This document shows positions 1 through 64,000 of a stretch of 64,000 bases of DNA, piece by piece. The number at the start of each line of letters is the position of its first letter. Position 1 is the first letter of the stretch. The notes beneath the pieces are model-generated. The model saw nothing but the letters and a program-made list of their open reading frames with translations. It was not told the origin of the DNA and made no database searches. The DNA lies in the IMG/VR virus record IMGVR_UViG_3300028886_000053. The stretch is one strand, 5' to 3'. The stretch comes from a virus (Duplodnaviria; Heunggongvirae; Uroviricota; Caudoviricetes). The translations under genes and the position numbers were made by a program.

Positions 1-362
1 TGTTTTTCTATTTCTACTGCCTGCTTTGCAAGAGCCATAATCTCATCTACTGCCTTCTTCTTTTCATCATCAACTGAAGCCTTTTTTTCTGCTTCCTGAA
101 GTGCTTCAATAGTATCATACATCTCTTCTGTTACTTCTGAATAAAATTTCATTTTTTATTACCTCTTTTTATTGCTTTTATATATATTGCTATTATACTA
201 TTACTATTACTATTTCAAAATGGAGCTGCGGTCGACCGATCGTCATCGCCTTGCACTCGGAGGGAACACCGCAGGCGGCTATCCCCCTGACTCTAACTCA
301 CTCCCCTATCCTCTAGCTTCATCGTGAATTAAGTCGTTCCCCGCATTTAATCAAGGTATTAA

Positions 363-434
363 GGTGATTGACGAGATTTGAACTCGCATATAGCGGTACC
401 ACAAACCGCTGCATAACCTTTCTGCCACAATCAC
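363..434 (-). tRNA. tRNA-His (anticodon GUG)
   Basis: Reverse complement folds as a cloverleaf. Acceptor GTGATTG/CAATCAC, anticodon stem GCGGT/ACCGC, loop TTGTGGT, discriminator C73 typical of His. T-arm GAGTTCAAATCTC. Confidence 0.7.
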
Positions 435-436
435 AG

Positions 437-510
437 TCGGAATGGCGGGATTTGAACCCACGACCTCTTGATCCCAAATCAAGCGTCATACCAAGCTAGA
501 CCACATCCCG
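437..510 (-). tRNA. tRNA-Pro (anticodon UGG)
   Basis: Acceptor CGGGATG/CATTCCG with one G-U pair. Anticodon stem CTTGA/TCAAG, loop TTTGGGA. T-arm GTGGGTTCAAATCCCGC. Lies 2 nt downstream of tRNA-His. Confidence 0.65.
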
Positions 511-528
511 ATATACAAGACACATTTG

Positions 529-600
529 TGTACAAATCGGGACTCGAACCCGAAATAAAACGTCCCTAAACATTTCGTTTAACCATTAAACTATTCGCAC
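529..600 (-). pseudogene. tRNA-like gene with aberrant anticodon arm (possible pseudo-tRNA)
   Basis: Good acceptor (GTGCGAA/TTTGTAC), D-arm and T-arm (TCGGGTTCGAGTCCCGA). No canonical 5-bp anticodon stem with a 7-nt loop can be drawn. The best fold is AAACG/CGTTT with a 13-nt loop containing UUUAGGG. Confidence 0.4.
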
Positions 601-653
601 TACTAAAGTAAAATTGCTGTATGTGTCTTTTATTTTTTTTATCTTATAAATAT

Positions 654-682
654 ATTATATAATAATTTTTTTATTTTTTCAA
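654..682 (-). promoter_or_regulatory. sigma70-like promoter (TTGAAA-N17-TATAAT) driving the tRNA-like gene at 529..600
   Basis: Reverse complement reads TTGAAA, a 17-nt spacer, then TATAAT. Representative of the promoter placed upstream of every unit in the tRNA array. Confidence 0.6.
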
Positions 683-866
683 GTATAATCTCTTATTTCA
701 AGATATTCTTCTATTGTTCCCTTAAAACCATTTTCTTTAGCCTATTGATATTCTTGACTTAAAAAAGAAGATAATGATGATTCATTTTTCTCCTAAGAAT
801 TTCTTTCTTTCACTTCAAAAACAGTTTTATCATTTGCCATTTTTATTTCCTCCTTTTAAGAAACAA

Positions 867-949
867 CGCCGTAGACAGGATTCGAACCTGCATACCATTT
901 CTGGCTACCTGTTTTCAAGACAGGGGCTCCACCGCTGAGCGACTACGGC
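867..949 (-). tRNA. tRNA-Ser (anticodon UGA)
   Basis: Acceptor GCCGTAG/CTACGGC. Anticodon stem CCTGT/ACAGG, loop CTTGAAA. Long variable arm (type II). T-arm CAGGTTCGAATCCTG. Confidence 0.75.
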
Positions 950-972
950 AAGGGTTGGTCTTTAATTCCTAA

Positions 973-1395
973 TTAAATAGTATTAATAACCTCCTCAAAT
1001 AAATAATCTGAAGCAAGTGAAAAACCTGTTTTTTGTCCAGTTTTAGGAGGTATTAATCTTAATGTTTTTTGAGATGTATTACCTTCTACTGGGATTAAAT
1101 AAAAAACTCCATCTTGTTCAGTCATAAAAAAGTCTATTTCATTTTTTGTATATGGTAAAATTTTATTACCATTTGATACAGCATGAGAACTTTTACAATT
1201 AAAAGTAAAAGCTTCTTTATTTTCATTTGTCCATCGAGAAGTTTTTACTTGTATTTTAAAAATTTTACCATCTTTATCTAAAAGAAAATCATATCTTGCA
1301 TCTAAAATAGGTTTAGCTACATTATAACCTTTTTCAAGACATTTTAAAAAACATCTTTGCTAAGTTAAAACTCCTTTTTGTAAATTCTAATTCAT
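973..1395 (-). CDS. PD-(D/E)xK-like / homing-endonuclease-like protein, paralog of 9051..9407. Two in-frame TAG codons lie in the N-terminal extension.
   Basis: Minus-strand translation KGYNVAKPILDARYDFLLDKDGKIFKIQVKT...LIPVEG...EEVINTI aligns along its length with ORF 9051..9407. It is absent from the standard-code ORF track because of the TAGs near the start. Confidence 0.4.
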
Positions 1396-1619
1396 ATTTT
1401 TATTTTTACTATTAAATATTAAATTAAAGACCTTACCTTATAATAACAAGTCCATAACATTTTCATCTTTTGAAAGAATAGGGAACAAAAATAGAGAATG
1501 TTATAAATAAAAATCCCCATTAGGTTAATTGAGAATTGTCTGGCTCTCCTTAAACCAATTAATAATTCTTGTTAATTCAGAAATTTTAAATAAAATTTGC
1601 TGTAATGGACTTTTAGAAA

Positions 1620-1708
1620 CGCAACCAGATGGATTTGAACCATCGGACCACCCTAGGGCGATCAACAGCTTAGCAGGCTGCCGCATTAAACCACTCTGCC
1701 ATGATTGC
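1620..1708 (-). tRNA. tRNA-Ser (anticodon GCU)
   Basis: Acceptor GCAATCA/TGGTTGC. Anticodon stem GCAGC/GCTGT, loop CTGCTAA. Long variable arm. T-arm GATGGTTCAAATCCATC. Confidence 0.7.
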
Positions 1709-1720
1709 ATATATGTATAA

Positions 1721-1793
1721 TCACCCACCTGGGGGTCGAACCCAGCCCTGCTGATTTAGAGTCAGCTGTCTTAAACCGCTTGACTAGTGGGCG
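1721..1793 (-). tRNA. tRNA-Sup(CUA): amber suppressor tRNA (anticodon CUA, reads UAG). D-arm resembles tRNA-Gln.
   Basis: Reverse complement is CGCCCAC-TA-GTC-AAGCGGTTTAA-GAC-A-GCTGA-CTCTAAA-TCAGC-AGGG-CTGGG-TTCGACC-CCCAG-GTGGGTG-A. The anticodon stem is a perfect 5 bp and the loop is 7 nt with CUA at positions 34-36. The D-loop AAGCGGU matches the bacterial tRNA-Gln D-loop (GCCAAGCGGUAAGGC). Confidence 0.8.
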
Positions 1794-1889
1794 TTACACA
1801 AGACAGATATATAATTAGCGTTTATATTTTACCAGAATATTGCTTTATTATAAATTAAATTGCTGTGTCTGTCTTTATCTTATAAATAT

Positions 1890-1918
1890 ATTATATAATA
1901 ATTTTTTTAAAAAATCAA
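1890..1918 (-). promoter_or_regulatory. promoter (TTGATT-N17-TATAAT) for the suppressor-tRNA transcription unit
   Basis: Reverse complement reads TTGATT, 17 nt, TATAAT. It is followed by the conserved leader motif AAAGACAGACACAGCAATTT and then the tRNA. Confidence 0.6.
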
Positions 1919-1928
1919 TTATAAAAAA

Positions 1929-2001
1929 TACACAGTATTGGATTTGAACCAATGACCTTATGTTTGTAAGACATATGCTCTCCCAGCTGAGCTAACCGTG
2001 C
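1929..2001 (-). tRNA. tRNA-Val (anticodon UAC)
   Basis: D-arm TAGCTCAGCTGGGAGAGC. Anticodon stem TATGT/ACATA, loop CTTACAA. Acceptor GCACGGT/ACTGTGT with two G-U pairs. Confidence 0.65.
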
Positions 2002-2281
2002 TTGTAAACTGGCGCCCCACCTTTCCAGTTATGATTGCCGCCCTCAACAACTTTCGCCGCGCTATGACAATCCCTTTTTAAAATAAAGAGAGAAACGATT
2101 CATAAGAACTCTCCAATAATTTCCTTCAGAACCTTTGGCCTTTAGAGTTGCCAGTTCTTATCTAAATTATCCAACTCTCTAAATGTTATTCTATCGTTTC
2201 TTTTCAGTTTCTATCTCTTGTCGCTGAAACTGGAAAACATGACGGTCTTCCATATCGCACGTGCATTTGATACAGAATAAA

Positions 2282-2561
2282 TGGACTTGACGGGAGTCGA
2301 ACCCGTGTCCAAAATTCATACTCTATATAATTGTTTACGCTGTTTTTATATAAAATTAATCACAGTAAAGGTTTTCGGTTCCACCAGTTAGTTGTTTTTG
2401 AACCTCAATAGCTACCACTAACATCTTACTATTTTTTTGGTTACGGAATTAAGCCGCCATTTTATATTCAAAATTGTTGTTTATTTTTAATTTGCAGTGA
2501 TTACGTCACCAATCGAGCGCAATTATATATTTCAAAACCCTGTCGATACCTTTTCAAGCCC
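2282..2561 (-). ncRNA. ssrA: candidate phage-encoded tmRNA (ssrA-like)
   Basis: The 5' end GGGCUUG pairs with the 3' end CAAGUCC-A. The 5' region GGUAUCGACAGGG matches the tmRNA consensus GGNUUCGACNGGG. The 3' T-arm is ACGGGTTCGACTCCCGT. An internal frame AAC AAC AAU UUU GAA UAU AAA AUG GCG GCU UAA (NNNFEYKMAA-stop) resembles the ANDENYALAA tag. Confidence 0.5.
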
Positions 2562-3440
2562 AAAAAGGCGGCCGTCTACCTCCCCGACCGCAGGGTAACA
2601 ATCAAGTGAGTAGTTTCAACCTCACGTATCTGAGATGGATGTCAAACTTCCCTTGTTTTTTCCCTCTACACATTTCGTTTTATTGGTTAGCCTAGGCGAG
2701 GCGTTGGAAGGTGGGACTCCCTGTGTTCCATCTTTACCAGCTTTATTCTCTTCACGACTTTTACATCAAAATAAATTTGACTCTGTGCTTGTCTATTGAT
2801 TGTTAGTGGAGGATAGGGGTTATGCTCCCCTGACTGAACCTTGCAAGGGTTCTGTGTTCCTGATTATACCAATCCCCCATGTGCGGCCGTCGCCGCATTT
2901 TAGTTCTAGACATATATTAAGTATTGTACTGCTTGATTAAAATTCAAGTGCCTTATCCTTTTGGCTATTTTGCGAATGGTTGCAAAAACAGGATTCGAAC
3001 CTGTAAAACATACTATAAAGTATAATTGCTGTATATGTCTAAATACACCCTTAAGGAGTTGAACCTTATGTACCGCGTTATCAGCACGGCCCTCAAACCC
3101 TCGAGGACAAGGTGCTTAATAGGATTAAATAAGACTTACTAATAATTCCGGACTTACTAAAAAACCTTATTTAATCGCCTGATTTTTGGACTTATCTAGC
3201 CCTCACTAGAATATCACCGTGGGAGGATGTTCTCTTTTTTTCCTATTTGAACTATCTTTCTTCTACCTTGTCTTCCTTTATTCCAATCAGACACCTAAAT
3301 TATTCATTTAGGCTTTTCAAAGCTTTGTAACGGGGGATCAACCCGTTAGTTCCCCAGGAGAGAATCGCACTCACTCGAACCCAAAGGTACAGGTTTTACA
3401 GACCCGCCCGCCTACTTTAACGGCTTACTGAGGATTAAAA

Positions 3441-3513
3441 TGGAAGATCCTAGAGTCGAACTAGGTCTAAAAGATTTTCAGTCTTCTGCGCGCACCGGCT
3501 ACACCAATCTTCC
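3441..3513 (-). tRNA. tRNA-Phe (anticodon GAA)
   Basis: Acceptor GGAAGAT/ATCTTCC. Anticodon stem GAAGA/TCTTT, loop CTGAAAA. T-arm CCTAGTTCGACTCTAGG. Confidence 0.7.
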
Positions 3514-3768
3514 TAACTCATTTTCATCATATTCCATAGCCACAATTCTTTTTAAATCCATATGTGACCAATTATATCCTTTATGACGTCCTTTACATTT
3601 CCATCCACCGGCTCCTATTTTAGTTTTACAAGAGCATAATGGACAAGAGCAATGAATCTTATTTTTACTATATTGATGAAGATTATCATACCATTCAAAA
3701 TAAACCATATTACGTTTCCGTAATGCTTTAGTAACATTTAGATGACGTCTTTCTGCTCTTGTTCTCAT
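3499..3768 (-). CDS. hypothetical small Cys-rich (Zn-binding) protein
   Basis: ORF track, 89 aa with CxxC...CxxC spacing. Its 3' end overlaps the 5' end of tRNA-Phe by about 15 nt. Confidence 0.3.
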   Translation of the reverse strand: MRTRAERRHLNVTKALRKRNMVYFEWYDNLHQYSKNKIHCSCPLCSCKTKIGAGGWKCKGRHKGYNWSHMDLKRIVAMEYDENELGRLV

Positions 3769-3908
3769 ATTTATATACCTCTTTAATCAAGACACCTTTT
3801 ATAGTTGCATATACCAATTCTGCTATTCTCGCAATTTTGCTGGCGCGAAAAATGGGACTTGAACCCATATAATACTATTTTCTTAGTAATTGCTGTGTGT
3901 GTCTTAAA

Positions 3909-3982
3909 TACTCTCAAAGAGATTCGAACTCTTAACACATTGGGTTTGGGCCAATGTCCTCTGCCAATTGGGATATGAGAGT
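3909..3982 (-). tRNA. tRNA-like gene, anticodon CAA, short variable arm (identity uncertain)
   Basis: Acceptor ACTCTCA/TGAGAGT. Anticodon stem ATTGG/CCAAT (extendable to 7 bp), loop CCCAAAC. T-arm AAGAGTTCGAATCTCTT. The D-stem is imperfect. Confidence 0.4.
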
Positions 3983-4012
3983 ATAGTACCCTAAGTGGGA
4001 TTCGAACCTAAG

Positions 4013-4095
4013 TGCCAGTGACAAGATTCGAACTTGCAAGCATTTAAGCCACCTGTTTCTAAGACAGGCTCCTGTGCCAACTCGGATACACTGGC
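4013..4095 (-). tRNA. tRNA-Leu (anticodon UAG)
   Basis: Acceptor GCCAGTG/CACTGGC. Anticodon stem CCTGT/ACAGG, loop CTTAGAA. Variable arm of about 14 nt. T-arm GCAAGTTCGAATCTTGT. Confidence 0.7.
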
Positions 4096-4173
4096 ATAAG
4101 TTGCGGTATTATTGTACGTCCGCCGCATCTAATCGGACTCAGCCTAATCCCACACAAGGATGGGTAGGTAATA

Positions 4174-4524
4174 TTAAAGTCCTTCAATCATATCATCATA
4201 GGCTTCTCTAGCCTGTCTCTCAATCTCAAGAGCATCTTCATGACGGTCATCCCACTTCTCATACTCAGCAGCATTATAAGCGAGAATTTCCTGCCACATA
4301 TCTCTTTGAACTCTAGTATACTTCACACGCTCTTTCGCAATCTTCATTGCACATCGGGCGGCCGCCAGCTTCTTTCCAGTTTCAAGGTCAAACTCATCCT
4401 GCTCACTACACTTGGCAACTCCGCGGATTGTACGACCCTTGTATGAAGCAACTGCAACAACGACATTTTCACCATTAGTATAATATCTATACTTTGGCAC
4501 AAAATTCTTTCTCATTTCTTTCAT
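4174..4524 (-). CDS. hypothetical protein
   Basis: ORF track, 116 aa. Confidence 0.4.
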   Translation of the reverse strand: MKEMRKNFVPKYRYYTNGENVVVAVASYKGRTIRGVAKCSEQDEFDLETGKKLAAARCAMKIAKERVKYTRVQRDMWQEILAYNAAEYEKWDDRHEDALEIERQAREAYDDMIEGL

Positions 4525-4549
4525 CTCCTTGTATCTCTTTTTATTTAAG

Positions 4550-4632
4550 TACCGACGGTGGGACTTGAACCCACACGATTCGAAATCCTGGGATTTTAAG
4601 TCCCATGCGTCTGCCTATTCCGCCACGCCGGC
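4550..4632 (-). tRNA. tRNA-Leu (anticodon UAA)
   Basis: D-arm TGGCGGAATAGGCAGACGC. Anticodon stem TGGGA/TCCCA, loop CTTAAAA. Long variable arm. T-arm GTGGGTTCAAGTCCCAC. Confidence 0.7.
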
Positions 4633-4772
4633 TAATTTCGGGGCCGGTACTTATTATACCGGCCGCTTATTTAAAAAACAAGACAGATAAATAAATTCTA
4701 AACAAAACCTTTGTTGATCTATCCTTAAAATTTGCTGTATCTGTCTTTTATAGTTAAGATATGAAATTAATA

Positions 4773-5495
4773 TTAAGATATGAAATCATCATAATAAGCC
4801 CATCGTAAAGGTTCTTTAGTCTAAGGGTGTTTTCCTGAGGTTTTTCGTTCACCTTTGCAAACTTTTATAATATTTGCATTTCCCTTTTGACCCGCCCATT
4901 GAGCTGCCTCTTGAATGGTATCAAAAATATGATTTGTATTTAAACATATAACTTTTCTATTTGTATGACCTTTTTTCTTTTTAGAAAAATTTTTAAATTT
5001 ATCGGGATTATCTAGATATTCATCTAAATATGCCCAACTTAAAAATTCATCTCCTATTTTTCCCGCATGTGCTCTAGTACCTTTACAAACAGAAGAAATA
5101 TGTCCTTCACTTCTATTATTTAAATATTTCTCAGCTGCGTCTGAAATAGTATTAAAAATTTCTTTAGTATTTAAACAAATTACTTCTCTATACTTTTCAG
5201 ATATAGTATTTCCACCTTCTCTGATATTATAACCAAATTGAGGATTGGTACTATTGTATTTTTGAATATAATATTTTTCCCAATAATTAGCTTCTTCTAA
5301 TGTTAGATGCTATTTTAATATAATATGTTCAAATGAATCCCATCCATATTTATTTATAGCATTAAAAAAATGGTAACAATTTTTATATCCTTTACCTTTT
5401 TTCCATCTTCTCTAGGGTTTTTGACAAGTTTGTCCTATATAAACTTTGTTATTCTACCTATTCTTATGAATATAAACACAATATTCTTTATACAT
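4773..5495 (-). CDS. GIY-YIG homing endonuclease with NUMOD-like C-terminal repeats. It contains 4 in-frame TAG codons.
   Basis: Minus-strand translation reads MYKEYCVYIHKNR*NNKVYIGQTCQKP*RRWKKGKGYKNCYHFFNAINKYGWDSFEHIILK*HLTLEEANYWEKYYIQKYNSTNPQFGYNIREGG. Two repeats VICLNT...I.EAA...KVCKG.R follow. The GIY...YIG...R...E...N architecture is intact only if TAG is translated. Confidence 0.6.
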
Positions 5496-5597
5496 TTTTT
5501 GCTCTCTTTTCTTTTGCTCTTTAATATTTTTAGGGAAGAGGCGAGCAAATACCTCTTTTCAATGGGTCATGACTCCCATCTATCCCCAAGAAATTTC

Positions 5598-5626
5598 GAG
5601 TAAGGAGTCGAACCTTACTCTTTTTT
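5598..5626 (+). terminator. tRNA T-arm-like hairpin (GAGTAAGG-AGTCGAA-CCTTACTC) followed by T6
   Basis: Perfect 8-bp stem with a T-loop-like loop (reverse complement TTCGACT), then TTTTTT. One copy of a repeated AAGGAGTCGAACCTT hairpin family. Confidence 0.4.
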
Positions 5627-5643
5627 AAACACACCGTGTGTTA

Positions 5644-6018
5644 TTAACCCTTCTTTTCCTTTAGAAAAGCGTCATACTCATCTTTAAAACACCACTGGTA
5701 TCCATACGCTTTTCTAGTTCTTGTTCTCTTATTCAGAGCATCACCGATACCGGACTTACCTTCCTTACCGATTGCTTCAAGTGCTTCCTTCTGAGTTGCA
5801 TATTCACCAACAATCTTACCAGTCTCTGGGTCAATCTGAAGCACTCCAGACTTATTAGGACTCTTTCTCTTCTTAGCGGCTGCCGCTTCCTGTTCCTCAA
5901 TCATATCAAGGAAATCTCCGAGAACCTCAAGTGTAGTTCCCTGAATACCAGGGTCAAGTTCTGCGGAATGTTCAAAATAAAAAATCAAACCTTGAATCTT
6001 TGACTTATCCATGTTCAT
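5644..6018 (-). CDS. hypothetical protein with homing-endonuclease-type DNA-binding motif (IENR/NUMOD-like)
   Basis: ORF track, 124 aa. The C-terminus GEYATQKEALEAIGK...GIGDALNKRT..AYGYQWCF is typical of HEG accessory DNA-binding modules. Confidence 0.35.
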   Translation of the reverse strand: MNMDKSKIQGLIFYFEHSAELDPGIQGTTLEVLGDFLDMIEEQEAAAAKKRKSPNKSGVLQIDPETGKIVGEYATQKEALEAIGKEGKSGIGDALNKRTRTRKAYGYQWCFKDEYDAFLKEKKG

Positions 6019-6753
6019 TACTCCTTTTTACTCTTTTGTTTACGTTTTCTTTATCTTATGTATATATTATATCAAAAAATTTTCAAGAAGTCAAAAAAAT
6101 TGAATAACTTAACTATATCTATGAATACAGGTCTTCACCTTACCAAAACTATTCTTCAAATATATTCGACCACTAAGGAAACATACCTGAGGAGAAAGGA
6201 GCGACCTTTCACCTATATGCCCCAGTTCATAAGAACCAATTCTTAGAGGGGATTGCTTACCCTTAACTTTCAGCTACCTTTCAGTAAGTATTGTGAGAAA
6301 GAAATCCTAATCTTGCTCAAAATATAACCAATTTGTCTTTGCAGATTTAGCCTACTCGTACCCTGACCTAACCTTATACACGACTTTCATCGCTTCAACT
6401 GCGAAATCCCTTATTTGGATTTTCCAAGGTTTGACTAGTTTTCCACGCTACTTCCTAACTTGGATTGGTGCTTTTGTTAGAAACCCCATATTGCGGGACC
6501 GATTAGAACAGTGTCTTTATTTGCGAATAATCTCAGTGCTACTAGCCAGAACCCTCCCGTTCGTTTGGGCGTTCTATATATCACTATATAAAACTTTTAA
6601 AGTAAAAACGTATCCGTCGTTACTCAGTTATTCACTTATGGCTATCATACCTCAGCCCTATGGAATTAGGGTTTATCACTGAGTTGATTCATAAATATAA
6701 TTAAGTTATTCAATTTTTAAGGTTCTGAAATATGTTAGAATATCTAACTTTAA

Positions 6754-6824
6754 TTCTCAGATAAGGAGTCGAACCTTATATTTACTTAATGGATAAGTAA
6801 GTATTACCTTTATACTACTGAGAG
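6754..6824 (-). tRNA. tRNA-Trp (anticodon CCA)
   Basis: D-stem GTAT/ATAC. Anticodon stem TACTT/AAGTA, loop ATCCATT. T-arm TAAGGTTCGACTCCTTA. Acceptor has 6 bp plus a C1-A72 mismatch. Confidence 0.55.
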
Positions 6825-6872
6825 CCTTGAAAAGAAAGTGAATATAAATGAACGAGAATTAACTTCTCGGAA

Positions 6873-6946
6873 TAGCGGGAGTGGGATTCGAACCCACGTT
6901 ACATGCCCTATGAAAGCAGGCTGGCACCTCTCCAGACCATCCCGCT
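6873..6946 (-). tRNA. tRNA-Glu-like (anticodon UUC) with imperfect anticodon and D stems
   Basis: Acceptor AGCGGGA/TCCCGCT. T-arm GTGGGTTCGAATCCCAC. Anticodon loop CTTTCAT is flanked by GCCTG/AGGGC (4 bp plus one mismatch). An alternative 15-nt loop fold is possible. Confidence 0.4.
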
Positions 6947-7048
6947 ATATAACCAAGACAGATATAAAAACTAACTTGCTTTAAATCCCTAATTTAACGT
7001 TTGTTTTTTATAAAAATTGCTGTGTCTGTCTTTTTATTTTCTAAAAAT

Positions 7049-7077
7049 ATTATAACAAAAAATTTTCAAAAAGTCAA
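7049..7077 (-). promoter_or_regulatory. promoter (TTGACT-N17-TATAAT) for the tRNA unit at 6873..6946
   Basis: Reverse complement reads TTGACT, 17 nt, TATAAT. The downstream leader contains AAAAGACAGACACAGCAATTT. Confidence 0.55.
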
Positions 7078-7241
7078 TTTATAGGTACTTTCCGCAATGT
7101 ATGACATCGCACGTAATCATATTTACATATTTTTATTATGCTAGGGTTCTAAAAGATATAGTATACATCTATCAATTAGCTTCTATTGTCGAGGCTTGTT
7201 TCCCTACCCTATTGTTAGGCTTTCACTCCCTATAAATTGAA

Positions 7242-7315
7242 TAGCCCCTGGGGGAGTTGAACCCACCATCTTGACCTTGAAAGGGTCATATCCTGTCCCT
7301 TTAGAAGAAGGAGCC
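7242..7315 (-). tRNA. tRNA-Glu (anticodon UUC)
   Basis: Acceptor GGCTCCT/AGGGGCT with two G-U pairs. Anticodon stem TGACC/GGTCA, loop CTTTCAA. T-loop TTCAACT. Confidence 0.6.
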
Positions 7316-7507
7316 ATATATTCTCATGAGTCGCCACACTCTCTATTAGGGGTAAGAGATGTACCCTGTGCCTATCCATAGCCAATGACCAAGTTATCAA
7401 TTTTCAAACCTGACGAAAACCAACCTTCATCACTCCTCAAGGTAAAGCGGCTTAGTATCCGACTAAGCAGGAACTTACATTTGGCAGAGAGTAAGTCAAT
7501 CTCATAG

Positions 7508-7580
7508 CGGGAACACTAGGACTTGAACCTAGAACCACTCACTTAACAGGCGAGCGCTCTGCCGATTGAGCTATGAACCC
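7508..7580 (-). tRNA. tRNA-Asn (anticodon GUU). Acceptor stem has two central mismatches.
   Basis: D-arm GCTCAATCGGCAGAGC. Anticodon stem CTCGC/GTGAG, loop CTGTTAA. T-arm CTAGGTTCAAGTCCTAG. Acceptor GGGTTCA/TGTTCCC has T-T mismatches at pairs 4 and 5. Confidence 0.5.
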
Positions 7581-7762
7581 ATATTAAAAATAACTTCGTT
7601 CATTTTATGGATGCCCTACCTATCATCCCTAATTCCGTGGGTCGCTATCCCACTTACTTGAAGGGTGCCCCGTTATGGTCTCTCACTGCCGACCGCCTGG
7701 GAGGGTGAACTCTTTGAAGATATAATGTACACTCATCTTCAATTGCCATTGTTATTTTTAAA

Positions 7763-7834
7763 CGACCTAGCGGAGAGTTGAACCCCGATTTCCAGAGCGA
7801 CAATCTGGTGTAATGTCCGTTATACTACAAGGCC
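7763..7834 (-). tRNA. tRNA-Asp (anticodon GUC)
   Basis: Anticodon stem CCAGA/TCTGG, loop TTGTCGC. T-arm CGGGGTTCAACTCTCCG. Acceptor GGCCTTG/CTAGGTC has one mismatch. Confidence 0.55.
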
Positions 7835-8061
7835 AAATAAGACCTGGGCTGGTCCGCTTGTATCAGAGGCGCCCCAGGTACTGATATATCTAAAAATAGA
7901 AAGTTTTAAATCTCTTCTACGGATTCCTTTTCTTATGTCCGAAATTCTTACCGGTCTTAGGTACTGTTGTATCAATCGACTGACATTGACCTGGTTCTTC
8001 AGGTGGATTACTCGGAAGGAGGTTTGCAACCCTCTCAACCGTTTCCTTAACTTTCTATAAA

Positions 8062-8090
8062 TATTATAACAAAAATTTTTGTTTTTTGCA
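8062..8090 (-). promoter_or_regulatory. promoter (TTGCAA-N17-TATAAT)
   Basis: Reverse complement reads TTGCAA, 17 nt, TATAAT. The conserved motif tattataacaaaaatttttg recurs at 8380-8420 and 13920-13960. Confidence 0.5.
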
Positions 8091-8101
8091 AATGATTTTT
8101 A

Positions 8102-8173
8102 TCACTCCTAAGAGATTCGAACTCTTATCTTAACACTGAGAATGTCATATCCTTGCCTTTAGACGAAGGAGCG
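8102..8173 (-). tRNA. tRNA-Glu (anticodon CUC)
   Basis: Acceptor CGCTCCT/AGGAGTG. Anticodon stem TGACA/TGTTA, loop TTCTCAG. T-arm AAGAGTTCGAATCTCTT. Confidence 0.6.
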
Positions 8174-8559
8174 ATAGGGGTTATACCCCTTGTTCTACTC
8201 GAACATAATTTTCTGTTACTTCATAATGAATTCTTCCGAATCTTTCTTCCAAAAACCGTACCTGTGAGAAACCTTTCACAGTTATTAAATGCTTTCTGTT
8301 TCTGTCGTCAACATATGTAACCACGTAAATCACTTCGTTCTTATTCATTTGAAAGTCCTCCACATGATACTGTTTTTTACATTATTATTATAACAAAAAT
8401 TTTTATTTTTTACAAATAAATAATTTATTGAGTGCATGGAAGAAAACGCTTCACGTTTTGGCTATAATTTTAGCTATTTGCTACCGCAAATCTCTCAATA
8501 AATAGTTTTAAGGTCAACCAACCGCACATCTTTTTATCATCGCTTTTGCTAAGATGAAA

Positions 8560-8630
8560 AGCCAACGGCCGGACTCGAACCGACATACAGTGATTACAAA
8601 TCACTAGTCCTACCATTAGACGACGGAGGC
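8560..8630 (-). tRNA. tRNA-Thr (anticodon UGU). Acceptor stem has two central mismatches.
   Basis: D-arm GTCTAATGGTAGGAC. Anticodon stem AGTGA/TCACT is perfect, loop TTTGTAA. T-arm GTCGGTTCGAGTCCGGC. Acceptor GCCTCCG/CGTTGGC has mismatches at pairs 4 and 5. Confidence 0.5.
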
Positions 8631-8748
8631 ATAAAACAAAGTTTTATGATGTCAATTAATAAGGAAAAACTTTGTAAAAAACCTCATGCCATCACCTGAT
8701 ATTTATACTGGACATATTGACGAGTTCCAGTTATGCAAAATTGCAAAG

Positions 8749-8821
8749 TGGATCACCAGGGATTCGAACCCTGATTTGACGGGTTAAGAGCCCGCTGTAA
8801 TAGCCGTTATACGAGTAATCC
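8749..8821 (-). tRNA. tRNA-Lys (anticodon CUU)
   Basis: Acceptor GGATTAC/GTGATCC. Anticodon stem GCGGG/CCCGT, loop CTCTTAA. T-arm CAGGGTTCGAATCCCTG. Confidence 0.7.
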
Positions 8822-8830
8822 AAGGTAAAG

Positions 8831-8902
8831 TACGCCCGATGGGACTCGAACCCATGATATACAGGTTAAAAGCCTGCTGCCATACCACTTGGCTACGGAC
8901 GC
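8831..8902 (-). tRNA. tRNA-Lys (anticodon UUU)
   Basis: D-stem GCCA/TGGC. Anticodon stem GCAGG/CCTGT, loop CTTTTAA. T-arm ATGGGTTCGAGTCCCAT. Confidence 0.7.
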
Positions 8903-9050
8903 TTATTAAATTTATAAATGCCCGCAGGCTTACGTTTTCGTTTCATTTCTTTTTACCACCTTATAAATATATTATATAATAATTTTTTATTTTTTGCAAA
9001 TAAGCCGATAACGGGAATCGAACCCGTGTTTGAACCTTGCCTTACAATGC

Positions 9051-9407
9051 TTATAATGTATTTAATACCTCCTTTGCTTTATAATCTTCTAAATAAGACC
9101 AATTACTTCTTATTTCATGTTTTGTTAAATGAAGAGTTTTAGAAGTTGAACATTCTTTTATTGGAATCAAATAAAGTTCATTATCCCAAAATGTTGCAAA
9201 ATAGTCTATTTCTTTAGAGGTATAACCATTACTTTTATTTTGTTGCTTTGATGTTGTTACAGATACACATTTTATTTGAATAGCATCTTTTGTAGAAGGA
9301 TGAGGATGAGCAGTTTTTATTTGTATTTTTAATAATCTCCCTTTAACATCTACAATGCAATCATATCTGCTATCAGCATTTAAAGGTTGAGATACATCAT
9401 ATCCCAT
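9051..9407 (-). CDS. PD-(D/E)xK-like / homing-endonuclease-like protein (paralog of 973..1395)
   Basis: ORF track, 118 aa. The motif YDCIVDVKGRLLKIQIKT is shared with the copy at 973..1395. A T-arm-like hairpin (ACGGGAATCGAACCCGT) lies just 3' at about 9010-9030. Confidence 0.45.
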   Translation of the reverse strand: MGYDVSQPLNADSRYDCIVDVKGRLLKIQIKTAHPHPSTKDAIQIKCVSVTTSKQQNKSNGYTSKEIDYFATFWDNELYLIPIKECSTSKTLHLTKHEIRSNWSYLEDYKAKEVLNTL

Positions 9408-9479
9408 CTATATAAATCGCAACATAACTTGCATTTCTGTTATAAGACCTTTTTGATTTGTAGTATATTCCATTTTATT

Positions 9480-9960
9480 TTTATACACTATAAGTTTGTT
9501 AAGGCAAGGTCCCGTATTCACCACTATACGACATCGACAAAAACTAGGATATATGCGCACTCACCTAGACGACATTTTAGCACCTCGTCAGGCCGAGTCT
9601 ATTTTAGCTACCCACTCCCGAGGCCGCGTGTTTACCATACCGCAGGGATAGTTAGCTCTTAAGGCGGCACTAACAACAACCTCCCGTCCTAATTTTACAA
9701 CCAGTGGGTTGGCGGAGTTCTTTCTCAAGCGTCTACTTTTATCATAAAAGTAACAAACTCGATGGGTTACGGGCACCATCAGCTACGTCTATCCATGTTG
9801 TCGTACACAAATAGAGAAAAACGCCGCTATTGATAAAGCAGTAAATTCCTGGAATGTCCCAGCCAGTTAGGGACTAGGTACTTTCGTGCCTAGTTACCGG
9901 AGTTTCTTTTGAATAATATTTTAACTACTTAGATAATTACCTGTACCTCATTATCTTTTC
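9480..9960. ncRNA. GC-rich ORF-free structured region (candidate large ncRNA or degenerate intron). Identity unknown.
   Basis: GC content is locally far above the flanks. GNRA-type hairpins are present, e.g. CTAGGCACGAAAGTACCTAG. No credible ORF; 9588..9779 is compositional. Confidence 0.25.
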
Positions 9961-10000
9961 ATATAAAATACATTACAGGCTAACTCAACTTTATCCTTAA

Positions 10001-10073
10001 AGCCCCATGTGGGAGTTGAACCCACCTCCTTAGCTTGGAAGGCTAATATATTAAACCGATATACGAATGGGAC
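10001..10073 (-). tRNA. tRNA-Gly (anticodon UCC)
   Basis: Acceptor GTCCCAT/ATGGGGC. Anticodon stem TTAGC/GCTAA, loop CTTCCAA. T-arm GTGGGTTCAACTCCCAC. Confidence 0.65.
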
Positions 10074-10215
10074 AAATGCGAAATGCCTTGGCCTTCAGCA
10101 TTTCTATGCTTTTTTCTTGTCCTGTAAAAACTTTTAACAGCAGGGAATACATTGTTTTAAGAAATGGTATTCATCACTCTTTATATATATATTATATCAA
10201 AAATTTTTGAAAATA

Positions 10216-10596
10216 TCAATTAATAGCATATTTTTCAAGAAATTCGTCGGGATTATTAAAAAACATATCTTCTAATTCATTAAAATCCAAAGTAGGAAGT
10301 TTATTTTCATTCAACTGATGAATATCCCAAGCAGTATCTTCTCCATAAACTTCATCACGAATATTATCTACTTCTTCTCCACCTTCATCATAATCAATAT
10401 CTTCCCATTCACACTGGTCTTTAACGTCATCTTCAAGAGCATCAACAATATCTCCGTATTCATTGATTACTTCATAAGACATTTCCAATCCCAATGCTTC
10501 AGCTTCTTCTTCTGTGCCTTCAAAGATTTCATATCTTATCATTCCATGAAGTCCACCATAAAATTCATCATATCCTTTAATTGCCCAAATTGCCAT
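10216..10596 (-). CDS. highly acidic early protein (candidate DNA-mimic anti-restriction, Ocr/ArdA-like)
   Basis: ORF track, 126 aa, dominated by D/E runs (EDDVKDQCEWEDIDYDEGGEEVDNIRDEVYGED). It has its own consensus promoter at about 10600-10650 on the minus strand. Confidence 0.45.
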   Translation of the reverse strand: MAIWAIKGYDEFYGGLHGMIRYEIFEGTEEEAEALGLEMSYEVINEYGDIVDALEDDVKDQCEWEDIDYDEGGEEVDNIRDEVYGEDTAWDIHQLNENKLPTLDFNELEDMFFNNPDEFLEKYAIN

Positions 10597-10653
10597 ATAA
10601 ATTCCTTTCTTTTCTTTATTATGATATTATTATATCAAAAATTTTTAAAAACG

Positions 10654-10962
10654 TCAAAAAACTTCTGTCCAACCATAATGTTTTAAAAGTTGACGAATAT
10701 TATTAGCACCAACAGGATTCATTGAATGAATACGAAATTTACCAAAATAATTATATTCAACCAACCATTTGGCAATATCATAACCTGTTTTTCCTTCTCC
10801 TAAATCATGGTCAAAATCAATAACAAGAGAAGGAGCATAAGGAATTGTGGTCAAGGCGGCAATCGCTTCATCATACGATTTAACCCAGAGTGCATCCGGA
10901 ATAAGCGGCTGCCGTATGTCATCAATATAAATATAAATTTCTTTTTCTTTTTCCTTTTTCAT
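10654..10962 (-). CDS. hypothetical protein (DxD / DHD acidic motifs)
   Basis: ORF track, 102 aa. Confidence 0.4.
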   Translation of the reverse strand: MKKEKEKEIYIYIDDIRQPLIPDALWVKSYDEAIAALTTIPYAPSLVIDFDHDLGEGKTGYDIAKWLVEYNYFGKFRIHSMNPVGANNIRQLLKHYGWTEVF

Positions 10963-11010
10963 GGTATTATTATATCAAAAATTTTATAAAAAAACAAATA
11001 AAAATTGTCC

Positions 11011-11304
11011 TCACTTCATTATTGTTGAAGTTTTCCAATGTCTATAAAAAGATTTTAAAGTGGGATAACGACGAAGCCAATAAACATCATCTTTATTTGC
11101 TTCATACCATTCCTTTGCTTCATGCCAAGGCCAATAACTTATATAATCATGTATATCATAAGGTTCAAAAACTCGTCTATAAGATTTGCCACTAGGAACA
11201 TCATTTGTTCTACGAACCTTTTTATTGGCTTCTCGCTTTGCAAATTTAACTCTAGTAGGTCCACCGTCTTTAGTATAAGGATGTTTTTTATAAGAACGTG
11301 ACAT
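11011..11304 (-). CDS. hypothetical basic protein
   Basis: ORF track, 97 aa, K/R-rich. Confidence 0.4.
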   Translation of the reverse strand: MSRSYKKHPYTKDGGPTRVKFAKREANKKVRRTNDVPSGKSYRRVFEPYDIHDYISYWPWHEAKEWYEANKDDVYWLRRYPTLKSFYRHWKTSTIMK

Positions 11305-11337
11305 AATATTTTTCTCCTTTAGTTAAAAATACAACCA

Positions 11338-11417
11338 CATTAGGAATCGAACCTAAACTACTCCCTGCGGGGCGTGCTACGCGCTTAAATTAACTTCCAT
11401 TACACTATGTGGCTAGT
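11338..11417 (-). tRNA. tRNA-like gene with long variable region (type II-like). Anticodon unresolved.
   Basis: Acceptor AGCCACA/TGTGGTT. T-arm TTAGGTTCGATTCCTAA. The internal GC-rich segment does not give an unambiguous anticodon stem. Confidence 0.3.
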
Positions 11418-11706
11418 ACACCCCCAAGGAGTCGAACCTTGTGTACCTGGGTATAAGCCAGACCCCCAATACCGTCGAGGACGAGGTGCTTATGAATCCC
11501 AATATTTAGGATTCACATAATAATTATTTAAATATCCATTATAAAGAATTTTTCCACAATATTTACATCTCCAAGCACTTCGATAAATATGAGAAGTAGA
11601 AGTCTGATTAATTTTATCCCCATAAATATTACGAATAAATTCTATATTATTATGTTTGCAAAATAATTGTTTAATTTTTTTCATATTTATATAATTTGCT
11701 TTAAAT

Positions 11707-11817
11707 ATAATTCGGGCAAGGATTTGCACCTTGCATACCAATCTTATTTACAAACATACGTCACTTCATTGGCAAGCCGTCCATGTCTTTAAGCGTCTAC
11801 CTATTCCGCCACCGAAT
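11707..11817 (-). pseudogene. tRNA-Leu-like gene with an insertion of about 27 nt in the anticodon/variable region
   Basis: 5' half ATTCGGTGGCGGAATAGGTAGACGC nearly matches tRNA-Leu(UAA) at 4550..4632. 3' T-arm is CAAGGTGCAAATCCTTG plus acceptor. The middle is about 59 nt against about 32 expected. Confidence 0.3.
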
Positions 11818-13987
11818 CTATATATTAATCAATCAATCAATTCTCTCAACTCCTCTATCCACTCAATAGGAATAGGAAATCTTTGCTCTGAATATCGCTC
11901 CATTGCATCTAATATTTCTCTTATTCGAGTCTTATCATGTATATATTTAGGTTTTAAACCAAGAGGAGGCATAGGAACAGTAGTTGTTGGATAATCTATC
12001 TTCATTTCTATTTTTCCTCTTTTAATTCTTTTAATCCCGTCATTAAACAATGACAATAAATATTATTTTTTTTACTACATCTATCTGGACATCCTGTATC
12101 ATTACAATAAAGGCAACATTTAGAATACCCTTTATTTTCATCACAATCATTCAATGCACAATAAATATATTCGTCCTTCATATCATAAACTTTCGCTTAA
12201 CTGCTTCTTGATTTATAAAACTAGTAAATTTCATACAATCAGAATAATTCTTCCAATGAAAGATTAATAGATTTGTATCACGAAAGTAACGAATTTTATC
12301 AGCATGAAATGTATCTTTCAATAGAAGAACATAATCTGCGGGCGCTATACCTAACATCCTGGCTGGATACCACCATGTATTTGACCCATGCGCCAAATCT
12401 GATGTATCTCCAGTTTCCCACCCATATGGAGTTTGCCATTCTTTATATTTTAATAAATGACTCATAGATTTAATGAAGCTAGCAGAGTAGCGACATTCTC
12501 CTTCTCTTCTTCTGTCATTTCGACAGGCTTCTCAGCAACAGGTTCTGATGCGGTAGGAAATGCGCTTTCTACTGCTCCACTTCCTAGAATATTCTTTGCT
12601 GCGGTTAGAGTAACCTTGATTTCAATCGGGTTCCCGCCTTCATTCATCGGAATCCGCAAAATCTTGTTCTCATCTTCCCAAAATGAATTTGGATAAATTT
12701 CCTTTAACTTATTAAAAATTATATACTTTGACTCTGTACCTTTTGCGCCCATGTTATATAATCCCTCCAATTATCTGCAAAGTAACTTGAATTATAAGTT
12801 GTATATGTTTTGCCTGTTTCTGTTGAGTAGGTTGAATAGGAATGACGATTAATATTTTTCTTTCCTTCCTATCTCATTTTTCTTTTTGCAATATATCGTG
12901 CTTGTCTACGTGTTACAATATACTCTGTTGGTACTCTTGGGTCTTTCATTTTTCATCCTCTTTATTATACTATAAATTTTTATTTTTGTAAATTATACCG
13001 ATTTGATTCTATTTTAAAGTTTTTGCTAATGAAGAAACTTGTAAACAAAAAGAACAAGTAGAAACATTACAACGTTTATTACAATTTAATCGTTTCTATC
13101 CAAAATAAGGTATTAAATAATATGAGTCTGTATCCTCTTTAAAACCTTTAATAATTTCATTTAAAGGTCCCGCCCATCTTTTTCCATTATTATATAAATC
13201 ATATAACACATTTAAAGAATCTTTATCATATTCTGCATTAAAAAATTCTACCACATCTATATATTTATTATATAAATTTATATCTTCAGGTCTAATGAAA
13301 AATGTCCTTAAAGAATTGGTTTCTGGCCAAGAGAACTGACAAATATTACAAAATGTTCTTATTTTTTTATTTTTCTCTTGAGCTTTTTGTTTTATTATGT
13401 CCATAGAAAAACAAAGATCTTCAGTAACATATATATCTGTTACTGAGGTTTCTAATAATCCATTAAATATATCCCATCTATTAGCAAGAGTGAAATAGTA
13501 ATGCGGAAGCTGCTTCTCTGCCAGAAGAGTCTAGATTTCTTTAGCATAAAAAGGCTCTCTTATATCTGGTAATCGCATAACTAAGTCACATGTAGGATAT
13601 TTCTACCTAAATGCCAGGATTAAATCGGGGTCCCGCTCCTAATCAAAATCTCCCCAGCTATCAAAAATCAAATTAATACGTTTCTATTTATATTTTATAA
13701 TAAAATTTTCTAACTATTTTACTTTTGGTTTGTAGTGAATATCAATTTCCACATTTGGCTAATCAAAATAATCAAACTTCCTCGTATAAGGAATTGAAAA
13801 ATTCATCTTCTAACTCCTCCCTGGCAATAAAATCTTCGGGCGGATTCATCATGTACTCATCTCTTAAATCAGATTCCAGTTCAGCCATAAAAATAAAATC
13901 GTCCATATTTATCACCTCATATTTTATTATAATAATTATAACAAAAATTTTTTAAGATTACAAGTCCAAATTCTAAAAATCAATATA

Positions 13988-14659
13988 CTATTCCATATAA
14001 GAACTATAATCAATTAAAACAGGTTTTCCTTCTATTGTATAACCAATATTTCTTGAACCTAAATCATCATCCCACTCTTCATTTAAAAGAAAAGTAAGAA
14101 ATTGTTTTAATTTATATGCTCCATAATAATCTATAAAAGTATTTAACCATTGTGTATCATCAATAGGAAGACAATGTTTAAACCACTTACTAAATACCTT
14201 ACTACTTCTTTTTGAAGTTGTTTTATGCTTACTACGTACAGAACATTTAGGTTGAATATAAATACGAATTCCATTCTTAGTGCTATAAACTATATTAGTT
14301 TTAGCTAAATATTTAGAGAATCCATATTCTTCTGCAAAATCATACCTTTCTTCTTCTGCTTCACAATAGTCCCAAGTAGAAGTTGCGGGCGCACCATAGA
14401 AAAAGGCATAATCTCCCTTCCAGCTATCCCACTCGCTATTAAAAGGAATCTTAAAAACAAAATCTTCCTTTTCCATTATAATAACGAGTTTAGTAGCTCC
14501 ATAAGCGCATCTCCACTCCCCCATCTGATATTCTTCTGAATTTTCATAGAGATAATCTATAAAATCATCTACCGTACTACTATTAAAAAATTCATCAAAA
14601 GAATAACCTTCAATGTATTTTACTAATTTAGCAAAAGATAAACTGTTCTGCATCACCAT
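13988..14659 (-). CDS. hypothetical protein
   Basis: ORF track, 223 aa. Confidence 0.5.
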   Translation of the reverse strand: MVMQNSLSFAKLVKYIEGYSFDEFFNSSTVDDFIDYLYENSEEYQMGEWRCAYGATKLVIIMEKEDFVFKIPFNSEWDSWKGDYAFFYGAPATSTWDYCEAEEERYDFAEEYGFSKYLAKTNIVYSTKNGIRIYIQPKCSVRSKHKTTSKRSSKVFSKWFKHCLPIDDTQWLNTFIDYYGAYKLKQFLTFLLNEEWDDDLGSRNIGYTIEGKPVLIDYSSYME

Positions 14660-14707
14660 TTCTCCTTTTTTATCGTATACATATATTATACAATAAATTT
14701 TTTAAAA

Positions 14708-14734
14708 AATCAAAAAAGAGAGGTTATCCCTCTC
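14708..14734 (-). terminator. rho-independent terminator for gene 14724..15629
   Basis: Hairpin GAGAGG-TTAT-CCTCTC overlaps the TAA stop and is followed on the minus strand by TTTTTTG. Confidence 0.6.
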
Positions 14735-15629
14735 TTTTTATAATACAACGGTTAATAAGCGTCTGCTTAACTCCGTTATAAATTTTATGGTCTTTTACAG
14801 TACCAGTAAGGAGAACAGTTTCTCCAATTTCAATGTCAGGGTCAATACCTTTGCCAGAACAAAACCAAGTCAGAACATTATCTCCAAGTTTAAAGGTATA
14901 AACAAGAGAGACACCATAGTAACTTTCGATTGTGCGGCAACCGGTCAACATGACATGCAGGTCGCGAAGTCTCTGCTTAATCTCTCCAATAAATTCAGAG
15001 TTAGACTTAGGTATAGCCTCTGCTTTAGCGGCGTCCGCAATTTCCTTAGCATTTTCCTTTACAGAGATTTTTCTTGTAATAGGATTCCAGTCGCAAACTT
15101 CATCAAAAGGAACAGGAACAATGTTATAATCCGCAGGTACATCAACTGCATGTGTGCAGTACCAACCAAATTCAGGCTTATATTTACAACCGAGTCCTTT
15201 CAAAGTATCTTTGATAGCATAGGTATTTTCACCAATTACCAACCAAATCTGCGGATGCTCAGTTTCATAGCCTGCCTCTTCGAGAGCAATACGCAGATTA
15301 GACTCAGAATCTTCCTGGAGTTTAGCGACTTCCGCAGCCCTCTGTTCAGCCTTTCTTTCCTTTGCTCTTGCCTGGTTAGCAAGATATTTCTCGTATTCAT
15401 CAGGAGTATATGCTTTTACTCTCTTGCAGATTTTACCAGAACCTCCACATCCGTAGCAAACTCCGCCATCATAAGGAGAAAGGACAGGCTGACCATTATG
15501 AGTACCAAGAGCATAGTAACCAGCGCCGCCACATCTATCACAAACCATTTCGATAAGAGCTTTCTTTTCAACTTCATCAATATTAACAATAGTTGCGTTA
15601 GCGTATGAAGGAGCTACTCTATATTCCAT
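14724..15629 (-). CDS. hypothetical protein with N-terminal Cys4 zinc-ribbon pairs
   Basis: ORF track, 301 aa. CDRCGG...CYGCGGSGKIC. The antisense ORF 14787..15608(+) is rejected. Confidence 0.55.
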   Translation of the reverse strand: MEYRVAPSYANATIVNIDEVEKKALIEMVCDRCGGAGYYALGTHNGQPVLSPYDGGVCYGCGGSGKICKRVKAYTPDEYEKYLANQARAKERKAEQRAAEVAKLQEDSESNLRIALEEAGYETEHPQIWLVIGENTYAIKDTLKGLGCKYKPEFGWYCTHAVDVPADYNIVPVPFDEVCDWNPITRKISVKENAKEIADAAKAEAIPKSNSEFIGEIKQRLRDLHVMLTGCRTIESYYGVSLVYTFKLGDNVLTWFCSGKGIDPDIEIGETVLLTGTVKDHKIYNGVKQTLINRCIIKREG

Positions 15630-15707
15630 TTATATCACCTCTTTCGTTTGCTTTCTTTTCCTTACAATTATATTATATAAAAAATTTTTAAAATTTACAA
15701 TAGGACA

Positions 15708-15944
15708 TTAAAGCTGATTCATGACTGCTCTTGCAATTTCATGCTTTTCTGCGGCGGTCAGGTCTTCCAAGTCATACTTCTGGTTCAAATAGTTCTGAAC
15801 TTCAGGGTCATTAATGTTAATACCCTGACTTGCAAGTGCAGCATAATCTCGGATAATCCCGTTCAACCGCGCCTGCCGCGTATTAACAACTTCTGTTATT
15901 CCTTCCATTTCTGCCATGTAAAGAAAATAAGGTAAATTCATCAT
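15708..15944 (-). CDS. hypothetical protein
   Basis: ORF track, 78 aa. Confidence 0.4.
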   Translation of the reverse strand: MMNLPYFLYMAEMEGITEVVNTRQARLNGIIRDYAALASQGININDPEVQNYLNQKYDLEDLTAAEKHEIARAVMNQL

Positions 15945-15965
15945 ATTAATTACTCTCCTTTTTAA

Positions 15966-16262
15966 TTAATTAAAATAATCATCTTCAAAATAAATCCATC
16001 CTGTTTCGATGTTAATTAAATTAAATTTTTTTAAAATAATAATTTCTTCATCAGTAATGGATTTATATGAAATTCTTTCTTTTACTAAATAATTAAAATC
16101 TTCCCCATCTTCTAAGTTACCAAAACCCACTTTAAAACGTGTTTGCATTAGCCTAGGCATATCTTCGCCTTTAACAATCATATTTTGATAAATGTTCCCT
16201 TCGTCGCAAACATCTTCATAAAACTGGCAAAGATATTTTTTTTCTGGAAAATAATTATTCAT
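15966..16262 (-). CDS. hypothetical protein
   Basis: ORF track, 98 aa. Confidence 0.4.
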   Translation of the reverse strand: MNNYFPEKKYLCQFYEDVCDEGNIYQNMIVKGEDMPRLMQTRFKVGFGNLEDGEDFNYLVKERISYKSITDEEIIILKKFNLINIETGWIYFEDDYFN

Positions 16263-16307
16263 TTAAAATTCCTTTCTTTCTTTTTTACATTATTATTATA
16301 TAAAAAA

Positions 16308-16343
16308 ATTTTAAAAAAATAAAGGGAGAGATATTACTCTCCC
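16308..16343 (-). terminator. rho-independent terminator for the SPFH gene
   Basis: Hairpin GGGAGAG-ATATTA-CTCTCCC followed on the minus strand by TTTATTTTTTT. Confidence 0.6.
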
Positions 16344-17266
16344 CCTGTTGCAATATTATTCATGTCTATCATAGGCAAAGAGTTTCCTCCAATAACGGAA
16401 GGTCTCCAGTTTCCGATAGAGATTGCCTCTTGATGCTCAGCTTCAACTCGTCTTAGTTCAATTAACTGTGGAGTCAAAGATTCTGCAATCTTTTTGTTAG
16501 ATTCCGCCTCTGCATTTGCCTGAATTAATTTAGCATCAGCAACACCTTGCGCTTCAATACGAGCCTTTTCCGCATTAATTTCAGCAATTTCTTTATCTTT
16601 ATTTGCTTCTACTTTAGCCTTCTCGGCGTCTACTTTAGATTTTTCAAGTGCTTCTTGTGCCTGAATTTTTTCATCAATTGCTTGAGAAGTCTTTTCATCA
16701 GGACGTACATCTGCTAGTGCAATATTATCAATTGTAATACCATAATTTTTGAAACGTTCTGCAAGTCTTTCAGTAAGTGCAGTATTTACAACTCCTCTTT
16801 TGGTACTTACAATTTCCATCATAGTAAATTCCGGAGTAATTTCTTTAATCCAAGTCTGCATCTTAGGTTTAATAAAAGACTTCAAAATTTCTTTACCATC
16901 TTGTCCACGGAATCTTGCAAATGTTACTGGAACCTGTTCTAATTCAAAAGAATAAGAAAAAGCTACATCTGCATCAAGAGAAGCTCCTTCTTTTGTTGGA
17001 ATTTCAAAACTTTCATCTTCAGAAGAGTCCCCTTGTTTATCTGCTGTCATAAAAGAAGGTTCCAATGCAATTGAATATTTTGTTACCTTTTTAGTAGGTG
17101 AAACAAATTTCCAACCCTGCGTAAGAACTTCTTCTTCAACTCCACCGTTCATGTTATAAACAACACCTACATAACCTGCGGGGATTCTCTCCGTACAAGC
17201 TAGACCAATAATGATTATAAGTGCAATAATAATACCTGTAGCAATTCCACCAATTTTACCTTTCAT
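16334..17266 (-). CDS. SPFH / band-7 (stomatin-prohibitin-HflK/C-like) membrane protein
   Basis: ORF track, 310 aa. N-terminal TM helix, SPFH core, then a long A/E/K-rich coiled-coil tail typical of the family. Confidence 0.7.
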   Translation of the reverse strand: MKGKIGGIATGIIIALIIIIGLACTERIPAGYVGVVYNMNGGVEEEVLTQGWKFVSPTKKVTKYSIALEPSFMTADKQGDSSEDESFEIPTKEGASLDADVAFSYSFELEQVPVTFARFRGQDGKEILKSFIKPKMQTWIKEITPEFTMMEIVSTKRGVVNTALTERLAERFKNYGITIDNIALADVRPDEKTSQAIDEKIQAQEALEKSKVDAEKAKVEANKDKEIAEINAEKARIEAQGVADAKLIQANAEAESNKKIAESLTPQLIELRRVEAEHQEAISIGNWRPSVIGGNSLPMIDMNNIATGGE

Positions 17267-17269
17267 TCT

Positions 17270-17431
17270 TTAAAAATCTCCTTTTTCCTCATCATTATTA
17301 TTTGACATATTAAATTTTGTTTCTTCCCATAATCCGTAAAGAATTTTACCGATTTTAGGGAACCAAGAGTTGATACTAAACCATAGTACCACTCCACCTA
17401 ATATTACCAGTAAAAGAAACACTGGATTCAT
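17270..17431 (-). CDS. small membrane protein directly upstream of the SPFH gene (possible NfeD-like partner)
   Basis: 53-aa ORF MNPVFLLLVILGGVVLWFSINSWFPKIGKILYGLWEETKFNMSNNNDEEKGDF. Below the ORF-track cutoff. Its stop abuts the SPFH start. Confidence 0.35.
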   Translation of the reverse strand: MNPVFLLLVILGGVVLWFSINSWFPKIGKILYGLWEETKFNMSNNNDEEKGDF

Positions 17432-17437
17432 TTTTTA

Positions 17438-18001
17438 TCACTCCTTTTTTCTATTAATTACATTAAAGTGACAATGCTCCAACATATCCAATGCTTTTTC
17501 ATGCCATTCTGGAGTAGATCCAGCACAGCAGGCCGCATCAATAGTAATAGGAACATTTGGAAATGCTGCTTTTAATGTCATAGCATTAGCTAACACACAA
17601 AAGTCAGTATCAAGTCCTATAATTTCAATTTCTTCTACCTGCTCTAGCCGTAAAAGAAATTCATCTTCAGTATAAAAATCTTCCTCTGGATTCCAAGGAT
17701 AGCCAAATGTAGTTTTGCGGAAAACAAATTCATCTACATTTGGGTCCTTATTAGCATTATAAATTTCCGGTTTTATATTCCAACCATCCTCTCCAAATAA
17801 ACAATGGGGGATGGGGAGATGTTTACCTTCTTCTGTTTGTAAGTAATTAGACTTTTTATGGCTGTCTTGTGTATAAACAATTACATCTTTTTGCTGTTTA
17901 ATTTTTTCAATTACTTTAGGCACAATAGCCTGTGCTTCTGGAGAACCAAGCACTCCATCAATGAAGTCATTCTGCATATCAATTACAAATAAAAGTTTCA
18001 T
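17438..18001 (-). CDS. isochorismatase-family hydrolase, nicotinamidase (PncA)-like
   Basis: ORF track, 187 aa. Has FVIDMQNDF, GLDTDFCV and a Cys nucleophile (AACCAGS). Confidence 0.65.
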   Translation of the reverse strand: MKLLFVIDMQNDFIDGVLGSPEAQAIVPKVIEKIKQQKDVIVYTQDSHKKSNYLQTEEGKHLPIPHCLFGEDGWNIKPEIYNANKDPNVDEFVFRKTTFGYPWNPEEDFYTEDEFLLRLEQVEEIEIIGLDTDFCVLANAMTLKAAFPNVPITIDAACCAGSTPEWHEKALDMLEHCHFNVINRKKE

Positions 18002-18004
18002 ATA

Positions 18005-18562
18005 TTACTCCTCACTATAACATTCAGCTTCTTGTTCTTTTTCAATAGGACCAAGAAGCTGACCTTTTAGTATCTGTATTGCGGCGGTGGCATCATCGTC
18101 GGTAAGACCTACATCATAGTCTGTTTTAACCCAATGCCGCATTATTTCGTCATATTCATAAAAATCATGCCATTCTTCGTCGTCTAGTATTACCCACGCT
18201 TTTGTTTCAGGATGAGTTTTTAACCAAAATTTGATTTCATATCCTCTTCCTTTATAAGAATTAGGGGTCTTATCACGTAAAACTAGCTTTCCTTTCTTAT
18301 AAAGATGTCTTATTAAATATTTTGCATGGTTAGCAAGACCAGCCTGTTCAAATAAAAGACCATTACTTTGGAACCAACCATTTTTCCAAGAAGAAGATAA
18401 TACTATATCGGCTCCAGTTGCCGCTACAATTGAAGCCAATCTTTTTACTTTATCTTTATCAATACCAGTAAAGACTTGTCCATCTTCTGTTGTTACATAA
18501 GATTTTGATGTTTCGCAGTTTAATACTCCATCTACATCTAAAAAGATTACGGTTTCAAACAT
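18005..18562 (-). CDS. HAD-superfamily phosphatase / nucleotidase
   Basis: ORF track, 185 aa. Motif I FLDVDGVL (DxDGx). Later VILDDEEW. Confidence 0.55.
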   Translation of the reverse strand: MFETVIFLDVDGVLNCETSKSYVTTEDGQVFTGIDKDKVKRLASIVAATGADIVLSSSWKNGWFQSNGLLFEQAGLANHAKYLIRHLYKKGKLVLRDKTPNSYKGRGYEIKFWLKTHPETKAWVILDDEEWHDFYEYDEIMRHWVKTDYDVGLTDDDATAAIQILKGQLLGPIEKEQEAECYSEE

Positions 18563-18578
18563 ACCGGCCGCCCTCCTT

Positions 18579-18791
18579 TTAAAGTTTCTTATAAAATAAG
18601 AATATTAATACTCCATAAAGAAGTGCCATTACTCCAGCTCCAATATAAACGGGAACGTGAAAAATGTGCTGAAAGACCACAATTCCGCCTATAAACGCGA
18701 AGATTTGGTTTATAAACGTCAACGTAATAGCCGCCCCCGCACTCACTTCTTTAGGTATTTTTATTTTCTTTTCTGCTTCATAATCAATCAT
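18579..18791 (-). CDS. small two-TM membrane protein
   Basis: ORF track, 70 aa with two hydrophobic helices. Confidence 0.4.
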   Translation of the reverse strand: MIDYEAEKKIKIPKEVSAGAAITLTFINQIFAFIGGIVVFQHIFHVPVYIGAGVMALLYGVLIFLFYKKL

Positions 18792-19176
18792 TTTAATAAA
18801 ATTTCTCCTAATATAAAAAATTTGATGATTTCTTAACTTTTGTTTTTAAATGCGTGTTCTCAAAGCGTCTTTGCGTTTTTATTAATTTTTATTCAAAAAT
18901 TTTATTCCATGCAGAAACCGCTTCATCTACTGTTTTAAAAGTATCATTCAATTGTGAATTGAAAAAAATACAATTTTTACTATGGTTTCCGCGAATACCG
19001 AATCTGATAAAAGTACTGGTATCAGTATTTAAATTTACATAAGGTCCCATACCATGTGAATATGTAAACATTTTACATCCACAAGAGCAATCATGTAAGT
19101 TTGTGTTCTTCATATTTTTCTCTCCTTTTTCAACTTTGTTAATAATATTATAATAAAAATTTTTTAAGAAATCAAG

Positions 19177-19205
19177 TTGACAATTATAAATATTTTTGTT
19201 ATAAT
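19177..19205 (+). promoter_or_regulatory. promoter (TTGACA-N17-TATAAT) for the plus-strand island 19240-22100
   Basis: Exact consensus hexamers. SD GGAAGGAG and ATG 19240 lie downstream. Confidence 0.6.
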
Positions 19206-19239
19206 TATAATATAAAAATAATGGAAGGAGAGCGGTAAA

Positions 19240-19479
19240 ATGACGGTTATATGCGATATAATGTCTTGTCCATATAGAAGTACAAATGGCTTTTGTAGAA
19301 GAAGAGTTCTTTCTATTTTAAATGGGGGATGCGAATATTTACAAAAGGGAATGAGGAAAGAAGAGCCATTGTATTTTGATGGTTATAAGAAAAGTTATAT
19401 GGAACAAGAGAGAGAAGAAGCAGTTGAAAAATTTGTAGGTATTCTTTCTTTAGTTGCTGAACAAAAGGAAGGTAAGTAA
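19240..19479 (+). CDS. hypothetical Cys-rich protein
   Basis: ORF track, 79 aa. No TAG. Confidence 0.5.
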   Translation: MTVICDIMSCPYRSTNGFCRRRVLSILNGGCEYLQKGMRKEEPLYFDGYKKSYMEQEREEAVEKFVGILSLVAEQKEGK

Positions 19480-19482
19480 AGA

Positions 19483-19917
19483 TGGCGGCAGTCGCTTTAA
19501 TAATGATTACAATCTGGATTCTATATGCATATAGACCAACGTCCGCATTAACTATGATTAATTCAAATTTAGATTAGAAAACAATTGATTTGGCTGGTTC
19601 AATGGATGAAGTTGGAACAGAATGTGCAGTTATTTTAAGATAGATTCTTCAACAAAATCAACAAAGTTGGGGGAATCTTGGAGCGCAAGGTGTTTTAGTT
19701 AATATATTTATGTTAGCTTTGACTGGTCAAACAGATGATTTGCATATGCAAATTAATTGGAAACAAAAATAGGATATGTTTAAGAATAAAAAGACCAGTG
19801 AAGAATAGTCTGCTCTTGTTATGGAACAAATGACAAAGGCTATGAAAGATGGATTTTTTGTAGATTAGGATGGAAATTAGGTAGAAGTACAACATTTAGA
19901 AGAAAGTGAGTCTTAAC
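19483..19917 (+). CDS. membrane protein, TAG-recoded (7 in-frame TAG), ends TAA
   Basis: Plus frame MAAVALIMITIWILYAYRP... runs uninterrupted by TAA/TGA through 7 TAG codons to TAA at about 19915. Confidence 0.5.
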
Positions 19918-19958
19918 TATGGGACGGGGGACTCCCCCGTACCCCCTCGGGATGCTAG

Positions 19959-20483
19959 TTGGTTCGCTTCGCTCACCAAAGCATCCCACAACAACTCCTC
20001 TCTAATAGAAAGAAGGTTGATAGAAGAATGGTTAAAATAGGAGTAACTGGTCATAGACCAAAAAGATTAGCAAAGATGACAGAAATAAATAAGGTTACAG
20101 ATTGGTTAGATTTACAGTTTTATGAACATGCTGGAGATGATTTCATATTAATTAATGGAATGGCTCAAGGTGTAGATCAGATTGCCGCACATGAAGCTCT
20201 TTTGTTTGGGGGTAGGATTTGGTGTTATTATCCATATAAGCGGAAGATGCATGAAATTGAAGATTATCTAAACACAAAAGCAGATAAGATTAGATATGAA
20301 TATGAAAAGTATGTGCCTCAATGTTACATAGACCGCGACCGCCGCATTGTTGATGACTGTGATATATTATTTGCGGTTTGGGATGGTGAGAAAAATGGGG
20401 GTACCTGGCAGACAATTGAGTATGCTAGAAAAATTGGTAGACCTATTGTTTATTTTGGTGGGAATCCTGAGGAGAAGGTATGA
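19959..20483 (+). CDS. SLOG-family (YpsA/DprA/LOG-like Rossmann) nucleotide-binding protein. True start probably near 20029.
   Basis: ORF track, 174 aa. Motifs IGVTGHRP, NGMAQGVDQ and ILFAVWDGE..GGT. The first about 23 codons translate a GC-rich hairpin region and are probably not coding. Confidence 0.5.
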   Translation: MVRFAHQSIPQQLLSNRKKVDRRMVKIGVTGHRPKRLAKMTEINKVTDWLDLQFYEHAGDDFILINGMAQGVDQIAAHEALLFGGRIWCYYPYKRKMHEIEDYLNTKADKIRYEYEKYVPQCYIDRDRRIVDDCDILFAVWDGEKNGGTWQTIEYARKIGRPIVYFGGNPEEKV

Positions 20484-20671
20484 TTATTGTAGATAAAAAT
20501 AAGATTACTTTAACAAGAGAAGATAAAGAAATGGATGAGAGAGTAGAGGCGGCGGTTGGTGTTGCAATTTATAAAGCTAGAGTTATGAAGAAGCCCTTGG
20601 CTTTATGGGACAGTGAAGCGGCTGCCGCATATTTGTTGTATGATGATGGAAGAAAGGAATATGTTATTTAA
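20480..20671 (+). CDS. hypothetical protein (ATGA stop/start overlap with the SLOG gene)
   Basis: ORF track, 63 aa. Confidence 0.4.
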   Translation: MIIVDKNKITLTREDKEMDERVEAAVGVAIYKARVMKKPLALWDSEAAAAYLLYDDGRKEYVI

Positions 20672-20829
20672 ATGGGGGTAGGATGAGTTTATTTCTACTT
20701 TTGTGCGGGAGCTGGTTGATATTTTTTATGGGGGCTAGGGTAAATGAGGTTTGAATCGGACTCCCGCACAGGGGAACCTTTTTGCATTTTTTGGCTGAGA
20801 TTTGAAAGCAATTTTTATTAAGTAGATAA

Positions 20830-20935
20830 AGTTCCACATTTTTGTTATTCTCCTATATATATATAGAGATTAATAAAAATATGGAACTTTATTTAAAAGC
20901 AAAAAATGGAAAAGTAGGACAAAGTTCCATAAAAA
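20830..20935. repeat. three copies of AAAGTTCCA(C/T)A arranged as inverted and direct repeats (operator-like) upstream of recoded gene 20999
   Basis: aaagttccacattttt...aaaaatatggaacttt flank a TATATATATA palindrome. A third copy is ggacaaagttccata. Confidence 0.4.
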
Positions 20936-20998
20936 ATTTGATTTTATTTTTATAAAGAGTATAGAGAAAAATATTTTTTATAAAGGAGAAATTTTATT

Positions 20999-21720
20999 AT
21001 GTTTTAGTTAAAAGAAAATACTCTTTATACTAATAAAGAGTTAGCGGAATGGTTTGGAATGAAGCAAAAAAGTTTTTCAAATCAAAAAGAAAAAAAATTA
21101 GAATAGTTAAAAGCTTTTGCTGATTATGAATTGCAAGGTAATGTACAGAAGAAGGTATTTATAAAGAAAGTACATGAACCAGTTTATAATAAAAAAGGTA
21201 GTGAAAGTTATTAGATAATTAAAGCTAACTTAGAAAAATATTGGAGTTAGAATGGAAAAGGACTTGATACTTGCAAGAGGGTAGCAGGAGAAATGTATAG
21301 AGATAATTTAGTAACTTCTATAACAATAGGGACAACAGAAAATTATACCAATAGGAGTAAAAGAGAAAAATATGGAATTAATTATGTTTCTGAAGGAACT
21401 GTTGGGACAAGTGTTTATTCTTGGGGAAAATATGTTCAAGATGGAGATGATGTGAAATTAGTTCCATTAACTTAGGAAGAGATTGAAATTAAAAATAAAT
21501 TAATTAAGAAATATTTTGGTAATACTACTGATAAACAAATTTTTGTTCAGGGTATGGTTGATAATGGTTAGATTACTAAGGAACAGGCTTGGGAAGTATT
21601 AGAAGAGTTGACTAATATGAAAGAAAAGTTTAAGGCTTTTAAAGCGGACTTTGAAGTTGCTATTAATAGTCCTGTTGGAAGAGGAACTTATTTAATAGAA
21701 AAGGAGGCGAGTGCGTTTTG
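20999..21720 (+). CDS. hypothetical protein, TAG-recoded (7 in-frame TAG), ends TGA
   Basis: One frame from ATG 20999 to TGA 21718-21720. The second codon is TAG. The standard-code fragment 21293..21475 is internal. Confidence 0.5.
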
Positions 21721-22080
21721 AAAAGGTTAGAATCTTTAGCTTAGTTTAATTTGATGATGCATTATTATGATAGATTTAAATCAGATGTATTTGATTATAC
21801 TACTTGTCATACTTGTGCGGCATTGTTACATTGGATGGAGAAGAGAGCGGAATTTGATTAGGTGAATTTTGAACCTGGAAAAAGGTGTGGAAATTTAGAG
21901 GAAAAATGGGGTAAGGATAGAGTAGAAAAATTGATTTAGGAAAGTAAAATGGAAAGTAAAAGGATGCGACATAAGAAGTATACGATTGATAGATGTTGGA
22001 AATTGATGCTTAAAGATTTATGGATTGAAGATTAGAAATGAAGAAAATTATAAAAATTGGAAAAATTGGGGATGTGTGGT
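21717..22080 (+). CDS. hypothetical protein, TAG-recoded (boundaries uncertain)
   Basis: Frame continues LKRLESLA*FNLMMHYYDRFKSD... with several TAGs. It ends before the GC hairpin at about 22081. Confidence 0.3.
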
Positions 22081-22204
22081 GGGCGCAGCCCCACCTGGTC
22101 CTATATCACACTTACCTTAGTTTGAGCAAGTTTTTACTTGCTTAATTTTTTTCGGCGCCGTCATAAAAACCCTGTTTTTTTAATTATACCATATTTTTTT
22201 AAAA

Positions 22205-22440
22205 ATGTCAAATGCCCGCTGCCGATTCAAACCCTGCTGCCATATATCTGATCCCTCGATGCGGCAGCGGGTTGCATATGCCCTCGGTCTGGACCCGAGG
22301 GCCCTATGGGGGCTAAGGCCTGCTGCCTTAGCCACGATTCAACGCGTTAAACTTCTACACTTCAACGCGCTAAAGTCTGCGGACGCGGCGGGACCACTTT
22401 AGCGAAGTAACGCGTTACCGCGTTAAAGCGAAGTGCGTCC
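22205..22440 (-). ncRNA. GC-rich highly structured RNA of unknown identity, with a minus-strand promoter at about 22455-22490
   Basis: About 240 nt of more than 60 percent GC in an AT-rich context. It contains the palindrome GTAACGCGTTAC, a 9-bp stem CGCTAAAGT/ACTTTAGCG, and GCCCTCGG-TCTGGAC-CCGAGGGC. ORF 22205..22402 is compositional. Confidence 0.35.
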
Positions 22441-22544
22441 CCCTATTATTATATCACACTAGAGCAATGCGGTCAATCGGCAATTTGCACAATAATTTCG
22501 GGATTAGGTGGAAAAAATTTGTATATTTTTTTATGAAAAAAAAT

Positions 22545-22650
22545 TTGACATTGCGTGGGTTTTGTGGTAAAATCGGAGCGGGTCTGCGACCGCGCTCCGT
22601 CGCAGATGCCCCAACCCTTTATTATACCACAACCGGCGGCCGCCTGTCAA
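22545..22650. promoter_or_regulatory. face-to-face pair of extended -10 promoters flanking one GC hairpin
   Basis: Plus strand: TTGACA 22545, N17, TAAAAT 22568. Minus strand: TTGACA (rc at 22645-50), N18, TATAAT (rc at 22621-26). Both carry TG(G) extended -10. Hairpin CGGAGCGGGTCTGCGACCGCGCTCCG at 22574-22599 lies between them. Confidence 0.55.
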
Positions 22651-22834
22651 GTGCTTTTAACTGAAATTCTTCACTAAAATTTTCAGAATATTTTTTTACT
22701 AACTGATTATTACTAATTCTGTCAAAAAGCCATTCATCAAAAGATTTAGAATTAATAATTTTATCGGGAACATCAAAAACTCCTTCAATATTATAACTAC
22801 CTTCAATATATACTTTTGCCATTTTTATTCCTCC

Positions 22835-23026
22835 TTAAATAAATCTTCTTCCAGGATTAAGTATAATAAAACATTCCTCAAAATCCACTTCTTTTTCTTT
22901 TAATGTTTCATGATAGTCATACCAACTATCTGAACATTCATAATTGATTACGATTTGAGCGTTTTCGTATCCCAAATCAACTGCTAATTTGTAGAGTTCT
23001 TTAATTGTCATATTATTCTTCCTCAT
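22835..23026 (-). CDS. hypothetical protein
   Basis: ORF track, 63 aa. Confidence 0.4.
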   Translation of the reverse strand: MRKNNMTIKELYKLAVDLGYENAQIVINYECSDSWYDYHETLKEKEVDFEECFIILNPGRRFI

Positions 23027-23454
23027 TATCTAATCCATCAAACATTTCATCAAAGAGTGCGCAATCATCACATTCCTCTTTAGGATGTACACCTTCTTCC
23101 TCTTTCATGGAGCAAGTACCATCTTTTTTCCAATAAGGACAATCCCAACCATTTACAGGGCAATAGATTTTTTTCATTTGTTTAACTCCTTTTTATAAGG
23201 TATAATATCAAGAATCTCTGCACCCGAAAAATGGTCTGCAATAGTTGCATCTGCATTTTTTTCTGCTTCTTTTCTATTCTCTCCATAAACTGAAAAGCAA
23301 TCGAAAGAGTTATCAACCTTTAAAATAACAACTGCCCATTTCTTCATTTTATTTTACTTCCTTTCTGTTGATAATGTTATTATATCAAATTATAGGAAAA
23401 TAACAATAGTCAGATTAAACAAAAAACGCATTTAAAATTTGTGCAACATATATA

Positions 23455-23495
23455 TTGACATGCGAAGTGGCGCGTGGAGGGCGACCACGCGCCAC
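23455..23495 (+). promoter_or_regulatory. class-B cassette variant: TTGACA then directly the GC hairpin GTGGCGCGTGG...CCACGCGCCAC, preceded by a conserved 60-bp block
   Basis: Upstream block acaatagtcagattaaacaaaaaacgcatttaaaatttgtgcaacat is nearly identical to 27340-27397. There is no -10 hexamer. Confidence 0.4.
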
Positions 23496-23502
23496 CCAAT
23501 TC

Positions 23503-23805
23503 TTACTCCCAAGTTCTCACTCCGAGCAGAACCAAAACACTACAGATAGAAGCAAAAGCAAAAACTCCCATGTCCTCAGGAATTGCTTCCCATACTTCAG
23601 GATAGAGGTTGCGGACGCCGCTGAGAAGCATACCACCCCAGTTACCACCACATGCAGTACAGAACTTCAGCCATGTTTTCATGTCGCCATCAAATTTTCT
23701 TGCCTTGAAAGCGAGAGCAATAACTTCTTTACCCTGGTCACCCCAGTTTTCAACCAAAGTCCGCTGTGCTTCTTCAATAGTATTGTAGAGTTCAATATTT
23801 GTCAT
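23503..23805 (-). CDS. hypothetical protein
   Basis: ORF track, 100 aa. Confidence 0.45.
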   Translation of the reverse strand: MTNIELYNTIEEAQRTLVENWGDQGKEVIALAFKARKFDGDMKTWLKFCTACGGNWGGMLLSGVRNLYPEVWEAIPEDMGVFAFASICSVLVLLGVRTWE

Positions 23806-23818
23806 TTAAATCACCCCC

Positions 23819-24073
23819 TTAAGAAAAATCAAACTGCTCTACTGCACTGATATAAATAGTATCGTAATAGTCTTCACTCTCATTCTCATATTCAATAGAA
23901 ACGTATACCCCTGCTTTACAGAGAGCGACGAAGGCTTCTTTAAAATTCTGAATTGCCTTTACTTTTCTCTCATTATCTCTTACTTTCATGATACCATCCG
24001 CAGATTTCTGAATAGACGCAATCTGTGCATCAGTCATAGTTTCCATAGCCTTGATAATTTCTGTAAAATCCAT
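23819..24073 (-). CDS. hypothetical protein
   Basis: ORF track, 84 aa. Confidence 0.45.
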   Translation of the reverse strand: MDFTEIIKAMETMTDAQIASIQKSADGIMKVRDNERKVKAIQNFKEAFVALCKAGVYVSIEYENESEDYYDTIYISAVEQFDFS

Positions 24074-24315
24074 TTTGTTTTCTCCTTTTCTTTTGATAAT
24101 ATTATTATATCAGATAGTGATTAGAATGTCAAGTCAAATTCTGCATCTAACCACAAATCTACACAATATAATACTTCAATAGTAACTCTATCCTCGTCAC
24201 CATCTTCCATAGTTTCTGCTACCCATTTCCAATCTTCAAAAAATTTTTCTTTAAGATTAGGATAAAGGAAACATGCTTTATAGATACGGTTCAAAATTTC
24301 TTCTCTACTTTTCAT

Positions 24316-24612
24316 TTAAATCACCTCTACTTTCGGTCCTTTTCCTTTTTCTCTTGCAATATCTTCAAACTTCTGCCATGCCCAATACCAATATTCTTCA
24401 ATTTCTTCATAAGTAGCAATTTCGATTCTCTGAGCAAACATAATTACTCCAAAAGCAATTGCTCTACAATTCATTACTTCTTGTCTAGTATTTGCCCACA
24501 TTTCTGCATCTTCAAGACGGTCATCGACAAATTTTTTTACATCTTCAAAATCAAAATCTCTCATTTTTATCTCCTTTTTTATTTTTTTCCTTTCCTTACC
24601 TTGTAAATACAT
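24316..24612 (-). CDS. hypothetical protein
   Basis: ORF track, 98 aa. Confidence 0.45.
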   Translation of the reverse strand: MYLQGKERKKIKKEIKMRDFDFEDVKKFVDDRLEDAEMWANTRQEVMNCRAIAFGVIMFAQRIEIATYEEIEEYWYWAWQKFEDIAREKGKGPKVEVI

Positions 24613-24685
24613 TATAACAAATAAGATTTAGTTTGTAAAGTATAAAAAATGGGATAAAATAAATAAAATTTTGTGTAGATTTTCT

Positions 24686-24781
24686 ATTGACAAAAAGTGC
24701 GGTCGTGTGTTATAATTAAAATTTCGGCGCGGTTTGCCAGGAGCGCGCCGACCAAAAAGAGGTGGGTATTCATACCCACCT
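24686..24781 (+). promoter_or_regulatory. class-B promoter cassette: TTGACA-N18-(GTGTG)TTATAAT, then 9 nt, then two GC hairpins. It faces the 3' end of gene 24803..25147.
   Basis: TTGACA at 24686-91, TATAAT at 24710-15. Hairpin 1 is GGCGCGGTTTGCCAGGAGCGCGCC. Hairpin 2 is GAGGTGGGTATTCATACCCACCTC. On the minus strand hairpin 2 is followed by TTTTTGG, which makes it the terminator of that gene. Confidence 0.55.
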
Positions 24782-24802
24782 CTGCGACATTTTGGGGAGA
24801 GG

Positions 24803-25147
24803 TCAGGCGAGGACGAACCTCGTGACCTTGCCCTCCTTGACCTTGGCAACTACCTCAGCCTTGACCATCTGAGACAGAATGGCGGAAGCCTTCTGACAGG
24901 AGATGGCGAGAGCGGAGCCAATCTCAGTTGCGGTCATGCCATCGACCTCCTCGGTCAGCATGTCAACAATCTTGACCTTAAACTCCTCATTCTCACGCTG
25001 GGTCTTGGTGGGCTTCTTCAGCGCACCGCCAGAGTTGCGCTTTGCCAACTGCGCCTTGAGAGCGTTCAGACGCTCAATAGCCTCATCATTGAGGTTGCCC
25101 TCGATTGCAAGATTAATAGCCTCTGCGTAAGTCATAGCCTTTGCCAT
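24803..25147 (-). CDS. winged-helix DNA-binding protein, paralog 1 of 3 (GC-rich gene)
   Basis: ORF track, 114 aa. Shares MTYAxAIxxAIxGN..E.LExLxALK.QLxKRxSG..LTKTQ....DGMTATEVG...V.CQKASA.L.....V.K.KVGK.VRF with 25944..26288 and 27551..27901. Confidence 0.6.
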   Translation of the reverse strand: MAKAMTYAEAINLAIEGNLNDEAIERLNALKAQLAKRNSGGALKKPTKTQRENEEFKVKIVDMLTEEVDGMTATEIGSALAISCQKASAILSQMVKAEVVAKVKEGKVTRFVLA

Positions 25148-25844
25148 AATTCAACACCTCTTTCTTTAAAATGTTTTTTGTTTTCTTTTGTTATATTTAT
25201 TATACTATATTTAATTTTTATTGTCAAGTATTTTTTTATTTTTCTAAGTTACTTTTTTGTGGGTATTTATGTTCTAGCACGCCCACAGGATGAAATGGTG
25301 TGCGCACACCTTAAAACCTATCGTGCTTTTCTACTCATTCCCATACACTTAGTGTCCTTTCTTTTCCTTACCTTCTATAATTATTATATCAAAGGATTTT
25401 TATTTTGTCAAGAAGTTTTTTTATTTTCCCGAAGGAAGTAAGATTCTAAAAATAAGAACCAGTATCCAAAATGCCGTAGCCATCTTCCATGAAAAGGCAA
25501 CTACAAAAGAACCGATGGTAAAAATACCAATCCAGTGGAGTATTCCACAAGCAATAGCAAGAAGTCCTGCGGTAATAAGATAGTCAAGAATAAATGCTAA
25601 AATAATCATTTGTTACTCCTTTCTTAATTTCTATAATTATTATATCAAATGTTATTTTATTTGTCAAGAGGTTTTGAAATTTTTTCAAAATCCGTTTCGT
25701 TACCGAGTATCCACAGAAAAGAGAGCCTCTTTGAGGACTTTTTATCTCTTTCCTCTTGACAATTATAATTATAGCAAATATTTTTTTATTTGTAAAGTAC
25801 AAAAAACGGGTAAAAATTTAATTATTTTTGTGTAAAATTACCAT

Positions 25845-25908
25845 TGACAAAAAGTGCTTGGGTGTGATATAATTGAATTTTCGGCGCGAGACAAAGGCTC
25901 GCGCCCCG
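25845..25908 (+). promoter_or_regulatory. class-B promoter cassette (TTGACA-N17-TGATATAAT plus GC hairpin CGGCGCGAG...CTCGCGCCCCG)
   Basis: TTGACA at 25845-50, TATAAT at 25868-73, hairpin at 25882-25908. It lies immediately 3' of gene 25944..26288. Confidence 0.5.
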
Positions 25909-25943
25909 AGCATTTCTACTCAGGGCGTTTGCTTTGACAAGGG

Positions 25944-26288
25944 TCAGGCGAGGAAGAACCTCACCTGCTTACCCACCTTGTCCTTGCGGACACGCTCGTC
26001 AGCGACAAGCTTCTTGAGGAGTGCGCTTGCACGCTGGCAAGTCACATCCACCGCATCGCCGACCTCGGTGGCGGTCATGCCATCCTCGGCATCCACAAGC
26101 ACCTCGACGATGCGCTCCATCAGTTCCAGACCCTCTTTCTGAGTCTTGGTAAGACCATGCTTACCGCTACCTCTCTTGGCAAGCTGAACCTTGAGAGCCT
26201 CAAGCTTCTCAATAACCTCAGCATCAACATCGCCTGCGATGGCACGGTCAATAGCAACTGCATAAGTAAGTTTCTCCATACTTAACAC
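25944..26288 (-). CDS. winged-helix DNA-binding protein, paralog 2 of 3
   Basis: ORF track, 114 aa. Confidence 0.6.
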   Translation of the reverse strand: MLSMEKLTYAVAIDRAIAGDVDAEVIEKLEALKVQLAKRGSGKHGLTKTQKEGLELMERIVEVLVDAEDGMTATEVGDAVDVTCQRASALLKKLVADERVRKDKVGKQVRFFLA

Positions 26289-26682
26289 CTCTTTCTTAAA
26301 AATGATTTTTTTGTTTTCCTTATCTTTAAGTATATTATACTATAAGATTTTTAAATTGTCAATATGAAATTTTTATTTTTTTAATTGTTAAAAGGTTGTC
26401 ATCCTTGTCTATCGGAAACATTAGGGCGCCTACTAAATTCCTACCTCATGGCAACCCTTTAACAATTATTATTATAACAGATTGATAGTTACAAGTCAAG
26501 CCTTTTTTTCAAGATTTACATGCGCATGGTTATCTAAATTGGGGATGTGCTAACCGCCTTGACATTCGGCTTTCTTCCCTTACCTTGTAAATATATTATA
26601 TAAAATTTTTTTTAATTTTGCAAGAGGTAATAATAACTAAAATTATGGGAACATAGGGATGAAAATTTGTGTAGTTTTTTAC

Positions 26683-26746
26683 TTGACAAAAAGTGCGGCG
26701 GGTGGTATAATAGTGAATTTCGGCGCGAGGCGAGGCTCGCGCCCCG
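26683..26746 (+). promoter_or_regulatory. class-B promoter cassette
   Basis: TTGACA at 26683-88, GGTGGTATAAT at 26706-11, hairpin CGGCGCGAGGCGAGGCTCGCGCCCCG at 26720-46. It ends 4 nt past the stop of gene 26752..26964. Confidence 0.5.
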
Positions 26747-26751
26747 CAGAA

Positions 26752-26964
26752 TTACTTCCACAAGTCTGTGTAATCATGGTCTTTAAACCATTTGTCACAG
26801 AAATTAAAAGGGAAATAAACAATAATGATGCAAATCCCAATTTCAAGAAGGATAGGAGAGCAAACTGCCCACCAGGACCAATTAATTAGACCAGTAAGTT
26901 TTAAAACGATAAAAATAATCCACAACAGTTCAAAAATACCCATTTTTATTCTCCTTTTACCCAT
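26752..26964 (-). CDS. small membrane protein
   Basis: ORF track, 70 aa, hydrophobic. Confidence 0.4.
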   Translation of the reverse strand: MGKRRIKMGIFELLWIIFIVLKLTGLINWSWWAVCSPILLEIGICIIIVYFPFNFCDKWFKDHDYTDLWK

Positions 26965-27290
26965 TTTATGAATTTAGCCTTTTCATATTCTTTTTTAGTA
27001 GATTCATTTACATGAAGATGAAAACTAACAATCTCTCTGCCAGCCACATTTTCAAGTTCCTCTTTGGCTTCTTTTATTCCCCCCTCTAAAACAAGATAAA
27101 CAAAAACTGGAGGAGTGAGCAAGGGGCGAATGATGTAGTAAGCAGGCTTTTTTAAATAAACAGTAAGATTATAACCATATCCACCATCTACTTCTTCAAG
27201 CACTCCCTCGGTCATCCAGTCTAACAACCAGTCAAACTTTTTCTTTTTTAATCCTAAGATGTAATTAATCTCTCCATGTGTAAGTTTCAT
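26946..27290 (-). CDS. hypothetical protein
   Basis: ORF track, 114 aa. Confidence 0.45.
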   Translation of the reverse strand: MKLTHGEINYILGLKKKKFDWLLDWMTEGVLEEVDGGYGYNLTVYLKKPAYYIIRPLLTPPVFVYLVLEGGIKEAKEELENVAGREIVSFHLHVNESTKKEYEKAKFIKWVKGE

Positions 27291-27397
27291 TTTGTTTTCT
27301 CCTTTTCTTTTGATAATTCTATTATACTTAATTATAGGAATAATACAATAGTCAAAATAAACAAAAATCGCATCAAAAATTTATGCAACATTCCAGT

Positions 27398-27463
27398 ATT
27401 GACAAAAAATGGCGCGGGGCGGTGTCCGCGCGCCACAAAACAAAAAGCACCCCCGAAGGGGTG
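27398..27463 (+). promoter_or_regulatory. class-B cassette variant (TTGACA plus hairpin GGCGCGGGGCGGTGTCCGCGCGCC plus second hairpin GCACCCCCGAAGGGGTGC)
   Basis: Paralogous to 23455..23495, including the 60-bp upstream block. Confidence 0.4.
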
Positions 27464-27504
27464 CCCGCACAAGAAAGGAGGAAACCAAATATTGAAAATT
27501 GATA

Positions 27505-27551
27505 GGGTAGGTGGGGAATCGAACCCCACCGAATCCAGTACCCTAGTAGGT
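27505..27551 (-). pseudogene. tRNA 3'-half-like fragment (T-arm plus acceptor 3' strand) just 3' of gene 27551..27901
   Basis: Minus strand reads GGTGGGGTTCGATTCCCCACCTACCC (T-stem/T-loop/acceptor-like). No matching 5' half is present. Confidence 0.3.
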
Positions 27552-27901
27552 CAGTCGACCGCATAGAAGCGGACGACCTTACCTACCTTGTCCTTGCGGA
27601 CAGTGCCACCCTCGACCATCTGGCGAAGGATAGCGGAAGCCTTCTGGCAAGTAACTGCGATGGAGTTACCCACCTCAGTGGCAGTCATGCCATCAACCTC
27701 GGCTCTGAGATTCTCAAGAATCACGTTCTTGAGTTCCTCGTTTTCCTTCTGGGTCTTGGTCAGACCCTTGTGACCCGAACCACGCTTGGAAAGCTGAACC
27801 TTCAGTGCCTCAAGCCTCTCAAGCACTTCCTCATTGATGTTGCCAGCGATTGCGTTGTCAATTGCTACTGCGTAAGTCATCTTGTTTGCCATAAATAACA
27901 C
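27551..27901 (-). CDS. winged-helix DNA-binding protein, paralog 3 of 3
   Basis: ORF track, 116 aa. Confidence 0.6.
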   Translation of the reverse strand: MLFMANKMTYAVAIDNAIAGNINEEVLERLEALKVQLSKRGSGHKGLTKTQKENEELKNVILENLRAEVDGMTATEVGNSIAVTCQKASAILRQMVEGGTVRKDKVGKVVRFYAVD

Positions 27902-28039
27902 CTCTTTCTTTTGTTTATTTCTTTATTTGTTATATTTATTATATCTTATTTTTTTAAGTTTGTCAATATGAAATTTTATTTTTTTATGATTATTTCGCGG
28001 ATTTGGCGCCTTATACCGCATGGATGCTAGTATTTATGT

Positions 28040-28560
28040 TATAGCGCCCTAGCCACCTACATGGCGCTTATTTTTCATGCCAATTCATTTCCATTGACTC
28101 CTTTCCCGACTTTTTTAGTTCGCAACTGGAACTGTCGTTAAAAATTTAATTTAATTTAATTTTTTACTGTGGGACTTACTGCCGAAGGGCATCCGCCGTT
28201 CTTTTTTTAGGTCTTACTGCCCTTTATATCGGAGGGTCTCTCATTCTGTTCACTTCCTTCCTTTATCTTATGTATTTATTATAACACAAGATTTTTTATT
28301 TGTCAACAGTTTTTTTAAGATTTTGAAGTTTTCCGAAGGCTTTCGACCGTACCTTTAGGCATCAGCCCCTTGCCCTGTACTTCTTTCTTTATCTTATGTA
28401 CTTATTATAGCAGATATTTTTTAAATTGTCAAGAACTTTTTTATTTTTTATTTCTTGACTTTACAAGGAACACGTGGGAGCAAGCCTTTTGCATTTTCGC
28501 GTATTGGGATTGAGTAGGCTTTTTCATTTCCTCTTTCCCTTACCTTGTAAATATATTATA
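28040..28560 (-). other. cluster of at least 3 consecutive consensus promoters driving very short transcripts (micro-ORFs and/or sRNAs)
   Basis: Reverse-complement promoters lie near 28265-28330, 28385-28440 and 28540-28590. Downstream are small hairpins (TGCC-CTTC-GGCA) and a 28-codon ORF with an SD. Confidence 0.35.
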
Positions 28561-28631
28561 TCAAAACTTTTTTTGTTTGTAAAGTACAAATTTTGGGAAG
28601 ATCTTTGTGCAAAATGCCGATGAAAAAGTGC

Positions 28632-28736
28632 TTGACAAAAGTGCTGGCGTGTGGTATAATTGAAATTTGGCCGCGGACCAGCTGCAAGCGCCAGTCCGCG
28701 GCCCGCCATTATACCACGCCCGCCAGATTTTGTCAA
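28632..28736. promoter_or_regulatory. face-to-face pair of extended -10 promoters flanking one 35-nt GC hairpin
   Basis: Plus strand: TTGACA 28632-37, N17, (GTGG)TATAAT 28655-60. Minus strand: TTGACA (rc 28731-36), N17, (GTGG)TATAAT (rc 28708-13). Hairpin GGCCGCGGACCAGCTGCAAGCGCCAGTCCGCGGCC at 28669-28703. Confidence 0.55.
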
Positions 28737-28798
28737 GAGTTTTTTGAAAAAAATTATGCACAAAAATAGCGGACTGCTTTTGTGCAGTCCGCTGATTT

Positions 28799-29194
28799 TT
28801 ACTTTTTAGGGGGGCGGTGCTTTACAAGTTTGACGGTGTAACAATTGTTACCAAATGTGAACGAAAACTCCGCCTCGTTTTTAATTTCTGTAACAATTCC
28901 GCCTGCTCCCTCGATGGGGATTCTGCAAAGGTTCAGAAGTTCTTTCTTTTCCTCATCTACCTTGCGCTCTTTCTTTGTGGCTTTTCTAGGCTTTTCGGCT
29001 TTTTCGTAACGCTTAACAGATTTTGCTTTTGCAGTCAGTTCTTCAACTTCCTCATTCTCTGTATAGTCGTTATCATCAAGCCACATTGCAATTGCTTCCT
29101 CTTTGGAAATATCAAGAAGTTTCATGTTCTTTTCAATTTCCGCATCGGGAATATTGATTTCCTTACCATTAAAATTGTATTTCATGCTTATCAC
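28799..29194 (-). CDS. hypothetical protein
   Basis: ORF track, 131 aa. Confidence 0.5.
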   Translation of the reverse strand: MISMKYNFNGKEINIPDAEIEKNMKLLDISKEEAIAMWLDDNDYTENEEVEELTAKAKSVKRYEKAEKPRKATKKERKVDEEKKELLNLCRIPIEGAGGIVTEIKNEAEFSFTFGNNCYTVKLVKHRPPKK

Positions 29195-29243
29195 CTCTTT
29201 ACTTTTGTTGATAAGTTAATTATAAGGGATAGAAGGGGAAATG

Positions 29244-29942
29244 TCAAGCGACTTTTGTAAAAAGTCGCTTTTCCATTCTCTTATGTTGTCGAAAACAATG
29301 CACCATAATTTTAGTTTCAATGAGTACATCTTCAAGCCCTGTATGAGATTCCTCAAATGTTACATCGCCTGTAATATATCTGTAAAGAATTTCAGCGGTA
29401 AGTCGAGGCTGAGGCACTTTATGTTTTGTTACAAAATTATTAATTTCACAATATTTTCTGTAACTTTTCTGCTTGCCGATGGTCTGTCTTGCCATTTTCA
29501 GAGTATCCCACATTTCAATAGAATAAGGAAAGAAAAATCTCTTTTTAGATTTTGTTAAAAATCTAATTGTGTTATTAAGTGCATTTACATCAAATCTAGC
29601 ATTGTGGGCAAACGCATTTTTCACACTGTATTTTTTTACATCTTCCCAAAACTGATTATACATTGTGGAAAACTTTACAAGTTTACGTTGACCATTTTTA
29701 ACCTGTTCCCAATACATAGGGATTTTATCAGCATAATAAGCAGAATTCATAACATCCTTCATTGCTACAAAAACCTCATAAATCAGAAATGAACGTGTTT
29801 CATAGATTCTGCCCTGTTTGTCTGTAATAACCCAACCAATGTCATACACAATTGACTGACTTAAATCAAGTTTATCATTAACAAGAATACCATTGCAAGT
29901 TTCAGTGTCAAGCCCCATAAGGTAATTAATTCTTCTGTCCAT
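29244..29942 (-). CDS. DEDDh 3'-5' exonuclease (DnaQ/RNase T/oligoribonuclease-like)
   Basis: ORF track, 232 aa. Exo I GLDTETCNG, Exo II AHNARFD, Exo III HTGLEDV (H-x4-D). Confidence 0.65.
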   Translation of the reverse strand: MDRRINYLMGLDTETCNGILVNDKLDLSQSIVYDIGWVITDKQGRIYETRSFLIYEVFVAMKDVMNSAYYADKIPMYWEQVKNGQRKLVKFSTMYNQFWEDVKKYSVKNAFAHNARFDVNALNNTIRFLTKSKKRFFFPYSIEMWDTLKMARQTIGKQKSYRKYCEINNFVTKHKVPQPRLTAEILYRYITGDVTFEESHTGLEDVLIETKIMVHCFRQHKRMEKRLFTKVA

Positions 29943-29984
29943 GTTTGTTTTCTCCTTTTGTGTTGTTGTTCTTTACAAGTATTA

Positions 29985-30013
29985 TTATAGGGGATAGGGG
30001 CTGAAAAGTCAAC
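29985..30013 (-). promoter_or_regulatory. promoter (TTGACT-N17-TATAAT) for the DEDDh gene. The -35 sits in a GGGG...CCCC hairpin.
   Basis: Reverse complement reads TTGACT, 17 nt, TATAAT. SD AAAGGAGAAAAC, then ATG. Confidence 0.6.
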
Positions 30014-30464
30014 CCCCAAATCTCAAATTTTTCAGAAATTCATAAACATTTTTGTTTGCGTCAAAGGTTGCTCCCAGCGTCCACCCTTTTCTTACTTTGG
30101 CATTATCATCAATGAGAATCTGATGACCGCCTAATTTTCTTGTGCAATCGGCTTTTGTTGTGCCGTATTTAACCATGTGCAGTTCGTCATAGGGAAAACC
30201 GAATCTTTCAAGCCATTCCAGTTTTGCTTTTCTAACTGCTTTATCAAATTCTTTAGTGGCATCTTTAGCAAGCCATGTAGTAACAACAACACGCCATCCG
30301 TCATTCTTCAGTTCGTTCAGCACTTCCATCATAGCGAACATATCATAAAAAGGGCGGGCTTCTGTATACGGTCTGGCATCCTCTGCCATAAGGCAGTCAA
30401 GCCATCCATCTACACCATAGAGATTAGCGATTGTGCCATCCATATCGAATACTAATACCTTCAT
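30009..30464 (-). CDS. HAD-superfamily 5'(3')-nucleotidase-like hydrolase
   Basis: ORF track, 151 aa. Motif I VFDMDGTI. Later ILIDDN. Confidence 0.6.
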   Translation of the reverse strand: MKVLVFDMDGTIANLYGVDGWLDCLMAEDARPYTEARPFYDMFAMMEVLNELKNDGWRVVVTTWLAKDATKEFDKAVRKAKLEWLERFGFPYDELHMVKYGTTKADCTRKLGGHQILIDDNAKVRKGWTLGATFDANKNVYEFLKNLRFGG

Positions 30465-30584
30465 TTTGTTATCTCCTTTCCTTACCTTGTAACTATAGTA
30501 TAATGGATAGGGAGCAAAAAATCAAGAGGGAATGTTGCACAAATTTCGGGATCTGTACAGAAAAAAATTTGTGCAAATTTCCTA

Positions 30585-30650
30585 TTGACAAAAGTGGCTC
30601 GGGTGTGGTATAATGGATTTTTCGCCGCGGCCCGAGGACCACGGCGCGGT
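30585..30650 (+). promoter_or_regulatory. class-B promoter cassette
   Basis: TTGACA at 30585-90, (GTGTGG)TATAAT at 30609-14, hairpin CGCCGCGGCCCGAGGACCACGGCGCG. Confidence 0.5.
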
Positions 30651-31679
30651 CAAAAATTCAGTCTTCATAGACAATATCAGCATAGCCATCTTTCATTTCA
30701 AATTCATAATCATGATTGGCAATAGCAAAGCAAGCATTTGTAAAATCTTCATCTTCCTCAAAAATTGTAGATAACTGAGAAAGAATACTTACTAATTCTT
30801 CAGACACGGTTAAAGTGCGATTCATTTCAATTTTCATTTTTTATCACCTCATTTTTTTATTTTATTTAAATAGGATAGGTAGGAGTCGAACCTACATCTT
30901 GCCAAGTGTTTTCCCAATTAAACTACTTTAATGGAATTCGAATCCATATCTCTCGGCTGTGCTTCCCGATGTCACTTACTATCCTTTATTAATTTGCGTC
31001 CATCCTACCAGCCTGGGGGTTCCAGACGCTCCCCGCATGTTGCCTCACATTTATATACCGCAAAGTAGGACTTCGGCTTGCGGTGGTGGGACTTTATCAA
31101 CAGGACTTACTGCGACAACTTGGCGTCTTGGGTCTTTCCCTTGCCTGTATCCCTCATCTTGTATATTTATTATATCAAAGGGGTTGGAGTTTGTCAACCC
31201 CTTTTTTTAAATTCTTGCCTTGATTTCAGCGATTTTTGCCAAAGTCTTGGGACTTGCCTTGGCAAGACGCTCCGCCTGTTTCTTAGGCTTTTCCGCAAGA
31301 TACTTATGTCTTGCCATCTCCTCATCGGGCGGAGTGATATTAATAAAAGCAAAGATTGCATCGCCGTACTGATTAACAGGTGTCCAACATACTCTTCTCA
31401 TAATCTTATCTCCTTTTTTGTGATTTGTTTTCCTCTTGATGATTTTATTATAGCATTTTATTTGATTTTGTCAAGGGGTTTTTTCTGCAATCCGTTAATT
31501 TTTTTTCGTTTAAGGAGCGACCTTAGCGGAGTTGAACCGCCCACCCATCAAGGCTTGCCTTGGGCTACCCTTCTCCCCTTGACAATTATAATTATAAATG
31601 AATATTATTAAAAATACAATATCGGAATATTGCACAAATTATGGGATCTATAATTAAATATTTTTATTCAAATTTCTTA

Positions 31680-31752
31680 TTGACAAAATGGGGCTACGTG
31701 TGGTATAATGAAATTTCGCCGGCGCTCGGTAGTGGGCGACCGAGCGCCGGCC
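31680..31752 (+). promoter_or_regulatory. class-B promoter cassette with 13-bp perfect GC stem
   Basis: TTGACA at 31680-85, (GTGTGG)TATAAT at 31704-09, hairpin CGCCGGCGCTCGG-tagtgggcga-CCGAGCGCCGGCC. Confidence 0.5.
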
Positions 31753-31769
31753 GCCAATTTTCAAGAGGA

Positions 31770-32042
31770 TTAACAATCATCGGAATAGCAACCCATGTAA
31801 GGGTCGTATCCTGTTTCGTCTACATCATCTTCCCAGTCTTCATCTTCCCAATGCTCACCATCTTCGCAGATAGGACAAAGAAATTCTCCCAACTCCCTTT
31901 CAGTCCAGTCATATTCATAAATCGGTTCGCCACATTCGGGGCACTCATAGAATCTTTCTTCCCAATCTACATGGGCGCCATAAGTATCTCTAGCTTCAAC
32001 CGCATTTCTTTCCCACTGGGTCATGTTCTTTTTTCTTTCCAT
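31770..32042 (-). CDS. hypothetical acidic Cys-rich (zinc-finger-like) protein
   Basis: ORF track, 90 aa. CPECGEP...CPICEDGEHW. Confidence 0.45.
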   Translation of the reverse strand: MERKKNMTQWERNAVEARDTYGAHVDWEERFYECPECGEPIYEYDWTERELGEFLCPICEDGEHWEDEDWEDDVDETGYDPYMGCYSDDC

Positions 32043-32114
32043 GATTTTCTCCTCTTGATGATTAAAAGTTTTCTTTACCTTGTATACTTATTATAATATA
32101 GGGGTTGAGTTTTG

Positions 32115-32402
32115 TCAACCCCTATTCTCTTTATAATAAGAGATAATGTTCATTGCCATTTCTTCTACTGTTGCTTCTGTTACATCTTCTTCATCCCAAG
32201 GAAAATCCATGCTTTCTACATGACCTTGATTTGCTCCATAACTTCCATTATGGCAGACAACATCTCCTGCACACCAAGGGAAAGTAAATTGATAACCATC
32301 AAAAAGAGGTGTGATTGTAAAAGGAACCTTATTTACTAAAAGATGTGCCATTAATTTGGCAGTAGTTTCAAGATATTTTTGGGGATTAGCATTAAACATC
32401 AT
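32115..32402 (-). CDS. hypothetical protein
   Basis: ORF track, 95 aa. Confidence 0.45.
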   Translation of the reverse strand: MMFNANPQKYLETTAKLMAHLLVNKVPFTITPLFDGYQFTFPWCAGDVVCHNGSYGANQGHVESMDFPWDEEDVTEATVEEMAMNIISYYKENRG

Positions 32403-33057
32403 TTTTTATACCTCACTTTATATTGTTATTTGTTGATATGATTATTATACTTTATTTAATAGGGGATGTCAACCCTTATTTTTAAATACTTGAAAAAAGT
32501 TGGGGAAATATTCCCATTCCTACTAAAAATAGTACAATAGTCAGAAGAATGAAGATAGCACTGTCCGAATCTTCATTTAAACTTTTCAGCACAGTTGTGA
32601 AACAAATGCAAGCAGTAAAAATTATATAAAGCCAATCCATTTTTATACCCCCTTATGCAATTCTATAAATAATATTGGAGCGGAAGCCGAGCCAATACTC
32701 GAATCCATTGAAAAATCCGAGGAATGTAGCAGACGGCAGTTCAAATCTGGAAGTGATAGTCTTATAGACTACAGTATTCAGTGCAAGTCCTCTGCGATTC
32801 AGAGCCATCTCTAATTTAGTCATAGTCATGGTTTTTTCTCCTCTCGGTCTTGATTATTTGATCCTATGGAGTACCACTGGTTCATGTAGGTGGCGGATAC
32901 CGAACTCCATAGTGGGGATACCACTGGTTCATGTAGGTGGCGGATACCTCATCCCCTTGACAAGTATAATATTATCATACCCTAGCCTAGATTGCAAGTA
33001 GTAATAATGCACAAAATTCGGGATTTTCTAGGCTCAATGTTTGTGCAGATTGCCAAT

Positions 33058-33131
33058 TGACAAAATGTGGCGGCATGTGGTATACTGGAATTTCGTCGCG
33101 GGGCGCGCAGGGACCGCCGCCCGCGCGACGT
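33058..33131 (+). promoter_or_regulatory. class-B promoter cassette
   Basis: TTGACA at 33058-63, (GTGG)TATACT at 33082-87, hairpin CGTCGCGGGGCGCGCAGGGACCGCCGCCCGCGCGACG. Confidence 0.5.
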
Positions 33132-33836
33132 CCAAAAAATTTTTATCTCCTGTACCAAGGTGCGAATTTCTTTTCTCCATCCCATGCTTCAATTTCACAG
33201 ACTTCCCATTTGATTTCTTCATATCTTTTAAGAAGTTCTTCTACTGTGTCAAACTCTTCACACTGAGTATCATCATCATATTGATCAAAATCATAAGTGA
33301 GAGCATATCTTTTTTCTTCTGTCATTTTTTCCACTCCTTTTCTTTTTCTTTATATATATATTATATCATAAAAAAATTTTTTTGTCAATAGGAAATTTTT
33401 TGCCCTTAGAAGTAATTTCTAAGGGCTTTCTTACCGTCTGCCCTATTGTATTTCTTTTTGTCCTTATGGACTCTAGTTCCAGTATTGAAAGTTACAAGAA
33501 CTCTATTCTGCTTATCATGTTCTCTTTTCATTTTTTTATTAGGGGTCTTTGTTGCTAACATTTCGATCAATTCCTTTCTTTTGATAATCTTATTATATTA
33601 TAAAAAATCTAGTGTGTCAATAGTTTTTTTAAAAAGATCGAGAAGTTTCTCAGTGATTTTCAACTTCTCCACTGGCGACTATTTACTACTCGGCTTTTTC
33701 TCCGACTGAGCCTAGGATTGTCAGATATTTTACCTTTTGCTTTATGGAGGCGTCTGCTATTCCCCTCGCTAGGTAAGTAAGGAATCGAACCTTATTCAGA
33801 CCTTTTTCTCTTACCTTGTATCTTTATTATATAATA

Positions 33837-33858
33837 GGGGTTGAGGTTTGTCAACCCC
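33837..33858. promoter_or_regulatory. bifunctional hairpin GGGGTTGA-GGTTTG-TCAACCCC. Plus-strand terminator (followed by T6). On the minus strand it carries the -35 TTGACA of a promoter.
   Basis: Same element recurs at 31181-31202, 32101-32122, 34057-34078, 34821-34846, 35208-35229, 35466-35488 and 29997-30017. Each is 17 nt from a minus-strand TATAAT. Confidence 0.5.
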
Positions 33859-34504
33859 TTTTTTAAATTGTTATTGTTTTATTATCATTATCAACATCAA
33901 AGCAATCAACGTCATCTGTCTGTAAAGTGTATGTATCATAAAGATTTTTTCCTAAAAGAATATCATAATCAACTACTCCATTTGCTACTGCCCAATCATA
34001 AAGATCTTTAATAGTCATTTTTTATTTCTCCTTTGTTTTTTCTTTATTATATAATAGGGGTTGAGGTTTGTCAACCCCTTTTATTTACATTTCATAATAT
34101 TTATTTCTTGCGTGCACCCTTGCGAGTTCTATAACCTTTGTCGGTTTCGGCTCATCTTCCCTATAGTATCTAAGGATCTGAGCAGGTCTTGCGATGAGTT
34201 TTGTTACAAGGATTCCGGTTCTCTGATTATATACAAGGATGAGTGCAGTATCGGTGATTTTATGAACTTCCGGTCCATTTCTGTGACCACGGTCTACAAC
34301 CACTTTCTTTATAACAGTTCCTGTTCCGATCTTGGCGATAATGGTTTCACGTGCTTGGCGGTCCTTGGTATAGTGCTTGCTGTTCATCTTGGTATCTCCT
34401 TTCCTTTTGTTGATTCTAGTATACCATACCCACCGCCAATTGCAATAGGCAAAATACACAAAGATTTCGGGATCTTTTTGTGCAGATTGCCATGCAGATT
34501 TTGC

Positions 34505-34613
34505 TTGACAAAAACCTCGACCTGTGGTATAATGTTGATTCTCGGTGCGCGGCGGAATGAAGTGGACGCCCGCGCGCCGGCTGACAAAAGGAAAAGAGGA
34601 CCTCAGTCCTCTT
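34505..34613 (+). promoter_or_regulatory. class-B promoter cassette with two hairpins
   Basis: TTGACA at 34505-10, (CTGTGG)TATAAT at 34528-33, GC hairpin at about 34544-34580. Second hairpin AAGAGGAC-CTCA-GTCCTCTT is followed on the minus strand by a U-run. Confidence 0.5.
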
Positions 34614-34857
34614 CCCAATCCCACTCTGTATCATCGAGTGCGGCTTCCATAGCGTCCAGTTTAATCTGATAGGGCTTGTCCGCATTTCTTTCAAGCCATC
34701 CTGCGAACTGGATTGTGTCCCTATGTTCGAATCCTTTGACTCTGATTACTCTTGTAAGCATCTCCTCGTGTGTCATCATTTTTCAGATCCTCCTTTGTTT
34801 TTGTTAAGTTTATTATATCAAAGGGCTTGGCTTTTGTCAAGCCCTTTTTTAAACTTT

Positions 34858-35166
34858 TTAGCAATAAGCAAGGTTTTTTCTGCTCCATCCAAAGATGGAG
34901 ATTTGATTGTGTTCTCTGCCGATTCTCAATGCTTCCTTTTTTGTATCTACTCTGAAACTCTTATCAATGTAGTAGATTCCATCGGCGAACCAAACTCCGC
35001 AGTTTCCGCCGTATGCCTTGACCGCTTCAATTGCTTCTCTTGCGGTCTTGACTTCAACTCCGTATATGGCTACTTGCCATCCTGTTTTGTACTCGATAAC
35101 CTTTCCGCTTTTAAGTGTGATTCCATCATTATTTGCTAATTTTCTTATTGTTCTAATATTGATCAT
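34858..35166 (-). CDS. hypothetical protein
   Basis: ORF track, 102 aa. Confidence 0.45.
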   Translation of the reverse strand: MINIRTIRKLANNDGITLKSGKVIEYKTGWQVAIYGVEVKTAREAIEAVKAYGGNCGVWFADGIYYIDKSFRVDTKKEALRIGREHNQISIFGWSRKNLAYC

Positions 35167-35491
35167 TTTTATTACTTCCTTTCCTTTGATGATTTAAGTA
35201 TATCATAGGGGTTGTAATTTGTCAACCCCTATTTTTATCTTTTCTATAAAGAAAATCATCAAGTTCAATCTCTCCAGCTTCATCTAAAAAATAATCTTGA
35301 CCAACGCTCTCTTCAGGGAAAAAGTTGTTCCATGTTTCTCCACTATGAAAACGACAAAACTCTTCAGGTGTCATTTCAACTTCTCTTTCATAAGGAATAT
35401 AAGCGGTAAGTTTAACTTTCATTTTTTAATCTCCTTTGCTTTTCTATGGTTTAAGTATATCATAGGGATTGAGGTTTGTCAACCCCCTTTT

Positions 35492-35734
35492 TTAAAAGAT
35501 ATACCTTTTTTCTTTTAACTGGTCCTCGGTGTACATTCTATCAGGAAGAAAAACACCGCCCTTGAGATAAGTTTCATATTCAATTTTTTCACCCTGCCAA
35601 GTCTGTCTGATAACAGTTCTCTCGATATGGGTGTGTTCGGCTTTAGCAACTGCTACAGCCTGTTTCCAGTTCTCGCCCCATGCGCTGTCGCCATAAAATT
35701 CCTGTCCGTTTACGATGTAGATGAAAGTTGTCAT
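35492..35734 (-). CDS. hypothetical protein
   Basis: ORF track, 80 aa. Confidence 0.45.
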   Translation of the reverse strand: MTTFIYIVNGQEFYGDSAWGENWKQAVAVAKAEHTHIERTVIRQTWQGEKIEYETYLKGGVFLPDRMYTEDQLKEKRYIF

Positions 35735-35974
35735 TGTTCGATCCTCCTATGTGCTTGTTTTTTGTTCCTTTCGATGATATAATGATACTACATAACCAAT
35801 AGACTGACTAGGTACTTTTTTGACTTGTTTTAAATTAATTTTGGCTTTTTTATGGAAGTTTTAGGTCTTTTTTGACATGTTACAAAACATTAAGAAAATG
35901 TTACAAGATCATTACAAAAAAAAGTCAAAATTTTAGGATAAAAATTTTTTATCAAAATTTGTGCATTTTTGATA

Positions 35975-36004
35975 TTGACAAGTTGGTTGCCTGTGTGGTA
36001 TAAT
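35975..36004 (+). promoter_or_regulatory. class-B-type promoter (TTGACA-N18-TGTGGTATAAT) at the entrance to the iteron region
   Basis: Exact hexamers with a TG extension. It is followed by a 30-bp palindrome. Confidence 0.5.
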
Positions 36005-36048
36005 GGTTCGGCCTGCAGCGCTGTAATGCGCTAAAGTGCTAAAGTCAT

Positions 36049-36078
36049 GAGATTGTTAGTTAATTAACTAACAATCTC
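36049..36078. repeat. 30-bp perfect palindrome GAGATTGTTAGTTAATTAACTAACAATCTC
   Basis: Read directly from the sequence. It sits between the class-B promoter and the promoter of gene 36196. Confidence 0.8.
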
Positions 36079-36195
36079 ACGTCCGTGAAATTATCTGTTA
36101 ATTGTTTAAATTGTTTGAAAATAATAAATTTATCAAAAATACTTGCAATCTAATATCAAAGTGCTATAATAAACTTAACAAAAGAAAACAACCAC

Positions 36196-36423
36196 TTGAA
36201 AGAAAAGGTGAACAAAATGACAACTTACAGAGAACAGTACATCGAAGACATGCACATGATGGATAAGAACGGAAACGCTCTCACCGCTGAAGAAAAAGAA
36301 CTTCTCAAAGAAGAATATAAAAGAAACGTGATCGACCTCGGAAAAGAAGAAACTCTTTATTTCGTAGCACTTGACTTCAACGTAATTGTAACAGTAGTAA
36401 GACAGTTAGTAGAAAAGCCTTGA
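36196..36423 (+). CDS. hypothetical small protein (only plus-strand gene in this region)
   Basis: ORF track, 75 aa. Its own promoter TTGCAA-N17-TATAAT and SD lie at about 36150-36195. Confidence 0.5.
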   Translation: MKEKVNKMTTYREQYIEDMHMMDKNGNALTAEEKELLKEEYKRNVIDLGKEETLYFVALDFNVIVTVVRQLVEKP

Positions 36424-36429
36424 AAAAGG

Positions 36430-37300
36430 CTTTTCTTTTTATACAAAATAAATGTTAAATAATTAACATGCTTGTTTGTTAAATAACTAACAATCAATAG
36501 TTTGTTAGTTAATTAATTAATTAACATACTTTAATACTTTAATACATTAACACTTTAGTGTGTTAAAACATCATCACTTTATCACTTTGACTCTTTATCA
36601 CTTTAGTGTATTGAAGTGTGTTAGATCCTTAACAAGATCGTTTGTTAAATAACTAACGAAGTCAAGTCTGTGAGCGACACTTCAGTCCTTTAGTGCATTA
36701 AAGTGTGTTATTTTTTTAACAAGTTTAGGACTGTGCCACATTAACACTTTACCGCATTGAAGTGTGTTAAATTTTTAACAAAGAGTGGCGAGTAAGCGAT
36801 TGTTAAATTATTAACACTTAAATAACCGTTTCCAAGTAAATACAAAATAAGTGTTAAAAGTTTAACACACTCTGGTGCTTGATCACTTCACCGTGATGAA
36901 GTGTGTTAAACTTTTAACACTTAAATAACGTTTGTTATGAATTGAAGGATTAAGTGTGAAATTTTTAACAAGGTCTGGCTCTGTGAAAAATTTCACAATC
37001 ACACTTCTGAACCAAAACTCGGCTCAGACCGCCGCGCCTGAGCCGATGAAAAATGAGAGGGTATTTTCAAAAGAGAGGAATTTTGTTGGGACTAGACTAC
37101 GCGGCGTTCACCTAAAATTTTTCTCTCTCTACGTAACGTACCTAAAAACTTTTCGGGGGGGTAATATTTCGGGATAATCTGTGAAAAATTTCACAAAATG
37201 GTTTGCCCTCGACATTCCCGACACCCCAAATTTTTAAAAAACTAAATAACGGCAACTCCTCGACCCCAAATTTTTTAAAAAATAAAAACGACATCCCAAA
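36430..37300. repeat. ORF-free iteron/palindrome array (candidate origin of replication or centromere-like site)
   Basis: At least 9 copies of the inverted-repeat unit GTGTTAAA-N-TTTAACAC and variants. Perfect palindrome TGTGAAAAATTTCACA twice. GC hairpin CGGCTCAG-ACCGCCGCGC-CTGAGCCG. Three tandem CCCAAATTTTTTAAAAAA repeats at 37215-37300. Confidence 0.5.
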
Positions 37301-37304
37301 TTTT

Positions 37305-37841
37305 TTAAAAATCAGGAAAATCTTCCTCTTTCATTTCCTTAAAAATTTTATCAATATCAAAATATCTTCCTGTCTTAACAACCCTGTCCATCTCAAATAT
37401 ACAGTGACTACCGTCATTGGTTAATCCCACCAAAAGATTACCTACAGTTACTTTTGTAACAACAAAGATTATTCCCCCTTGTGTTTTTACTTCATCCCCA
37501 ACCTTAATCTCATCATCTGCCTTCTGCTTCTCTTCGTAGGCTTTCAGTTTGGCGATTGCTTCAGCAGCAGAGATTTTCCCAAACAAATCCTCTTTGTATT
37601 CATTGAACACTTCCCAATACGGAGGGCTTGTCATTTCTATAATCTTCCTTGCTGCCTCCCATGCATCATCAAGTCCTCGCTGATAAGCATCATCTTGCAA
37701 ACTGCCGTAATGCTCGTTGATGTAGTCGGAGTTGAGTTCTTCTAAATCCTCCAATGGCTGAATCATGTACCCATCACCGAACAACATTGCGTATTTCGGT
37801 GTATATCCGATAACGTCATCTGAATCTATAATGTACTTCAT
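37305..37841 (-). CDS. hypothetical protein
   Basis: ORF track, 178 aa. Confidence 0.5.
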   Translation of the reverse strand: MKYIIDSDDVIGYTPKYAMLFGDGYMIQPLEDLEELNSDYINEHYGSLQDDAYQRGLDDAWEAARKIIEMTSPPYWEVFNEYKEDLFGKISAAEAIAKLKAYEEKQKADDEIKVGDEVKTQGGIIFVVTKVTVGNLLVGLTNDGSHCIFEMDRVVKTGRYFDIDKIFKEMKEEDFPDF

Positions 37842-38496
37842 GTCTCGCTCCCTTCCGCTTCTACAAACCGTGTCTGACTAGGGTAGATATTAAATGTGCA
37901 ATTACGGCAGTTTTTGATCGTTACCTGTGCGGGAAAGCCGTCATAGGCATCTGCAAGTTTTTCGACCTGCTCCGTTGCCTCTTCCATGCCCTCTGTTTCT
38001 ACTCTGAGTGTGTATTTACCTTCCATCTGTCTCTCCTTCTGCTTATCTCAATTTCCACCAAATCGCCACCAATATTGCGATATTAGCCACTGAACACGTT
38101 GCGGTTATAAATATATTGATTTCTGTTGCGCTCATGTCTCTCCTTCCGCTTCCGAATTTCCTTTCTTAATCGTAGGCCGCCCTAACCAAAACCCACAAAC
38201 ACTTCGCTAATTGCTTATAAAACACATCCACCTCTTACATCTGCCATAATACCATTCATAAAAGATACAATTATCACAGCACTTTGTTTTATTATCTCTC
38301 TTTAAGCTGTTCATTAACTGCCTCCATTTGTTCTTCCCCAAATGAAATCTCAACCAATGGACAATCTTTATACTGACTCTTAAAGTCAGGATAATTATTA
38401 CTGTACATCAATTTACAATCATACGTAATCTTATCCATAAATGGACATTTATAACATTCCTTAGGTTTATCCCTTGGTACTATATAACTCATTTTA

Positions 38497-38973
38497 TCAC
38501 TTCTCCCCCTCCTTATAAAATTCCGGCAATGGCATCCACCAATCAACAAAACTTATACCTGCTCTTTCTAAACTTGGTGTTATTATCCATCCTTTTTCAT
38601 CAGTCCATCTATGCAATTTTCCATATGATGCCACAAATATTACTCCTGCTAATGTTTTACACAAAACATCTTTATCTTCCTCTGGTAGTTTCTCTGTCAC
38701 TGGTATCCAACGCGATTCAGCATCCTCTTTCTTCTCTGCCCATGAACAAAAATCAAGTTCGCCAATCGGGCTATGGTCAAACTTCATACAAATCCTACTG
38801 TCACCACTTGCAAATTTACACTCACGACACCGTATGATTTCGGGCTGTGCGGATGGCAAGTTTCTAATCTTGATTTCTAACGCTATTTGGTCGGCTCTGA
38901 ACTCAAAACAATTAAAGTTGTCAATTACATCAATCGCCGCCTGTCTGCTAATCGTGTCATCCATCCTGTTCAC
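38497..38973 (-). CDS. hypothetical protein
   Basis: ORF track, 158 aa. Confidence 0.45.
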   Translation of the reverse strand: MNRMDDTISRQAAIDVIDNFNCFEFRADQIALEIKIRNLPSAQPEIIRCRECKFASGDSRICMKFDHSPIGELDFCSWAEKKEDAESRWIPVTEKLPEEDKDVLCKTLAGVIFVASYGKLHRWTDEKGWIITPSLERAGISFVDWWMPLPEFYKEGEK

Positions 38974-39229
38974 CTCTCATGTCTGCTCCGCAGTTCGGAC
39001 AAAAATTTGGCTCATAATCTAACTCAATATAATCTATCGAATGACAGAAATCATCAACTGCAACCCCGCATTTGGAACAAGCAATACCGCACTGTGTTTC
39101 TGAGCCTATCCATTTTCCTACTATCCTTTTTGACTCCGTGTCTGCTCTCCCCTGCATACATCCTCTTTCATATGCTTCTTCTTTATCTTTTCTATAAGCT
39201 CTATCTGCTTCTAATGTTTCGTTAATCAT
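38957..39229 (-). CDS. hypothetical zinc-ribbon protein
   Basis: ORF track, 90 aa. CGIACSKCG...CPNCG. Confidence 0.45.
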
Positions 39230-39426
39230 TCAATCACCTTTTCATATGTCTTCTCAAAAATATCAGGCTTGCAAGGATACTGTTCACCGTTTACCCCTGT
39301 AATGATATAGTCACCGACAGAAGCGTGCATTGTTCCTTCAAGTGTCTCAATATCCATTTCTTTATTAGTTTGATACGCTTCAATAATCACTGGTTTCTTT
39401 CTATATTTAGCCATTTCTCCACCTCT

Positions 39427-39837
39427 TTAAAAATATCTCCAATTTCCAGGTATAACAAGAGGACAAGATGAGATCTTATTTATCCTATCCCAATAATCTC
39501 TTGCAAATTCTTGATTAATCTTATTTAATCTTTCAATCTCTTCTTTTAATTCTTTATTCTCATCAACCAGTTGACAAATTTTTTCATTCTTTTTCCCAAC
39601 CACGAGTTTTTCATTAATAAGATTTAATTCTTCTTGAATTGATTCAAATTCTTCTTTATTAGTATTTTTTACTTTAGTAATATCATATCCTAAATTATCT
39701 AATTTAGTCTCAATCTTTTCTATATCATATTTAAATTCCTTAAAATATTTTTTTACTGCCTTCTCAATACAATATCTAAAAAAACAAAAACAAATAATTA
39801 ATATAACTATAAAACCTATCCAATCTACTATTTTCAT
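39427..39837 (-). CDS. membrane-anchored coiled-coil protein
   Basis: ORF track, 136 aa. N-terminal TM helix, then heptad-like K/E-rich sequence. Confidence 0.45.
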   Translation of the reverse strand: MKIVDWIGFIVILIICFCFFRYCIEKAVKKYFKEFKYDIEKIETKLDNLGYDITKVKNTNKEEFESIQEELNLINEKLVVGKKNEKICQLVDENKELKEEIERLNKINQEFARDYWDRINKISSCPLVIPGNWRYF

Positions 39838-40309
39838 TTTTTACTCCTTTCCCCAAAAAGAAACCCCAAAAGCAATAAGTATAACCCCAAATAATAAAAA
39901 AATAAAAGAACCATTTTGGGTATACAAATATAAATCTATACAACCTAATATAAAATCCCAAATTGCTAAAATATAATTCATGCGGCCGGCGGTCACACGA
40001 CGATTTATCTAGTTAAATCTAGATTTAATCGGGCTCCCGCATCTCCTTTCTATTTTCTACTCTTGTTTATCACTTCGTCATTTCATCAATTTCTTTATCA
40101 GTTGGTATTACACCTACAATACCGTCAAATAATCTTGTTAAAACAAGATACCAGAAAACTGCAATTGTAAGTACACCAGAGATACACATGGTTACAAGTA
40201 AAACTGATAATACAATATTAGTAATTGATTCCATATTTATTTTCCTTTCTATCTTATTTCTCTTTTGTTAATAACGTACTTTTTTTAAAGGCAAATGAGG
40301 AGAAGAAAC

Positions 40310-40681
40310 CTATTTTGCAGGATTTTCTTTCTTTTGATATTTTCCACAAATCTTTTTATTATTAGCAAACATACTTTTTCTTTCTTCACAATAAAAAATA
40401 GATGGGGCAGAGTAATATTTACAAGATTTACATGTTTTCTTTTCTTTTGACTCTAGTTTAGTAACTGTTTCAGCATTAATATTGCCAGTAGCATTTCCAT
40501 TAATAATAACTACCTGGTCTGCTTTTATATTTCCTACTACATTGCCATATACAATTACAGTTTGAGCCTTAATATTACTATTAATATTACCACGGCTTTT
40601 TAAAATATATGTTCCATCTTTAATATCTCTCTCAATTCCTTCAATAGGAATACCATAAAGCATTGGAATTAAATCTACCAT
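40310..40681 (-). CDS. bactofilin-like beta-helix repeat protein with C-terminal Cys4 motif
   Basis: ORF track, 123 aa. Repeats GN[IV]..... (VIVYGNVVGNIKADQVVIINGNATGNINAE), then CKSCKYY...CEERK. Confidence 0.4.
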   Translation of the reverse strand: MVDLIPMLYGIPIEGIERDIKDGTYILKSRGNINSNIKAQTVIVYGNVVGNIKADQVVIINGNATGNINAETVTKLESKEKKTCKSCKYYSAPSIFYCEERKSMFANNKKICGKYQKKENPAK

Positions 40682-40761
40682 TTCTTTTCTCCTTTTCCAT
40701 TTCTATAAATATAATACCATTATTTTTTTAAAAAATCAAATAAAAATCTTTTGGACGAAAC

Positions 40762-40790
40762 TTGACAACCAAAAATTTTTTTGGTATAAT
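40762..40790 (+). promoter_or_regulatory. promoter at the start of the plus-strand late operon (TTGACA-N17-TGGTATAAT, extended -10)
   Basis: TTGACA at 40762-67, TATAAT at 40785-90. SD AGGAG and ATG 40824 follow. Confidence 0.6.
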
Positions 40791-40823
40791 AAGACATAAG
40801 GATGAGAGAAAGGAGTTCCTATA

Positions 40824-42044
40824 ATGCAAGAAAAAGAAGATAACGTTATTCCTACTGAAGATGACGCTGTAGATACACAAGAGTTAAAACTTGATTATAC
40901 GATCTAGTCACCAGTGGAACGTAATGAATTAGTAAAAAAGATTGTAGAATCCTTACCTCCCTAGAAGTTAACGAATAGATACTTAGAAATATTAGCGGAT
41001 TATATTATATTTGCAAAAACGAAAGAATAGAGAAAAAAACAAGAGTCTATTAATACTGAAAATAGAATGATAACAATAAATAAACGGTAGACTTCATTTT
41101 AGGGACTAGTAGGAAAATTTGAAAATGGAGAAGATGGAGTATATAACTTATTTACAGAAGATAAGAACATTATCTTTACTCCAAAGATTTCAATTACAGA
41201 AGAAGATTTGGCGGAGATTCCAGCCTTACGAGAATTACGTGCAGCTATTGAAGAGGTTTAGAAACTTTAGAAAACAGCTCGTGGTAAACGTAAATATCTT
41301 CTTAAAAAACAAATTATTTAGATGCGGCAAGATCAGTATGTTATTAAAACTTCTTATAAACAACCGATCTTTTGTCTTAATGCCGTAAAAAATTTCAGTT
41401 CAATGAGTTTTGAAGATAACATTTCTATATCTCCAGATGGAAAAATAAAAGATAAGAGTTTAATATCTTTTATAAATCCTAAACATATCTCTGCTCTATT
41501 GAGAAATTATTCCCGATTAAAAGAAGATTGTTATGGAAAATTTTATACTGATGGATATTATATGATGGAAGTTTTAGATGAATTAGTGGACAAAGCTTTA
41601 AAAGAAAAATATCCTCTTTATTATAGTTTATTGATATATAAAATAGATGGGAAGTCTAATTTAGAAATTCAAAAACTATTAGAAGAAGAACATGGAATAA
41701 GACATTCAGTTGAATATATTTCTTCTCTTTGGCGAAATAAAATTCCAAAATTAATTGCAGAACAGGCCGAAATTGATTTTTTACATTGGTATTATTTAGA
41801 AAAAGAAAAAGGGAAATGGAAAAAATGTTCTCGATGTGGAGAAGTAAAATTAGCGCATAATAAATTTTTTTCTAAAAATAATTCTAGCAAAGATGGATTT
41901 TATTCAATCTGTAAATAGTGCAGAAATAAAAAGAAACGCATAACTCCTAAACCAGAAATTATAAAATATAGAGAAATTGAAAACGGAGTTGTAGTAAAGG
42001 AGGAGATATGGCGAAAAAGAAATGTAGCAAATGTTAGCGAGTAA
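40824..42044 (+). CDS. hypothetical late protein, TAG-recoded (about 9 in-frame TAG), C-terminal CxxC...CxxC zinc ribbon, ends TAA
   Basis: Single frame from ATG 40824 (frame 0) through standard-code fragment 41322..41918 to TAA at 42042-44. The C-terminus is CSRCGEVKLAHNKFFSKNNSSKDGFYSICK-Q-CRNKKKR. Confidence 0.5.
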
Positions 42045-43225
42045 TGGAGGATTTAAAATTTTATTCTAAAAAAAACGGAGATAAATTTGATATGTGCAAG
42101 TAGTGTTTAACTATGCACGTTGATAATTATAATGAAGATACTTTTTTATGGATAATAGAATAGGCAGATCTTCCTTGGGTACCTAGCGAATGGAACGCTA
42201 TTAGATAGAAATAGTATGCCAAAAAAGGCAGAAAAATGAATGGAATGAGTGTTGTCGGAAAATATTTTTCCAAAATGAGGTTAAATCAATGGAAGAAATA
42301 TAATTGGGCAACGAGTGCGGAAGCACAAGAGGAAGCTAATCTTAACAAGTAGTTTAAAGAAGAGCAACAAAAACAATTAGAGTAGAAGTTAAAAGAAGAT
42401 TTTGAAAAGGGTTAGATTACTTAGTCACAATATCGAACTTTAGTTTCTTCTAGTTTTCAGAAGTAGCATTAGTATATGATGCGGCCGGCCGGTTAGGAAG
42501 AGGACCCGGTTGGTAAAGATAATGCCTTTAGATAGGAATATTTCTTATCGGAAGAGGATTTACCCGATCCCGCAGCTGAATTAACAAAAGAAGATAAACA
42601 ATATTTGGCAATGAAATGGGGTCGAAATTATAAACCTAGTCAATGGTTATTGCTTGAAACCAAGTACACCGAAATGATGAATTCATTTGACATTCAGGAT
42701 GCAGATAGTAAAAATACATTAATGTTTATTTGTAAAACATATTTAAAAATGGATGAAGCAATTGATATAGGTGACGTTGAAAGTTATCAAAAACTATCCC
42801 GTGTCTATGATCAGTTACGTAAGTCTATGAAAGTAACGGCCGCGCAAAAGAAAGAAGAGAATAATTAGTTTATAGATTCAGTTGGCTAGTTAGTTGCCTT
42901 TTGTTAGAAACATGGACATGTGATACCTGAATTTTAGATAAAAGCTCCTCATGATATAGTTGATAAAGTCATAAATGATATGAAGGGTTATAATAGATCT
43001 TTGATTTATGAAGACAAAGCCCTTGCTAGACAAATCGAAGATTATATTAAAGAAGCGCGTGCGGCAGCTGCTAGAAAGAAAGACCGAGAATAGGCTAAGA
43101 AGAGAGGCTAGGATTATTATACAATTACAGATAAAGATATTTTAGATTATAAAGACTTCCTTCATAGTGAAAAAATATGGACAGAAAAAGAAATGAAGGG
43201 AGAGGATAACAATGAGTCTTAGTAA
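42008..43225 (+). CDS. late protein with N-terminal zinc ribbon, TAG-recoded (about 19 in-frame TAG). Possible terminase small subunit by position.
   Basis: ATG 42008 (SD AAGGAGGAG), MAKKKCSKC-Q-RVMEDL...DMCK-Q-CLTMHVD. The frame includes fragment 42605..42868 and ends TAG-TAA at 43220-25. It immediately precedes terL. Confidence 0.4.
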
Positions 43226-43560
43226 TATTTTAGATCAATATATTTAGCATGACACTAAAAAACAAGGTTTATCTGAAGAAAGGCTTCTTGATCAATTAGA
43301 CAATCTAAGATATTTAATTAGTTTTTTTAGAAAATATCCTGACCTTTTGGTAGACTATATGAAAGGACCAGATAGTACCTTCCATTTTTATTTTTATCAA
43401 AGAGTTTTCCTTAGAATAGTTATGCGGCACCGATACGTTTATGCAACGTTTCCGCGTGCTTACTCTAAATCATTTTTGTCAATGATGGCATTAATGTTGA
43501 GATGTATATTATATCCTGGGGCGCAATTATTTGTTACTACTGGTGGTAAAAGTATTATTT
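43212..43560 (+). CDS. terL: terminase large subunit, exon 1 (ATPase N-terminus with P-loop-like ATFPRAYSKS)
   Basis: Frame from ATG 43212 includes fragment 43347..43565 (MKGPDSTFHFYFYQRVF...ATFPRAYSKSFLSMMALM...VTTGG). The exon end is approximate. Confidence 0.55.
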
Positions 43561-44597
43561 TATAATTTTATAAAAAAGGGAGGAGCATTATGAGTGCAAA
43601 AAACGTCCTATATAATTTTGAAACGATTGATACAGAGGAAAAAGCTTATTGGTTAGGTTTTTTATATGCAGATGGTTCAGTTGGGTCTAAAGATGACCGA
43701 ATTGAATTAGGTTTAGCAGAAAGAGATTTTCATCATATTGAAAAATTTAGAGATTTTATTGGTATAAATAATAAAATTTCTTATCGAGAAAAAACAAAAT
43801 CATATCGTTACGCTTTTAAAAGTCAAAATTGTAAACAAGATTTAATTAGACAAGGATGTGTTCCTAAAAAATCTTTAGTTTTAAAATATCCTACTTATGA
43901 GCAAGTTCCTAAAGAATTAAGTAGACATTTTATTAGAGGGTATTTTGATGGAGATGGATGGTTTACAAACACAGAATCTTGTTTTCAAGTGGGAATTATT
44001 GGAACAGAAGATTTTATTAGGGGATTCCTTAATAATATAGATGATATAAATAAAGATAATAAAATATTTATTTGTCATCGAGAAGAAGGAGCTAAAAGAT
44101 ATGTTTTTGGAGCTTATCAAGATGTTTTAAATTTTTTAAATTGGATTTATCAAGATGCAACAATTTATCTTGATAGAAAATATGAACATTATTTAGATTT
44201 TATAAATAATGGAAGTAAATATCATAAAAATATAAAATAAAATTTGCCGTATAATATAGAAATATATTATATGATTATCGCGGAATTAAGCGGGAAGGCT
44301 GAAATGCTAATCTGAACCGAAGGCTAGTTAAAAAACTGGTCAGGGGCAACGCGTAGGAGGTGAAAAGATATAATCCTCCCAAGAGGCCGCGACACAAAGA
44401 TTTATAGAATCTTTTGAGATTATCTCACCAATAATCAAACCTAACGTTAAAACGAGGGTGAAAATGTACGCTGAGCTTACATGAATTAAAAAATGTAAGA
44501 ATTAAAGGATAAAAAACCTTTAAGATAACAAAACTGAAATAGCAGGCGGCTAGTATTACCGTGGCAAAGATAGAATAGATATGTAAGTTAATACCAG
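43561..44597 (+). other. group I intron 1 in terL carrying a LAGLIDADG homing endonuclease ORF
   Basis: An intact standard-code ORF is followed by a GC-rich structured core (gggaaggctgaaatgc...gtcaggggcaacgcgtaggagg) in an AT-rich gene. The terL frame resumes at about 44598. Confidence 0.5.
43590..44240 (+). CDS. LAGLIDADG homing endonuclease (two-motif, intron-encoded)
   Basis: ORF track, 216 aa. Motifs LGFLYADGSV and FIRGYFDGDGWF. No TAG. Confidence 0.75.
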   Translation: MSAKNVLYNFETIDTEEKAYWLGFLYADGSVGSKDDRIELGLAERDFHHIEKFRDFIGINNKISYREKTKSYRYAFKSQNCKQDLIRQGCVPKKSLVLKYPTYEQVPKELSRHFIRGYFDGDGWFTNTESCFQVGIIGTEDFIRGFLNNIDDINKDNKIFICHREEGAKRYVFGAYQDVLNFLNWIYQDATIYLDRKYEHYLDFINNGSKYHKNIK

Positions 44598-44880
44598 CTT
44601 TAAGTAATTAGATAAACTGGAATCGTGGTGTATCTAAAAAATCTAAGGATGATGTTAATTATGTATTTAAAAATGGTTCCGTTATAAATATCTTGGCTGC
44701 TAAAGAAAGCAGTAGAGGACAAAGACGTACTGGTGGATTAATGGAAGAATGTGTTTTAATTGACCAGACGGCTTTAAACGAAATTATTATTCCTACTACA
44801 AACGTAGATAGATTACTACCAGATGGAACACGACATAAAGAATAGATTATTAATAAGTCACAGATTTACATTAACTTTTT
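44598..44880 (+). CDS. terL: terminase large subunit, exon 2
   Basis: Frame reads ...VFKNGSVINILAAKESSRGQRRTGGLMEECVLIDQTALNEIIIPTTNVDRLLPDGTRHKE-Q-IINKSQIYINFFEQS with one TAG. Boundaries approximate. Confidence 0.45.
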
Positions 44881-45949
44881 TGAACAAAGCGTTATAAAAA
44901 TATGTGCTTAAAAATTATATATAATAGAACAAAAAAAGGAGGTTCTATTATGTATTATATTTATAAAATAGAAAATTTACAAAATCATAAAAAATATATT
45001 GGATTAACTAATAATATAGCAAGAAGAAGAGCTAGACATTTTACTGATTTAAGATGTAATCGACATGATAATGGTTTTCTTCAAAAAGAATTTAATATTT
45101 ATGGAGAAAATAATTTTTCTTTTGAAAAAATTTTTGAAGGAGATATTACAGAAAAAGAAATAGGAGAGAAAGAAAAAGAGTTTATTAAATTATATGATAG
45201 TTATAGAAATGGGTATAATCAAAATGAAGGTGGAAATTTTGGACCGTCTAATGGTGGAAGTCATTTAACGCAATCGGATATTTATAATATTTGTTCTGCA
45301 TTAGAATTTTGTTCTAGACCAGGAGGCGTGCTATCAGATATGTTTGAAGTTTCTTTAACTACTATTTCTAGAATAAAACAAGAAGTAAACCATAATCAAT
45401 ATATAAATGAATATAAAAATATGTCTTTAGAAGATCGAAAAGCTATATATAAAATATTTTGTGAAAGTTCTAATTTTTATGAAAAGAAAATTAAACAAAC
45501 TATTATAAAGTCTAAAAGACAGCTTACGAAACAGCAGGTTTTTATGATTTTATATAATTTTGAAAATAAAGTTGTTACTTACAAAAAAATGGCAGAAATT
45601 GTTGGAGTAGCAAGCACATATACTTTAGATTGTATAAAAAAAGGATTAACCTATAAAGATTATTCTTATGAATATAATCAACTTAATAACGAAGAAAAAC
45701 AAAAAATAGTGTCGTTATTCAGTAATGAATAATTGTAAGCCATTGAATTGCTGGGAACCCCTTATTAAAAGGGCAATCAGCAGCCAAGCTCTTTATAAGA
45801 GAAGGTTCAACGACTATCCTGAAAGGGAGTACACTCAAGCGAGTGGAAGCGGTGGCCCCCTACTTGAAAAAGAGGGTGAAGATATAGTCTACTCTGCATG
45901 TATATATAAAGATGCAGCAGTTCATAAGAGAACGCATATAGTTTAGCGA
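44881..45949 (+). other. group I intron 2 in terL carrying a GIY-YIG homing endonuclease ORF
   Basis: A HEG ORF is followed by a structured segment (gggaaccccttattaaaagggc...gagtggaagcggtggccccc). The terL frame resumes near 45950. Confidence 0.45.
44950..45732 (+). CDS. GIY-YIG homing endonuclease (intron-encoded)
   Basis: ORF track 44902..45732. The likely start is ATG 44950 after SD AAAGGAGG. Motif YYIYKIENLQNHKKYIGLTNN...R...H...E. No TAG. Confidence 0.7.
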   Translation: MYYIYKIENLQNHKKYIGLTNNIARRRARHFTDLRCNRHDNGFLQKEFNIYGENNFSFEKIFEGDITEKEIGEKEKEFIKLYDSYRNGYNQNEGGNFGPSNGGSHLTQSDIYNICSALEFCSRPGGVLSDMFEVSLTTISRIKQEVNHNQYINEYKNMSLEDRKAIYKIFCESSNFYEKKIKQTIIKSKRQLTKQQVFMILYNFENKVVTYKKMAEIVGVASTYTLDCIKKGLTYKDYSYEYNQLNNEEKQKIVSLFSNE

Positions 45950-47030
45950 ACTATATGGAATACAAGGAACAACGGCGGGTTGGAAGAATTCATTTGCGTA
46001 TGACAAATTAATAGAACTTTTAATTAGAAGTTTAATATAGCCTGATGAAGTTATGATAATGGGAGGAACTTATGAGACTCCTATTATTGAAGGATTGTTA
46101 AATGAAGACTTTGTATAGCAGTTAAAAATGGCTGGCACTTTCAATGAAGATTCATTTGATAGATAGTATAGAAGTATATGGTCGGGCGATGCAGAAAATG
46201 CGTTCTTCTCTGCCTAGAAATTTGACAAGTATAGAACACTTAGACAACCGTAGTACGAATATAGCGGCCGCACCAGTAAAAATGCTTACTATGTCATTGG
46301 AGTTGATGTAGGTCGTATTGGATGTACAACCTAGGCCTGTATTTTTAAGGTGACGCCGCAACCTCAAGGAGTTGCATTGAAGTCTCTTGTAAATATATAT
46401 ACTTATGAGGCATAGCATTTTGAATAGCAAGCTATAAATATTAAGCAACTGTTTTATAGATATAAAGCTAGATCAATTGCATTAGATACTAATGGTCTTG
46501 GAATAGGTCTTTTAGACTTTATGGTAAAGGCCCAGGAGACACCAGATGGATAGTATCTTCCACCTTTTGGTATTTAGAATGATGATTAGGGTATTTATAA
46601 GAAATATTTTAAAGGTGTAACAGATGTTCAAAAAGATGCTATTTTCCAAATTAAAGCTAATGCTCCTATTAATACATAGGCATATTCATTTGCTCAGACT
46701 CAAATGTCAAGTGGGAAGATTAAATTTTTAATTGATGAAGCAGAAGCAAAAGCTAAGTTAATGGAAACTAAACAAGGTCAAAACATGACGCCTGATAAGA
46801 GAAATGAGTATTTGAAGCCTTTTGTTCTTACTACTATTTTAAGAGAACAAACATTGAATCTCGTTGAAGATAACGAAGGTGTTAATATTATTTTAAAACA
46901 AGAGAATAGAGGTATTAAAAAGGATAAATTCTCTTCTTTTGTTTATGGATTATATTATATTAAACAATAGGAAGATAGAAGAAAAAAGAGAAAAGGAAGA
47001 GATATTAGTAAACTTCTCTTATTTTCTTGA
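45950..47030 (+). CDS. terL: terminase large subunit, exon 3 (RNase H-like nuclease domain), about 14 in-frame TAG
   Basis: Frame contains YYVIGVDVGRIG, DTNGLGIGLLD and KFLIDEAEAKAKLMETK, and includes fragment 46704..46970. If the TAG at 46968 is read as sense, the protein ends at TGA 47028-30. Confidence 0.55.
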
Positions 47031-47103
47031 GGACATTTTTTGAAAAGAAAAAATTATATTTTTTTAAATATAAATGTAAAACAGAAAGGAGAAATATATT
47101 TTT

Positions 47104-47463
47104 ATGAGAAGTTCACGAGCAGAAATAAAGATAGAAGAAATTTTGTCAAATGCAGGTCTTAACTTTAAAGAAGAGTATAGTTTTCCTGACTTAATAGGAC
47201 AGGGAGGTCATGCCTTAAGGTTTGACTTTGCTGTCTTTGATGATGATGATGAATTGGAATTTTTGATTTAGTATCAGGGAATCCAACATTATAAAGCAAA
47301 AAGTATCTTTGGCGGCGTTTCTGGGCTAAATAAGCAACAGTATTATGATATGCAGAAACGTTAGTATTGTAAGAAGCATGGGATTAAATTAATCTTAATT
47401 CCGTATTGGGACGAGAATTTAATTACATATGATTACATTATGGAAAAAGCGGATATTTTTTGA
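47104..47463 (+). CDS. DUF559-type (Vsr/restriction-endonuclease-like) nuclease, 2 in-frame TAG. One TAG sits at the conserved IE.DG glutamate.
   Basis: MRSSRAEIKIEEIL...YSFPDLIGQGGHALRFDFAVFDDDDELEFLI-TAG-YQGIQHY...YDMQKR-TAG-YCKKHGIKLILIPYWD matches the DUF559 pattern (ILDFYCPE..LAIELDGSQHY...YDQRR..WL...GI.VLRF). Confidence 0.55.
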
Positions 47464-47475
47464 TGAAAGGTTAAG

Positions 47476-49134
47476 GTGACTTCTTTGATAAATAGAGCAG
47501 CAGAAATAAGAAAACAAAATTTAATGCTAGAAGGCACCGGCAATGGGAGATTAGATTATTCAAAAATAAGAGTTGGAGCTAAAACACTTGAAGATGCAAT
47601 TTTAAATATTGGAGAATATAAAAGAATCAATCCTATTCTTGGTGATAAAAAAGAAGTATTAATGGCGATTAATACTGGTGATGTAGAAAGAATGAGATAG
47701 ATTTCTAATTTCTTTTATAAGACTAGTGGTATCTATGCTAGATTATGTAGATATATGGCATATTTATATAAATATGATTGGTTTATTACTCCATATATTG
47801 AAAATTGTGAAGGTTTACTTGATCAGGATAGCGGCCTGGGTGACGTCGGGGCAGGCTAGACTTAGGCAGATAATAAAGCCCGCAAAAAACAATTTGCTAA
47901 TTTCTTTAAAGTATTAAAATATTTTGAAGCATTTTAGGTAAAAAGATTTTGTGGTGAAGTTGCTCTAAAAGTCATCAGACATGGTTGTTACTATGGATAT
48001 TTAATTCCTAGACCAAATAAAATGACTATTCAAGAGTTGCCTATTAGATACTGTCGTACTCGTTATAAGGTTGACAATAGACCAGTTGTTTAGTTTAATA
48101 TGCACTATTTTGATGATCATTTCCATGATGAGAGACAGCGGCAAGCAATTTTAAAATTGTTCCCGCCAGAGTTTAAAAAGGGATATAATTTATATCGTAA
48201 AGGTAAATTAATGCCAACTTTTCCTGGTGATACTCCAGGATGGTATTTATTAGACCCTAAGAGTACAATTAAATTTAATCTTAATGATTAGGATTATCCA
48301 GCTTTTATTTCTGTTATCCCTGCTATTATCGACTTAGATAATGCTAAAGATTTAGATAGAAAGAAAATGGCTCAAAAGTTAATGAAAATTATTATTCAAA
48401 AAATGCCATTAGATAAAAATGGTGATTTAGTATTTGATATTGATGAAGTTGGAGAATTTCATAATAATGCAGTTAAAATGCTTACAAGAGCGATAGGAGT
48501 AGATGTTTTAACTACTTTTGCGGACGTTGATGTCGCTGATATGTCAGATCGAGGTACTACAACTACTGTAGATGAATTAGCAAAGGTAGAAAGAGGAGTT
48601 TATAATGAAGCTGGTGTTTCACAGCAACAATTTAATAGTGATAATAATACTGCTTTAAATAATTCTATTCTTAATGATGAAGCATCTATGTATAATCTTT
48701 TAGTACAATTTGAGTCGTTTTTAAATTTAATGCTTGAACAATTTAACAAATCTCCAAAGAAATGTTATTATCAAGCACAGTTTTTAACAACTACTATCTA
48801 TAATTATAAAGATTTAGCAAAGTTGTATAAAGAACAGGCGCAAATGGGATACAACAAAATGTTACCTCAGGTAGCACTTGGACAAACTCAAAGCTCAGTA
48901 TTAGCTAATGCGTACTTTGAAAATGATATATTAGATCTTGTCCGTGTATTTGTTCCTCCGCTTACTTCTAATACAATGAACGCTGAAGCACTACAAGCGC
49001 GGTCTGCGGCTACACGCGGAGGCTCGGGTCAAGCGGGAAATACTCCAGGTCAATCTGGAGAAGGGGCCGGCCGCCCTTAGAAATAGGATAATCAAAAAAG
49101 TGAAAAAACATTACAGAATAGAGAAAGTATGTAA
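47476..49134 (+). CDS. portal protein, TAG-recoded (about 8 in-frame TAG), GTG start, ends TAA
   Basis: One frame links fragments 47476..47700, 48100..48291 and 48367..49080, then continues through two TAGs to TAA 49132-34. Its position between terL and the scaffold/capsid genes supports the call. Confidence 0.55.
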
Positions 49135-49145
49135 GGGGGTAAAAT

Positions 49146-50534
49146 ATGAGTTTAGCGCATAAAAGTGTAGCGACGATAAAAAGTCCAGAGTTCATTAATC
49201 TTACTCCTCTTGATATTAATCCCTTAATGTCCGCATGTGAAATTAAAGTTTTTTATATTGGACAAAACCGTAATAAGAGTTTTATTTCTAAATAGGTTGC
49301 TACTTAGATGGCAAAGACTCTTAGAGGTGCTCCTATTGTTGGGTATTATAAACCAGATAAAGAGGATTTTACAGATCATGGTGAAGAAATAACGATTGAT
49401 GGGGATGGTGTTCATTTTAAAAATAACACTAAGCCATATGGATTTGTAGCTCCAGATGCGAAAGTCTGGTTTAAAGATTTTGAAGAGGAAGATGATTTTG
49501 GAAATTCCATAATTAGAACTTATCTAATGACCACTGGATATTTGTGGGAAGGTCAATTTGAAGAAGCTAAAAAAGTTTTTGAAGATGATGGAAAACCTCA
49601 TTCAATGGAATTAGATGAAAAAAGTTTAAAAGGACATTGGGCAACAAACCCAAATAATAATATGGAATTTTTTATAATTAATGACGCAATATTTGAGAAA
49701 CTCTGTATTTTAGGAGATGAGGTTGAACCTTGTTTCTAGGGTAGTGGTGTAACTGCTCCAGAGGTTAGTACAACCTTTTCTCTTGATGATAATTTTAAGC
49801 ATACTCTGTTCACTATGATGGAAGAATTAAAGTATGCTTTAGAAGGAGGCAATACTATGGCAAAAGTAGCTGAAGCTTCAGTAAATGAGACTGTTACTAC
49901 TATAGAACCTGAAGTAACAACAGAATTTACTGAGAATCAAGTTAATGAGAATGAGTCTTCATCTAGTGAGCAAGCGCCTGCTTCAGAATTTAAAAAGGAT
50001 GATGAAGAGGACAAAAAAGAAAAAGAAAATCCTTCTGAAAATGAGGATGATAAGAAGGATGAAGACAATGGCGGAGGTGCTTCTGATTCAGATGATGACT
50101 CTGCTAATGAAGAAAAGAAAGATGAAGAAGATAAGAAGAAGAAATTCACTGTCCTTGAACAGGAATATAATGAGTTGCAAACTAGTTATACTTCTTTGAA
50201 GGAAGAAGTTGAAGAACTAAGAACTTTCAAGAAAAAAATAGAGGACAAAGAGAAGGACGACCTTATTAAAGATTTCTATATGCTTTCTGATGAAGATAAG
50301 AAAGATGTTATTGAACATAAGAGTGAATATTCATTAGAAGATATTAAATCTAAATTAGCAGTGATTTGCTTTGAAAAGAAGGTCAATTTTAATTTAGACA
50401 CTTCTTCTGAAAATGAAGAATCAACAGTAGAAGAGGATGAAAATCCTGTTACTACTTTTGATATTAAGGCAACTGAAGATTCAACAGTTCCTGAATGGGT
50501 TAAGGCGGTTGAATCTGCAATGAATAGATATTAA
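49146..50534 (+). CDS. probable prohead protease/scaffolding protein (single frame, 3 in-frame TAG). The acidic C-terminal half is scaffold-like.
   Basis: Strong SD AAGGGGG before ATG 49146. The frame joins fragments 49308..49739 and 49815..50534. The C-terminal 240 aa is D/E/K-rich and coiled-coil. It could alternatively be two genes. Confidence 0.4.
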
Positions 50535-50551
50535 TTAGGAGGATACTTAAT

Positions 50552-51172
50552 ATGGCAAAAGAAAGAATCGGCTATGGACAAGTAGAACGCCAACACATGG
50601 CTGCTCCACATAACGGTCAAATCTATGCTCAACTTCCTGCTCTTAATGCTAACGGTACTCCAATCGCTCAGCTTGAGAATGGACAGTTTTTAAAATATGA
50701 TTATGCAAATGGTAAGGCTGGAGTTGGAACATCTGGTGATGGCAAAGAATGGTTCCTTGTTTATAATGAAGAAAAGTTATATGACGAGAGATACCAAAAT
50801 CATAAAGATTTTGCTATGAAGGCAGCAGATATGTCTGATGGTACTATCTATCCTAGACTTTTAAGAACCTTTGTTGGTGATATTTTCACAACAAATACTT
50901 TTAAGGGTCCTAAGGGTACTGTAACAGATAAAGAAGGTAAGATTGATGATATTCCGGATCTTGCTATTGGTGATTATGTAGTAATTGGTGATGATGGTTG
51001 GTTAGTAAAAGGTACGGGTACAGGAACTGATGGAGTAAATCCTCCAACTGGTACTGGTATTGTTTTCCAGGTTATTCCTCATTTTACACAAATGGGTATG
51101 GCGGCTGCTGATAGACCAGCTTATACATTACCTGATGGACAATGGGCTGTGAAGCTTCAAAGAATACGCTGA
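50552..51172 (+). CDS. head decoration / minor capsid protein (no TAG)
   Basis: ORF track, 206 aa. SD AGGAGG. Immediately upstream of the major capsid protein. Confidence 0.4.
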   Translation: MAKERIGYGQVERQHMAAPHNGQIYAQLPALNANGTPIAQLENGQFLKYDYANGKAGVGTSGDGKEWFLVYNEEKLYDERYQNHKDFAMKAADMSDGTIYPRLLRTFVGDIFTTNTFKGPKGTVTDKEGKIDDIPDLAIGDYVVIGDDGWLVKGTGTGTDGVNPPTGTGIVFQVIPHFTQMGMAAADRPAYTLPDGQWAVKLQRIR

Positions 51173-51188
51173 TAAGGAGGAAATAACG

Positions 51189-52307
51189 ATGGCTTTAGAT
51201 AGAAATCAACTTTTAGCATTAGCTAAGGCTACTGCACGTGCTTCATTAAATCCTTCAACTGCGTTCGCTTGGGGCGATAAGAAATTAACATTTGAAGCTC
51301 TTAATGAAGTTTTTCAAAAAGAAATGAATGAACTTGCTGGTACATACGCTTTGTACCGTGAGAATAAGAATACAATTTTCAGACTGATTGAAGAAGGTCT
51401 TGATGAAATCCTTCCTGCAAAGGTTATGCAGAATTATGGTCAGTTTGCTGATACTAAGACCTATGCACAAGGTGACAAGCCTGTGTTCCGTGTAAGAGTT
51501 AGTGAATACTCTAAGAAGAGAGCAAAGAGCTTTGTAACAAGAGTAGGTCTTGCTGGTAGATATGAGACATTCAAGCTTGATGGATACACAATGGAAGTCA
51601 ACATGGCTGCATACGGCGGAGCAGCTGAAATCGGCTTTGAGGAATTCCTTGATGGCCGTATTACAATGGCTGATGTTTATAATTTAGTTCTTGAAGGTCT
51701 TGATGAAGTAGTTTATAAAGAAATTGCTAAGGCAATGGAATCATTAGCAGACAGTACAAGTATTCCTAAAGCTAATAAGGTTAAGGGAAATAAATGGAAT
51801 GAAACTGAATTTGACCGTTTAGTTGCTACTGCTGATGTTTATGGCAAGAGTACAATTTATTGTACTTATGAGTTTGCAGCAACTATTCGCCCTGCAAATT
51901 CTGGTGACCTTTCTGATGGTATGAAGGAAGATTTATGGAATAATGGTTCTTTCAAGAACTATAAGGGACATACTATTATTGTTCTTCCTCAGAGCTTTGA
52001 GGATGCTAATAACTTAGTCAAAGTTATGGACCCTTCCATTGCTTGGATTATTCCTACTGGAGCAGAAAAACCTGTTAAGGTTGCTTTCGAAGGAAGCTCT
52101 GCTGTTAGAGAAGTGGAGAATGATGATTGGTCAAGAGAAATCCAGACTTATAAGAAAATGGGAGTTGCAGTTTATAATATAAATCCTGGTATTTGCGTAT
52201 TTAAGAATACTTCTCTTACAAAGGATAATTTACCTAGACTTACTGGCGCTAATGCTGCAACTTTTGATGCAAATACAAATTGGTACACACTTCCTGACAA
52301 TTATTAA
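51189..52307 (+). CDS. major capsid protein (HK97-fold-like), no TAG codons
   Basis: ORF track, 372 aa. SD AAGGAGG. Sits between scaffold and head-tail genes and is followed by a strong terminator. Confidence 0.65.
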   Translation: MALDRNQLLALAKATARASLNPSTAFAWGDKKLTFEALNEVFQKEMNELAGTYALYRENKNTIFRLIEEGLDEILPAKVMQNYGQFADTKTYAQGDKPVFRVRVSEYSKKRAKSFVTRVGLAGRYETFKLDGYTMEVNMAAYGGAAEIGFEEFLDGRITMADVYNLVLEGLDEVVYKEIAKAMESLADSTSIPKANKVKGNKWNETEFDRLVATADVYGKSTIYCTYEFAATIRPANSGDLSDGMKEDLWNNGSFKNYKGHTIIVLPQSFEDANNLVKVMDPSIAWIIPTGAEKPVKVAFEGSSAVREVENDDWSREIQTYKKMGVAVYNINPGICVFKNTSLTKDNLPRLTGANAATFDANTNWYTLPDNY

Positions 52308-52339
52308 TTTTATTAAGTAATATATTAAAAAAGAACTAT

Positions 52340-52388
52340 AAGGGCTTAAATATTATATAGGGTATAATGTTTAAGCCCTTTTTTTACT
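52340..52388 (+). terminator. rho-independent terminator after the major capsid gene
   Basis: Hairpin AAGGGCTTAAA...TTTAAGCCCTT followed by TTTTTTT. Confidence 0.65.
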
Positions 52389-52410
52389 AGAGATAAAAGG
52401 AGTTTTTATA

Positions 52411-52967
52411 ATGGATAGAAATACAATAATTAAAATTTGTAATAGAGATGACGCGGCAGTATTTTATGATATTCCAGAAATGAATGGATTACATAGAGTT
52501 TTTCAGCCAAATGAAGTAAAAGAAGTTACGTTAGGAGAACTTATTAAATTATCTTATGAACCAGGTGGAATGGATTTACTTAGAAATAATTTCATTCTCA
52601 ATAATAAAGAAGCAATTAATATGATTTTAGGAGAAGTTGAACCTGAATATAATTATACTCCAGTTGATATTAAAAATTTATTATTAAATGGCTCTTTAGA
52701 TGAACTTCTTGATTGTTTAGATTTTGCTCCAGAAGGAGTAATTGAAATTTTAAAAGATTTGGCAGTTGAGTTACCTTTAAATGATGTAGCTAAAAGAGAA
52801 GCTATTTTAAATAAAACTGGTTTTAATGTAACTAATGCAATTGAAATTAAAAAAGAGGTTTAGGCTGATATAGAAAAACCTGCGGCCGGTCCTATTAAGA
52901 GACGAGTTACAAAAAAGGCTTAGTCTAGTCCAGCCGAGGAAACCAAAGGCCGCCGCGTGATTAAATA
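52411..52967 (+). CDS. hypothetical head protein (1 TAG, ends TAA)
   Basis: ORF track 52411..52863 continues through a TAG to TAA near 52965. Confidence 0.4.
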
Positions 52968-52983
52968 ATAAATTAGGAGGTGT

Positions 52984-53538
52984 ATGATGGATGAGATGAA
53001 TTGTACACCTTTCTCTGTTGTTTATGACAGTTTTCTTTCAAAAATTACAGATGATATGTATATGGAATTAACTCCTTAGGATACTGATAAGATTTTATAG
53101 GAATTATTAATTTCTGCTTTACCTAAATTTGAATTTCCAAGACAGAATCTTTAGTATGAAGAAATGCCGATAGAAGGGGAATTTGATGAAATAGGAGAAC
53201 CATTTACAACACAATGTTTTGTAAATAAATTAACTCAATAGGAAGTAAATATAATTGCAACTTATATGATTGTAGAATGGTTAGGGCAGCAATTAGCTAC
53301 TATTGAAAATACTCGTATGAAATATAGCGGGAGTGATTTTAAATTCACCTCTCAGGCTAACCATATGCAAAAAATTCTACAATTAAAGAAAGATTACGAG
53401 AGAGAGGGATTCCACTTACAGAGACTATATAAAAGACGTAAGAGAGATCCTGAAAGTGGAATTTATAAATCAACAATTAGCTCTATAATGGAGAAACAAC
53501 CTAGAGGAGGAACTGGCGAATGGAACAAATGGTTTTAA
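52984..53538 (+). CDS. head-tail connector/adaptor-like protein, TAG-recoded (4 TAG)
   Basis: Frame from ATG 52984 includes fragment 53266..53538 and ends TAA. Confidence 0.4.
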
Positions 53539-53849
53539 CTTTAGGTATTTCTATTAGCAAGAGCGCAATAGATAATAATTTAAAAAGAATTATAAATCAA
53601 GTTTATAAATTACTTCCTTTAAGAGAAGAAGGAAAAAATTGGGAAAAACCGTTAGAAACTTTAATCGAGGAACTTGCGGGAATGGCTGATTTAATAGATG
53701 GCTAGGAAGAATTATTCTTTTCTATATTATGTAAAATGAAAGGATTGCTTAGTTTAGCTAGTGAACTTGATATGGTTACTTATCGAAGAACTATATTAGA
53801 ACTTCTAAGTTTACTAAGTGAGTTAAAAAGATATGTCTGCTAGAGATAA
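53520..53849 (+). CDS. hypothetical neck protein (2 TAG), ends TAA
   Basis: Frame 0 from ATG 53520 to TAA 53847-49. Confidence 0.35.
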
Positions 53850-53850
53850 T

Positions 53851-55137
53851 ATGCGGAAACGGTATCGGGCCGATTTAAATAAAAATCCTAGCCATTCATA
53901 TGATTTCGGTTCCGGTTTAGATAAAATGAGTAAACGGTTAAGTGTTTTTGGTGGTGAAGACCAATGGACGAGAATGAGATAGGATAAACTAAGAAGTTTG
54001 AAAAAAGCTTTATTAGCATCTTATCAAAGAGCAATCGTTCAAAAATATGATGTTAAAAAAGATAGTTTAGCAAATAATATTATTTCTATTATTACTTTAC
54101 TCCAAGATAATCAAGAGTTAAGTGATAATCAGAATAATATTTTAAAAACATTAGAAGATTAGTATACGAGTTTAGCTGTTATAGATGATAAATATTCAGC
54201 TAGGTATATTCAGAGCTTAGAAGAAATTGTTGATTCTCTTACTTCCACCGCTCCTATGTTTAAAGCTCTGATTAATCATGATAAATTAAAAGTGGATTAT
54301 GAAGATAAGATCCTTTCGATCCCCTTTAGGGAAGCACCGGAAGATAGTGAAGAATAGATAGATACTGATTTTCATAATGGGACTGTCTTTAAATGGGTCC
54401 ATGGTAATAAAGAAGAATGGACGCCAGACACATATTGGATTGTCTATATGCAGTATTCTGAAGAAACTGCTTATTTTAGAGCGGAAATTCGCAAAGCCGA
54501 TGAATAGATTTAGATTATTGTTATAGACGAAGATGGTAATGAAAATGCAGTTAGTTATAGAGGATGGATGACGGGACCAAATGAAACTACAGCTCTTTGG
54601 AATACAAAGCGTGGTGTTGTTTGGAACGATATGAATTATACCAAGTTATTATATATAACAAAAGATGAAGATACTTTAGCATATTTTCAACGCTTTGATA
54701 GGATAATAATTAATGGTAAACCCTGGGAAGTGCAAGCCTATAATGAAAATTATAGTACTAGTAAAACAGGGGATTTTAGTTCAGGTATTATAAGAGTGGC
54801 GTTAAAAGAAACATATACTTCTGCGGATCAGTTCGTTAAGGAAGTGAAAAATGCGGAAGCCGCTCAGATCTAGGCGGAGGCTGCCTATGATGCAGAACAT
54901 ACCTAGGCTAGAATTGATGGACCGGCCGCCGCACATCCTTACGATATATTAATATATAAAGCTAAAAATTATGAATAGCCGCAAGACTGGTTCGTTTCTG
55001 ATACCTCTCTTGTTAAAGTATTAGAGTATAATGAAGATACTTTAAAACTTGAGGTTATTGCTAAAAAGGCTAATAAAGAAGGTTTCCAAATTGGATATGG
55101 ATAGAATATTATTCAGATTCCTATTGAGCCTCTATGA
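53851..55137 (+). CDS. virion morphogenesis protein (about 429 codons, about 9 in-frame TAG), ends TGA
   Basis: Frame 1 from ATG 53851 includes fragment 54568..54873 and ends TGA 55135-37. Confidence 0.4.
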
Positions 55138-55154
55138 GATAAAAGGAGTTTATT

Positions 55155-55798
55155 ATGCGTTATGATTTAATTTCAACAAAAAAGATATTTTCTCCCTTTT
55201 TCTCTTGTCCATAGGACATTAATAAATTTTTAGAAACACTTTTTATAAAGAACCGTCCTTATAGTAATATATTGAAGCGGTTGTTAATAATTAATTCTCC
55301 CGATTGTTTAGATCCGGCAAAGGATGAAGAGTACAATGCTATTGTTGATAAGTATACAGTAAAAAGGATGATCGAAGAAGGATATATTCGATTAAATCCT
55401 AAAATTGCTCGTGGAACGCATGAAGAAATTAAAAGTTATATTATTATAACTCAAGATAACTTTTCTCAAAATAGACGTTCTTCACAATATCGAGATTATA
55501 TAATTAATATGGATATTGTTTGTTATAATGATGCATGGGTATTAAATGAATTAAAAGTTCGTCCTTTAATGATATGTGGGTATATCGACGGTATTTTAAA
55601 TAGTCTTTCTGATGAAACTAAAGATTCTTCTAAAACATTACCATCAAGAATTAAATTAACTGGTATTGGTTATTATAAATTCTTAGGATGTAATCTTGTA
55701 GTTTTGAACGAAGATATTTCAATGTATACGCTATCTTATTTGGGATAGCATTTTACAGAAGACTTGGGAGAAGAACAGGTTGATTGAGAAAATTGCTT
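55155..55798 (+). CDS. hypothetical tail/neck protein (SD AAAAGGAG, 2 TAG)
   Basis: Frame 0 from ATG 55155 joins fragment 55272..55748 and continues to TGA near 55796. Confidence 0.4.
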
Positions 55799-56561
55799 TA
55801 TTATCAAAACGAGATATACCCTATGAAGCAGCGTAGCTTATTATTCATCAACCTACTATAAAGTAGATTTCTTATATTGGAGAAAATAATTTTTTTAAAG
55901 GATGTCAATATTTGAATTTTTCTAAAAATAGTCTTTAGGTAAAGGACAAAATTAATTTAGAAAAAGTTTCAGATTTTGAAATATTAATGACGATATTAAA
56001 GAATAAAGATTCAAATATTTAGGAAGCTAAAATTTGTTTACAAGAAGTTTTTTTATTAATACTTCCAGATTATAAAGTAGTTTTTCTCCCTACTTGTATA
56101 TTATTTTCACGTAAAACCTAGGATGGTTTTGAAGAACATTCTTTAACGAAAGAAAATTTCGAGGGTTTTAAAAATATTGTGTCAGAAATGTTTTGTTTGA
56201 AATATATACAGGGTGAGAGTGGACAAGGCGGTTATAATCCTGGAGGACCTCAGGCACGAGCATTAGTAAAGAAATTTCAAGAAAGACAGGCTAAATTAGC
56301 TAAACTAAAAGGAAAGACTGATAAGACTTCTATTGAAGTTTTATATCGTTATATTTCTGTGTTGGCAGTAGGTTAGCATAAAGATATAAATTAGTTAATG
56401 AATTATTCTTTATATCAATTAGTAGATTAGTTTCGGCGTTTTAAAATGGCAGATGATTATGAAACTGTTTTTAGATTAAAATTAGCTGGAGCTAAAGATG
56501 TTGAATCCGTCCCTCATTGGATGGGTGATTTAGATGACAAATTATAAGGAGGATACACACA

Positions 56562-57578
56562 ATGAAATTTGGTGTAAGAGAATGTGCAAATATTGTATTC
56601 CGTGCAAAACAGGAAACAAAAATTGGTACAAATACATTCCACGTTGGTCAACCAGTCCTTTATATTGATACAGCAACAGCATCTTCAATGGAACAGGCTT
56701 CTACTTCTGTGTATGCACAAGGTGGTAGAGGTAATGCAAGATTAATCGCATGGGAAGGTGACAAGACTCTTACTTTCACTTTAACTGATGCTCTTATTTC
56801 TCCTGTTTCATTAGCTATGCTTTCTGGTGCTGGACTTGTTAAGGAAGCTGGTAAGAATGTACATGTTCATGCTACGACTAGAGCAACTATGACTATTGAT
56901 AGTAGTGGTAGTGGTGTTATTGATTTAACAGATGCTTTAAGAACTTTCGGTCCTGTATCAGGTACTAATCAAGTTACTGTTGATGCTGGTACAGATGCAC
57001 CTATCTTTATTATTTTAACAGAAGATGATGGTTCTATTACTGGTGATATAATTACATCTGCTGCTGATATAACTTTTGCTTATGATAATAGCGGTAAGGG
57101 TATTTTAACAATTCCTTCTCCTAAGAAAAATAATGAAGGAGAGGCTCTTAATAAGAGTATAAATGTAATGGTGGATTATTATGTAATTAAGAAAGCAGAA
57201 ACCGTTTCTGAAATTCAGATTACAGCTGCTGACTTTGCTGGTTATTATTATGTTGAAGCTGATACATTATTCAGAGCACAAGCTACTGGTATTGATATGC
57301 CTGCCAACTTAACATTCCCTAATGTTAAAGTTCAGTCTGGATTTACTATTTCAATGTCTGGTACTGGTGATCCTTCTACATTTGATTTTACAATGGATGC
57401 TTTCCCTGGATATACTTATTTTGATAAGTCTAAGGAAGTTCTTTGCGTAATTCAAGTTGTTGAAGACAGTAATGCTGCTGCTTCTGAAGGACATAGTGTA
57501 ATGTTAAGTAACGATGCTAGAGAACATACTGGTCCTTTATTAGGAGATAGTGATATTGGACAGCCTACTGGCATTTGA
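56562..57578 (+). CDS. major tail (tube) protein, no TAG codons
   Basis: ORF track, 338 aa. SD AAGGAGG. G/S/T-rich beta-type sequence. Followed by a terminator and then the chaperone and tape-measure genes. Confidence 0.55.
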   Translation: MKFGVRECANIVFRAKQETKIGTNTFHVGQPVLYIDTATASSMEQASTSVYAQGGRGNARLIAWEGDKTLTFTLTDALISPVSLAMLSGAGLVKEAGKNVHVHATTRATMTIDSSGSGVIDLTDALRTFGPVSGTNQVTVDAGTDAPIFIILTEDDGSITGDIITSAADITFAYDNSGKGILTIPSPKKNNEGEALNKSINVMVDYYVIKKAETVSEIQITAADFAGYYYVEADTLFRAQATGIDMPANLTFPNVKVQSGFTISMSGTGDPSTFDFTMDAFPGYTYFDKSKEVLCVIQVVEDSNAAASEGHSVMLSNDAREHTGPLLGDSDIGQPTGI

Positions 57579-57597
57579 TGAATGAAATGAATTAAAT

Positions 57598-57631
57598 GGG
57601 AAGGAAATGAATATTTCCTTCCCATTTTTTG
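57598..57631 (+). terminator. rho-independent terminator after the tail tube gene
   Basis: Hairpin GGGAAGGAAA-TGAAT-ATTTCCTTCCC followed by ATTTTTTG. Confidence 0.6.
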
Positions 57632-57652
57632 TGTTTGTGGAGGTGGTTGAAT

Positions 57653-58741
57653 ATGGCAAGTTATTGGAGACAATTATCGAATCAAAATTTAAGTTCATCT
57701 GAATATTTAGATAAAGAAATTCATTCTACAATAATAAATAAATTTGGAGGACAAACTAATAAAGACTGGAGTCAAGAAGAAAAACGAGCCAAATAGTTAG
57801 AAAAATATTTATATTAGATAAAAAATTATTTAAATGATGATTCTAAAGAGAATGTTTTTACAGCAAATGAAAAACAATTATTAAGAAATAATTTAGACTC
57901 TCAATTAAAAAATTTTTTAAAAACTTCAGGAGGAACAACTTTTGAAAAAGAATTAGTTGATTTAAATTTAGCTTTAATAAAAATTTTTACTTCAGAAACA
58001 ATTGATATAGAAGCAAAAACTTATTAGATTTGGACAGGTTCACAATTAAATAAAGCTATAGAGAATTTGGGAAAAGATGTAGTAAAAGCTTTTGGAATAA
58101 AAACTTATAAATATATAGATAAAATGCACAAGGAAAAAGGAAAATCAGCTTATATTCAATCGACCCAAATAAAAATTGATTTAATAACGCAGGGTGTAGA
58201 AGTAGCCCAAAATATACAAGGAACTTCTCATTTACAAAAATTTTTTTAGTTATATGCTAATGCGAGTTTTTCTGCAAAAAATTATAATTTAACTAAAAGA
58301 AAAAGAGATATTTCTTTAGGAAGTACGTCATTAGGAAGAATATTTTTTGATTTTTTACCTTTTATAGACCCTATTTTTTCAAACTCTAATATAATTTCTT
58401 CTTTTGCTATTGCTTTAATGAATAGAAAAACAGGTATTAATTTATCAGAGCCTAAAGAAGCAGATGAAAGAATTGATATTCATTTAGACCATATTAGAGT
58501 AATATATTAGTTACAAGGATTAGGTCAATCAATTAATAATAAAAATAATAATGATATTCAATAGCTATAGCAATATATTAATAGAGGAGTAGATTTTTTA
58601 ATTATTAATGATTTTGGAAGTGATATAATTCAAGTGGAGAGTACTAGAGCATTGTTGGCAAAATTTTTAGAAGAGGAAAAAAATAATATTTTTAAAATGA
58701 GAAATGTTCAAAATTTAAGACATACAGAATTTAAAATTTGA
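57653..58741 (+). CDS. hypothetical tail protein, TAG-recoded (about 8 TAG), ends TGA
   Basis: Frame from ATG 57653 includes fragment 58067..58249 and ends TGA 58739-41. Confidence 0.4.
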
Positions 58742-58797
58742 CAAAATCTAAAATTTATGTTATAATAAAAATAAGAGTTAAAAAGGAGGTATGACAT

Positions 58798-59340
58798 ATG
58801 TTATACAAAGATTTAAATTTAAAAGTAAAAGACCAAATTGAAACCATTTCAATTCAAGGACAAGATATAAATATACTTCAATATCTTCCAGTCCGTGATA
58901 AAAATGACTTAGTTCAAATTGCACTTCAAAATTCAAGAGAGAATGGGGTTATAAATGAAATTAAACTTGAAATATATTTTAATATTTATATCGTTTATTT
59001 TTATACCGATCTTGTTTTTAGTGAGGAAGAAAAAGCGGACCCCGGTCAATTATACGACGAACTCTAGAGTAATGGTATTTTAACTAGAATTCTTGGAGCA
59101 ATGAATTAGGACGAATATAATAATCTCGTAGATTATTTAGAAAAAATGAGAGCGGCTCAAGATGCTTATGAGAATAGTGCGGCAGGTGTTATTAAGATGT
59201 TTATCTAGGATCTTCCGAAGAATGCAACGGAGGCCGCAGATTTATTAAAGAATGTAGATTTAAGTAAATATGAGTAGGTTAATAAATTTGCTGAAGCTGC
59301 TAATGGTGGTAGACCTGTTCCTACTCTTGTTGAGAATTAA
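58798..59340 (+). CDS. tail assembly chaperone (gpG-like), 4 TAG, ends TAA
   Basis: ORF track 58798..59067 (EEEKADPGQLYDEL) continues through TAGs to TAA 59338-40. It sits directly upstream of the tape measure gene. Confidence 0.45.
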
Positions 59341-59367
59341 AAATTCGGACTAAAATGATTAATTTAT

Positions 59368-59413
59368 AGTGCCTTCTTTATAATAATATATAAAGAAGGC
59401 ACTATTTTTTATT
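59368..59413 (+). terminator. hairpin plus T-run between chaperone and tape-measure genes
   Basis: AGTGCCTTCTTTATA...TATAAAGAAGGCACT followed by ATTTTTTATTTT. Confidence 0.5.
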
Positions 59414-59430
59414 TTAAAAATAAAGGAGGG

Positions 59431-62400
59431 ATGAAGATGCCTAGTTCAAGAAATGGTGGAAATATAGAATTTGGAGTTAGTTTTAAAACAGATTCCAGTT
59501 TAGATAAATTAAAAAAATCTCTTCAAGATTTACAAAAAGTAAAATTAGGAGATTTTAAAGGGTCTGCTGATGATTTAGATAGAGTTAAAGAAACTGCTCA
59601 AAAAGTAGAATCTATTTTAAGTAGAGCTTTTAATCCAACTCTTAATACTACAAATATTTCTACTTTTAATAATGAATTAAAGAAATCTAATTTAACTGTT
59701 GAACAGATTAAATCAGACTTTTCTCAATTTGGTAAAGAAGGATAGTTAGCATTTTCAAGAATGGCTTCTTCTTTATTAACTACTAATCTAAAATTAAAAT
59801 AGACAAATAGTTTAATAGATAGTATGGGTAAAACCATGGTTAATACCGTGAAGTGGGGAATTGCTTCAAGTGTTATGAATACTTTTACCCAAAGTGTACA
59901 AGGCGCTTTTCAATATGTACAAAGTTTAGAAAAATCTTTAACAAATATTAGAATTGTTACAGGTGATTCTACAGAAAAAATGGCTCAATTTGCAGAACAG
60001 GCTAATCGTTCTGCTCAAGCATTAGGACGTAGTACGTTAGATTATACAAAAGCGTCATTAACATTTTATCAACAAGGTTTAAATGACGAGGATGTCCAAG
60101 CTAGAACTGAAGCTACTTTAAAGGCACAAAATATTACAGGTGCAGGTAGTTAGATGGCAGATTATTTAACATCTGTGTGGAATGGTTATAAAGTAGCAAA
60201 TGAAGAAGCTGAATTATATGTTGATAAACTCGCGGCAGTTGCTGACTCTAGTGCATCTGATATGAGTTAGTTAGCTATTGCTATGTCTAAAGTTGCATCA
60301 ACTGCTAATACAATGGGTGTTGATATAGATCAATTAAATGCTCAAATTGCTACTGTTGTTGCTACGACAAGACAAGCTCCTGAATCAGTTGGTACTGCAT
60401 TTAAAACCATTTATACTCGTATGAATGATATTAAAACCGGCGCTGATGATGCAGAGGTTAGTCTTGGTAAATATTCAGGAACAATGGCTTCACTCGGTTT
60501 TAACGTATTGGATGCAACCGGTCATCTTAGAGACACTGGCTAGGTTATGGAAGAAATAGGTGGTCGTTGGCAAGATTTGACTAGAGAGCAACAGATTTAT
60601 CTTGCTCAAACTATGGGTGGTCAAAGACAAGTCAACCAATTAATGGCTTTGTTTGATAACTGGACTACTTATAGTGAATTATTAAATACTTCATTAGAAT
60701 CTGAAGGAACTCTTGCTGAGAAAAATGCTCGTTATATGGAATCTCTTGGTGCTAAGATGGAACAATTAGGAGCAGCAGGAGAAAGAGTGAAAGATAGTTT
60801 AATAGATACTGATTCTATGAAGGGAATTGTAGATATTTTAACTAATGTTACTAATTTAGTTGCTACATTATTTGAGAGTATCGGTGGTGGAAATAATGTT
60901 CTTTTAGCTTTTGGAAGTGTTGCAACTCAAGTTTTTGGAGGAACAATTTCTAAAGAAATTGCTCATATGATTGAAGGTTTTCAAAATGCCAAAGCTAATG
61001 CCGAAATTTTAAAAAATGATATTGCTTTAACAAAAACTTTTGAGAATTCTCAAGGTGAAAACACTAAGGGATTGCAATTTGTTCAAGAAAATATAAAAGA
61101 ATTACAAAAATATTATTCTATATTAGATGAATCTGCTATTAATGAACAAAAAAATATAATTGATAGAATTGGTGTTTTAAAAGATGAACAAACTCAATTA
61201 CAATAGAATCAAGATGCTGTAAGAGAATATGCCGAAAGAATAGGAGAAGTAGAGGAGTCTCAAGCTACTTTTAATGATAGTTAGAATTTTTTAAATACTA
61301 ATACGGCGTTAGGAACTTTAGTTGATAACGCAAAAATTTTAAAAGAACAATATGATATTCTTAAAAATTCTGGTTTTACAAATGATGAAGAATTAGAAAA
61401 ATTTAAGACTCATTTTGAAGAATTATTAAATGATTCTGAAAATTTGGGTATTAATGTAGATAAAGTTCGCCAGGCTTTTAATTCAGGAAATTGGGCAGAA
61501 ATAGGTGTTTCTAAGGTTTTTGACGAAGCTATTCAAAAAGGAGAATTACTTTCTACTACTATTAATAAATCTGGAAGCGTTTTAGAAGATACTACTAACA
61601 AGATAAATAATTTAACATCAATAATGCAATCAAAACAGAATAGTTTTGAAACGTTATTTAATGTAAATAATGCTATAAAATTTGCTGCTACAGTAGGTCA
61701 AATTGGTAGTATTATGACTAGTATTACTAATTTAGGGAATATTATTAAAAATGAAGATTTATCAGCAAGTGAAAAATTAGCTAAAGTATTAACAAATATC
61801 GGTTTTCTTTTACCTATGATAATTAATACTTCTAAAAATATTTCTTCATTATTAGGTATTACAAATGCTTTAACTCAAAGAAGATTATTTTTAGAACAAA
61901 AAATTTCAAAAGAAAAAGAAAGACAGGCTTTGCTTGATAAAAAGGCTGAAATAGCAGAAAAAGCAAAAGTTTTATAGGCTTAGATAAAATCAGGAAAAGG
62001 AGATACTAATAAGGCTCTTTAGGAATTAAAAAATTTTAAAAATCAAGACCTTCATTTAGATGAACAACTTGAAAGTGTTGATAAATATCTTATTAGTATA
62101 AAAGATAAAGCTGATAATTTACCTAGTGCTATTTCTACAGCCTTTTCTGCCGCAGGTTCTTCAGTTTCAAGTTTTATTGGTATATTAGGTTCTGTAGCTG
62201 TACCTTTATTAGCTATTACAGCAGTAGTGACAGCAGGTTATGCAATATATAAAACATATAATCAAGCTGCAGATGCTGCGAAATAGGCTGCTGAAAATGC
62301 ACAGTCTGCCAAAAAACAATATGATGAAATGAAGGATAGTTTTAAAAACTTGACTTCTGCTATAGAAGATTATGATAATGCAAAAAAAGCTCTCTCTGAA

Positions 62401-64000
62401 TTAACAAAGGGTACCGAATAGTGGTATGATAAAGTTAATGAATTAAACGATAAGGTTTTATAGCTTATACAAAATTTTCCTGAATTAGCACAATATATTG
62501 AAACAGATGAAAATGGATTATTATATTTTAAAGAAAATGGCGAAGAAGAAATAAAGAAAATCTATCGACAAAGAGCTTATGTTTCTGGAATGGCAAATGC
62601 TAGTCTTCAAGAAAAAAGTTATTAGGCAGATAGAACAGCTAAAATTGTTGAATAGGGTCGTAAAATTTATGGCACTGGGGGAATGTTTGGCGGTCAAGAT
62701 ATTATGGAGGCAGTTGTTTCTGCCGTTCAAAAAAATGGGACAGCTATTTTAGCAGATGAAGATAAATTAAAAAAAGCTGTTGCAGATGAAGGAGTTGAAT
62801 TAAACCAAGACCAAATAGATGCTACTAGAGAAAATACTCAACAAATTAGAACTTTAGTTGATTCTTTAAATGCTGAAAAGACTGAAGTAAATGCTTTACG
62901 AGATAGTTTAATAAAAACAAATTTAAACAATGAAGAAGAATATCGTAATTCGACACATAAAGAGGCTTTTGCTAATATGGTTGCTGGACTTATTGAATAG
63001 GAAAGGCAAAATGGCTTAGATGAATTTTATAAAGAACAAGAAGTATCTTATGGATATGGAATGAATCAACAAAAAACAACCCAGCTTTTATTTGACCGTG
63101 ATGCTGCTATTAAAAAATACGAAGAATTAACAGGAAAAGAAGTTAAAGAAAAAAAAGGAAAATTTTCAGCAAGACAAGCTGGGACAAATGATTAGTTTGA
63201 AGAAATAAAATTTTCTGATATAACAAATTATTTAAGAGAAGCCAGTATTAATATGGAAAAAATCGTAGCTGATACTACAGAAAGAATGGCAGCTGCTTAG
63301 TAGAATTTTGCTAGTGTTAGTGATAGAGTAAAAGAGGTTCTATTTAATAGTGGTTTAGCGGGTGGTTTTGATAAAGTTAATACAAATTCTTTAAGTCAAG
63401 TAGATGTAAATAAATTAAAAGATTTAAATCCAAATGATTTAGCAGATTTCCTAGGAATAAAAGTTGAAGAAATTCCAGGTAAATTAAAAGAATTAGGAGC
63501 TAGTGTCCAAGAGGGCCTTGATAGTTTTATAAATGGTATCGAAGAAGGTAATACTCGTGCAGTAATGTTATAGCTAAAAGATAAATATGGATCAGATTTA
63601 TCGAGAGAATTAGCTGAAACTATTGCTCAAAATGTTCAAAACGGTTATCAGAAAGTTGGAACTGAAAGCGGAAATGCTATTAGAGATTTCTATAAAAAGC
63701 TATCTGGTGATCAAGTTGATGATATTACTAAATTAGCAGAAGAATATAATTATGCTGGGAATTCTGTAGAAGACTTTATAAAAGCTGTTCGAGAAACTGG
63801 AGTTACTTCAGAAAAAATTTCTGATGACATGGTAAAGGCTTTTTATGATGCTCAATTAAAAATTCAAGATATTCAAACAAAAGAATATAAAACGGATTTT
63901 GATAAAGTAAATCAAGCTAATTCAACAAGTTCCCTAGGAACTCAATTAAATGCAGGTGAAAAGTTAAGCGATAAAGAATTAGTATCTTATAAAGAAGGTC
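59431..64000 (+). CDS. tail tape measure protein (partial, runs off the window), many in-frame TAG
   Basis: SD AAAGGAGGG. Long alpha-helical low-complexity frame linking fragments 59431.., 59824.., 60283.., 60547.., 61444.. and 62683.. across TAG codons. Confidence 0.55.

Follow-up and report, generated by a model that had tools for sequence, protein, structure and literature searches.

The crAss-like, Lak and Garnet/Topaz phages use code 15 (Borges et al., 10.1101/2021.08.26.457843), and TAG recoding in gut phages has been validated by proteomics (PMC9523058). TAG→glutamine (Gln) and TGA→tryptophan (Trp) are the only reassignments that Borges et al. report for phages differing from the code of their host. 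The isotypes predicted for suppressor tRNAs (Sup-tRNAs) by Kienbeck et al. are Gln, Trp, Ile and Tyr; glutamate (Glu) is absent. For phAss-1, TAG→Gln and three tRNA-Sup-CTA genes have been described (Babkin et al., PMC10607447). Phage annotation papers assume table 15. Searches of open-access papers and bioRxiv yielded no phage in which TAG→Glu is reported; for a stop codon reassigned to glutamate, they gave only TAA/TAG→Glu of the eukaryotic type, which appears there as a contaminant signal. The TAG→Gln and TGA→Trp meanings have been treated as fixed, which has been explained by glutaminyl- and tryptophanyl-tRNA synthetases (GlnRS and TrpRS) that are intrinsically easy to hijack. Systems that recode by means of a phage suppressor tRNA are already known; within the searchable literature, what is new in the locus described here is the probable reading of TAG as Glu.

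The window, the whole stretch of 64,000 nt analysed here (IMG/VR virus record IMGVR_UViG_3300028886_000053, Caudoviricetes), is by sequence comparison part of a phage genome of ~145 kb. Its virion module is akin to those of large Firmicutes siphoviruses of the SPbeta, EF1 and 949 groups. The best annotated match of its portal protein is phAss-1, at 37% identity. The next matches are standard-code Firmicutes siphoviruses, namely Enterococcus EF1, Bacillus FADO, Brevibacillus Sundance, Lactococcus AM4 and Alicyclobacillus KKP_3916. A megablast of 40.8–52.4 kb returned no nucleotide-level match in the annotated phage collection, phAss-1 included; by the portal identity and this result, the window lies outside the genus Phassvirus (~80% nucleotide identity and synteny). 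Protein databases hold thousands of close relatives, with 7,880 hits to the large terminase subunit (TerL), and the contigs of these relatives reach 142–146 kb. The hosts of the relatives are Firmicutes. This lineage of large rumen- or gut-type phages may be abundant.

TAG is a sense codon in the late genes, and the phage encodes a matching tRNA-CUA. Under the standard code, open reading frames (ORFs) of at least 100 aa, counted from stop to stop, cover 0.53 of the region from 40.8 to 64 kb. Coverage becomes 0.98 if TAG is sense, a reading that also takes the longest ORF from 384 to 1547 aa, and 0.63 if TGA is sense. With TAG as sense, 22 plus-strand ORFs or exons abut one another in a tightly packed late block; they include 115 in-frame TAGs, and their terminators are TAA or TGA only. 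The initial annotation had proposed that the late module is coherent only with TAG as sense and that its real stops are all TAA or TGA. Both statements hold on re-calling of the genes, since TAG as sense restores the block and TGA as sense does not; TerL and portal align with their homologues from end to end.

The genes recognized in the late block by PHROGs include a sigma-like factor, pieces of TerL, three homing endonucleases and the portal. The block opens with the sigma-factor-like gene (phrog_5767; 40824..42044, plus strand), which contains nine in-frame TAGs. Next is a plus-strand gene matching phrog_3314 (42008..43225, in an ORF from 41981), previously listed as 'gene B' with about 19 in-frame TAGs; the count here is 20, the densest in the window. 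The terL gene (43212..47030, plus strand) has 18 TAGs in three exons (43212–43550, ~44540–44872 and 45969–47027). Its introns carry homing-endonuclease genes of the LAGLIDADG (43590–44240) and GIY-YIG (44902–45732) types, both of them free of TAG. Further plus-strand genes with in-frame TAGs are portal (phrog_2739; 47524..49134), with eight; a gene for a 434-aa protein (53833..55137), with nine; and a tape-measure-like gene (59431..63999), with 20, which codes for more than 1523 aa and runs off the window. The identities first given to terL, portal and the tape measure are supported by PHROGs and homologues. Two plus-strand late genes have no TAG: a major-capsid-like gene (phrog_4088; 51189..52307) and a gene for a 338-aa protein, possibly the tail tube (56562..57578). 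The avoidance is common to the window and its relatives, whose versions of the two genes contain 0.03 and 0.06 TAG per 100 codons, respectively.

Outside the late block, most minus-strand genes are TAG-free (10–19 kb and 29–40 kb), and the largest ORF in 0–40 kb has at most 310 aa. The few non-late genes with TAGs lie at 12946–13827 and 19482–22041. The former (12946..13827, minus strand) has ten TAGs and no PHROG match; the latter region holds three plus-strand ORFs of no assigned function (19482–19916, 20999–21721 and 21718–22041), with six, six and four TAGs.

The gene of the amber-suppressor tRNA, anticodon CUA, occupies 1721..1793 on the minus strand. ARAGORN calls it there with anticodon CTA, Rfam matches it as a tRNA (55.1 bits, E 3.9e-9), and both confirm the cloverleaf tRNA-CUA that had been proposed for this locus from the letters alone. 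The sequence, CGCCCACUAGUCAAGCGGUUUAAGACAGCUGACUCUAAAUCAGCAGGGCUGGGUUCGACCCCCAGGUGGGUGA, has 73 nt and no encoded CCA. Folded by hand, it forms a canonical cloverleaf, with the acceptor stem CGCCCAC/GUGGGUG (pairs C1-G72, G2·U71 and C3-5:G68-70) and discriminator A73. The D-stem has 3 bp (GUC/GAC, with U11-A24) and the D-loop is AAGCGGUUUAA. The anticodon stem GCUGA/UCAGC has 5 bp and closes a loop CUCUAAA, the 7-nt loop with CUA described earlier; the variable loop has 4 nt and the T-arm is CUGGG-UUCGACC-CCCAG. The exact sequence recurred four times in a metagenome scan, which also returned sister suppressor variants with compensatory changes in the acceptor stem. Among 13 suppressor relatives and two tRNA-Glu, the cloverleaf is 99.7% paired, and compensatory changes occur in 12 of its 20 pairs, a number reached by none of 500 shuffles. 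G2·U71 (14 of the 15 sequences), C3-5:G68-70 and U11-A24 are conserved in this set, and A73 is invariant or almost so.

The suppressor gene is part of an array of ~27 tRNA genes (363..11489, ARAGORN and Rfam), all on the minus strand; ARAGORN alone finds 24 tRNA-like genes between 363 and 11489, every one in this orientation. Inside the array are a tmRNA (2279–2561) and a ROOL RNA (6109–6707). The ROOL RNA, like the sample identifiers, only hints at an origin in the rumen or gut. No tRNA-Gln was seen among the genes of the array. Two minus-strand tRNA-Glu genes were: tRNA-Glu(UUC) at 7242..7315 (Rfam 42 bits, loop CUUUCAA, missed by ARAGORN) and tRNA-Glu(CUC) at 8101..8174 (ARAGORN). Identity of just 54–64% rules out the suppressor as a recent duplicate of these genes. 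A search of 1–13 kb for HDV-like or theta ribozymes beside the tRNAs gave no Rfam match at E < 0.1. ORFs and PHROGs revealed no genes for RF2, a synthetase or GatCAB in the 64-kb window of the ~145 kb genome; a synthetase of the phage or another suppressor may lie in the remainder. Accessory genes for a code change, such as RF2 or a synthetase, are optional and occur in a minority of recoded phages.

The meaning of TAG was sought in alignments with homologues. In a tabulation at the protein level, with 240 database homologues of TerL and portal, the TAGs faced Q in some cases and E in others. It was dropped as evidence, because gene callers using code 15 print Q for the relatives' own TAG; one protein, P0002, has Q exactly at the TAG positions of the window. 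The comparison was therefore made at the level of codons, with the DNA of 41 related viral contigs and 103,444 aligned codon pairs. The partners of the window's TAGs are TAG (768), GAA (442), GAG (128), GAT (72), CAA (41), GAC (20) and CAG (13), which places Glu codons opposite TAG 570 times and Gln codons 54 times. In the reverse direction, TAGs of the relatives face GAA 439 times, GAG 73, GAT 77, CAA 46 and CAG 12. The ratio of Glu to Gln is ~10:1 in both directions and ~4:1 after normalization for abundance; a relative's TAG faces 6.5% of the window's Glu columns and 1.6% of its Gln columns. With TAG-TAG pairs excluded, the partner profile of TAG (E.63, D.10, Q.06) follows that of true Glu codons (E.74, D.08, K.05, Q.03) rather than the one shown by Gln codons (Q.78, K.04, E.04); the log-likelihoods are −1512 for E, −2795 for D and −3262 for Q. 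Sites were also collapsed so that related sequences were not counted repeatedly: of 88 informative sites, E holds the majority at 54 and Q at six. Among codons a single step from TAG, GAG exceeds CAG ~5-fold after normalization for abundance, the pattern expected if TAG and GAG interchange synonymously.

Close relatives have a shared history, and the comparison was therefore repeated with five phages that certainly use the standard code (EF1, KKP_3916, FADO, Sundance and AM4; loci L358–L362). At 25–30% identity, mutational proximity is irrelevant. Over 76 TAG sites and 203 columns, E is enriched 4.4-fold opposite TAG, D 1.5-fold and Q 1.2-fold, with log-likelihoods of −496, −555 and −580. The share of Glu is 34.5% opposite TAG and, in the same alignments, 33.8% opposite genuine Glu codons. 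The TAG at 44609, in TerL exon 2, faces E in all five standard-code TerLs; those at 44576 and 46164 face E in four of the phages, and those at 44540 and 42905 in three. None of the window's TAG sites has Q in at least three of them. On inspection by eye, none of the catalytic glutamates of TerL (Walker B or nuclease) was evidently encoded by TAG. As a control, phAss-1 (37 TAG sites, 69 columns) gave 4.9-fold enrichment of Q and 2.7-fold of E, with the best log-likelihood for Q. Since phAss-1 scores as Gln, as published, the method separates Gln from Glu meanings, and the two phages differ.

Composition points the same way. With TAG counted as Glu, the Glu content of the late genes goes from 7.7% to 9.25%, against 9.4% in the TAG-free early genes; with TAG counted as Gln, their Gln content would go from 3.8% to 5.4%, against 2.9% in the early genes. 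The late block has 464 GAA, 97 GAG and 115 TAG, so that TAG, if read as Glu, accounts for ~17% of its Glu codons and exceeds GAG. Residues opposite TAG had been suggested earlier as a check on the amino acid, and it is Glu, not Gln, that predominates there. TAG probably specifies glutamate rather than glutamine in this phage, read by the phage's own tRNA(CUA). The substitution profiles describe the behaviour of TAG in evolution, where it acts as Glu, and are compatible with a minor share of Gln or Asp at these sites.

Judged by its sequence features, the suppressor is a tRNA-Glu-type body with a CUA anticodon and a first pair flipped to C1-G72. In common with phage tRNA-Glu(UUC/CUC) from loci L173, L182 and L223 and with GGCCC...GGGUC-A-type tRNA-Glu of bacteria, it has G2·U71, C3-5:G68-70, U11-A24, the D-arm GUCAAGCGGU(U)UAAGAC with its extra uridines in the loop, A73 and a variable loop of 4 nt. 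It differs from them in the anticodon (CUA against YUC), the 1-72 pair (C-G against G-C) and the anticodon stem. U11-A24 and a missing position 47 are among the recognition elements of Escherichia coli glutamyl-tRNA synthetase (GluRS). The canonical first pair of tRNA-Glu is G1-C72; the window has C1-G72, not this Glu-type pair, and the sister suppressors of the type found in loci L163, L175 and L201 retain G1-C72. The anticodon arm of these sisters is the same as that of the window tRNA, a tRNA-Glu(UUC) has exactly their acceptor and D-arm, and ~130 nt separate them from a pair of adjoining Glu(UUC) and Glu(CUC) genes. Another sister, variant C, is matched by the tRNA-Glu(CUC) of L173 across acceptor and D-arm, save for a flipped 1-72 pair. 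The acceptor signature N-GCCC...GGGU-N occurs in seven of 30 tRNA-Glu, three of 105 tRNA-Gln (each with A1-U72) and two of 58 tRNA-Leu; the variable loop has 4 nt in 19 of the 30 tRNA-Glu and 5 nt in 75 of the 105 tRNA-Gln. Ad hoc isotype HMMs score the window tRNA as Asp 30, Glu 26 and Gln 19. For the sisters, the highest scores are Glu 37.5 (variant C), Glu 39 (L163 type) and Gln 34.8 (variant B). With the HMMs ambiguous in this way, the tRNA evidence supports that of the codons and does not stand alone. A crude nearest-neighbour measure of tRNA identity was discarded, as it was dominated by long or odd ARAGORN calls.

A lineage in which TAG means Glu, with a suppressor derived from tRNA-Glu that is charged by the host GluRS and ignored by GatCAB, is the probable reading of these data; such a code is not known to have been described for viruses or prokaryotes. 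The mechanism proposed would proceed as follows. (i) The host GluRS would charge tRNA(CUA) with Glu. Firmicutes generally lack GlnRS and form Gln-tRNA by way of a non-discriminating GluRS that accepts C36 or G36. Such an enzyme would be a plausible charger of a tRNA with A36 in its anticodon; against charging by GluRS stands the anticodon base C36, an identity element of the E. coli enzyme. (ii) The Glu attached to tRNA(CUA) would stay Glu. GatCAB would probably not amidate it to Gln, because the tRNA lacks U1-A72 and has extra uridines in the D-loop: GatCAB needs U1-A72, and tRNA-Glu is rejected via the supernumerary D-loop base U20B (PMC2811023). (iii) The supply of suppressor may gate late expression, an idea already published (Borges et al., 10.1101/2021.08.26.457843), since the first late gene, sigma-like, needs nine TAG read-throughs.

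Of the other readings, mixed decoding survives best and is itself unlikely. A partly amidated or mischarged tRNA would place Glu together with some Gln or Asp at TAG, which could account for a TAG profile slightly flatter than that of Glu codons (E.63 against.74, with D.10 and Q.06) and for the similar HMM scores of Asp and Glu. The avoidance of TAG in the most abundant virion proteins would likewise follow if its decoding came at a cost or lacked precision. A preference for TAG at less constrained Glu sites would, however, flatten the profile too, and TAGs of terL fall in columns where Glu is invariant; the tRNA has neither of the two GatCAB determinants.

Somewhat less probable still is the code 15 reading, the default of public gene callers, in which TAG is Gln by way of a supE-like tRNA-Gln(CUA). 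The initial annotation had favoured it on the strength of the D-loop motif AAGCGGU. The motif is present, and in a sample of bacterial genomes 17 genuine tRNA-Gln combine it with the GUC/GAC stem, but it is not diagnostic of Gln, as tRNA-Glu carry it too. The pattern of that D-arm scan required T34 and an A four bases later; it was biased to tRNA-Gln(UUG) and uninformative on tRNA-Glu. Viral tRNAs with the suppressor's exact 17-nt D-arm comprise three with anticodon CUA, four Glu, two His, one Cys and one Gln. The sampled bacterial tRNA-Gln have U1 in 83 of 86 cases, G73 and mostly a 5-nt variable loop. The suppressor has neither U1-A72 nor G73 (C1-G72 and A73 instead), its variable loop has 4 nt, and its D-loop has extra U's where tRNA-Gln has AAGCGGUAAG. 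Glutamine is the only TAG meaning reported in phages that differ from their host, the related phAss-1 looks Gln, one sister suppressor has its top score on the ad hoc Gln HMM, and Gln is the third commonest partner of TAG, at 6%. The excess of Glu codons opposite TAG, raw or normalized, argues against a supE-like tRNA inserting Gln, as do the 1.2-fold enrichment against 4.4-fold for E in the standard-code phages and the lack of a single site with three Q; the Q's that databases show at TAG sites are code 15 translations of TAG.

That TAG is not reassigned at all, the TAGs being real stops in decayed or fragmented genes or subject to occasional read-through and the tRNA-CUA being incidental or specific for pyrrolysine, deserves practically no credence: it can draw on the 'Pyl' label of ARAGORN, which is based on the anticodon only, and is refuted for practical purposes by the coverage of 0.98 reached solely with TAG as sense, by the TAG positions that relatives under purifying selection keep as TAG, 768 times in the codon pairs, and by the 115 in-frame TAGs that restore full-length TerL, portal and other proteins aligning with homologues throughout. 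A tRNA-Pyl has a small D-loop without GG, a 3-nt variable loop and a 6-bp anticodon stem, with pylS and pylBCD alongside. In the window tRNA, the D-loop has the canonical G18G19, the T-loop includes TTCGA, the anticodon stem has 5 bp and the variable loop 4 nt, and neither PHROGs nor ORFs revealed pyl genes in the 64-kb window. This architecture and the Glu-like substitution profile rule out pyrrolysine.

If the reading of TAG as Glu is true, it adds a new natural code variant and means that a third synthetase system, GluRS escaping GatCAB, can be co-opted, which makes sense in Firmicutes hosts without GlnRS. Proteins of the lineage would be mistranslated with Gln because public gene callers assume code 15, a systematic Q-for-E error in protein databases, prodigal-gv and Pharokka-gv that would affect thousands of relatives. 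The replacement of Glu by Gln alters charge and matters for structure prediction and for the identification of peptides in proteomics. The tRNA would also offer synthetic biology a natural scaffold for an amber→Glu suppressor. The claim can be tested directly in existing rumen or gut metaproteomes.

Like E. coli supE, the window tRNA reads UAG with the anticodon CUA. The supE tRNA is tRNA-Gln2 with CUA; its body has U1-A72, G73, G2-C71 and G3-C70, all absent from the window tRNA, and it inserts Gln. The nuclear code of peritrich ciliates (NCBI table 30), with Glu for both TAA and TAG, also turns a stop codon to glutamate. That code is genome-wide and eukaryotic, whereas in the window a virus employs TAG only, mostly in late genes and presumably in a standard-code host. 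With the code 15 gut phages the window shares what is presumably a standard-code host, TAGs mostly in late or structural genes, a tRNA(CUA) in the tRNA array and stops at TAA and TGA; unlike in those phages, where TAG is Gln, TAG here behaves as Glu and the suppressor is Glu-like. Further likenesses are those to phAss-1 (proposed Phassvirus, 'Caudoviricetes code 15 clade'). Both have siphovirus-like genomes of ~135–145 kb, homologous virion modules, TAG in the terL, portal and tape-measure genes and tRNA-CUA genes of their own. The window, like phAss-1, presumably comes from a gut-type habitat. In phAss-1, TAG scores as Gln and two adjacent suppressors are Gln-like, with weak first pairs (U1·C72 and A1-U72) and G73; the TAG of the window scores as Glu, and its tRNA pairs C1 with G72 and carries A73.

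Amber codons are unevenly distributed among the virion genes. The window's capsid-like (51189-52307, + strand) and tail-tube-like (56562-57578, + strand) genes contain no TAG at all, and in 41 related viral contigs the same two genes carry 0.03 and 0.06 TAG per 100 codons, respectively, compared with 1-4 elsewhere. These are probably the most highly expressed of the virion genes. Their avoidance of TAG therefore suggests that decoding of this codon is limiting or costly.

The terL gene (43212-47030, + strand) is divided by two introns into three exons; the TerL of relatives is unsplit, at 577 aa. Each intron harbours one homing-endonuclease gene, of the LAGLIDADG (43590-44240, + strand) and GIY-YIG (44902-45732, + strand) types. 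Neither has an in-frame TAG, whereas the adjoining exons have 1-4 per 100 codons. Another GIY-YIG gene, within the tRNA array (4773-5495, - strand), differs from both in containing four in-frame TAGs.

The tRNA array also encodes larger RNAs. A full-length ROOL RNA (6109-6707, - strand) matches Rfam RF03087 with 296.8 bits over model positions 1-574, and ORF calls that overlap this RNA (6109-6489 and others) are unlikely to be genuine. A phage-encoded tmRNA (2279-2561, - strand; Rfam, 69.9 bits) specifies the tag peptide GGTENLYCD* according to ARAGORN. Its presence is noteworthy given that one stop codon is suppressed in the same genome.

Several tRNA genes are unusual or were missed. The tRNA-like gene at 528-600 (- strand; Rfam, 48.3 bits) has an 8-nt anticodon loop, UUUAGGGA, in which ARAGORN reads UAGG as an anticodon of four bases. 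This gene may encode a tRNA that decodes quadruplets or is of the frameshift-suppressor type, or else it may be degenerate. Three further tRNAs, all on the - strand, were found by Rfam and missed by ARAGORN: tRNA-Glu(UUC) at 7242-7315, tRNA-Ala(UGC) at 2807-2878, and a weak 62-nt match (29.9 bits) at 30871-30932, distant from the array. The tRNA-Ala, identified by eye, has a G3·U70 pair and an unusual T-loop, GCAUAAC. No tRNA-Gln, tRNA-Arg or tRNA-Cys was seen by ARAGORN or Rfam within the 64-kb window.

The region at about 22100-34800 has a low coding density and contains islands of 46-50% GC, against 34% overall (22124-22523, 23420-23789, 24651-25192, 25805-26305, 27351-27909, 28592-28878, 31666-31945 and 34382-34798). 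ORFs called in them yield nonsense translations rich in Arg, Pro and Gly. An Rfam search of the islands gave no match at E < 0.05. They may represent unannotated structured RNAs or introns.

In a metagenome scan (loci L163-L357), 39 distinct CUA tRNAs share the 17-nt anticodon arm GCUGA-CUCUAAA-UCAGC. Their bodies differ widely, and include class II forms with long variable arms and a type with an odd D-arm. This pattern suggests that the tRNAs have either converged on an arm that is optimal for amber suppression or exchanged arms with one another. It further implies the existence of suppressors with several different amino-acid identities.

Among 240 database homologs of the window's TerL and portal proteins, the public proteins of its lineage show Q at every position with TAG in the DNA, because code 15 (TAG as Gln) is assumed. 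If TAG encodes Glu, thousands of database entries contain systematic Gln-for-Glu errors. The related TAG-recoded phage phAss-1, published as reading TAG as Gln, carries two suppressor tRNAs in tandem (L363, the phAss-1 record, 15446-15611; record positions 62445-62610). The length of one of them, 88 nt, includes about 20 inserted nucleotides 3' of the anticodon arm, which represent either an intron or a variable arm of the long type. In both tRNAs, G73 is combined with a weak first pair.

What the first reader, a model, noticed from the sequence alone, without database searches (positions are those of the whole stretch)
2282..2561. Candidate phage-encoded tmRNA in the tRNA array
A roughly 280-nt minus-strand element begins GGGCUUG-AAAAGG-UAUCGACAGGG and ends with T-arm ACGGGUUCGACUCCCGU plus CAAGUCC-A, which pairs with the 5' end. 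Internally it carries an ORF-like segment AAC AAC AAU UUU GAA UAU AAA AUG GCG GCU UAA (NNNFEYKMAA-stop). This matches the pattern of tmRNA tags (ANDENYALAA-like, Y five residues from the end, AA-stop). A phage tmRNA alongside stop-codon recoding is notable. Ribosomes may stall when suppression is incomplete.
Basis: partly seen in the sequence, partly recalled or inferred. Interest (0 to 1): 0.7.

Follow-up and report, generated by a model that had tools for sequence, protein, structure and literature searches.

The report
Compact tmRNA in amber-recoded gut phage
The flagged 280-base element is a genuine ribosome-rescue RNA (tmRNA) carried in the tRNA cluster of a phage that reads the TAG stop codon as an amino acid; phage tmRNAs are already known, so this is a solid but not surprising find.

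Summary
Confirmed. ARAGORN calls a tmRNA at exactly 2282-2561(-), and Rfam RF00023 scores 69.9 bits (gathering 47, E=3.7e-25). The window is a TAG-recoded phage related to phAss-1, with an amber-suppressor tRNA 490 nt downstream. I found four related tmRNAs, three of them in phage tRNA arrays beside a suppressor tRNA or in contigs with in-frame TAGs. A five-sequence alignment supports the fold: 90% of cells paired against 31-46% in slid controls, 27 pairs with compensatory changes, 0 of 500 shuffles as good. The fold has an acceptor stem with G3:U70, a T arm, a long helix 2, a hairpin where pseudoknot 1 normally sits, the tag ORF, a stop-codon hairpin and one H-type pseudoknot. PK3 and PK4 are absent. 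Relatives keep NNFEYK(M/A)AA through synonymous changes and a UAA-to-UGA stop switch, whereas ARAGORN's ORF is frameshifted. The resume codon is probably the second AAC (nt 84), giving (A)NNFEYKMAA. No SmpB or encoded CCA was found, so host factors are needed. The link to recoding is an association only. It is a new member of a known kind. Conserved leader and trailer RNA elements remain unexplained.

The parts
2282..2561 (-). tmRNA gene, 280 nt (tmRNA nucleotide p = window coordinate 2562-p). It ends with discriminator A and has no encoded CCA.
   Evidence: ARAGORN; Rfam RF00023 at 69.9 bits, E=3.7e-25; covariation-supported fold.
2555..2561 (-). Acceptor stem 5' strand GGGCUUG (nt 1-7). It pairs with nt 273-279 and includes G3:U70, the alanine identity pair.
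   Evidence: 7/7 pairs in all 5 relatives, with C4:G to G:C compensation in MT835874.
2282..2306 (-). T arm (nt 256-272, T loop UUCGACU), acceptor 3' strand CAAGUCC (nt 273-279) and discriminator A280.
   Evidence: T-stem pair 258:270 changes G:C to C:G in L164.
2516..2542 (-). Helix 2, 5' strand (nt 20-46). It pairs with nt 221-252 (window 2310-2341).
   Evidence: 9 of the 10 pairs of the central segment show changes on both sides across relatives.
2496..2510 (-). Hairpin at the position of pseudoknot 1 (nt 52-56 paired with nt 62-66, loop CGUAA).
   Evidence: G52:U66 in the window becomes G:C in L015 and L164, with compensations in MT835874 and L004. The alternative stem 48-51/60-63 is broken by U50 to C in L164. 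No pseudoknot could be demonstrated.
2449..2478 (-). Tag reading frame (nt 84-113): AAC AAU UUU GAA UAU AAA AUG GCG GCU UAA = NNFEYKMAA-stop. It is preceded by the A-rich linker ...AAAAAUAAAC (nt 67-83, window 2479-2495).
   Evidence: L015 has NNFEYKAAA-UAA and L164 has NNFEYKMAA-UGA; differences are third-position synonymous changes or a stop-to-stop change. The resume position nt 84 matches GCA at nt 84 in MT835874.
2443..2457 (-). Helix 5 hairpin (nt 105-108 GCGG paired with nt 116-119 CCGU), with the UAA stop in its loop.
   Evidence: Direct reading and the MFE/centroid fold. U119 to C in L015 and L164 turns G:U into G:C.
2387..2442 (-). Single H-type pseudoknot (PK2-like). Stem 1 is nt 120-123/158-161 plus nt 129-134/150-155. 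Stem 2 is nt 140-145/170-175.
   Evidence: All 6 pairs of 129-134/150-155 and 4 of 6 pairs of 140-145/170-175 show changes on both sides. Examples in L015 are U131:A153 to C:G and U142:A173 to C:G.
2342..2386 (-). Variable linker (nt 176-220) where PK3 and PK4 would be. It holds ARAGORN's rejected 'tag' GGTENLYCD.
   Evidence: nt 183-217 are 29% identical to L015 with a 9-nt indel. A 1-nt insertion in L164 frameshifts ARAGORN's ORF.
2562..2795 (-). Conserved ~230-nt 5' leader. It starts at a promoter-like TAGACA motif and ends in a strong GC hairpin (GCGGUCG...CGGCCGC) plus a U tract that directly abuts tmRNA +1.
   Evidence: Conserved in window, L015 and L164. The hairpin appears in the centroid fold. 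An internal hairpin GUGAG/CUCAC changes G:C to A:U in L015. No Rfam match. Function unknown.
2206..2281 (-). Conserved 76-nt 3' trailer with two hairpins, starting UUU directly after the discriminator.
   Evidence: Nearly invariant in 3 loci, then conservation stops. RNAalifold finds two stems, with compensatory changes at 2 pairs of stem II. It is not HDV-like and has no Rfam hit.
1721..1793 (-). Amber-suppressor tRNA (anticodon CUA), 490 nt downstream of the tmRNA. The order tmRNA, tRNA-Val, Sup-tRNA is conserved.
   Evidence: ARAGORN and Rfam. The same order occurs in L015 and L164.
40806..58741 (+). Late or structural gene block that needs TAG read as sense (sigma-like factor, terminase, portal, capsid, virion proteins). 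This is context showing the phage is recoded.
   Evidence: ORF lengths under alternative codes; PHROG matches of TAG-to-Q translations; relatives L140-L156 show the same signature.

Best explanation
The element is a functional, compact one-piece tmRNA (SsrA) encoded by a TAG-recoded (code 15-type) gut phage of the phAss-1-related clade. It is transcribed with the phage tRNA array. Its 5' end is most likely released by RNase P and its 3' end by cleavage after the discriminator A. Like all neighbouring phage tRNAs it lacks an encoded CCA and has a U-rich trailer, so host RNase Z-type processing and the CCA-adding enzyme are inferred. Host alanyl-tRNA synthetase would then charge it through the G3:U70 pair, and host SmpB and EF-Tu would deliver it to ribosomes stalled without a stop codon. 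Translation would resume at nt 84 and add (Ala)-NNFEYKMAA, ending at UAA. UAA remains a stop in the phage's code, and no relative uses UAG there. The tag's C-terminal hydrophobic-Ala-Ala would send the product to host proteases, and the ribosome would be recycled for phage protein synthesis. Shown here: tmRNA identity, the covariation-supported fold, the conserved tag frame, conservation at a syntenic site in related recoded phages, and the lack of a detectable SmpB. Inferred from established tmRNA biology: charging, SmpB dependence, tagging, proteolysis and the benefit to the phage.
For: 1. ARAGORN and Rfam RF00023 both call it.
2. The fold is supported by covariation in 5 related tmRNAs. 90.1% of cells are paired against 31-46% in slid controls, 27 pairs change on both sides, and 0 of 500 shuffles do as well. 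RNAalifold finds 22 compensated pairs.
3. G3:U70 is invariant.
4. Constraint is selective. Against L015, nt 1-65 are 98.5% identical and nt 218-280 are 100% identical, but the linker nt 183-217 is 29% identical.
5. The tag frame is kept by synonymous changes and a UAA-to-UGA stop switch, and the stop sits in a hairpin loop.
6. The pre-tag context '...AAAC' followed by the resume codon is shared with relatives that have canonical GCA or GAC resume codons and tags ending in AA.
7. The order tmRNA, tRNA-Val, Sup-tRNA(CUA) occurs in 3 loci.
8. All 24 array RNAs listed by ARAGORN (23 tRNAs and the tmRNA) lack encoded CCA, and most have U-rich trailers.
9. Phage tmRNAs are documented (PMC7162821).
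Against: 1. There is no expression or aminoacylation data.
2. The resume codon AAC is non-canonical (usually GCN), so the first tag residue is assigned by homology only.
3. No true PK1 could be shown, and PK3 and PK4 are missing. From memory, PK1 can be replaced by a hairpin and PK2-4 are dispensable in E. coli; this is not tested for this RNA.
4. No SmpB was detected in the window or in the complete phAss-1 genome. Function therefore depends on compatibility with an unknown host SmpB.
5. A terminator-like hairpin lies immediately upstream, so the level of transcription into the tmRNA is uncertain.
6. The single-sequence MFE is no better than that of shuffled sequences (z=-0.44). This is expected for an AT-rich pseudoknotted RNA.
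Confidence: 0.8

Rival explanations
1. The tmRNA is specifically part of the code-switch machinery and is not a general rescue factor. Once the phage suppressor tRNA competes with release factor 1, ribosomes pause at UAG or read through host UAG stops into 3' ends. The phage tmRNA, co-located with the suppressor tRNA, clears these complexes and tags the aberrant products. This adds to the best explanation and does not exclude it.
For: 1. The tmRNA, tRNA-Val, Sup-tRNA(CUA) order is conserved in window, L015 and L164.
2. Every phage with this tmRNA family that could be tested carries a TAG-recoding signature: the window and the phage of L004/L018, which has a repeat protein with 13 in-frame TAGs.
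3. The recoded phAss-1 carries a different, unannotated tmRNA.
4. The non-recoded relative Enterococcus phage EF1 has 16 tRNAs but no tmRNA.
5. No tag in the family ends in UAG.
6. tmRNA is known to act at unresolved UAG codons in RF1-less E. coli (PMC6207430).
Against: 1. The sample is tiny and phylogenetically non-independent, because relatives were found by similarity to this tmRNA.
2. Phage tmRNAs also occur in phages not reported as recoded (PMC7162821).
3. In phAss-1 the tmRNA is not next to the suppressor tRNAs.
4. In AT-rich genomes read-through usually meets another stop quickly, so few non-stop complexes are expected (inference).
5. Termination by RF1 at in-frame UAG does not create a tmRNA substrate.
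Confidence: 0.2
2. The RNA is a decoy. It binds host SmpB, AlaRS or ribosomes to block or redirect host trans-translation, for example to protect phage proteins from tagging, and does not itself tag proteins productively.
For: 1. No phage SmpB was found, so it must compete for the host protein.
2. The pseudoknot content is reduced and the resume codon is non-canonical.
Against: 1. The tag frame is under purifying selection: synonymous changes, a stop-to-stop switch and the AA terminus retained in three relatives. A pure decoy would have no need for this.
2. The stop codon remains in the helix 5 loop, as in working tmRNAs.
Confidence: 0.05
3. It is a decaying captured host ssrA gene or the remnant of an integration (att) site, with no current function.
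For: 1. tmRNA 3' ends are common prophage attachment sites (own knowledge). Several IMG/VR hits to the 3'-end pattern look like host tmRNAs on short contigs.
2. The region nt 176-220 evolves freely.
Against: 1. The gene is full length with both ends.
2. The tRNA-like domain and helix 2 are 98-100% conserved, while internal and flanking spacers diverge to 29-66% identity.
3. Compensatory changes maintain the helices.
4. The tag frame is maintained.
5. It sits at the same array position in three phages.
Confidence: 0.03

Closest known systems
Bacterial one-piece tmRNA (SsrA, Rfam RF00023)
   Same: It has a tRNA-like domain with a 7-bp acceptor stem, G3:U70, a T arm and the GG..UCGAC D-loop analogue. 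It has a long helix 2 and an A-rich linker with U-A at -5/-4 before the resume codon. The short tag ends in hydrophobic-Ala-Ala, the stop codon sits in the helix 5 loop, and there is a downstream H-type pseudoknot. It matches the full-length Rfam model above the gathering score.
   Different: It is 280 nt against about 360 nt. Only a hairpin occupies the PK1 site, and it has one downstream pseudoknot where the standard form has three. The resume codon is AAC (Asn), not GCN. CCA is not encoded. It is carried by a phage inside a tRNA array.
Phage-encoded tmRNAs of huge phages (Al-Shayeb et al. 2020, PMC7162821) and, from my own knowledge, cluster C mycobacteriophages such as Bxz1
   Same: A tmRNA gene carried by a tailed phage that also encodes many tRNAs. 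The presumed role is to keep ribosomes available during infection.
   Different: The genome is about 140 kb and not above 200 kb. No phage SmpB was detected, whereas huge phages are reported to carry tmRNA and SmpB. The host phage is TAG-recoded, and the tmRNA lies one tRNA away from the suppressor tRNA.
Unannotated tmRNA of phage phAss-1 (OQ749652: 92139-92577, minus strand)
   Same: It is the closest named phage relative (capsid 48% identical) and is also TAG-recoded. Its Rfam tmRNA hit scores 77.9 bits. It has G3:U70, the pre-tag '...GAAAC' context, a tag ending in AA and a UAA stop.
   Different: It is 439 nt, GC-richer and encodes CCA. Its tag is long (DNSNVIVMVHPALISAMMEVRQAA). It lies at a different genomic position outside the tRNA array, and its sequence aligns only in the tRNA-like domain. 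This suggests a separate acquisition or very fast divergence. ARAGORN misses it, and the describing paper does not mention it.
Reduced tmRNAs of endosymbionts and organelles (own knowledge, not tested here)
   Same: Loss of pseudoknots while the tRNA-like domain, helix 2 and tag are kept.
   Different: Those are cellular genes shrinking under genome reduction. This one is a phage gene whose relatives range from 270 to 345 nt.
Theta (minimal HDV-like) ribozymes at tRNA 3' ends in recoded gut phages (PMC10879173)
   Same: A conserved structured RNA lies directly 3' of a CCA-less tRNA-like gene in a recoded gut phage.
   Different: The 76-nt trailer here starts with U and not G. It folds into two independent hairpins and shows no nested double pseudoknot. 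It has no Rfam ribozyme hit at E<=1. It is not filed as a theta ribozyme.

Membership tests
tmRNA (SsrA, RF00023) | Covariance-model score above the curated threshold over the full model | tested here: met
   69.9 bits against a gathering score of 47, E=3.7e-25, model positions 1-374. ARAGORN also calls it a tmRNA.
tmRNA (SsrA, RF00023) | The 5' and 3' ends pair into a 7-bp acceptor stem with the G3:U70 alanine identity pair and discriminator A | tested here: met
   GGGCUUG pairs with CAAGUCC, followed by A. All cells pair in 5 relatives, G:U is invariant, and pair 4 shows C:G to G:C.
tmRNA (SsrA, RF00023) | T arm with a tRNA-like T loop, and the D-loop analogue GGnnUCGAC | tested here: met
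   ACGGG-UUCGACU-CCCGU, with G:C to C:G compensation in L164. GGUAUCGAC aligns to the model consensus.
tmRNA (SsrA, RF00023) | Long helix 2 joining the tRNA-like domain to the mRNA-like domain | tested here: met
   22 pairs in three segments. 9 of the 10 pairs in the central segment show changes on both sides.
tmRNA (SsrA, RF00023) | Pseudoknot PK1 between helix 2 and the resume codon | tested here: inconclusive
   A 5-bp hairpin (nt 52-56/62-66) is supported. The only candidate second stem (48-51/60-63) is broken in L164 and is sterically implausible. Only a 2-bp C47-G48/C57-G58 contact remains possible.
tmRNA (SsrA, RF00023) | Short internal reading frame that starts without an initiation codon after an A-rich linker, ends in Ala-Ala, and has its stop in the helix 5 loop | tested here: met
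   NNFEYK(M/A)AA is conserved in 3 relatives through synonymous changes and a UAA-to-UGA switch. The context '...AAAC' followed by the resume codon is shared with GCA- or GAC-resuming relatives.
tmRNA (SsrA, RF00023) | Resume codon GCN (Ala) in most members | tested here: not met
   The codon at the homologous position is AAC in window, L015 and L164. This is a frequent feature, not a defining one; from memory, non-Ala resume codons exist.
tmRNA (SsrA, RF00023) | Three pseudoknots (PK2-PK4) downstream of the tag in the standard form | tested here: not met
   Only one H-type pseudoknot (nt 120-175) is supported by covariation. nt 176-220 is a fast-evolving linker. From memory, reduced forms are known in the family.
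tmRNA (SsrA, RF00023) | Alanylation, SmpB binding and trans-translation activity | not testable with these tools
   Biochemistry is required. No SmpB gene was detectable in the window or in phAss-1 (tblastn; Pfam of neighbouring proteins).
Permuted (two-piece) tmRNA, RF04321 | Acceptor piece encoded upstream of the coding piece, with a score above threshold | tested here: not met
   Only 28 bits against a gathering score of 47 at 2449-2679. The standard one-piece tRNA-like domain is complete.
Theta / HDV-like ribozyme (considered for the 3' trailer at 2206-2281) | Cleavage-site G1, P1 of about 7 bp, nested double pseudoknot and a catalytic C in J4/2, within +/-5 nt of the tRNA 3' end (PMC10879173) | tested here: not met
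   The trailer begins UUUAUUC. No P1 partner was found by eye. RNAalifold gives two separate hairpins. No ribozyme family appears at E<=1. The RNArobo descriptor from the paper was not run.
Code 15 (TAG-to-Gln) phage, phAss-1-like clade | In-frame TAG in conserved late genes, plus a suppressor tRNA(CUA) | tested here: met
   Terminase, portal and other late ORFs are restored only with TAG as sense. tRNA-CUA lies at 1721-1793. 17 capsid-related contigs show the same signature. Gln identity of the suppressor was not established: its best non-suppressor match is tRNA-Gln at only 67%.

The most novel reading that the evidence does not exclude
The tmRNA, its conserved ~230-nt leader that ends in a terminator-like hairpin, and its conserved 76-nt two-hairpin trailer form one regulated module with the adjacent amber-suppressor tRNA. 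Under this reading the phage co-deploys ribosome rescue with the TAG code switch. It would clear ribosomes that stall at or beyond UAG while the suppressor tRNA and release factor 1 compete, and it would tag the resulting aberrant proteins with a phage-specific degron (NNFEYKMAA) that begins at a non-alanine resume codon.
Probability: 0.15. Interest if true: 0.7.

Novelty: new member of a known kind. Interest (0 to 1): 0.35.

Why it matters
1. It shows that an abundant clade of TAG-recoded gut phages carries its own ribosome-rescue RNA, placed one tRNA gene away from the suppressor tRNA that changes the code. The clade includes the published phAss-1, where the tmRNA is unannotated.

2. If the association holds in a phylogenetically controlled survey, trans-translation would become part of the toolkit for switching genetic codes during infection. 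This is plausible because tmRNA is known to act at unresolved UAG codons in RF1-less E. coli (PMC6207430).

3. There is a practical annotation point. ARAGORN, the tool most phage pipelines use, mis-assigned the tag in all three clade members and missed the phAss-1 tmRNA altogether. The corrected tag, (A)NNFEYKMAA, gives a concrete peptide to look for in gut metaproteomes.

4. The RNA is also a natural example of a pared-down tmRNA, with a hairpin at the PK1 site and a single downstream pseudoknot.

Tried and rejected
1. ARAGORN's tags (GGTENLYCD in the window, GEVKKQLSGGLKKTKTFTLTA in L015, GGTEKPLL in L164) are rejected. They lie at nt ~177-206 in the least conserved segment, which has a 9-nt indel in L015 and a 1-nt frameshifting insertion in L164.

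2. An alternative very short tag, GCA AAU UAA directly after the PK1-site hairpin, was considered because substitutions at nt 66, 69 and 72 are spaced by three. It is rejected as less likely. It leaves no spacer after the hairpin, U66-to-C is explained by pairing with G52, and relatives place the resume codon after '...AAAC'.

3. My first helix models for the 3' domain (132-137/193-198, 158-162/181-185, and 151-156/176-181) were dropped. The covariation-supported pseudoknot replaced them.

4. A theta or HDV-like ribozyme reading of the 3' trailer and a permuted-tmRNA reading of the 5' leader are both not supported.

5. Small ORFs in the leader and the trailer are rejected. All differences between relatives are nonsynonymous, and some are compensatory in hairpins.

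6. The bacterial-genome scan with the 3'-end pattern returned mostly archaeal tRNAs and said nothing about host origin.

7. Four attempts to pull more relatives from IMG/VR found nothing or only a short contig: the exact 5' 24-mer, the tRNA-Phe 27-mer, and the neighbouring protein as anchor. Only the degenerate tag pattern worked.

It found no hit. Sensitivity is limited and only 64 kb of the genome is available.

9. The single-sequence MFE z-score is uninformative.

Full report
**Observation.**
- ARAGORN calls a tmRNA at precisely these coordinates.
- The Rfam tmRNA model RF00023 matches 2279-2561(-) end to end at 69.9 bits (gathering score 47, E=3.7e-25).
- The element lies inside a minus-strand array of 23 ARAGORN tRNAs at 363-11489. 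The array includes an amber-suppressor tRNA(CUA) at 1721-1793 and a ROOL RNA at 6109-6707.

**What the window is.**
- GC content is 33.8%.
- Under the standard code the plus-strand genes at 40.8-58.7 kb are fragmented. Reading TAG as sense restores long ORFs.
- With TAG translated as Q, these ORFs match PHROG families for a sigma factor, large terminase, portal and virion protein.
- The capsid-like protein is 48% identical to that of phage phAss-1, a published 136-kb code-15 human-gut phage, and 37% identical to Enterococcus phages such as EF1 (PMC10607447).
- Seventeen capsid-related IMG/VR contigs (63-90% identity) all show the same TAG-recoding signature.

**Relatives of the tmRNA.** Pattern searches found four related tmRNAs.

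| Source | Length | Setting |
|---|---|---|
| L015 (9.6-kb metagenome contig) | 270 nt | Same gene order as the window: Leu-Leu-Leu-Phe-Tyr-...-tmRNA-Val-Sup(CUA)-Ser-Ser |
| L164 (60.5-kb IMG/VR contig) | 276 nt | Same gene order as the window |
| MT835874 (human faecal phage scaffold) | 298 nt | Inside a tRNA array |
| L004/L018 (146-kb viral contig) | 345 nt | Inside a tRNA array |

- The L004/L018 phage is itself recoded. A leucine-rich-repeat ORF next to its tmRNA has 13 in-frame TAGs. One sits at a repeat position where another repeat has a CAA/CAG glutamine.
- phAss-1 carries a very different, unannotated 439-nt tmRNA (Rfam 77.9 bits). ARAGORN misses it and its paper does not mention it.
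- The non-recoded relative Enterococcus phage EF1 has 16 tRNAs but no tmRNA.

**Anatomy.** I wrote a structure on the five-sequence alignment A7, including one pseudoknot, and counted pairs.
- 90.1% of cells form standard pairs, against 31-46% when the partners are slid by 1-3 columns.
- 27 of 59 pairs show changes on both sides.
- None of 500 shuffles reaches any of the observed measures.
- RNAalifold independently recovers 49 pairs, 22 of them compensated.

The supported parts, in tmRNA numbering (nt p = window coordinate 2562-p), are:

| Part | Positions | Note |
|---|---|---|
| Acceptor stem | 1-7 / 273-279 | G3:U70 invariant |
| D-loop analogue | about 12-20 | GGUAUCGAC |
| Helix 2 | 20-27 / 245-252, 33-42 / 229-238, 43-46 / 221-224 | Three segments |
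| Hairpin at the PK1 site | 52-56 / 62-66 | No pseudoknot shown |
| Helix 5 | 105-108 / 116-119 | Stop codon in its loop |
| H-type pseudoknot | 120-123 / 158-161 and 129-134 / 150-155, crossed by 140-145 / 170-175 | Single downstream pseudoknot |
| T arm | 256-260 / 268-272 | G:C to C:G in L164 |

- A genuine PK1 could not be shown. The only candidate second stem is broken in L164.
- PK3 and PK4 are absent. nt 176-220 is a linker that is 29% identical between the window and L015 over nt 183-217.
- In contrast, nt 1-65 and nt 218-280 are 98.5% and 100% identical.
- This pattern is selective constraint, not recent common descent alone.

**The tag.** ARAGORN's tag (GGTENLYCD, nt 177-206) lies in the unconstrained linker. 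It is disrupted by a 9-nt indel in L015 and a 1-nt insertion in L164.

| Source | Codons | Peptide |
|---|---|---|
| Window | AAC AAU UUU GAA UAU AAA AUG GCG GCU UAA | NNFEYKMAA |
| L015 | AAC AAC UUU GAA UAU AAA GCU GCG GCC UAA | NNFEYKAAA |
| L164 | AAC AAC UUU GAA UAU AAA AUG GCG GCU UGA | NNFEYKMAA |

- The differences are two synonymous third-position changes, one Met-to-Ala replacement and a stop-to-stop switch.
- The codon just upstream (AAC or AAU) is in frame, so sequence alone cannot fix the start.
- In MT835874, L004 and phAss-1 a canonical resume codon (GCA, GCA and GAC) follows the same '...AAAC' context. In MT835874 it falls at nt 84, the same index as the window's second AAC.
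- I therefore assign the resume codon to nt 84 (window 2478-2476).
- No tag in the family ends in UAG, which fits a code where UAG is sense.
- From my own knowledge of E. coli SsrA, the U-A at -5/-4 and a tag ending in hydrophobic-Ala-Ala match the frame-setting and ClpXP-degron features. This was not tested here.

**Maturation and partners.**
- None of the 24 array RNAs listed by ARAGORN (23 tRNAs and the tmRNA) encodes CCA, and most have U-rich trailers.
- The tmRNA is therefore probably processed like its neighbours by host enzymes and completed by a CCA-adding enzyme. This is an inference.
- No SmpB was detectable in the window, in the complete phAss-1 genome or in the related loci.
- The RNA should therefore depend on host SmpB, AlaRS and EF-Tu.

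**Flanks (unexplained).**
- The ~230 nt upstream (2562-2795) are conserved in all three syntenic loci. They contain a hairpin with a G:C-to-A:U compensation and end in a strong GC hairpin plus a U tract that abuts tmRNA +1.
- The 76 nt downstream (2206-2281) are almost invariant and then conservation stops. They fold into two hairpins, the second with compensatory changes at two pairs.
- Read as ORFs, both flanks show only nonsynonymous differences between relatives.
- Neither flank matches any Rfam family at E<=1.
- The trailer lacks the features of the theta/HDV-like ribozymes described at tRNA 3' ends in recoded gut phages (PMC10879173).

**Mechanism and rivals.**
- The best-supported reading is an ordinary trans-translation RNA that the phage supplies to keep ribosomes free during infection. 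This is the role proposed for tmRNAs of huge phages (PMC7162821).
- A more specific coupling to amber recoding is attractive. The evidence is the conserved tmRNA-Val-Sup(CUA) order, recoding in every testable carrier, absence in non-recoded EF1, and the experimental role of tmRNA at unresolved UAG codons (PMC6207430).
- That coupling rests on a handful of related genomes found by similarity to this one. I rate it 0.15-0.2.
- The conserved tag frame and the compensated helices argue against the decoy, relic and att-site readings.

**Novelty.**
- Phage tmRNAs are known, and I found no paper in the library that links them to recoded phages.
- This is a new, compact member of a known kind. It has a non-alanine resume codon, a mis-annotated tag and unexplained conserved flanks. 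Interest is 0.35.

Noticed in passing
window 6109-6707 (-): A full-length ROOL RNA (RF03087, 296.8 bits) sits inside the tRNA array. The whole gene is absent at the syntenic site of L015, where L015 position 827/829 joins window 6748/6096. It therefore behaves as a presence/absence cassette.
   Followed up: partly
window 2206-2281 (-): A 76-nt trailer directly after the tmRNA is nearly invariant in three phages. It has two hairpins, one with compensatory changes. It matches no Rfam family and does not look like a theta/HDV-like ribozyme. Its function is unknown.
   Followed up: partly
window 2562-2795 (-): A ~230-nt leader conserved in three phages starts at a TAGACA promoter-like motif. It ends in a terminator-like GC hairpin plus U tract immediately before tmRNA +1. 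It could be a separate small RNA or a regulatory leader.
   Followed up: partly
window 2807-2878 (-): A tRNA-Ala(UGC)-like gene has G3:U70 but an aberrant T loop (AGCAUAA). ARAGORN and the default Rfam pass miss it; the sensitive pass finds it at 43.9 bits. L015 has a normal tRNA-Ala and a tRNA-Ile at this place.
   Followed up: partly
window 528-600 (-): ARAGORN reports a tRNA with an 8-nt anticodon loop (anticodon 'UAGG'); Rfam scores it as a tRNA at 48.3 bits. It could be a quadruplet-reading or otherwise unusual decoder.
   Followed up: no
window 4773-5495 (-), 973-1395 (-), 9051-9560 (-): Mobile-looking nuclease genes lie inside the tRNA array. One is a GIY-YIG endonuclease with 4 in-frame TAGs, absent from L015. 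The other two are paralogous PD-(D/E)XK (PDDEXK_5) endonucleases.
   Followed up: partly
L002 42139-42577 (-) = OQ749652.1 92139-92577: The published phage phAss-1 has an unannotated 439-nt tmRNA (Rfam 77.9 bits, encoded CCA, probable tag DNSNVIVMVHPALISAMMEVRQAA). ARAGORN does not detect it.
   Followed up: partly
window 18005-18562 (-) and 17438-18001 (-): A HAD domain of the 'Swiss Army Knife' RNA-repair type (PF18143) lies next to an isochorismatase/nicotinamidase-like protein. This hints at RNA repair and NAD salvage functions near the RNA gene array.
   Followed up: no
window 3041-3012, 2795-2768, 1918-1890, 1875-1847 (-), and repeats near 10659, 10219 and 673: A short promoter-like motif (TAGACA / AAGACA, 16-18 nt spacer, TATAxT) recurs through the array and is shared with L015. 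It may mark phage promoters that divide the array into several transcription units.
   Followed up: no
L018 minus strand, 1712-3568 in reverse-complement coordinates (same phage as L004): A BspA-like leucine-rich-repeat ORF of 618 codons has 13 in-frame TAGs. One lies at a repeat position where another repeat has a CAA/CAG glutamine, which supports TAG read as Gln in that phage.
   Followed up: partly
window about 21000-40000: There are few long ORFs under any stop-codon assignment. Many of the plus-strand ORFs listed there are low-complexity and look spurious. The coding content of this stretch was not worked out.
   Followed up: no

What the first reader, a model, noticed from the sequence alone, without database searches (positions are those of the whole stretch)
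4773..5495. Homing-endonuclease genes in the tRNA array use TAG as sense. The intron HEGs inside terL do not.
The GIY-YIG gene at 4773..5495(-) needs 4 TAG codons translated to preserve the GIY...YIG...R...E...N architecture. Two of the three N-terminal TAGs align opposite Glu in I-TevI. The PD-(D/E)xK-like paralog 973..1395 has 2 TAGs at its start. The LAGLIDADG and GIY-YIG ORFs inside the terL introns are TAG-free. That argues for different evolutionary age or expression timing among the mobile endonucleases.
Basis: partly seen in the sequence, partly recalled or inferred. Interest (0 to 1): 0.55.

Follow-up and report, generated by a model that had tools for sequence, protein, structure and literature searches.

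The report
Phage reads TAG as glutamate
The homing-endonuclease genes in this phage's tRNA cluster are intact genes that use the stop codon TAG as a sense codon, and the evidence says TAG means glutamate here, not the glutamine assumed for recoded phages, which would be a genetic-code variant I could not find reported for phages.

Summary
The GIY-YIG gene 4773..5495(-) has four in-frame TAGs. Two PD-(D/E)xK genes (973..1395, 9051..9473) have two and one. The two endonuclease ORFs inside the terL introns have none. The TAG-bearing genes are not pseudogenes: dN/dS is 0.07-0.16, TAG is their only in-frame stop, and the TAGs are conserved in relatives.

The whole phage is TAG-recoded. It is a roughly 145-kb relative of Enterococcus phage EF1 and phAss-1. 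Early genes lack TAG and most late genes use it.

The main result is that TAG behaves as glutamate, not glutamine:
- In relatives, TAG interchanges with GAA/GAG.
- In the PD-(D/E)xK genes, TAG sits on family-invariant Glu positions.
- The suppressor tRNA (1721..1793) has the D-arm and 4-nt variable loop of Bacillota tRNA-Glu.
- The control phage phAss-1 scores as Gln on a small sample.

The contrast between the two endonuclease sets is real (0/38 versus 18/46 Glu-family codons in the terL exons). It fits different residence times. The introns are absent from most relatives. The tRNA-array GIY-YIG gene is syntenic down to 62% identity, though missing in some relatives. Expression timing could not be tested. 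Aminoacylation is inferred, not shown.

The parts
4773..5495 (-). Free-standing GIY-YIG homing-endonuclease gene (240 aa) with 4 in-frame TAG codons (codons 14, 28, 62, 225), immediately upstream of tRNA-Leu(TAA)
   Evidence: Orthologs at the same site in L001 (all 4 TAGs kept) and L002 (TAG, E, K, E). dN/dS 0.071. Absent at the same site in L098 and L101.
973..1395 (-). PD-(D/E)xK (PDDEXK_5, I-Ssp6803I-like) endonuclease gene, 140 aa, TAG at codons 3 and 12. Codon 12 is a family-invariant Glu.
   Evidence: Pfam E 3e-22. PDB 2OST E 3.7e-9. Codon 12 column is 57 E of 58, and the single 'Q' is a TAG in the DNA. dN/dS 0.158.
9051..9473 (-). Second PDDEXK_5 endonuclease gene (paralog of 973..1395), one TAG at codon 22 on a near-invariant Glu (59 E of 61)
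1721..1793 (-). Suppressor tRNA, anticodon CUA. It has C1-G72, G2.U71, A73, the D-arm GUCAAGCGGUUUAAGAC (U11-A24) and a 4-nt variable loop, so the body is of tRNA-Glu type.
   Evidence: ARAGORN. Rfam 55 bits. Conserved with compensatory acceptor changes in 9 metagenome contigs. All 63 bacterial tRNAs with GGCC-N5 plus this D-arm are tRNA-Glu of Bacillota. The tRNA-Gln D-arm differs.
4549..4632 (-). tRNA-Leu(TAA), the conserved neighbour of the GIY-YIG gene
8101..8174 (-). Phage tRNA-Glu(CTC), reads GAG, the one-step neighbour codon of TAG
43212..43550 (+). terL exon 1 (1 TAG)
   Evidence: blastn and tblastn to intron-less terL of L018 and L017. Spliced product is colinear.
43551..44539 (+). 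Intervening sequence 1 in terL (boundaries ±3 nt) carrying the TAG-free LAGLIDADG ORF 43590..44240. No Rfam intron match.
   Evidence: Present in L013 only (90% aa).
44540..44871 (+). terL exon 2 (4 TAGs)
44872..45967 (+). Group I intron 2 in terL carrying the TAG-free GIY-YIG ORF 44950..45732. Catalytic core at 45675..45910.
   Evidence: Rfam Intron_gpI 90.2 bits, E 1e-22. Pfam GIY-YIG E 1.8e-9. Absent from all 8 related terL genes. Nearest cultured homolog is in standard-code Enterococcus phage VRE9, 48.7%.
45968..47030 (+). terL exon 3 (13 TAGs)
40824..42044 (+). Sigma-factor-like gene at the head of the late block, 9 in-frame TAGs
   Evidence: PHROG 5767, E 2e-49..
51189..52307 (+). Presumed major capsid protein, TAG-free (0 of 28 Glu-family codons). 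Used as anchor to fetch relatives.

Best explanation
The window comes from a roughly 145-kb tailed phage of the EF1/phAss-1-like group that probably infects Clostridia-class Bacillota. The phage reassigns TAG to a sense codon using its own suppressor tRNA(CUA) at 1721..1793. The amino acid is glutamate, not glutamine. The suppressor has the body of a Bacillota tRNA-Glu. I infer that the host GluRS charges it with Glu and that the Glu-to-Gln amidotransferase ignores it. About 18% of Glu-family codons in late genes are TAG, and early genes have none. The three free-standing endonuclease genes in the tRNA array (one GIY-YIG, two PD-(D/E)xK) are functional. At least the GIY-YIG gene is a long-standing occupant of its site. 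All three have drifted to the phage's own codon usage, with 18% TAG among Glu-family codons, so they can be translated only once the suppressor is present. They most likely act like T4 SegB: they cut endonuclease-less alleles of the tRNA region in co-infecting relatives and are copied in along with flanking tRNA genes (inferred, not shown). The two endonuclease ORFs in the terL introns belong to sporadically distributed mobile introns. They contain no TAG and have strong Shine-Dalgarno sites, so they are readable under either code. The likely reason is recent arrival from, or continued exchange with, standard-code relatives.
For: TAG is sense and the genes are functional. Whole-phage recoding, with early genes TAG-free and late genes TAG-rich. 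TAG = Glu rests on six lines of evidence. (a) Against standard-code relatives (EF1, phi6255, LIBA6276), residues opposite TAG are E 29, K 13, D 12, Q 9. Log-likelihood is -277 for E versus -295 for Q. In conserved contexts E leads Q 10 to 1. (b) At codon level against 20 related loci, in HSPs of at least 85% identity window TAG maps to GAA/GAG 44 times and CAA/CAG 4 times. At 70-85% identity the counts are 92 and 17. (c) By unique sites, 67 of 100 TAG sites have Glu in a relative and 16 have Gln. The replacement profile of TAG sites matches that of Glu sites, not Gln sites. 21.9% of Glu sites have TAG in a relative versus 8.2% of Gln sites. (d) TAG lies on invariant Glu columns of PDDEXK_5, 57/58 and 59/61. 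(e) In 120 database TerLs translated with code 15, the 18 TAG columns contain almost only 'Q', E and D. Window Glu columns show 'Q' at 18% while Gln columns show E at 3.8%. (f) The control phAss-1 gives Q as best, on 18 cells only. Suppressor of Glu type. Array GIY-YIG syntenic but polymorphic. Introns sporadic. Intron ORFs 0/38 versus terL exons 18/46, p 4e-6. Homolog in a standard-code phage.
Against: No aminoacylation or peptide data exist, so the Glu assignment is statistical. A minority of TAG sites (16 of 100) exchange with Gln codons, although Glu sites do so at the same rate (13%). The counts include related sequences and are not independent events. Overall sequence identity of the window's suppressor to bacterial isotypes is ambiguous, a 0.73 tie among Glu, Lys and Arg. 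Only the D-arm, the variable loop and the sister suppressor type point to Glu. GluRS normally reads C36, and tolerance of A36 is assumed. Mixed Glu/Gln decoding cannot be excluded. For the age argument, the LAGLIDADG copy in L013 is already 10% diverged and still TAG-free. Three ordinary late genes are also TAG-free. Selection, or expression level, rather than recency could therefore explain the absence. No cleavage site or homing has been demonstrated for any of the endonucleases.
Confidence: 0.78

Rival explanations
1. This is standard code 15. TAG is read as glutamine, as in crAss-like, Lak and phAss-1 phages, and the Glu matches reflect conservative E-to-Q drift.
For: Published relatives are annotated TAG=Gln (PMC10607447). 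Borges et al. saw only TAG->Gln. 16 of 100 TAG sites show Gln in some relative. One relative (L025) scored Q and E nearly equal.
Against: The likelihood favours E in every identity bin, for example -57 for E against -243 for the next best (Asp) at 85% identity or above, and -202 for E against -465 for Q at 70-85%. TAG-site replacement includes Asp at 20%, like Glu sites (23%) and unlike Gln sites (4%). TAG sits on invariant Glu of PDDEXK_5. The suppressor lacks the Gln marks U1-A72 and G73 and carries the tRNA-Glu D-arm and a 4-nt variable loop. Relatives encode a separate tRNA-Gln(UUG).
Confidence: 0.08
2. The TAG-containing endonuclease ORFs in the tRNA array are decaying pseudogenes, and the TAGs are real stops.
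For: Homing endonuclease genes often decay. These ORFs have no clear Shine-Dalgarno sequence. The GIY-YIG gene is missing in some relatives.
Against: dN/dS is 0.07 and 0.16 across the full ORFs. There are no TAA or TGA stops and no frameshifts (P 3.6e-6). The same TAGs are retained in orthologs that differ at many synonymous sites. The motifs GIY, YIG, R, E, N and D...QxK are intact. TAG is sense throughout essential late genes.
Confidence: 0.03
3. The TAG-free state of the intron endonuclease ORFs reflects selection on expression rather than evolutionary age. Possible reasons are translation before or independently of the suppressor, or avoidance of inefficient suppression.
For: Other late genes that need high output are TAG-free: the presumed capsid, the tail tube and 50552..51172. 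Intron ORFs have strong Shine-Dalgarno sites. The L013 LAGLIDADG copy is 10% diverged yet still TAG-free. Borges et al. describe the opposite case, where recoding of an intron endonuclease is proposed to delay its production.
Against: The introns sit in a late gene whose exons are 39% TAG among Glu-family codons, so the suppressor is present when they are transcribed. The patchy intron distribution and a homolog in a standard-code phage fit mobility. The expected number of new TAGs over 10% divergence is only about one, so persistence of zero is weak evidence for selection.
Confidence: 0.3
4. TAG is decoded ambiguously. It gives a Glu/Gln mixture, because a Glu-charged suppressor is partly transamidated, or because two suppressors exist elsewhere in the genome.
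For: Only 64 kb of roughly 145 kb was seen. phAss-1 has three suppressors. Some TAG-to-Gln exchange is seen.
Against: One suppressor type is conserved at this array position in all relatives examined. Invariant-Glu positions carry TAG. The TAG-to-Gln rate equals the ordinary Glu-to-Gln rate.
Confidence: 0.1

Closest known systems
TAG-recoded phages using genetic code 15 (crAss-like, Lak, phAss-1; Borges et al. 2021/2022, Peters et al. 2022, Babkin et al. 2023)
   Same: In-frame TAG is concentrated in late and structural genes. Early genes are compatible with the standard code. The phage encodes a tRNA(CUA) in a large tRNA array. The phage belongs to the same broad family as phAss-1 (capsid protein 48% identical).
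   Different: The amino acid is Glu, not Gln. The suppressor is built on a tRNA-Glu body (C1-G72 or G1-C72, U11-A24, 4-nt variable loop) rather than a Gln-like one. phAss-1's suppressor has U1-A72 and G73. Borges et al. state that only TAG->Gln and TGA->Trp were seen in phages whose code differs from the host's.
T4 SegB, a free-standing GIY-YIG homing endonuclease in the T4 tRNA gene cluster (recalled from the literature, not checked here)
   Same: A GIY-YIG endonuclease gene lies between tRNA genes of a phage tRNA cluster and is present in some relatives and absent in others.
   Different: No cleavage or inheritance data exist here. The gene depends on a recoded stop codon for translation. 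Sequence similarity is limited to the catalytic domain.
I-TevI (PDB 1mk0/1ln0)
   Same: The GIY-YIG catalytic domain aligns over residues 7-84 (E 1.4e-4). The architecture is modular, with C-terminal DNA-binding repeats, and homologs carry NUMOD domains.
   Different: The array gene is free-standing, not intron-encoded. It has two repeats of a helix-turn-helix-like module instead of a zinc finger plus HTH.
I-Ssp6803I (PDB 2OST), PD-(D/E)xK homing endonuclease, Pfam PF11645
   Same: Same Pfam family (E 3e-22). The D...QxK core is conserved. The association with tRNA genes is shared, since I-Ssp6803I lies in a tRNA-fMet intron (recalled from the literature).
   Different: The genes here are free-standing between tRNA genes, not in an intron. 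The Glu at position 12, invariant in this subfamily, is Gln in the 2OST chain as deposited. Whether that chain is wild type could not be checked.
Recoded intron endonuclease in Agate phages (Borges et al.)
   Same: It links stop-codon recoding to homing-endonuclease expression in a recoded phage.
   Different: There the intron endonuclease is enriched in the recoded codon (TGA) and is proposed to be delayed. Here the intron endonucleases avoid the recoded codon completely and the free-standing ones use it.
Peritrich ciliate nuclear code (NCBI table 30, TAA/TAG->Glu; recalled)
   Same: TAG is read as glutamate.
   Different: That is a eukaryotic nuclear, genome-wide code with both TAA and TAG reassigned. 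Here a virus imposes a TAG-only change on a standard-code bacterial host through a suppressor tRNA.

Membership tests
GIY-YIG homing endonucleases (I-TevI/Seg-like) | GIY-YIG catalytic domain detectable by profile | tested here: met
   Pfam PF01541 E 8.5e-10, above the cut-off, with X at the TAGs. I-TevI E 1.4e-4. 536 homologs.
GIY-YIG homing endonucleases (I-TevI/Seg-like) | Catalytic Tyr (GIY), Tyr (YIG), Arg, Glu and Asn present | tested here: met
   VYIH, VYIGQT, RRW, YWEKYYI and GYNI are conserved in the alignment of 120 homologs. None of these residues is encoded by TAG. The assignment of the catalytic Glu (E-x-x-x-I pattern) is my reading of the alignment.
GIY-YIG homing endonucleases (I-TevI/Seg-like) | Mobile: presence/absence polymorphism at a fixed site | tested here: met
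   Present between g5644 and tRNA-Leu(TAA) in the window, L001 and L002. Absent at the same junction in L098 and L101.
GIY-YIG homing endonucleases (I-TevI/Seg-like) | Site-specific DNA cleavage of the endonuclease-less allele | not testable with these tools
   Needs an enzyme assay on the L098-type junction.
PD-(D/E)xK homing endonucleases (PF11645, I-Ssp6803I) | Profile match and match to the solved member | tested here: met
   PF11645 E 3e-22 and 8e-22. 2OST E 3.7e-9.
PD-(D/E)xK homing endonucleases (PF11645, I-Ssp6803I) | Conserved core residues (D36, Q49-x-K51) and the subfamily-invariant Glu12 and Glu21 | tested here: met
   D36, Q49 and K51 are invariant in 64 homologs. Glu12 (gene 973) and Glu21 (gene 9051) are encoded by TAG, so this feature is met only if TAG = Glu.
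Code 15 phages (TAG -> Gln) | In-frame TAG in essential late genes plus a phage suppressor tRNA(CUA) | tested here: met
Code 15 phages (TAG -> Gln) | TAG aligns with Gln in homologs | tested here: not met
   Glu is best in every test. The control phAss-1 gives Gln.
Code 15 phages (TAG -> Gln) | Suppressor with tRNA-Gln features (U1-A72, G73, 5-nt variable loop, GCCAAGCGGUAAGGC-type D-arm) | tested here: not met
   C1-G72, A73, 4-nt variable loop and a tRNA-Glu D-arm.
Group I intron with homing endonuclease ORF (terL intron 2) | Group I catalytic core, and precise absence from intron-less alleles | tested here: met
   Rfam RF00028 90.2 bits against a gathering score of 50. Exons are contiguous in 8 relatives.
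Group I intron with homing endonuclease ORF (terL intervening sequence 1) | Group I catalytic core | tested here: not met
   No Rfam intron match even at E 10. Only the precise 986-nt insertion and a free-standing LAGLIDADG ORF with its own SD and ATG are shown. The intron class is left open.

The most novel reading that the evidence does not exclude
A widespread clade of roughly 145-kb phages of Bacillota has reassigned TAG to glutamate, using a suppressor derived from a host-type tRNA-Glu. A neighbouring genus in the same family (phAss-1) reassigned TAG to glutamine. That makes two independent amber reassignments within one phage family. It would be the first amber reassignment other than Gln reported for a phage that overrides a standard-code host. 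Public protein databases translate this clade with code 15 and so replace a share of its Glu residues (about 18% of Glu-family codons in this window's late genes) with Gln. In addition, the PD-(D/E)xK endonuclease gene lies about 330 nt from the suppressor tRNA it needs for its own translation, so homing could carry the code-changing tRNA between co-infecting phages.
Probability: 0.55. Interest if true: 0.85.

Novelty: new variant of a known kind. Interest (0 to 1): 0.78.

Why it matters
Stop-codon recoding in phages is currently described as TAG->Gln or TGA->Trp. This has been read as showing that only GlnRS and TrpRS can be hijacked (Borges et al.). A TAG->Glu phage would show that a third synthetase route is open, presumably GluRS in hosts that make Gln-tRNA indirectly.

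It would also give a natural pair of sister lineages, Glu versus Gln, for studying how a code change evolves.

There is a practical consequence. Gene callers that offer only 'code 15' mistranslate this clade. At least 7,900 TerL homologs are in the database, and among the best 120 the TAG columns carry 'Q' and Glu columns show 'Q' at 18%. That places Gln at catalytic or otherwise invariant Glu positions.

For the original question, the work shows that resident and invading homing endonucleases in one genome can be told apart by their use of the recoded codon.

Tried and rejected
1. blastn of the suppressor tRNA against the phage collection found no match.
2. Whole-sequence identity of the suppressor to other phage tRNAs, and to bacterial isotypes, was uninformative for the window's copy: a 0.73 tie among Glu, Lys and Arg. 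It did favour Glu for the sister type, at 0.82.
4. An exact search for the window-type T-arm in IMG/VR found nothing. The metagenome scan did find it.
5. A codon comparison among the L028-type loci gave no information, because the loci are nearly identical.
6. Early-versus-late GAG and CAG shares could be read either way (the CAG share also drops in late genes), so they were not used as evidence.
7. An Rfam search of intervening sequence 1 found no intron family.
8. The MFE fold of the suppressor does not give a cloverleaf on its own, z -1.2. tRNA status rests on ARAGORN, Rfam and covariation.
9. Zhao et al. 2007 on I-Ssp6803I is not held in the library. Whether the Gln at position 12 of 2OST is wild type could therefore not be checked.
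10. Five literature searches for TAG->Glu in phages found nothing. The library lacks most subscription journals.
Full report
**1. Observation**

The ORF at 4773..5495(-) translates to a 240-residue protein interrupted only by TAG, at codons 14, 28, 62 and 225. With X at those codons it still matches Pfam GIY-YIG at E 8.5e-10 and I-TevI at E 1.4e-4. In that alignment codon 14 lies opposite Leu12 and codons 28 and 62 lie opposite Glu25 and Glu67.

The ORF 973..1395(-) has TAG at codons 3 and 12 and is a PDDEXK_5 protein (E 3e-22).

In this 34%-GC sequence, 240 codons free of TAA and TGA have probability 3.6e-6. Four of four stops being TAG has probability 0.002.

The LAGLIDADG ORF (43590..44240) and a second GIY-YIG ORF (44950..45732) are TAG-free.

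**2. Context: a TAG-recoded phage**

ARAGORN finds 24 tRNA or tmRNA genes on the minus strand between 360 and 11,490. One of them is a tRNA with anticodon CTA at 1721..1793.

With TAG read as sense, long ORFs appear all along the plus strand from 40.8 kb to the end of the window. One example is a 1,546-codon frame, open to the window's end, with 20 TAGs. The small minus-strand genes from 22.6 to 40.3 kb contain essentially no TAG.

PHROG matches identify a sigma-factor-like protein, a portal and virion proteins.

The capsid-like protein is 48% identical to that of phAss-1 and 37% identical to that of Enterococcus phage EF1. phAss-1 is a published TAG-recoded gut phage annotated with code 15, TAG=Gln (PMC10607447).

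TerL has 7,914 database homologs. The best 120 are 76-95% identical and lie on contigs of up to 149 kb. The clade is therefore large.

**3. The TAG-bearing endonuclease genes are functional**

- The GIY-YIG gene has an ortholog in L001. The database protein is 95% identical (tblastn with X at the TAGs gives 93%), and all four TAGs are retained.
- It has another ortholog in L002 at about 62% identity. There codon 14 is still TAG and the other three sites are Glu, Lys and Glu.
- In all three loci the gene sits just upstream of tRNA-Leu(TAA).
- dN/dS against L001 is 0.071. For the PD-(D/E)xK gene against its L094 ortholog it is 0.158, and both TAGs are retained there.

**4. What TAG encodes**

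I masked TAG as X and aligned all window proteins to standard-code relatives: EF1, Mammaliicoccus phi6255 and C. difficile LIBA6276.

- Residues opposite TAG were E 29, K 13, D 12, Q 9 and S 9.
- An empirical likelihood built from the same alignments gives TAG=E -277.4, D -294.7 and Q -295.2.
- In well-conserved contexts E leads Q 10 to 1.

I then fetched 18 related loci from IMG/VR with the TAG-free capsid protein and compared codons.

| HSP identity | Window TAG opposite TAG | Opposite GAA | Opposite GAG | Opposite CAA | Opposite CAG |
|---|---|---|---|---|---|
| 85% or more | 351 | 28 | 16 | 2 | 2 |
| 70-85% | 72 | 78 | 14 | 12 | 5 |

Likelihoods favour Glu by over a hundred log units in the three bins above 50% identity (28 in the lowest bin).

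Because those cells are not independent, I also counted unique sites.

- Of 100 covered TAG sites, 67 show a Glu codon in some relative and 16 show a Gln codon.
- The replacement spectrum of TAG sites is D 0.20, Q 0.16, K 0.08.
- Glu sites give D 0.23, Q 0.13, K 0.17. Gln sites give E 0.11, D 0.04.
- TAG sites therefore behave like Glu sites, not Gln sites.
- 21.9% of window Glu sites carry TAG in some relative, against 8.2% of Gln sites and 4.6% of Asp sites.

Three independent checks agree.

- In an alignment of 64 PDDEXK_5 homologs, codon 12 of gene 973 falls on a column that is Glu in 57 of 58 sequences. The one 'Q' is the L094 ortholog, whose DNA has TAG there. The TAG of the paralog falls on a column that is Glu in 59 of 61.
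- In the 120 database TerLs, which were evidently translated with code 15, the 18 TAG columns contain almost only 'Q', E and D (1,022, 936 and 155). Window Glu columns show 'Q' at 18% while window Gln columns show E at only 3.8%. That is the asymmetry expected if the database 'Q' at those columns is a mistranslated Glu codon.
- The same test applied to phAss-1 gives Q 8 and E 3, with Gln as the best fit. The sample is only 18 cells, but it agrees with the published assignment. Four of the five relatives of the window tested the same way score Glu, and the fifth (L025) is a near tie.

**5. The suppressor tRNA**

The tRNA at 1721..1793 has C1-G72, G2.U71 and A73. Its D-arm is GUCAAGCGGUUUAAGAC, which includes U11-A24. 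Its anticodon loop is CUCUAAA and its variable loop has 4 nt.

Nine metagenome contigs carry it at the same array position, Val(tac)-Sup-Ser(gct)-Ser(tga). Six copies are identical. Three have compensatory changes at acceptor pairs 6-67 and 7-66, so it is a tRNA under selection.

A second suppressor type shares the D-arm and the whole anticodon arm but has the acceptor GGCCCCA/UGGGGUC. It lies directly after tRNA-Glu(TTC) and tRNA-Glu(CTC) in other phage contigs.

A scan of 185,579 species genomes for GGCC-N5-GTCAAGCGGTTTAAGAC returned 63 tRNAs, nearly all from Bacillota genomes. All are tRNA-Glu, 55 with TTC and 8 with CTC. The tRNA-Gln genes in the same loci have GCCAAGCGGUAAGGC and a 5-nt variable loop. 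This pattern included the GGCC acceptor start that the window's own suppressor lacks. For the window copy the Glu link therefore rests on the D-arm, the variable loop and homology to the sister type.

The first 29 nt of the second suppressor type match a Saccharofermentans tRNA-Glu(CTC) at 28 positions.

phAss-1's suppressor, by contrast, has U1-A72, G73 and a 5-nt variable loop. Relatives of the window phage also encode an ordinary tRNA-Gln(UUG).

From established knowledge, not tested here: U11-A24 and the missing nucleotide 47 are GluRS identity elements in E. coli. Many Bacillota lack GlnRS and make Gln-tRNA by amidating Glu-tRNA-Gln. That amidotransferase requires U1-A72. A tRNA-Glu body with a CUA anticodon would then be charged with Glu and left as Glu. 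This step is inference.

**6. The two sets of endonuclease genes**

Alignment to intron-less terL genes (L018, L017 and others) places the features as follows.

| Feature | Coordinates |
|---|---|
| Exon 1 | 43212..43550 |
| Intervening sequence 1 | 43551..44539 |
| Exon 2 | 44540..44871 |
| Intron 2 | 44872..45967 |
| Exon 3 | 45968..47030 |

The spliced 577-residue product is colinear with L018 TerL. Intron 2 has a group I core, Rfam 90 bits. Intervening sequence 1 has no Rfam match.

- Of the eight related terL genes examined, seven lack both insertions. One (L013) has the first insertion, with a LAGLIDADG ORF 90% identical. None has the second.
- The closest cultured homolog of the intron GIY-YIG protein is a 'homing endonuclease' of standard-code Enterococcus phage VRE9, at 48.7%.
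- EF1's own terL is annotated with a different intron endonuclease.
- Among Glu-family codons (GAA, GAG, TAG), the terL exons use TAG 18 times in 46. The intron ORFs use it 0 times in 38 (Fisher p 4.4e-6). The three array genes use it 7 times in 39, the same share as late genes overall, 113 in 637.
- The array GIY-YIG gene is itself polymorphic. It is missing from the same junction in L098 and L101, whose flanking genes are 84-93% identical. It is a mobile element too, but one that has co-diverged with its neighbours: about 62% identity against 55% for the adjacent gene in L002.
- Both sets have very low GC3 (0.06-0.14).
- Only the intron ORFs have strong Shine-Dalgarno sites.

**7. Interpretation**

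The array endonuclease genes behave as established occupants whose codon usage has equilibrated with the phage's altered code. Long residence is shown directly only for the GIY-YIG gene. The intron ORFs are code-neutral passengers of sporadic introns.

Recency, or selection to remain translatable in standard-code relatives, is the simplest reading. I cannot separate the two.

Timing is not required as an explanation, because terL is a late, TAG-rich gene. TAG-free is also not specific to the intron ORFs. The presumed capsid, tail-tube and one other late gene have none either. This suggests that TAG is avoided where output must be high.

The sigma-factor-like gene that opens the late block has nine TAGs. 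This fits the published idea that suppression gates the late programme. That too is inference.

**8. Novelty**

Code-15 recoding, suppressor tRNAs in arrays and homing endonucleases in tRNA clusters and terL introns are all known.

What I could not find reported is TAG->Glu in a phage. Five full-text searches found nothing. Borges et al. state that only TAG->Gln and TGA->Trp occur in phages whose code differs from the host's. The library does not hold most subscription journals, so prior description cannot be excluded.

**9. Limits**

- All evidence for Glu is comparative.
- Counts include related sequences.
- Only 64 kb of the genome was available.
- The host is inferred from tRNA similarity only.
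- No endonuclease activity or target is shown.
- Mixed decoding cannot be excluded.

Noticed in passing
window 6109..6707 (-): A full-length ROOL RNA (Rfam RF03087, 296.8 bits, model positions 1-574) sits inside the tRNA array, between the 124-aa gene 5644..6018 and tRNA-Trp. Among the relatives examined it is present only in L001 (89.7% identity). It is missing from the same interval in L098 and L101, so it is as polymorphic as the endonuclease gene next to it.
   Followed up: partly
window 2279..2561 (-): A phage-encoded tmRNA (Rfam RF00023, 69.9 bits; also called by ARAGORN) lies in the tRNA array. ARAGORN's tag peptide GGTENLYCD* is atypical. The relative L002 has a tmRNA with the ordinary tag ANDYALAA*.
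   Followed up: no
window 528..600 (-); L099; L101; L094 1755..1828: A tRNA with an 8-nt anticodon loop (UUUAGGGA; ARAGORN reports anticodon 'tagg'; Rfam tRNA 48 bits) is conserved in two other phage contigs. Its counterpart in L094 is a normal tRNA-Pro(CGG) with loop UUCGGGA. It could be a quadruplet or frameshift-type decoder. Other anticodon readings of the 8-nt loop are possible. No explanation was tested.
   Followed up: partly
window 40824..42044 (+): The sigma-factor-like gene (PHROG 5767, E 2e-49) at the start of the late block carries 9 in-frame TAGs. Its synthesis should therefore depend on the suppressor tRNA, giving a possible translational gate on late transcription.
   Followed up: no
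window 51189..52307, 56562..57578, 50552..51172 (+): Three late structural genes are completely TAG-free although their neighbours use TAG for 10-40% of Glu-family codons: the presumed major capsid protein, a tail-tube-like virion protein and a 206-aa protein. The scaffold-like gene 49146..50534 has 3 TAGs in 69. This suggests that TAG is avoided in the most highly expressed genes.
   Followed up: partly
window 12946..13806 (-): A 286-aa ORF next to the tRNA array has 9 TAGs, 35% of its Glu-family codons. That is the highest density on the minus strand. It has no Pfam or PHROG match.
   Followed up: no
window 7242..7315 (-), 30871..30932 (-), 11331..11415 (-): The tRNA callers disagree. Rfam reports tRNAs at 7242..7315 and 30871..30932 that ARAGORN does not list. 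ARAGORN reports several tRNAs that Rfam did not list at gathering threshold, including an 85-nt 'tRNA-Ala(agc)' at 11331..11415.
   Followed up: no
L005 (Enterococcus phage EF1) 11783..14891: The standard-code relative EF1 also appears to have terL interrupted, here by an annotated 'HNH homing endonuclease # Phage intron'. terL looks like a recurrent intron target in this phage family, with different endonuclease families in different members.
   Followed up: no
proteins P0001, P0121, P0185-P0304: The public protein collection holds this clade translated with TAG=Gln. For P0001, P0006 and P0121 the look-up reports 'translates_to_query: no', and the DNA of their loci has TAG where the proteins have Q. 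Every such entry would then carry Gln at positions that the comparative evidence says are Glu.
   Followed up: yes

Follow-up and report, generated by a model that had tools for sequence, protein, structure and literature searches.

A promoter-hairpin cassette conserved at the boundaries of early transcription units in uncultured phages

The early region of the phage analysed here carries a promoter-hairpin cassette that is previously undescribed. Judged from sequence comparison, it is a real regulatory cassette, conserved across this phage and dozens of its relatives. Read from 5' to 3', it consists of an AAATTyGGGAT motif, a TTTGTGCA block, the -35 element TTGACA, a GC-rich spacer of 17-18 bp, a TRTG-extended TATAAT, the sequence gGAAATTTCG and a GC hairpin. 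The DNA under study was a stretch of 64 kb (hereafter the window); the source phage is large, uncultured and from gut or rumen. The cassettes stand at transcription unit boundaries, one per about 0.75-1.25 kb, and were found in the early region only (about 10 per 14 kb, 8-10 per genome). Relatives were found to carry the cassette too, with more than 200 copies across more than 80 uncultured phage contigs.

The pattern TTGACA-N16-19-TATAAT occurred 32 times in the window, as compared to 0.09 expected occurrences. A preliminary description of this DNA had listed about 12 equal copies of the repeat. The plus-strand repeat family was indeed present at those places, but the copies were not equal: eight had the full architecture (at 24687, 25844, 26683, 28632, 30585, 31680, 33057 and 34505) and four were variants. 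A covariance model, R1, was trained on cassettes of other phages only, with the -35 element outside the model. Scanned with R1, the window gave exactly eight full cassettes (E ≤ 3e-4), all on the plus strand as had been proposed, and the sole additional match in the 64 kb was the hairpin of the variant at 23455. A TTTGTGCA or TTTGTGTA block was found 5' of 10 of the 12 copies and a GGGA-type motif in about 8 of the 12.

The promoter half combines a UP-like AAATTTGTGCA block, TTGACA, a 17-18 bp spacer, a TRTG-extended TATAAT and a GG discriminator, and was shown by these elements to read as a maximal host sigma-A promoter. The same promoter core is used by tRNA-operon promoters of Clostridia. 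In 145 of 147 independent R1 matches the -35 element was a perfect TTGACA at a spacer of 17-18 bp. Because the hexamer is kept to this extent while lying outside the model, the predicted promoter is under selection and is not a chance match. The preliminary description had considered that the hexamers might be unconserved relative to the hairpins; we found the reverse, the hexamers being even more conserved than the hairpins, as expected of genuine plus-strand promoters.

The hairpins in the window had predicted stabilities of -13 to -30 kcal/mol, which answers the call for a stability check. A fold of -12 kcal/mol or lower was found in 85% of the cassettes, as compared to 9% of other consensus promoters from the same loci. 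Stem pairing held in 96.1% of the alignment cells (70% in shuffles) and compensatory changes were detected at all eight stem positions, and the predicted hairpin is therefore selected as a structure; changes on both sides of the stem were seen in 240 cells, as compared to 66 in shuffles. The gap between the -10 element and TTTCG was 5-6 nt in 146 of 165 cassettes, and in 118 of 165 the stem begins at the C or G of TTTCG, which places its start about 8 nt past the -10 element, or at about +2 to +4 of the predicted transcript. The predicted promoter and hairpin are thus coupled. The hairpin is GC-only, very stable and of arbitrary sequence, and comparison of the loop and stem sequences across cassettes revealed no conserved sequence for protein recognition. 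Its arms have no G/C skew. Wobble pairs were nearly absent on either strand and the folding energies were equal on both, so that these data favour neither strand as the one on which the hairpin acts. An A-run lies 3' of the hairpin, corresponding to a U-run in the converging RNA.

The coding strand was opposite to the cassette in 143 of 153 cases downstream and in 155 of 158 upstream, and cassettes were co-oriented in all 54 loci holding more than one. The proposal that they oppose the early genes was borne out: more than 90% of the cassettes are antisense to the genes that flank them. They do adjoin minus-strand stop codons; the gaps measured 6-50 nt in the window, and among 165 cassettes from relatives their median was 40 nt. 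Of 182 cassettes, 165 had a converging stop codon no more than 300 nt away (median 40 nt). The converging genes belong to many families, including winged-helix, zinc-finger and acidic proteins. A canonical terminator of the converging gene was present at 71% of the cassettes, whereas at 24% the converging mRNA had no other terminator. Terminators adjacent to cassettes were bidirectional in 41% of cases, as compared to 28% elsewhere (p = 0.002). The first terminator on the strand of the cassette itself was found at distances from 50 to more than 1500 nt, and the predicted plus-strand RNAs would cross 0-7 gene-strand promoters. In 59 of 150 cassettes (about 39%) this terminator was located at 50-100 nt, as compared to about 5% of control positions. 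As these RNAs would end before the coding region, a general shut-off of early genes by full-length antisense, suggested previously, is weakened. For R-loop origins and sigma decoys, also suggested, we found no support in this analysis.

In the window, the cassette at 24645-24752 (plus strand, as are all eight) has its -35 element at 24687-24692, its -10 element at 24711-24716 and its hairpin at 24724-24751, and matched R1 with 34.3 bits; the other seven matched as well. A divergent partner promoter (24611-24639, minus strand, TTTACA-N17-TATAAT) is predicted to drive gene 24316-24612, and a canonical terminator (T1; 24758-24783, minus strand) of the converging gene 24803-25147 lies between this gene and the hairpin. 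The cassette at 25803-25908 (-35 at 25844, -10 at 25868-25873, hairpin 25883-25905) also has a TTTACA-N17-TATAAT partner (25768-25796, minus strand). In the cassette at 26641-26745 (-35 at 26683, -10 at 26706-26711, hairpin 26722-26743) the stop codon of gene 26752-26964 follows the hairpin by 6 nt, and the partner is TTGCAA-N17-TATAAT (26595-26623, minus strand). The cassette at 28589-28703 (-35 at 28632, -10 at 28655-28660, hairpin 28669-28703, -24.6 kcal/mol) has a TTTACA-N17-TATAAT partner at 28555-28583 (minus strand) and is faced by a class-B-type consensus promoter at 28708-28736 (minus strand) across one common hairpin. A bidirectional terminator at 28767-28794 ends the minus-strand gene 28799-29194 and would stop the plus-strand RNA of this cassette at about 130 nt.

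Further along, the cassette at 30536-30649 has AATTTCGGGAT at 30542, TTTGTGCA at 30568, its -35 at 30585, its -10 at 30609-30614 and its hairpin at about 30622-30649; gene 30658-30837 has its stop codon 8 nt past the hairpin, and the partner TTGATT-N17-TATACT (30497-30525, minus strand), read from the sequence, is predicted to drive gene 30009-30464. The hairpin of the cassette at 31637-31751 (-35 at 31680, -10 at 31704-31709, hairpin 31718-31751) folds at -30.1 kcal/mol (z -4.3), and that of the cassette at 33014-33130 (-35 at 33057, -10 TATACT at 33081-33086) spans 33094-33130. Their partners, both on the minus strand and read from the sequence, are TTGTAT-N17-TATAAT (31591-31619) and TTGCAA-N17-TAATAT (32969-32997), respectively. 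The cassette at 34465-34580 (-35 at 34505, -10 at 34528-34533, hairpin 34542-34580) has a TTGCAA-N16-TATACT partner (34418-34445, minus strand) and close to it the terminator T1 of the converging gene 34603-34779 (34591-34616, minus strand).

The four variants, also on the plus strand, depart from this architecture in several ways. At 22483-22606, AATTTCGGGAT (22494) and a -35 element (22545-22550) are followed by a weak -10 element, TAAAAT (22568-22573), and a GC hairpin (about 22574-22606) that folds at -19.1 kcal/mol; this copy gave no match to R1, and a minus-strand consensus promoter (22621-22650) faces it across a common hairpin. Two copies are shortened and lack a -10 element, the hairpin directly abutting the -35 element. 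One of these (23438-23495) has TTTGTGCA, the -35 at 23455 and a hairpin at 23467-23495 (-22.9 kcal/mol, z -5.1), to which alone R1 matched. The other (27380-27435), with TTTATGCA, the -35 at 27399 and a hairpin at 27410-27435, reads on the minus strand as a canonical terminator of hairpin and U-run (27431-27412 flagged), and its type is kept in five relatives. The boundary variant at 35931-36032 has the class-B promoter and upstream block but a weak 5-bp hairpin (z -0.95) instead of the GC hairpin, and heads genuine plus-strand genes (ATG at 36218). The late promoter at 40762 had been thought akin to the cassettes; checked for cassette parts, it had no upstream block, GC spacer or hairpin, and with only the generic TGnTATAAT in common no further link was found.

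The cassette was shown to be one half of a back-to-back promoter module at the boundary of two early transcription units. Of 165 cassettes, 94 had a divergent promoter on their 5' side, and in most of these the two -35 elements were separated by 58-60 bp; the remaining 43% had no partner by the pattern used. Both divergent promoters have a AAATTTGTGCA-type block at about -50, with a conserved GGGAT motif between them. Face-to-face pairs were found at 16% of the cassettes, about 30-35 bp apart around one common hairpin, and those of the window are 28632/28736 and 22545/22650. In such pairs both promoters start at the hairpin base, and the hairpin lies at a 5' end where no gene ends close by. 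The divergent pairing of the upstream block, the face-to-face pairs and the gene-module junctions treated below were absent from the preliminary description.

As the best explanation, which we hold tentatively and as somewhat short of an even chance, the strong sigma-A promoter would produce a non-coding antisense RNA with a 5' hairpin that acts on the converging early mRNA, while the cassette would also form a unit boundary and a recombination joint. The RNA launched from the promoter would carry the hairpin as a closed 5' end; in Firmicutes, a 5' hairpin shields RNA from the 5'-end-dependent decay that RNase J1 and RNase Y carry out. As the cassette faces the 3' end of the converging early gene, its RNA would be a cis-antisense partner of that mRNA. 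At about 40% of the cassettes the bidirectional terminator of the gene itself would end this RNA, leaving a two-hairpin product of 60-100 nt whose overlap is with the mRNA 3' end only, like lambda OOP and the 3'-overlapping antisense RNAs of B. subtilis; from the remaining cassettes it would run back through at least one early unit. Start sites, lengths and stability of the cassette transcripts are predictions. Against this explanation, neither the length nor the target of the predicted RNA is uniform, and this agrees with a local boundary role at least as well as with antisense control of particular genes. The antisense model does not account for the conserved GGGAT motif, nor for the AAATTT in the initial transcribed region.

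Known systems resemble the preferred arrangement in part. The OOP RNA of lambda, transcribed from pO, is 77 nt long and antisense to the 3' end of cII. As in the present case, a constitutive host-type promoter converges on a phage early gene and gives a short non-coding RNA over the mRNA 3' end with an intrinsic terminator. However, OOP is a single copy without a conserved 5'-terminal hairpin module, as compared to 8-10 copies per genome here, where a nearby terminator exists at only about 40% of cassettes. The Bacillus type I toxin-antitoxin loci txpA/RatA and bsrG/SR4 have 3'-overlapping cis-antisense RNAs, and share the convergent promoters, the overlap across a common bidirectional terminator and the Firmicute sigma-A setting; their targets are small hydrophobic toxins, whereas here the early proteins are diverse and the cassette recurs as a module equipped with a conserved hairpin of its own. 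In coliphages 186 (pR/pL) and P2 (Pe/Pc) face-to-face promoters interfere with each other, and also here convergent promoters are near enough for transcriptional interference, although those phages have single repressor-controlled lysis-lysogeny switches and the present arrangement is repeated along the early region and built around a hairpin.

Alternatively, polymerase parked at the cassette could insulate the boundary, the near-perfect promoter and a GC clamp at the downstream edge of the open bubble holding the enzyme in a long-lived complex from which it rarely escapes; this complex would block polymerases from the converging unit, and the RNA would be incidental. We consider this unlikely, although all known stabilisers of open complexes are present (consensus -35, 17-bp spacer, TRTG, consensus -10 and GG discriminator), GC-rich DNA begins about 8 nt past the -10 element, the sites recur beside the partner promoter of the following unit, and the A-run lies where a colliding polymerase would stall. 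A clamp or roadblock would work without a palindrome, whereas compensatory changes have strongly preserved the pairing here; most boundaries already have a canonical terminator; and the enrichment of bidirectional terminators implies that plus-strand transcripts are made and have to be stopped.

A mainly selfish or evolutionary role, in which the approximately 100-bp cassette persists as a linker for homologous exchange of early modules and its transcription has little regulatory meaning, is distinctly less probable. Homology with ONVC01000033.1 stops directly past the hairpins at 26741, 30656 and 33137, non-homologous genes lie between conserved cassettes, and hairpins are swapped between cassette positions; by this comparison the cassettes are apparent junctions of swapped gene modules. 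There is precedent in the PeSL (promoter-early stem-loop) cassettes of T4-type phages (Arbiol et al. 2010, PMC2839356; Comeau et al. 2014, PMC4122927), at which modules are exchanged (PMC2839356). Both are repeated intergenic units of about 100 bp in which a strong host-type promoter with AT-rich DNA upstream is combined with a G/C-rich stem-loop, both crowd among small, variable early ORFs, and both lie at junctions of inserted, deleted or replaced gene modules. However, the PeSL promoter aims into the next ORF and the PeSL cassette ends with the Shine-Dalgarno and ATG of that ORF, whereas the present promoter opposes the previous gene, faces away from the next and is followed by no ORF; the present stem-loop stands at a fixed distance from the -10 element and has no U-tract, and the phage clade differs, as do the hosts (Gram-negative as compared to Firmicutes). 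Ordinary PeSL-like sense composites were also seen in the window, e.g. AGGGGTTGAGGTTTGTCAACCCCT at 33836. Homology alone would not keep every hexamer perfect, a hairpin of free sequence paired and one orientation in 54 of 54 loci, and exchange fits as an added role beside the antisense explanation, not as its replacement.

It is very unlikely that the cassette promoter mainly helps its divergent partner by recruiting polymerase, producing negative supercoiling or sharing a regulator, with hairpin and nearby terminators merely keeping the helper transcript short. The constant spacing, the common upstream block, the GGGAT motif and the weak -35 elements of the window partners (TTTACA, TTGCAA, TTGATT, TTGTAT) agree with such help, but short untranslated transcripts give little torsional stress, the pairing and +3 position of the hairpin are left unexplained, and many cassettes have no detectable partner. 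Still more doubtful is a decoy role, in which abundant nuclease-resistant hairpin RNAs with the 5' tag AAAUUUCG would titrate a host RNase, an RNA-binding protein or an RNA-sensing defence: the leader is common to all cassettes while hairpins vary, promoters are predicted to be very strong, copies are many and about 40% of the products would be short two-hairpin RNAs, but no recognition sequence is conserved in loop or stem, and strict siting opposite gene ends in a single orientation would be needless. Transcription-primed secondary origins or R-loop sites are highly improbable; the origins of T4 and T7 consist of a promoter and a special downstream sequence, and the support is this analogy, whereas here a GC palindrome follows without arm skew, unwinding element or G-rich block, the copies are numerous and confined to the early region, and many transcripts would end within 100 nt. 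That the elements are minus-strand terminators with chance plus-strand hexamers, as the copies at 23455 and 27399 taken singly would resemble, is refuted by independent R1 detection, compensatory stem changes and hexamers near-invariant in 147 independent cassettes, while full cassettes have no minus-strand U-tract, are unflagged as terminators and mostly have a separate canonical one.

On the preferred antisense reading, the amount or lifetime of the converging early mRNA would depend on RNA pairing and on head-on encounters between polymerases; these would also prevent transcription from reading through into the next unit, which would be started by the weaker divergent partner promoter. On the gene strand the hairpin would mostly duplicate an existing function, since 71% of the cassettes already have a canonical terminator; at the 24% without another one, and in the shortened copies, the palindrome may also give the converging mRNA its 3' hairpin. 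The cassette of about 100 bp would also serve as a joint for the exchange of gene modules between related phages.

The source phage of the window is large and AT-rich (about 33% G+C), and between 22,000 and 36,000 it carries small minus-strand genes, nearly each with its own perfect sigma-70/sigma-A promoter. In total 32 TTGACA-N16-19-TATAAT promoters were found in the window, with 0.09 expected. The preliminary description had counted about 12 copies of a plus-strand promoter-hairpin cassette here. Sequence reading and alignment of the 12 sites upheld the family as real, but its members were unequal, with eight complete copies and four variants. The complete architecture was found at 24687, 25844, 26683, 28632, 30585, 31680, 33057 and 34505. 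It consists of an AAATTyGGGAT motif, a AAATTTGTGCA-type block that ends about 11 nt before the -35, TTGACA(AAA), a GC-rich spacer of 17-18 bp, a (G)TGTGG-TATAAT corresponding to the Gram-positive TRTG-extended -10, gGAAATTTCG, and a GC hairpin of 22-37 nt (-13 to -30 kcal/mol). Among the variants, 22545 has TAAAAT as its -10, and at 23455 and 27399 the -35 directly abuts the hairpin and the -10 is missing; the minus strand of 27399 reads as a canonical terminator. The variant at 35975 has the promoter and upstream block with only a weak 5-bp hairpin, and heads plus-strand genes (ATG at 36218). The late promoter at 40762, earlier taken as kin, has no upstream block, GC spacer or hairpin, and shares only a generic TGnTATAAT with the cassettes.

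A covariance model (R1) spanning the -10, the initial transcribed region and the hairpin was trained on 16 cassettes of other phages. In the window it recovered exactly the eight full cassettes, all on the plus strand (E <= 3e-4), and over the 64 kb no further match except the hairpin of 23455. The -35 is not part of R1; nevertheless, 145 of 147 distinct R1 matches had a perfect TTGACA, separated from the -10 by 17-18 bp. The hexamers are therefore conserved relative to the hairpins, and the null hypothesis of minus-strand terminators with chance hexamers is refuted. No conserved plus-strand ORF was found downstream of the cassette promoter. A small ORF behind it was considered and rejected, since its ATG, in TATAATGG, shares nucleotides with the -10 and would lie outside the transcript.

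The hairpin coupled to this conserved sigma-A promoter is free in sequence and selected for structure. Pairing was kept in 96.1% of alignment cells as compared to 70.2% in shuffles, 240 cells had changed on both sides (66 in shuffles), and compensatory changes occurred at all 8 stem positions. In slid controls pairing dropped to 20-57%. Folding at or below -12 kcal/mol was seen in 85% of cassettes and in 9% of the same intervals behind 1087 other consensus promoters of the same loci. The stems are nearly pure G-C, with about 8% A-U and about 0.6% G-U pairs, and start at a fixed place about 8 nt past the -10, corresponding to about positions +2 to +4 in the predicted transcript, i.e. to its 5' end. 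In full cassettes CGAAAUUUCCAUUAUA follows the hairpin and they were not flagged as terminators. No U-tract was found at them on either strand; only truncated copies resemble terminators, and a gene-strand intrinsic terminator (G+C-rich hairpin followed by a U-tract) was present only at 27399. Folding energies were equal on both strands. A first mismatch count of 20 A:C versus 7 G:T pointed to gene-strand wobble pairs, but this signal was not reproduced in the model-based alignment (8 versus 7). A nut/put-type antitermination RNA was rejected, as stem and loop are free in sequence and hold no conserved box; the sole conserved sequence near the stem is AAAUUUCG, upstream of it. Mimicry of CRISPR repeats was likewise rejected, as neither stem nor loop is conserved in sequence. 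No Rfam family matched the cassettes at the gathering threshold, nor at E <= 1 apart from one overlap at chance level, Actino-pnp at E = 0.13.

With purine skew as proxy for the coding strand, the cassettes were antisense to the genes, as the preliminary description had it: the opposite strand was coding downstream of 143/153 and upstream of 155/158. All cassettes were co-oriented in each of the 54 loci with at least two, and the commonest spacing between cassettes was 0.75-1.25 kb. Their position close to stop codons, also described earlier, was borne out, as a converging ORF (>= 45 codons) ended within 300 nt in 165/182, the median distance to the hairpin being 40 nt. Between the converging gene and the hairpin, 71% of cassettes had a canonical terminator for that gene and 37% of all cassettes a bidirectional one. 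No other element was present in 24%, and the GC hairpin is therefore the sole 3' structure there. Bidirectional terminators were more frequent next to cassettes than elsewhere (41% versus 28%, p = 0.002), which suggests that plus-strand transcription is real and often curtailed. A same-strand terminator 50-100 nt downstream was detected in 59/150 cassettes as compared to about 5% of control positions; its placement predicts a plus-strand RNA of 60-100 nt in about 39% of cassettes. For the others the predicted RNA is 200 to >1500 nt long and runs back across 0-7 gene-strand promoters. In 16% of cassettes a second class-B promoter faces the first across the same hairpin, as in the window pairs 28632/28736 and 22545/22650. 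Because both promoters of such pairs start at the base of the hairpin with no gene end nearby, they favour a role of the hairpin at the 5' end of the RNA.

The converging genes were diverse, and only 26752-26964 was membrane-protein-like. Three of the window cassettes have winged-helix paralogs downstream; the other converging genes are mutually unrelated. Gene-specific targeting was rejected, as winged-helix homologs in relatives were faced by a cassette in only 18/78. In four window cassettes the antisense RNA would stop at the promoter of the target gene, but in relatives this was not more frequent (23/98) than the background of 19%, and a designed stop was rejected. Contigs of public assemblies that carry the winged-helix gene are interrupted at the repeated cassettes; these breaks arise from assembly and do not mark RNA ends. 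That the RNAs vary in length and their targets are diverse argues for a local function at boundaries rather than control of specific genes.

The three winged-helix-like proteins (114-116 aa; 24803-25147, 25944-26288 and 27551-27901, minus strand) are each encoded just downstream of a cassette, and by eye their genes appear far G+C-richer than the 33% genome. They have 246 uncharacterised homologs, a few of which match PF16365 (EutK_C), and are candidate regulators of the cassette operator (AAATTTGTGCAAATTT block, GGGAT centre). A conserved AAGAAAGGAGGAA element occurs at 11 places; in about 8 of these it is flanked on one side by a tRNA-like T-arm element and on the other by a terminator (27470-27560 in the window; also relative loci L030, L058, L059, L062, L074, L111 and L132). 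On the gene strand it reads UUCCUCCUUUCUU, identical to the anti-Shine-Dalgarno end of 16S rRNA; ARAGORN called no tRNA there.

As the best explanation of these features we propose that a non-coding RNA is made from the cassette and that a hairpin flush with its 5' end would shield it from the 5'-end-dependent decay of Firmicutes. This RNA would overlap the converging early mRNA, either at its 3' end or over its full length. In concert with polymerases meeting head-on, it would tune or shut off that mRNA and keep read-through out of the next unit, and at boundaries without another terminator the same palindrome may close the converging mRNA. Judged from sequence, this combination of a 5'-capped antisense RNA, collisions and a shared palindrome, with all steps taken jointly, has somewhat less than an even chance of being right. 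The strongest rival, a polymerase parked at the promoter as a roadblock, is unlikely and leaves the palindrome unexplained.

Less probable still is a pure recombination linker, which does not explain the perfect hexamers and the single orientation. Cassettes do lie at module junctions. In the closest relative found, contig ONVC01000033.1 (82-89% identity), blocks of homology with the window stop immediately beyond the hairpins at 26741, 30656 and 33137, with unrelated genes after them in this one genome pair. Relatives also have identical promoters joined to different hairpins, such as the promoter of 26683 with the hairpin of 30585 in L030. The exact pattern was found in at least 80 IMG/VR loci, the majority being contigs of 11-198 kb from rumen and gut, and in 805 kb of their sequence R1 detected 219 cassettes. 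When 596 Gb of genome sequence from bacteria and archaea was scanned, 52 loci were obtained, of which roughly half are true cassettes on short contigs of rumen or gut metagenome-assembled genomes. As these contigs are short and their taxonomic labels inconsistent, they are probably mis-binned phage. The remaining loci were ordinary tRNA-operon promoters of Clostridia that share the TTGACAAAA...TGGTATAAT core. This makes a Clostridium-class Firmicute the probable host, whose strongest stable-RNA promoters the cassette promoter would resemble. No DNA relative of the window was found among GenBank phages. By protein, the nearest cultured relatives are Enterococcus phages of 140 kb that show the same HAD-x-exonuclease synteny; their consensus promoters are sense-oriented, and no cassette was found in them (best R1 match E = 0.096). 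The exonuclease and neighbouring HAD/PNKP-like phosphatase block (29244-29942 and 30009-30464, minus strand), also present in L137, is kept in >60 cassette-bearing loci and syntenic with these phages. The 232-aa protein carries the DEDDh exonuclease motifs DTET, HNARFD and HTGLED.

The block described earlier as lying upstream of the cassette belongs to a back-to-back promoter pair. A gene-strand promoter was found upstream of 94/165 cassettes; its -35 mostly lies 58-60 bp from that of the cassette (48-60 bp for the pairs of the window). In the window, transcription of the next early unit begins at this partner promoter, whose -35 hexamer is weak (TTTACA, TTGCAA, TTGATT or TTGTAT). The AAATTTGTGCA-type block stands on both promoters of the pair at about -57 to -47 and resembles the distal UP-element consensus, yet has a conserved GTGCA core. 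GGGAT, the most conserved motif, sits between the two promoters, and AAATTTCGG occurs both in the inter-promoter centre and at the transcript start. That the cassette merely helps its partner promoter is improbable, and production of decoy RNAs slightly more so; replication origins are very improbable, and plain terminators can be dismissed, given the retained TTGACA. A wider reading of capped antisense promoters is doubtful as one joint claim: the cassettes may form an unrecognised genome-organising element, a co-regulated array bounding early units of about 1 kb in a clade of large Clostridia phages, in which the palindrome would serve as antisense 5' cap and mRNA 3' end, and the GGGAT-centred operator/UP block would jointly switch the antisense arm and the promoter of the next unit.

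Other non-coding features were observed in the window. Upstream of the early region, 23 tRNAs (363-11489), a tmRNA (2282-2561) and a full-length ROOL RNA (6109-6707; 296.8 bits) are encoded on the minus strand. Four ORF-less, promoter-driven minus-strand stretches (22212-22440, 26385-26470, 30840-31170 and 33640-33800) look like structured non-coding RNAs, and none matched Rfam; the first has a high GC content and contains TAAAG(C/T)G repeats, and the third has a weak tRNA match at 30871-30932. Two direct copies of the 30-nt TACCACTGGTTCATGTAGGTGGCGGATACC lie at 32868-32946, in the predicted 5' leader of the minus-strand gene 32653-32829. In the late region, long ORFs are scarce at 41-64 kb under the standard code. 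The first late gene past the 40762 promoter (40825-41000) has in-frame TAG codons (e.g. 40906, 40963) and the tRNA at 1721-1793 has a CUA anticodon, which points to recoding of amber codons in the late genes. At 44902-45732 (plus strand) the late region also contains a gene for a GIY-YIG homing endonuclease.

In form the cassette is nearest to the promoter-early stem-loop (PeSL) cassettes of T4-type phages, which are involved in the exchange of gene modules (PMC2839356, PMC4122927). Both have a strong sigma-70-type promoter in a repeated intergenic cassette and an adjoining stable stem-loop, and both lie at junctions of exchanged modules, here in the one pair with ONVC01000033.1. The PeSL promoter drives the downstream ORF, and the cassette closes with the Shine-Dalgarno sequence and start codon of that ORF (PMC2839356), whereas here the promoter points the other way (opposite coding strand downstream in 143/153). 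The PeSL stem-loop is also an effective terminator of upstream transcription; no U-tract was seen in the full cassettes. PeSL-like sense-strand composites, with the -35 of a minus-strand promoter inside a hairpin loop (AGGGGTTGA...TCAACCCCT), were observed at 31177-31204, 32098-32125, 33836-33859, 34056-34079 and 35205-35232; they score as plus-strand terminators because a T-run follows on that strand.

In predicted action the cassette is nearest to the lambda OOP RNA, with a promoter that converges on a coding gene and a predicted transcript that would overlap the 3' end of that gene. Cis-antisense RNAs of the OOP type down-regulate their target in an RNase III-dependent manner. OOP is a short RNA ended by an intrinsic terminator; here a terminator at 50-100 nt was present in 59/150 and the RNA is otherwise predicted at 200 to >1500 nt. 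A defining feature of PeSL cassettes is missing, and one of OOP is predicted for only part of the cassettes. The cassette also differs from type I toxin-antitoxin systems of the 3'-overlap class in that its targets are diverse genes and not small hydrophobic toxins. The cassette was found in neither Rfam nor cultured phages.

The cassette is an easily searched marker of its clade (>200 matches with a 52-nt model) and points to likely recombination joints at which the early genes of the clade are shuffled. If the proposed action is true, it would offer Firmicute synthetic biology a compact portable part, in which a maximal sigma-A promoter is coupled to a hairpin, free in sequence, that stabilises the 5' end. 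If the array reading were true, convergent transcription and not single switches would set the timing and insulation of early genes across the genome. Should the cassettes work as proposed, the host-takeover genes of a large uncultured gut and rumen phage group would be under 8-10 antisense units per genome instead of single repressor-controlled switches, which would be a novel phage strategy of temporal control and insulation.
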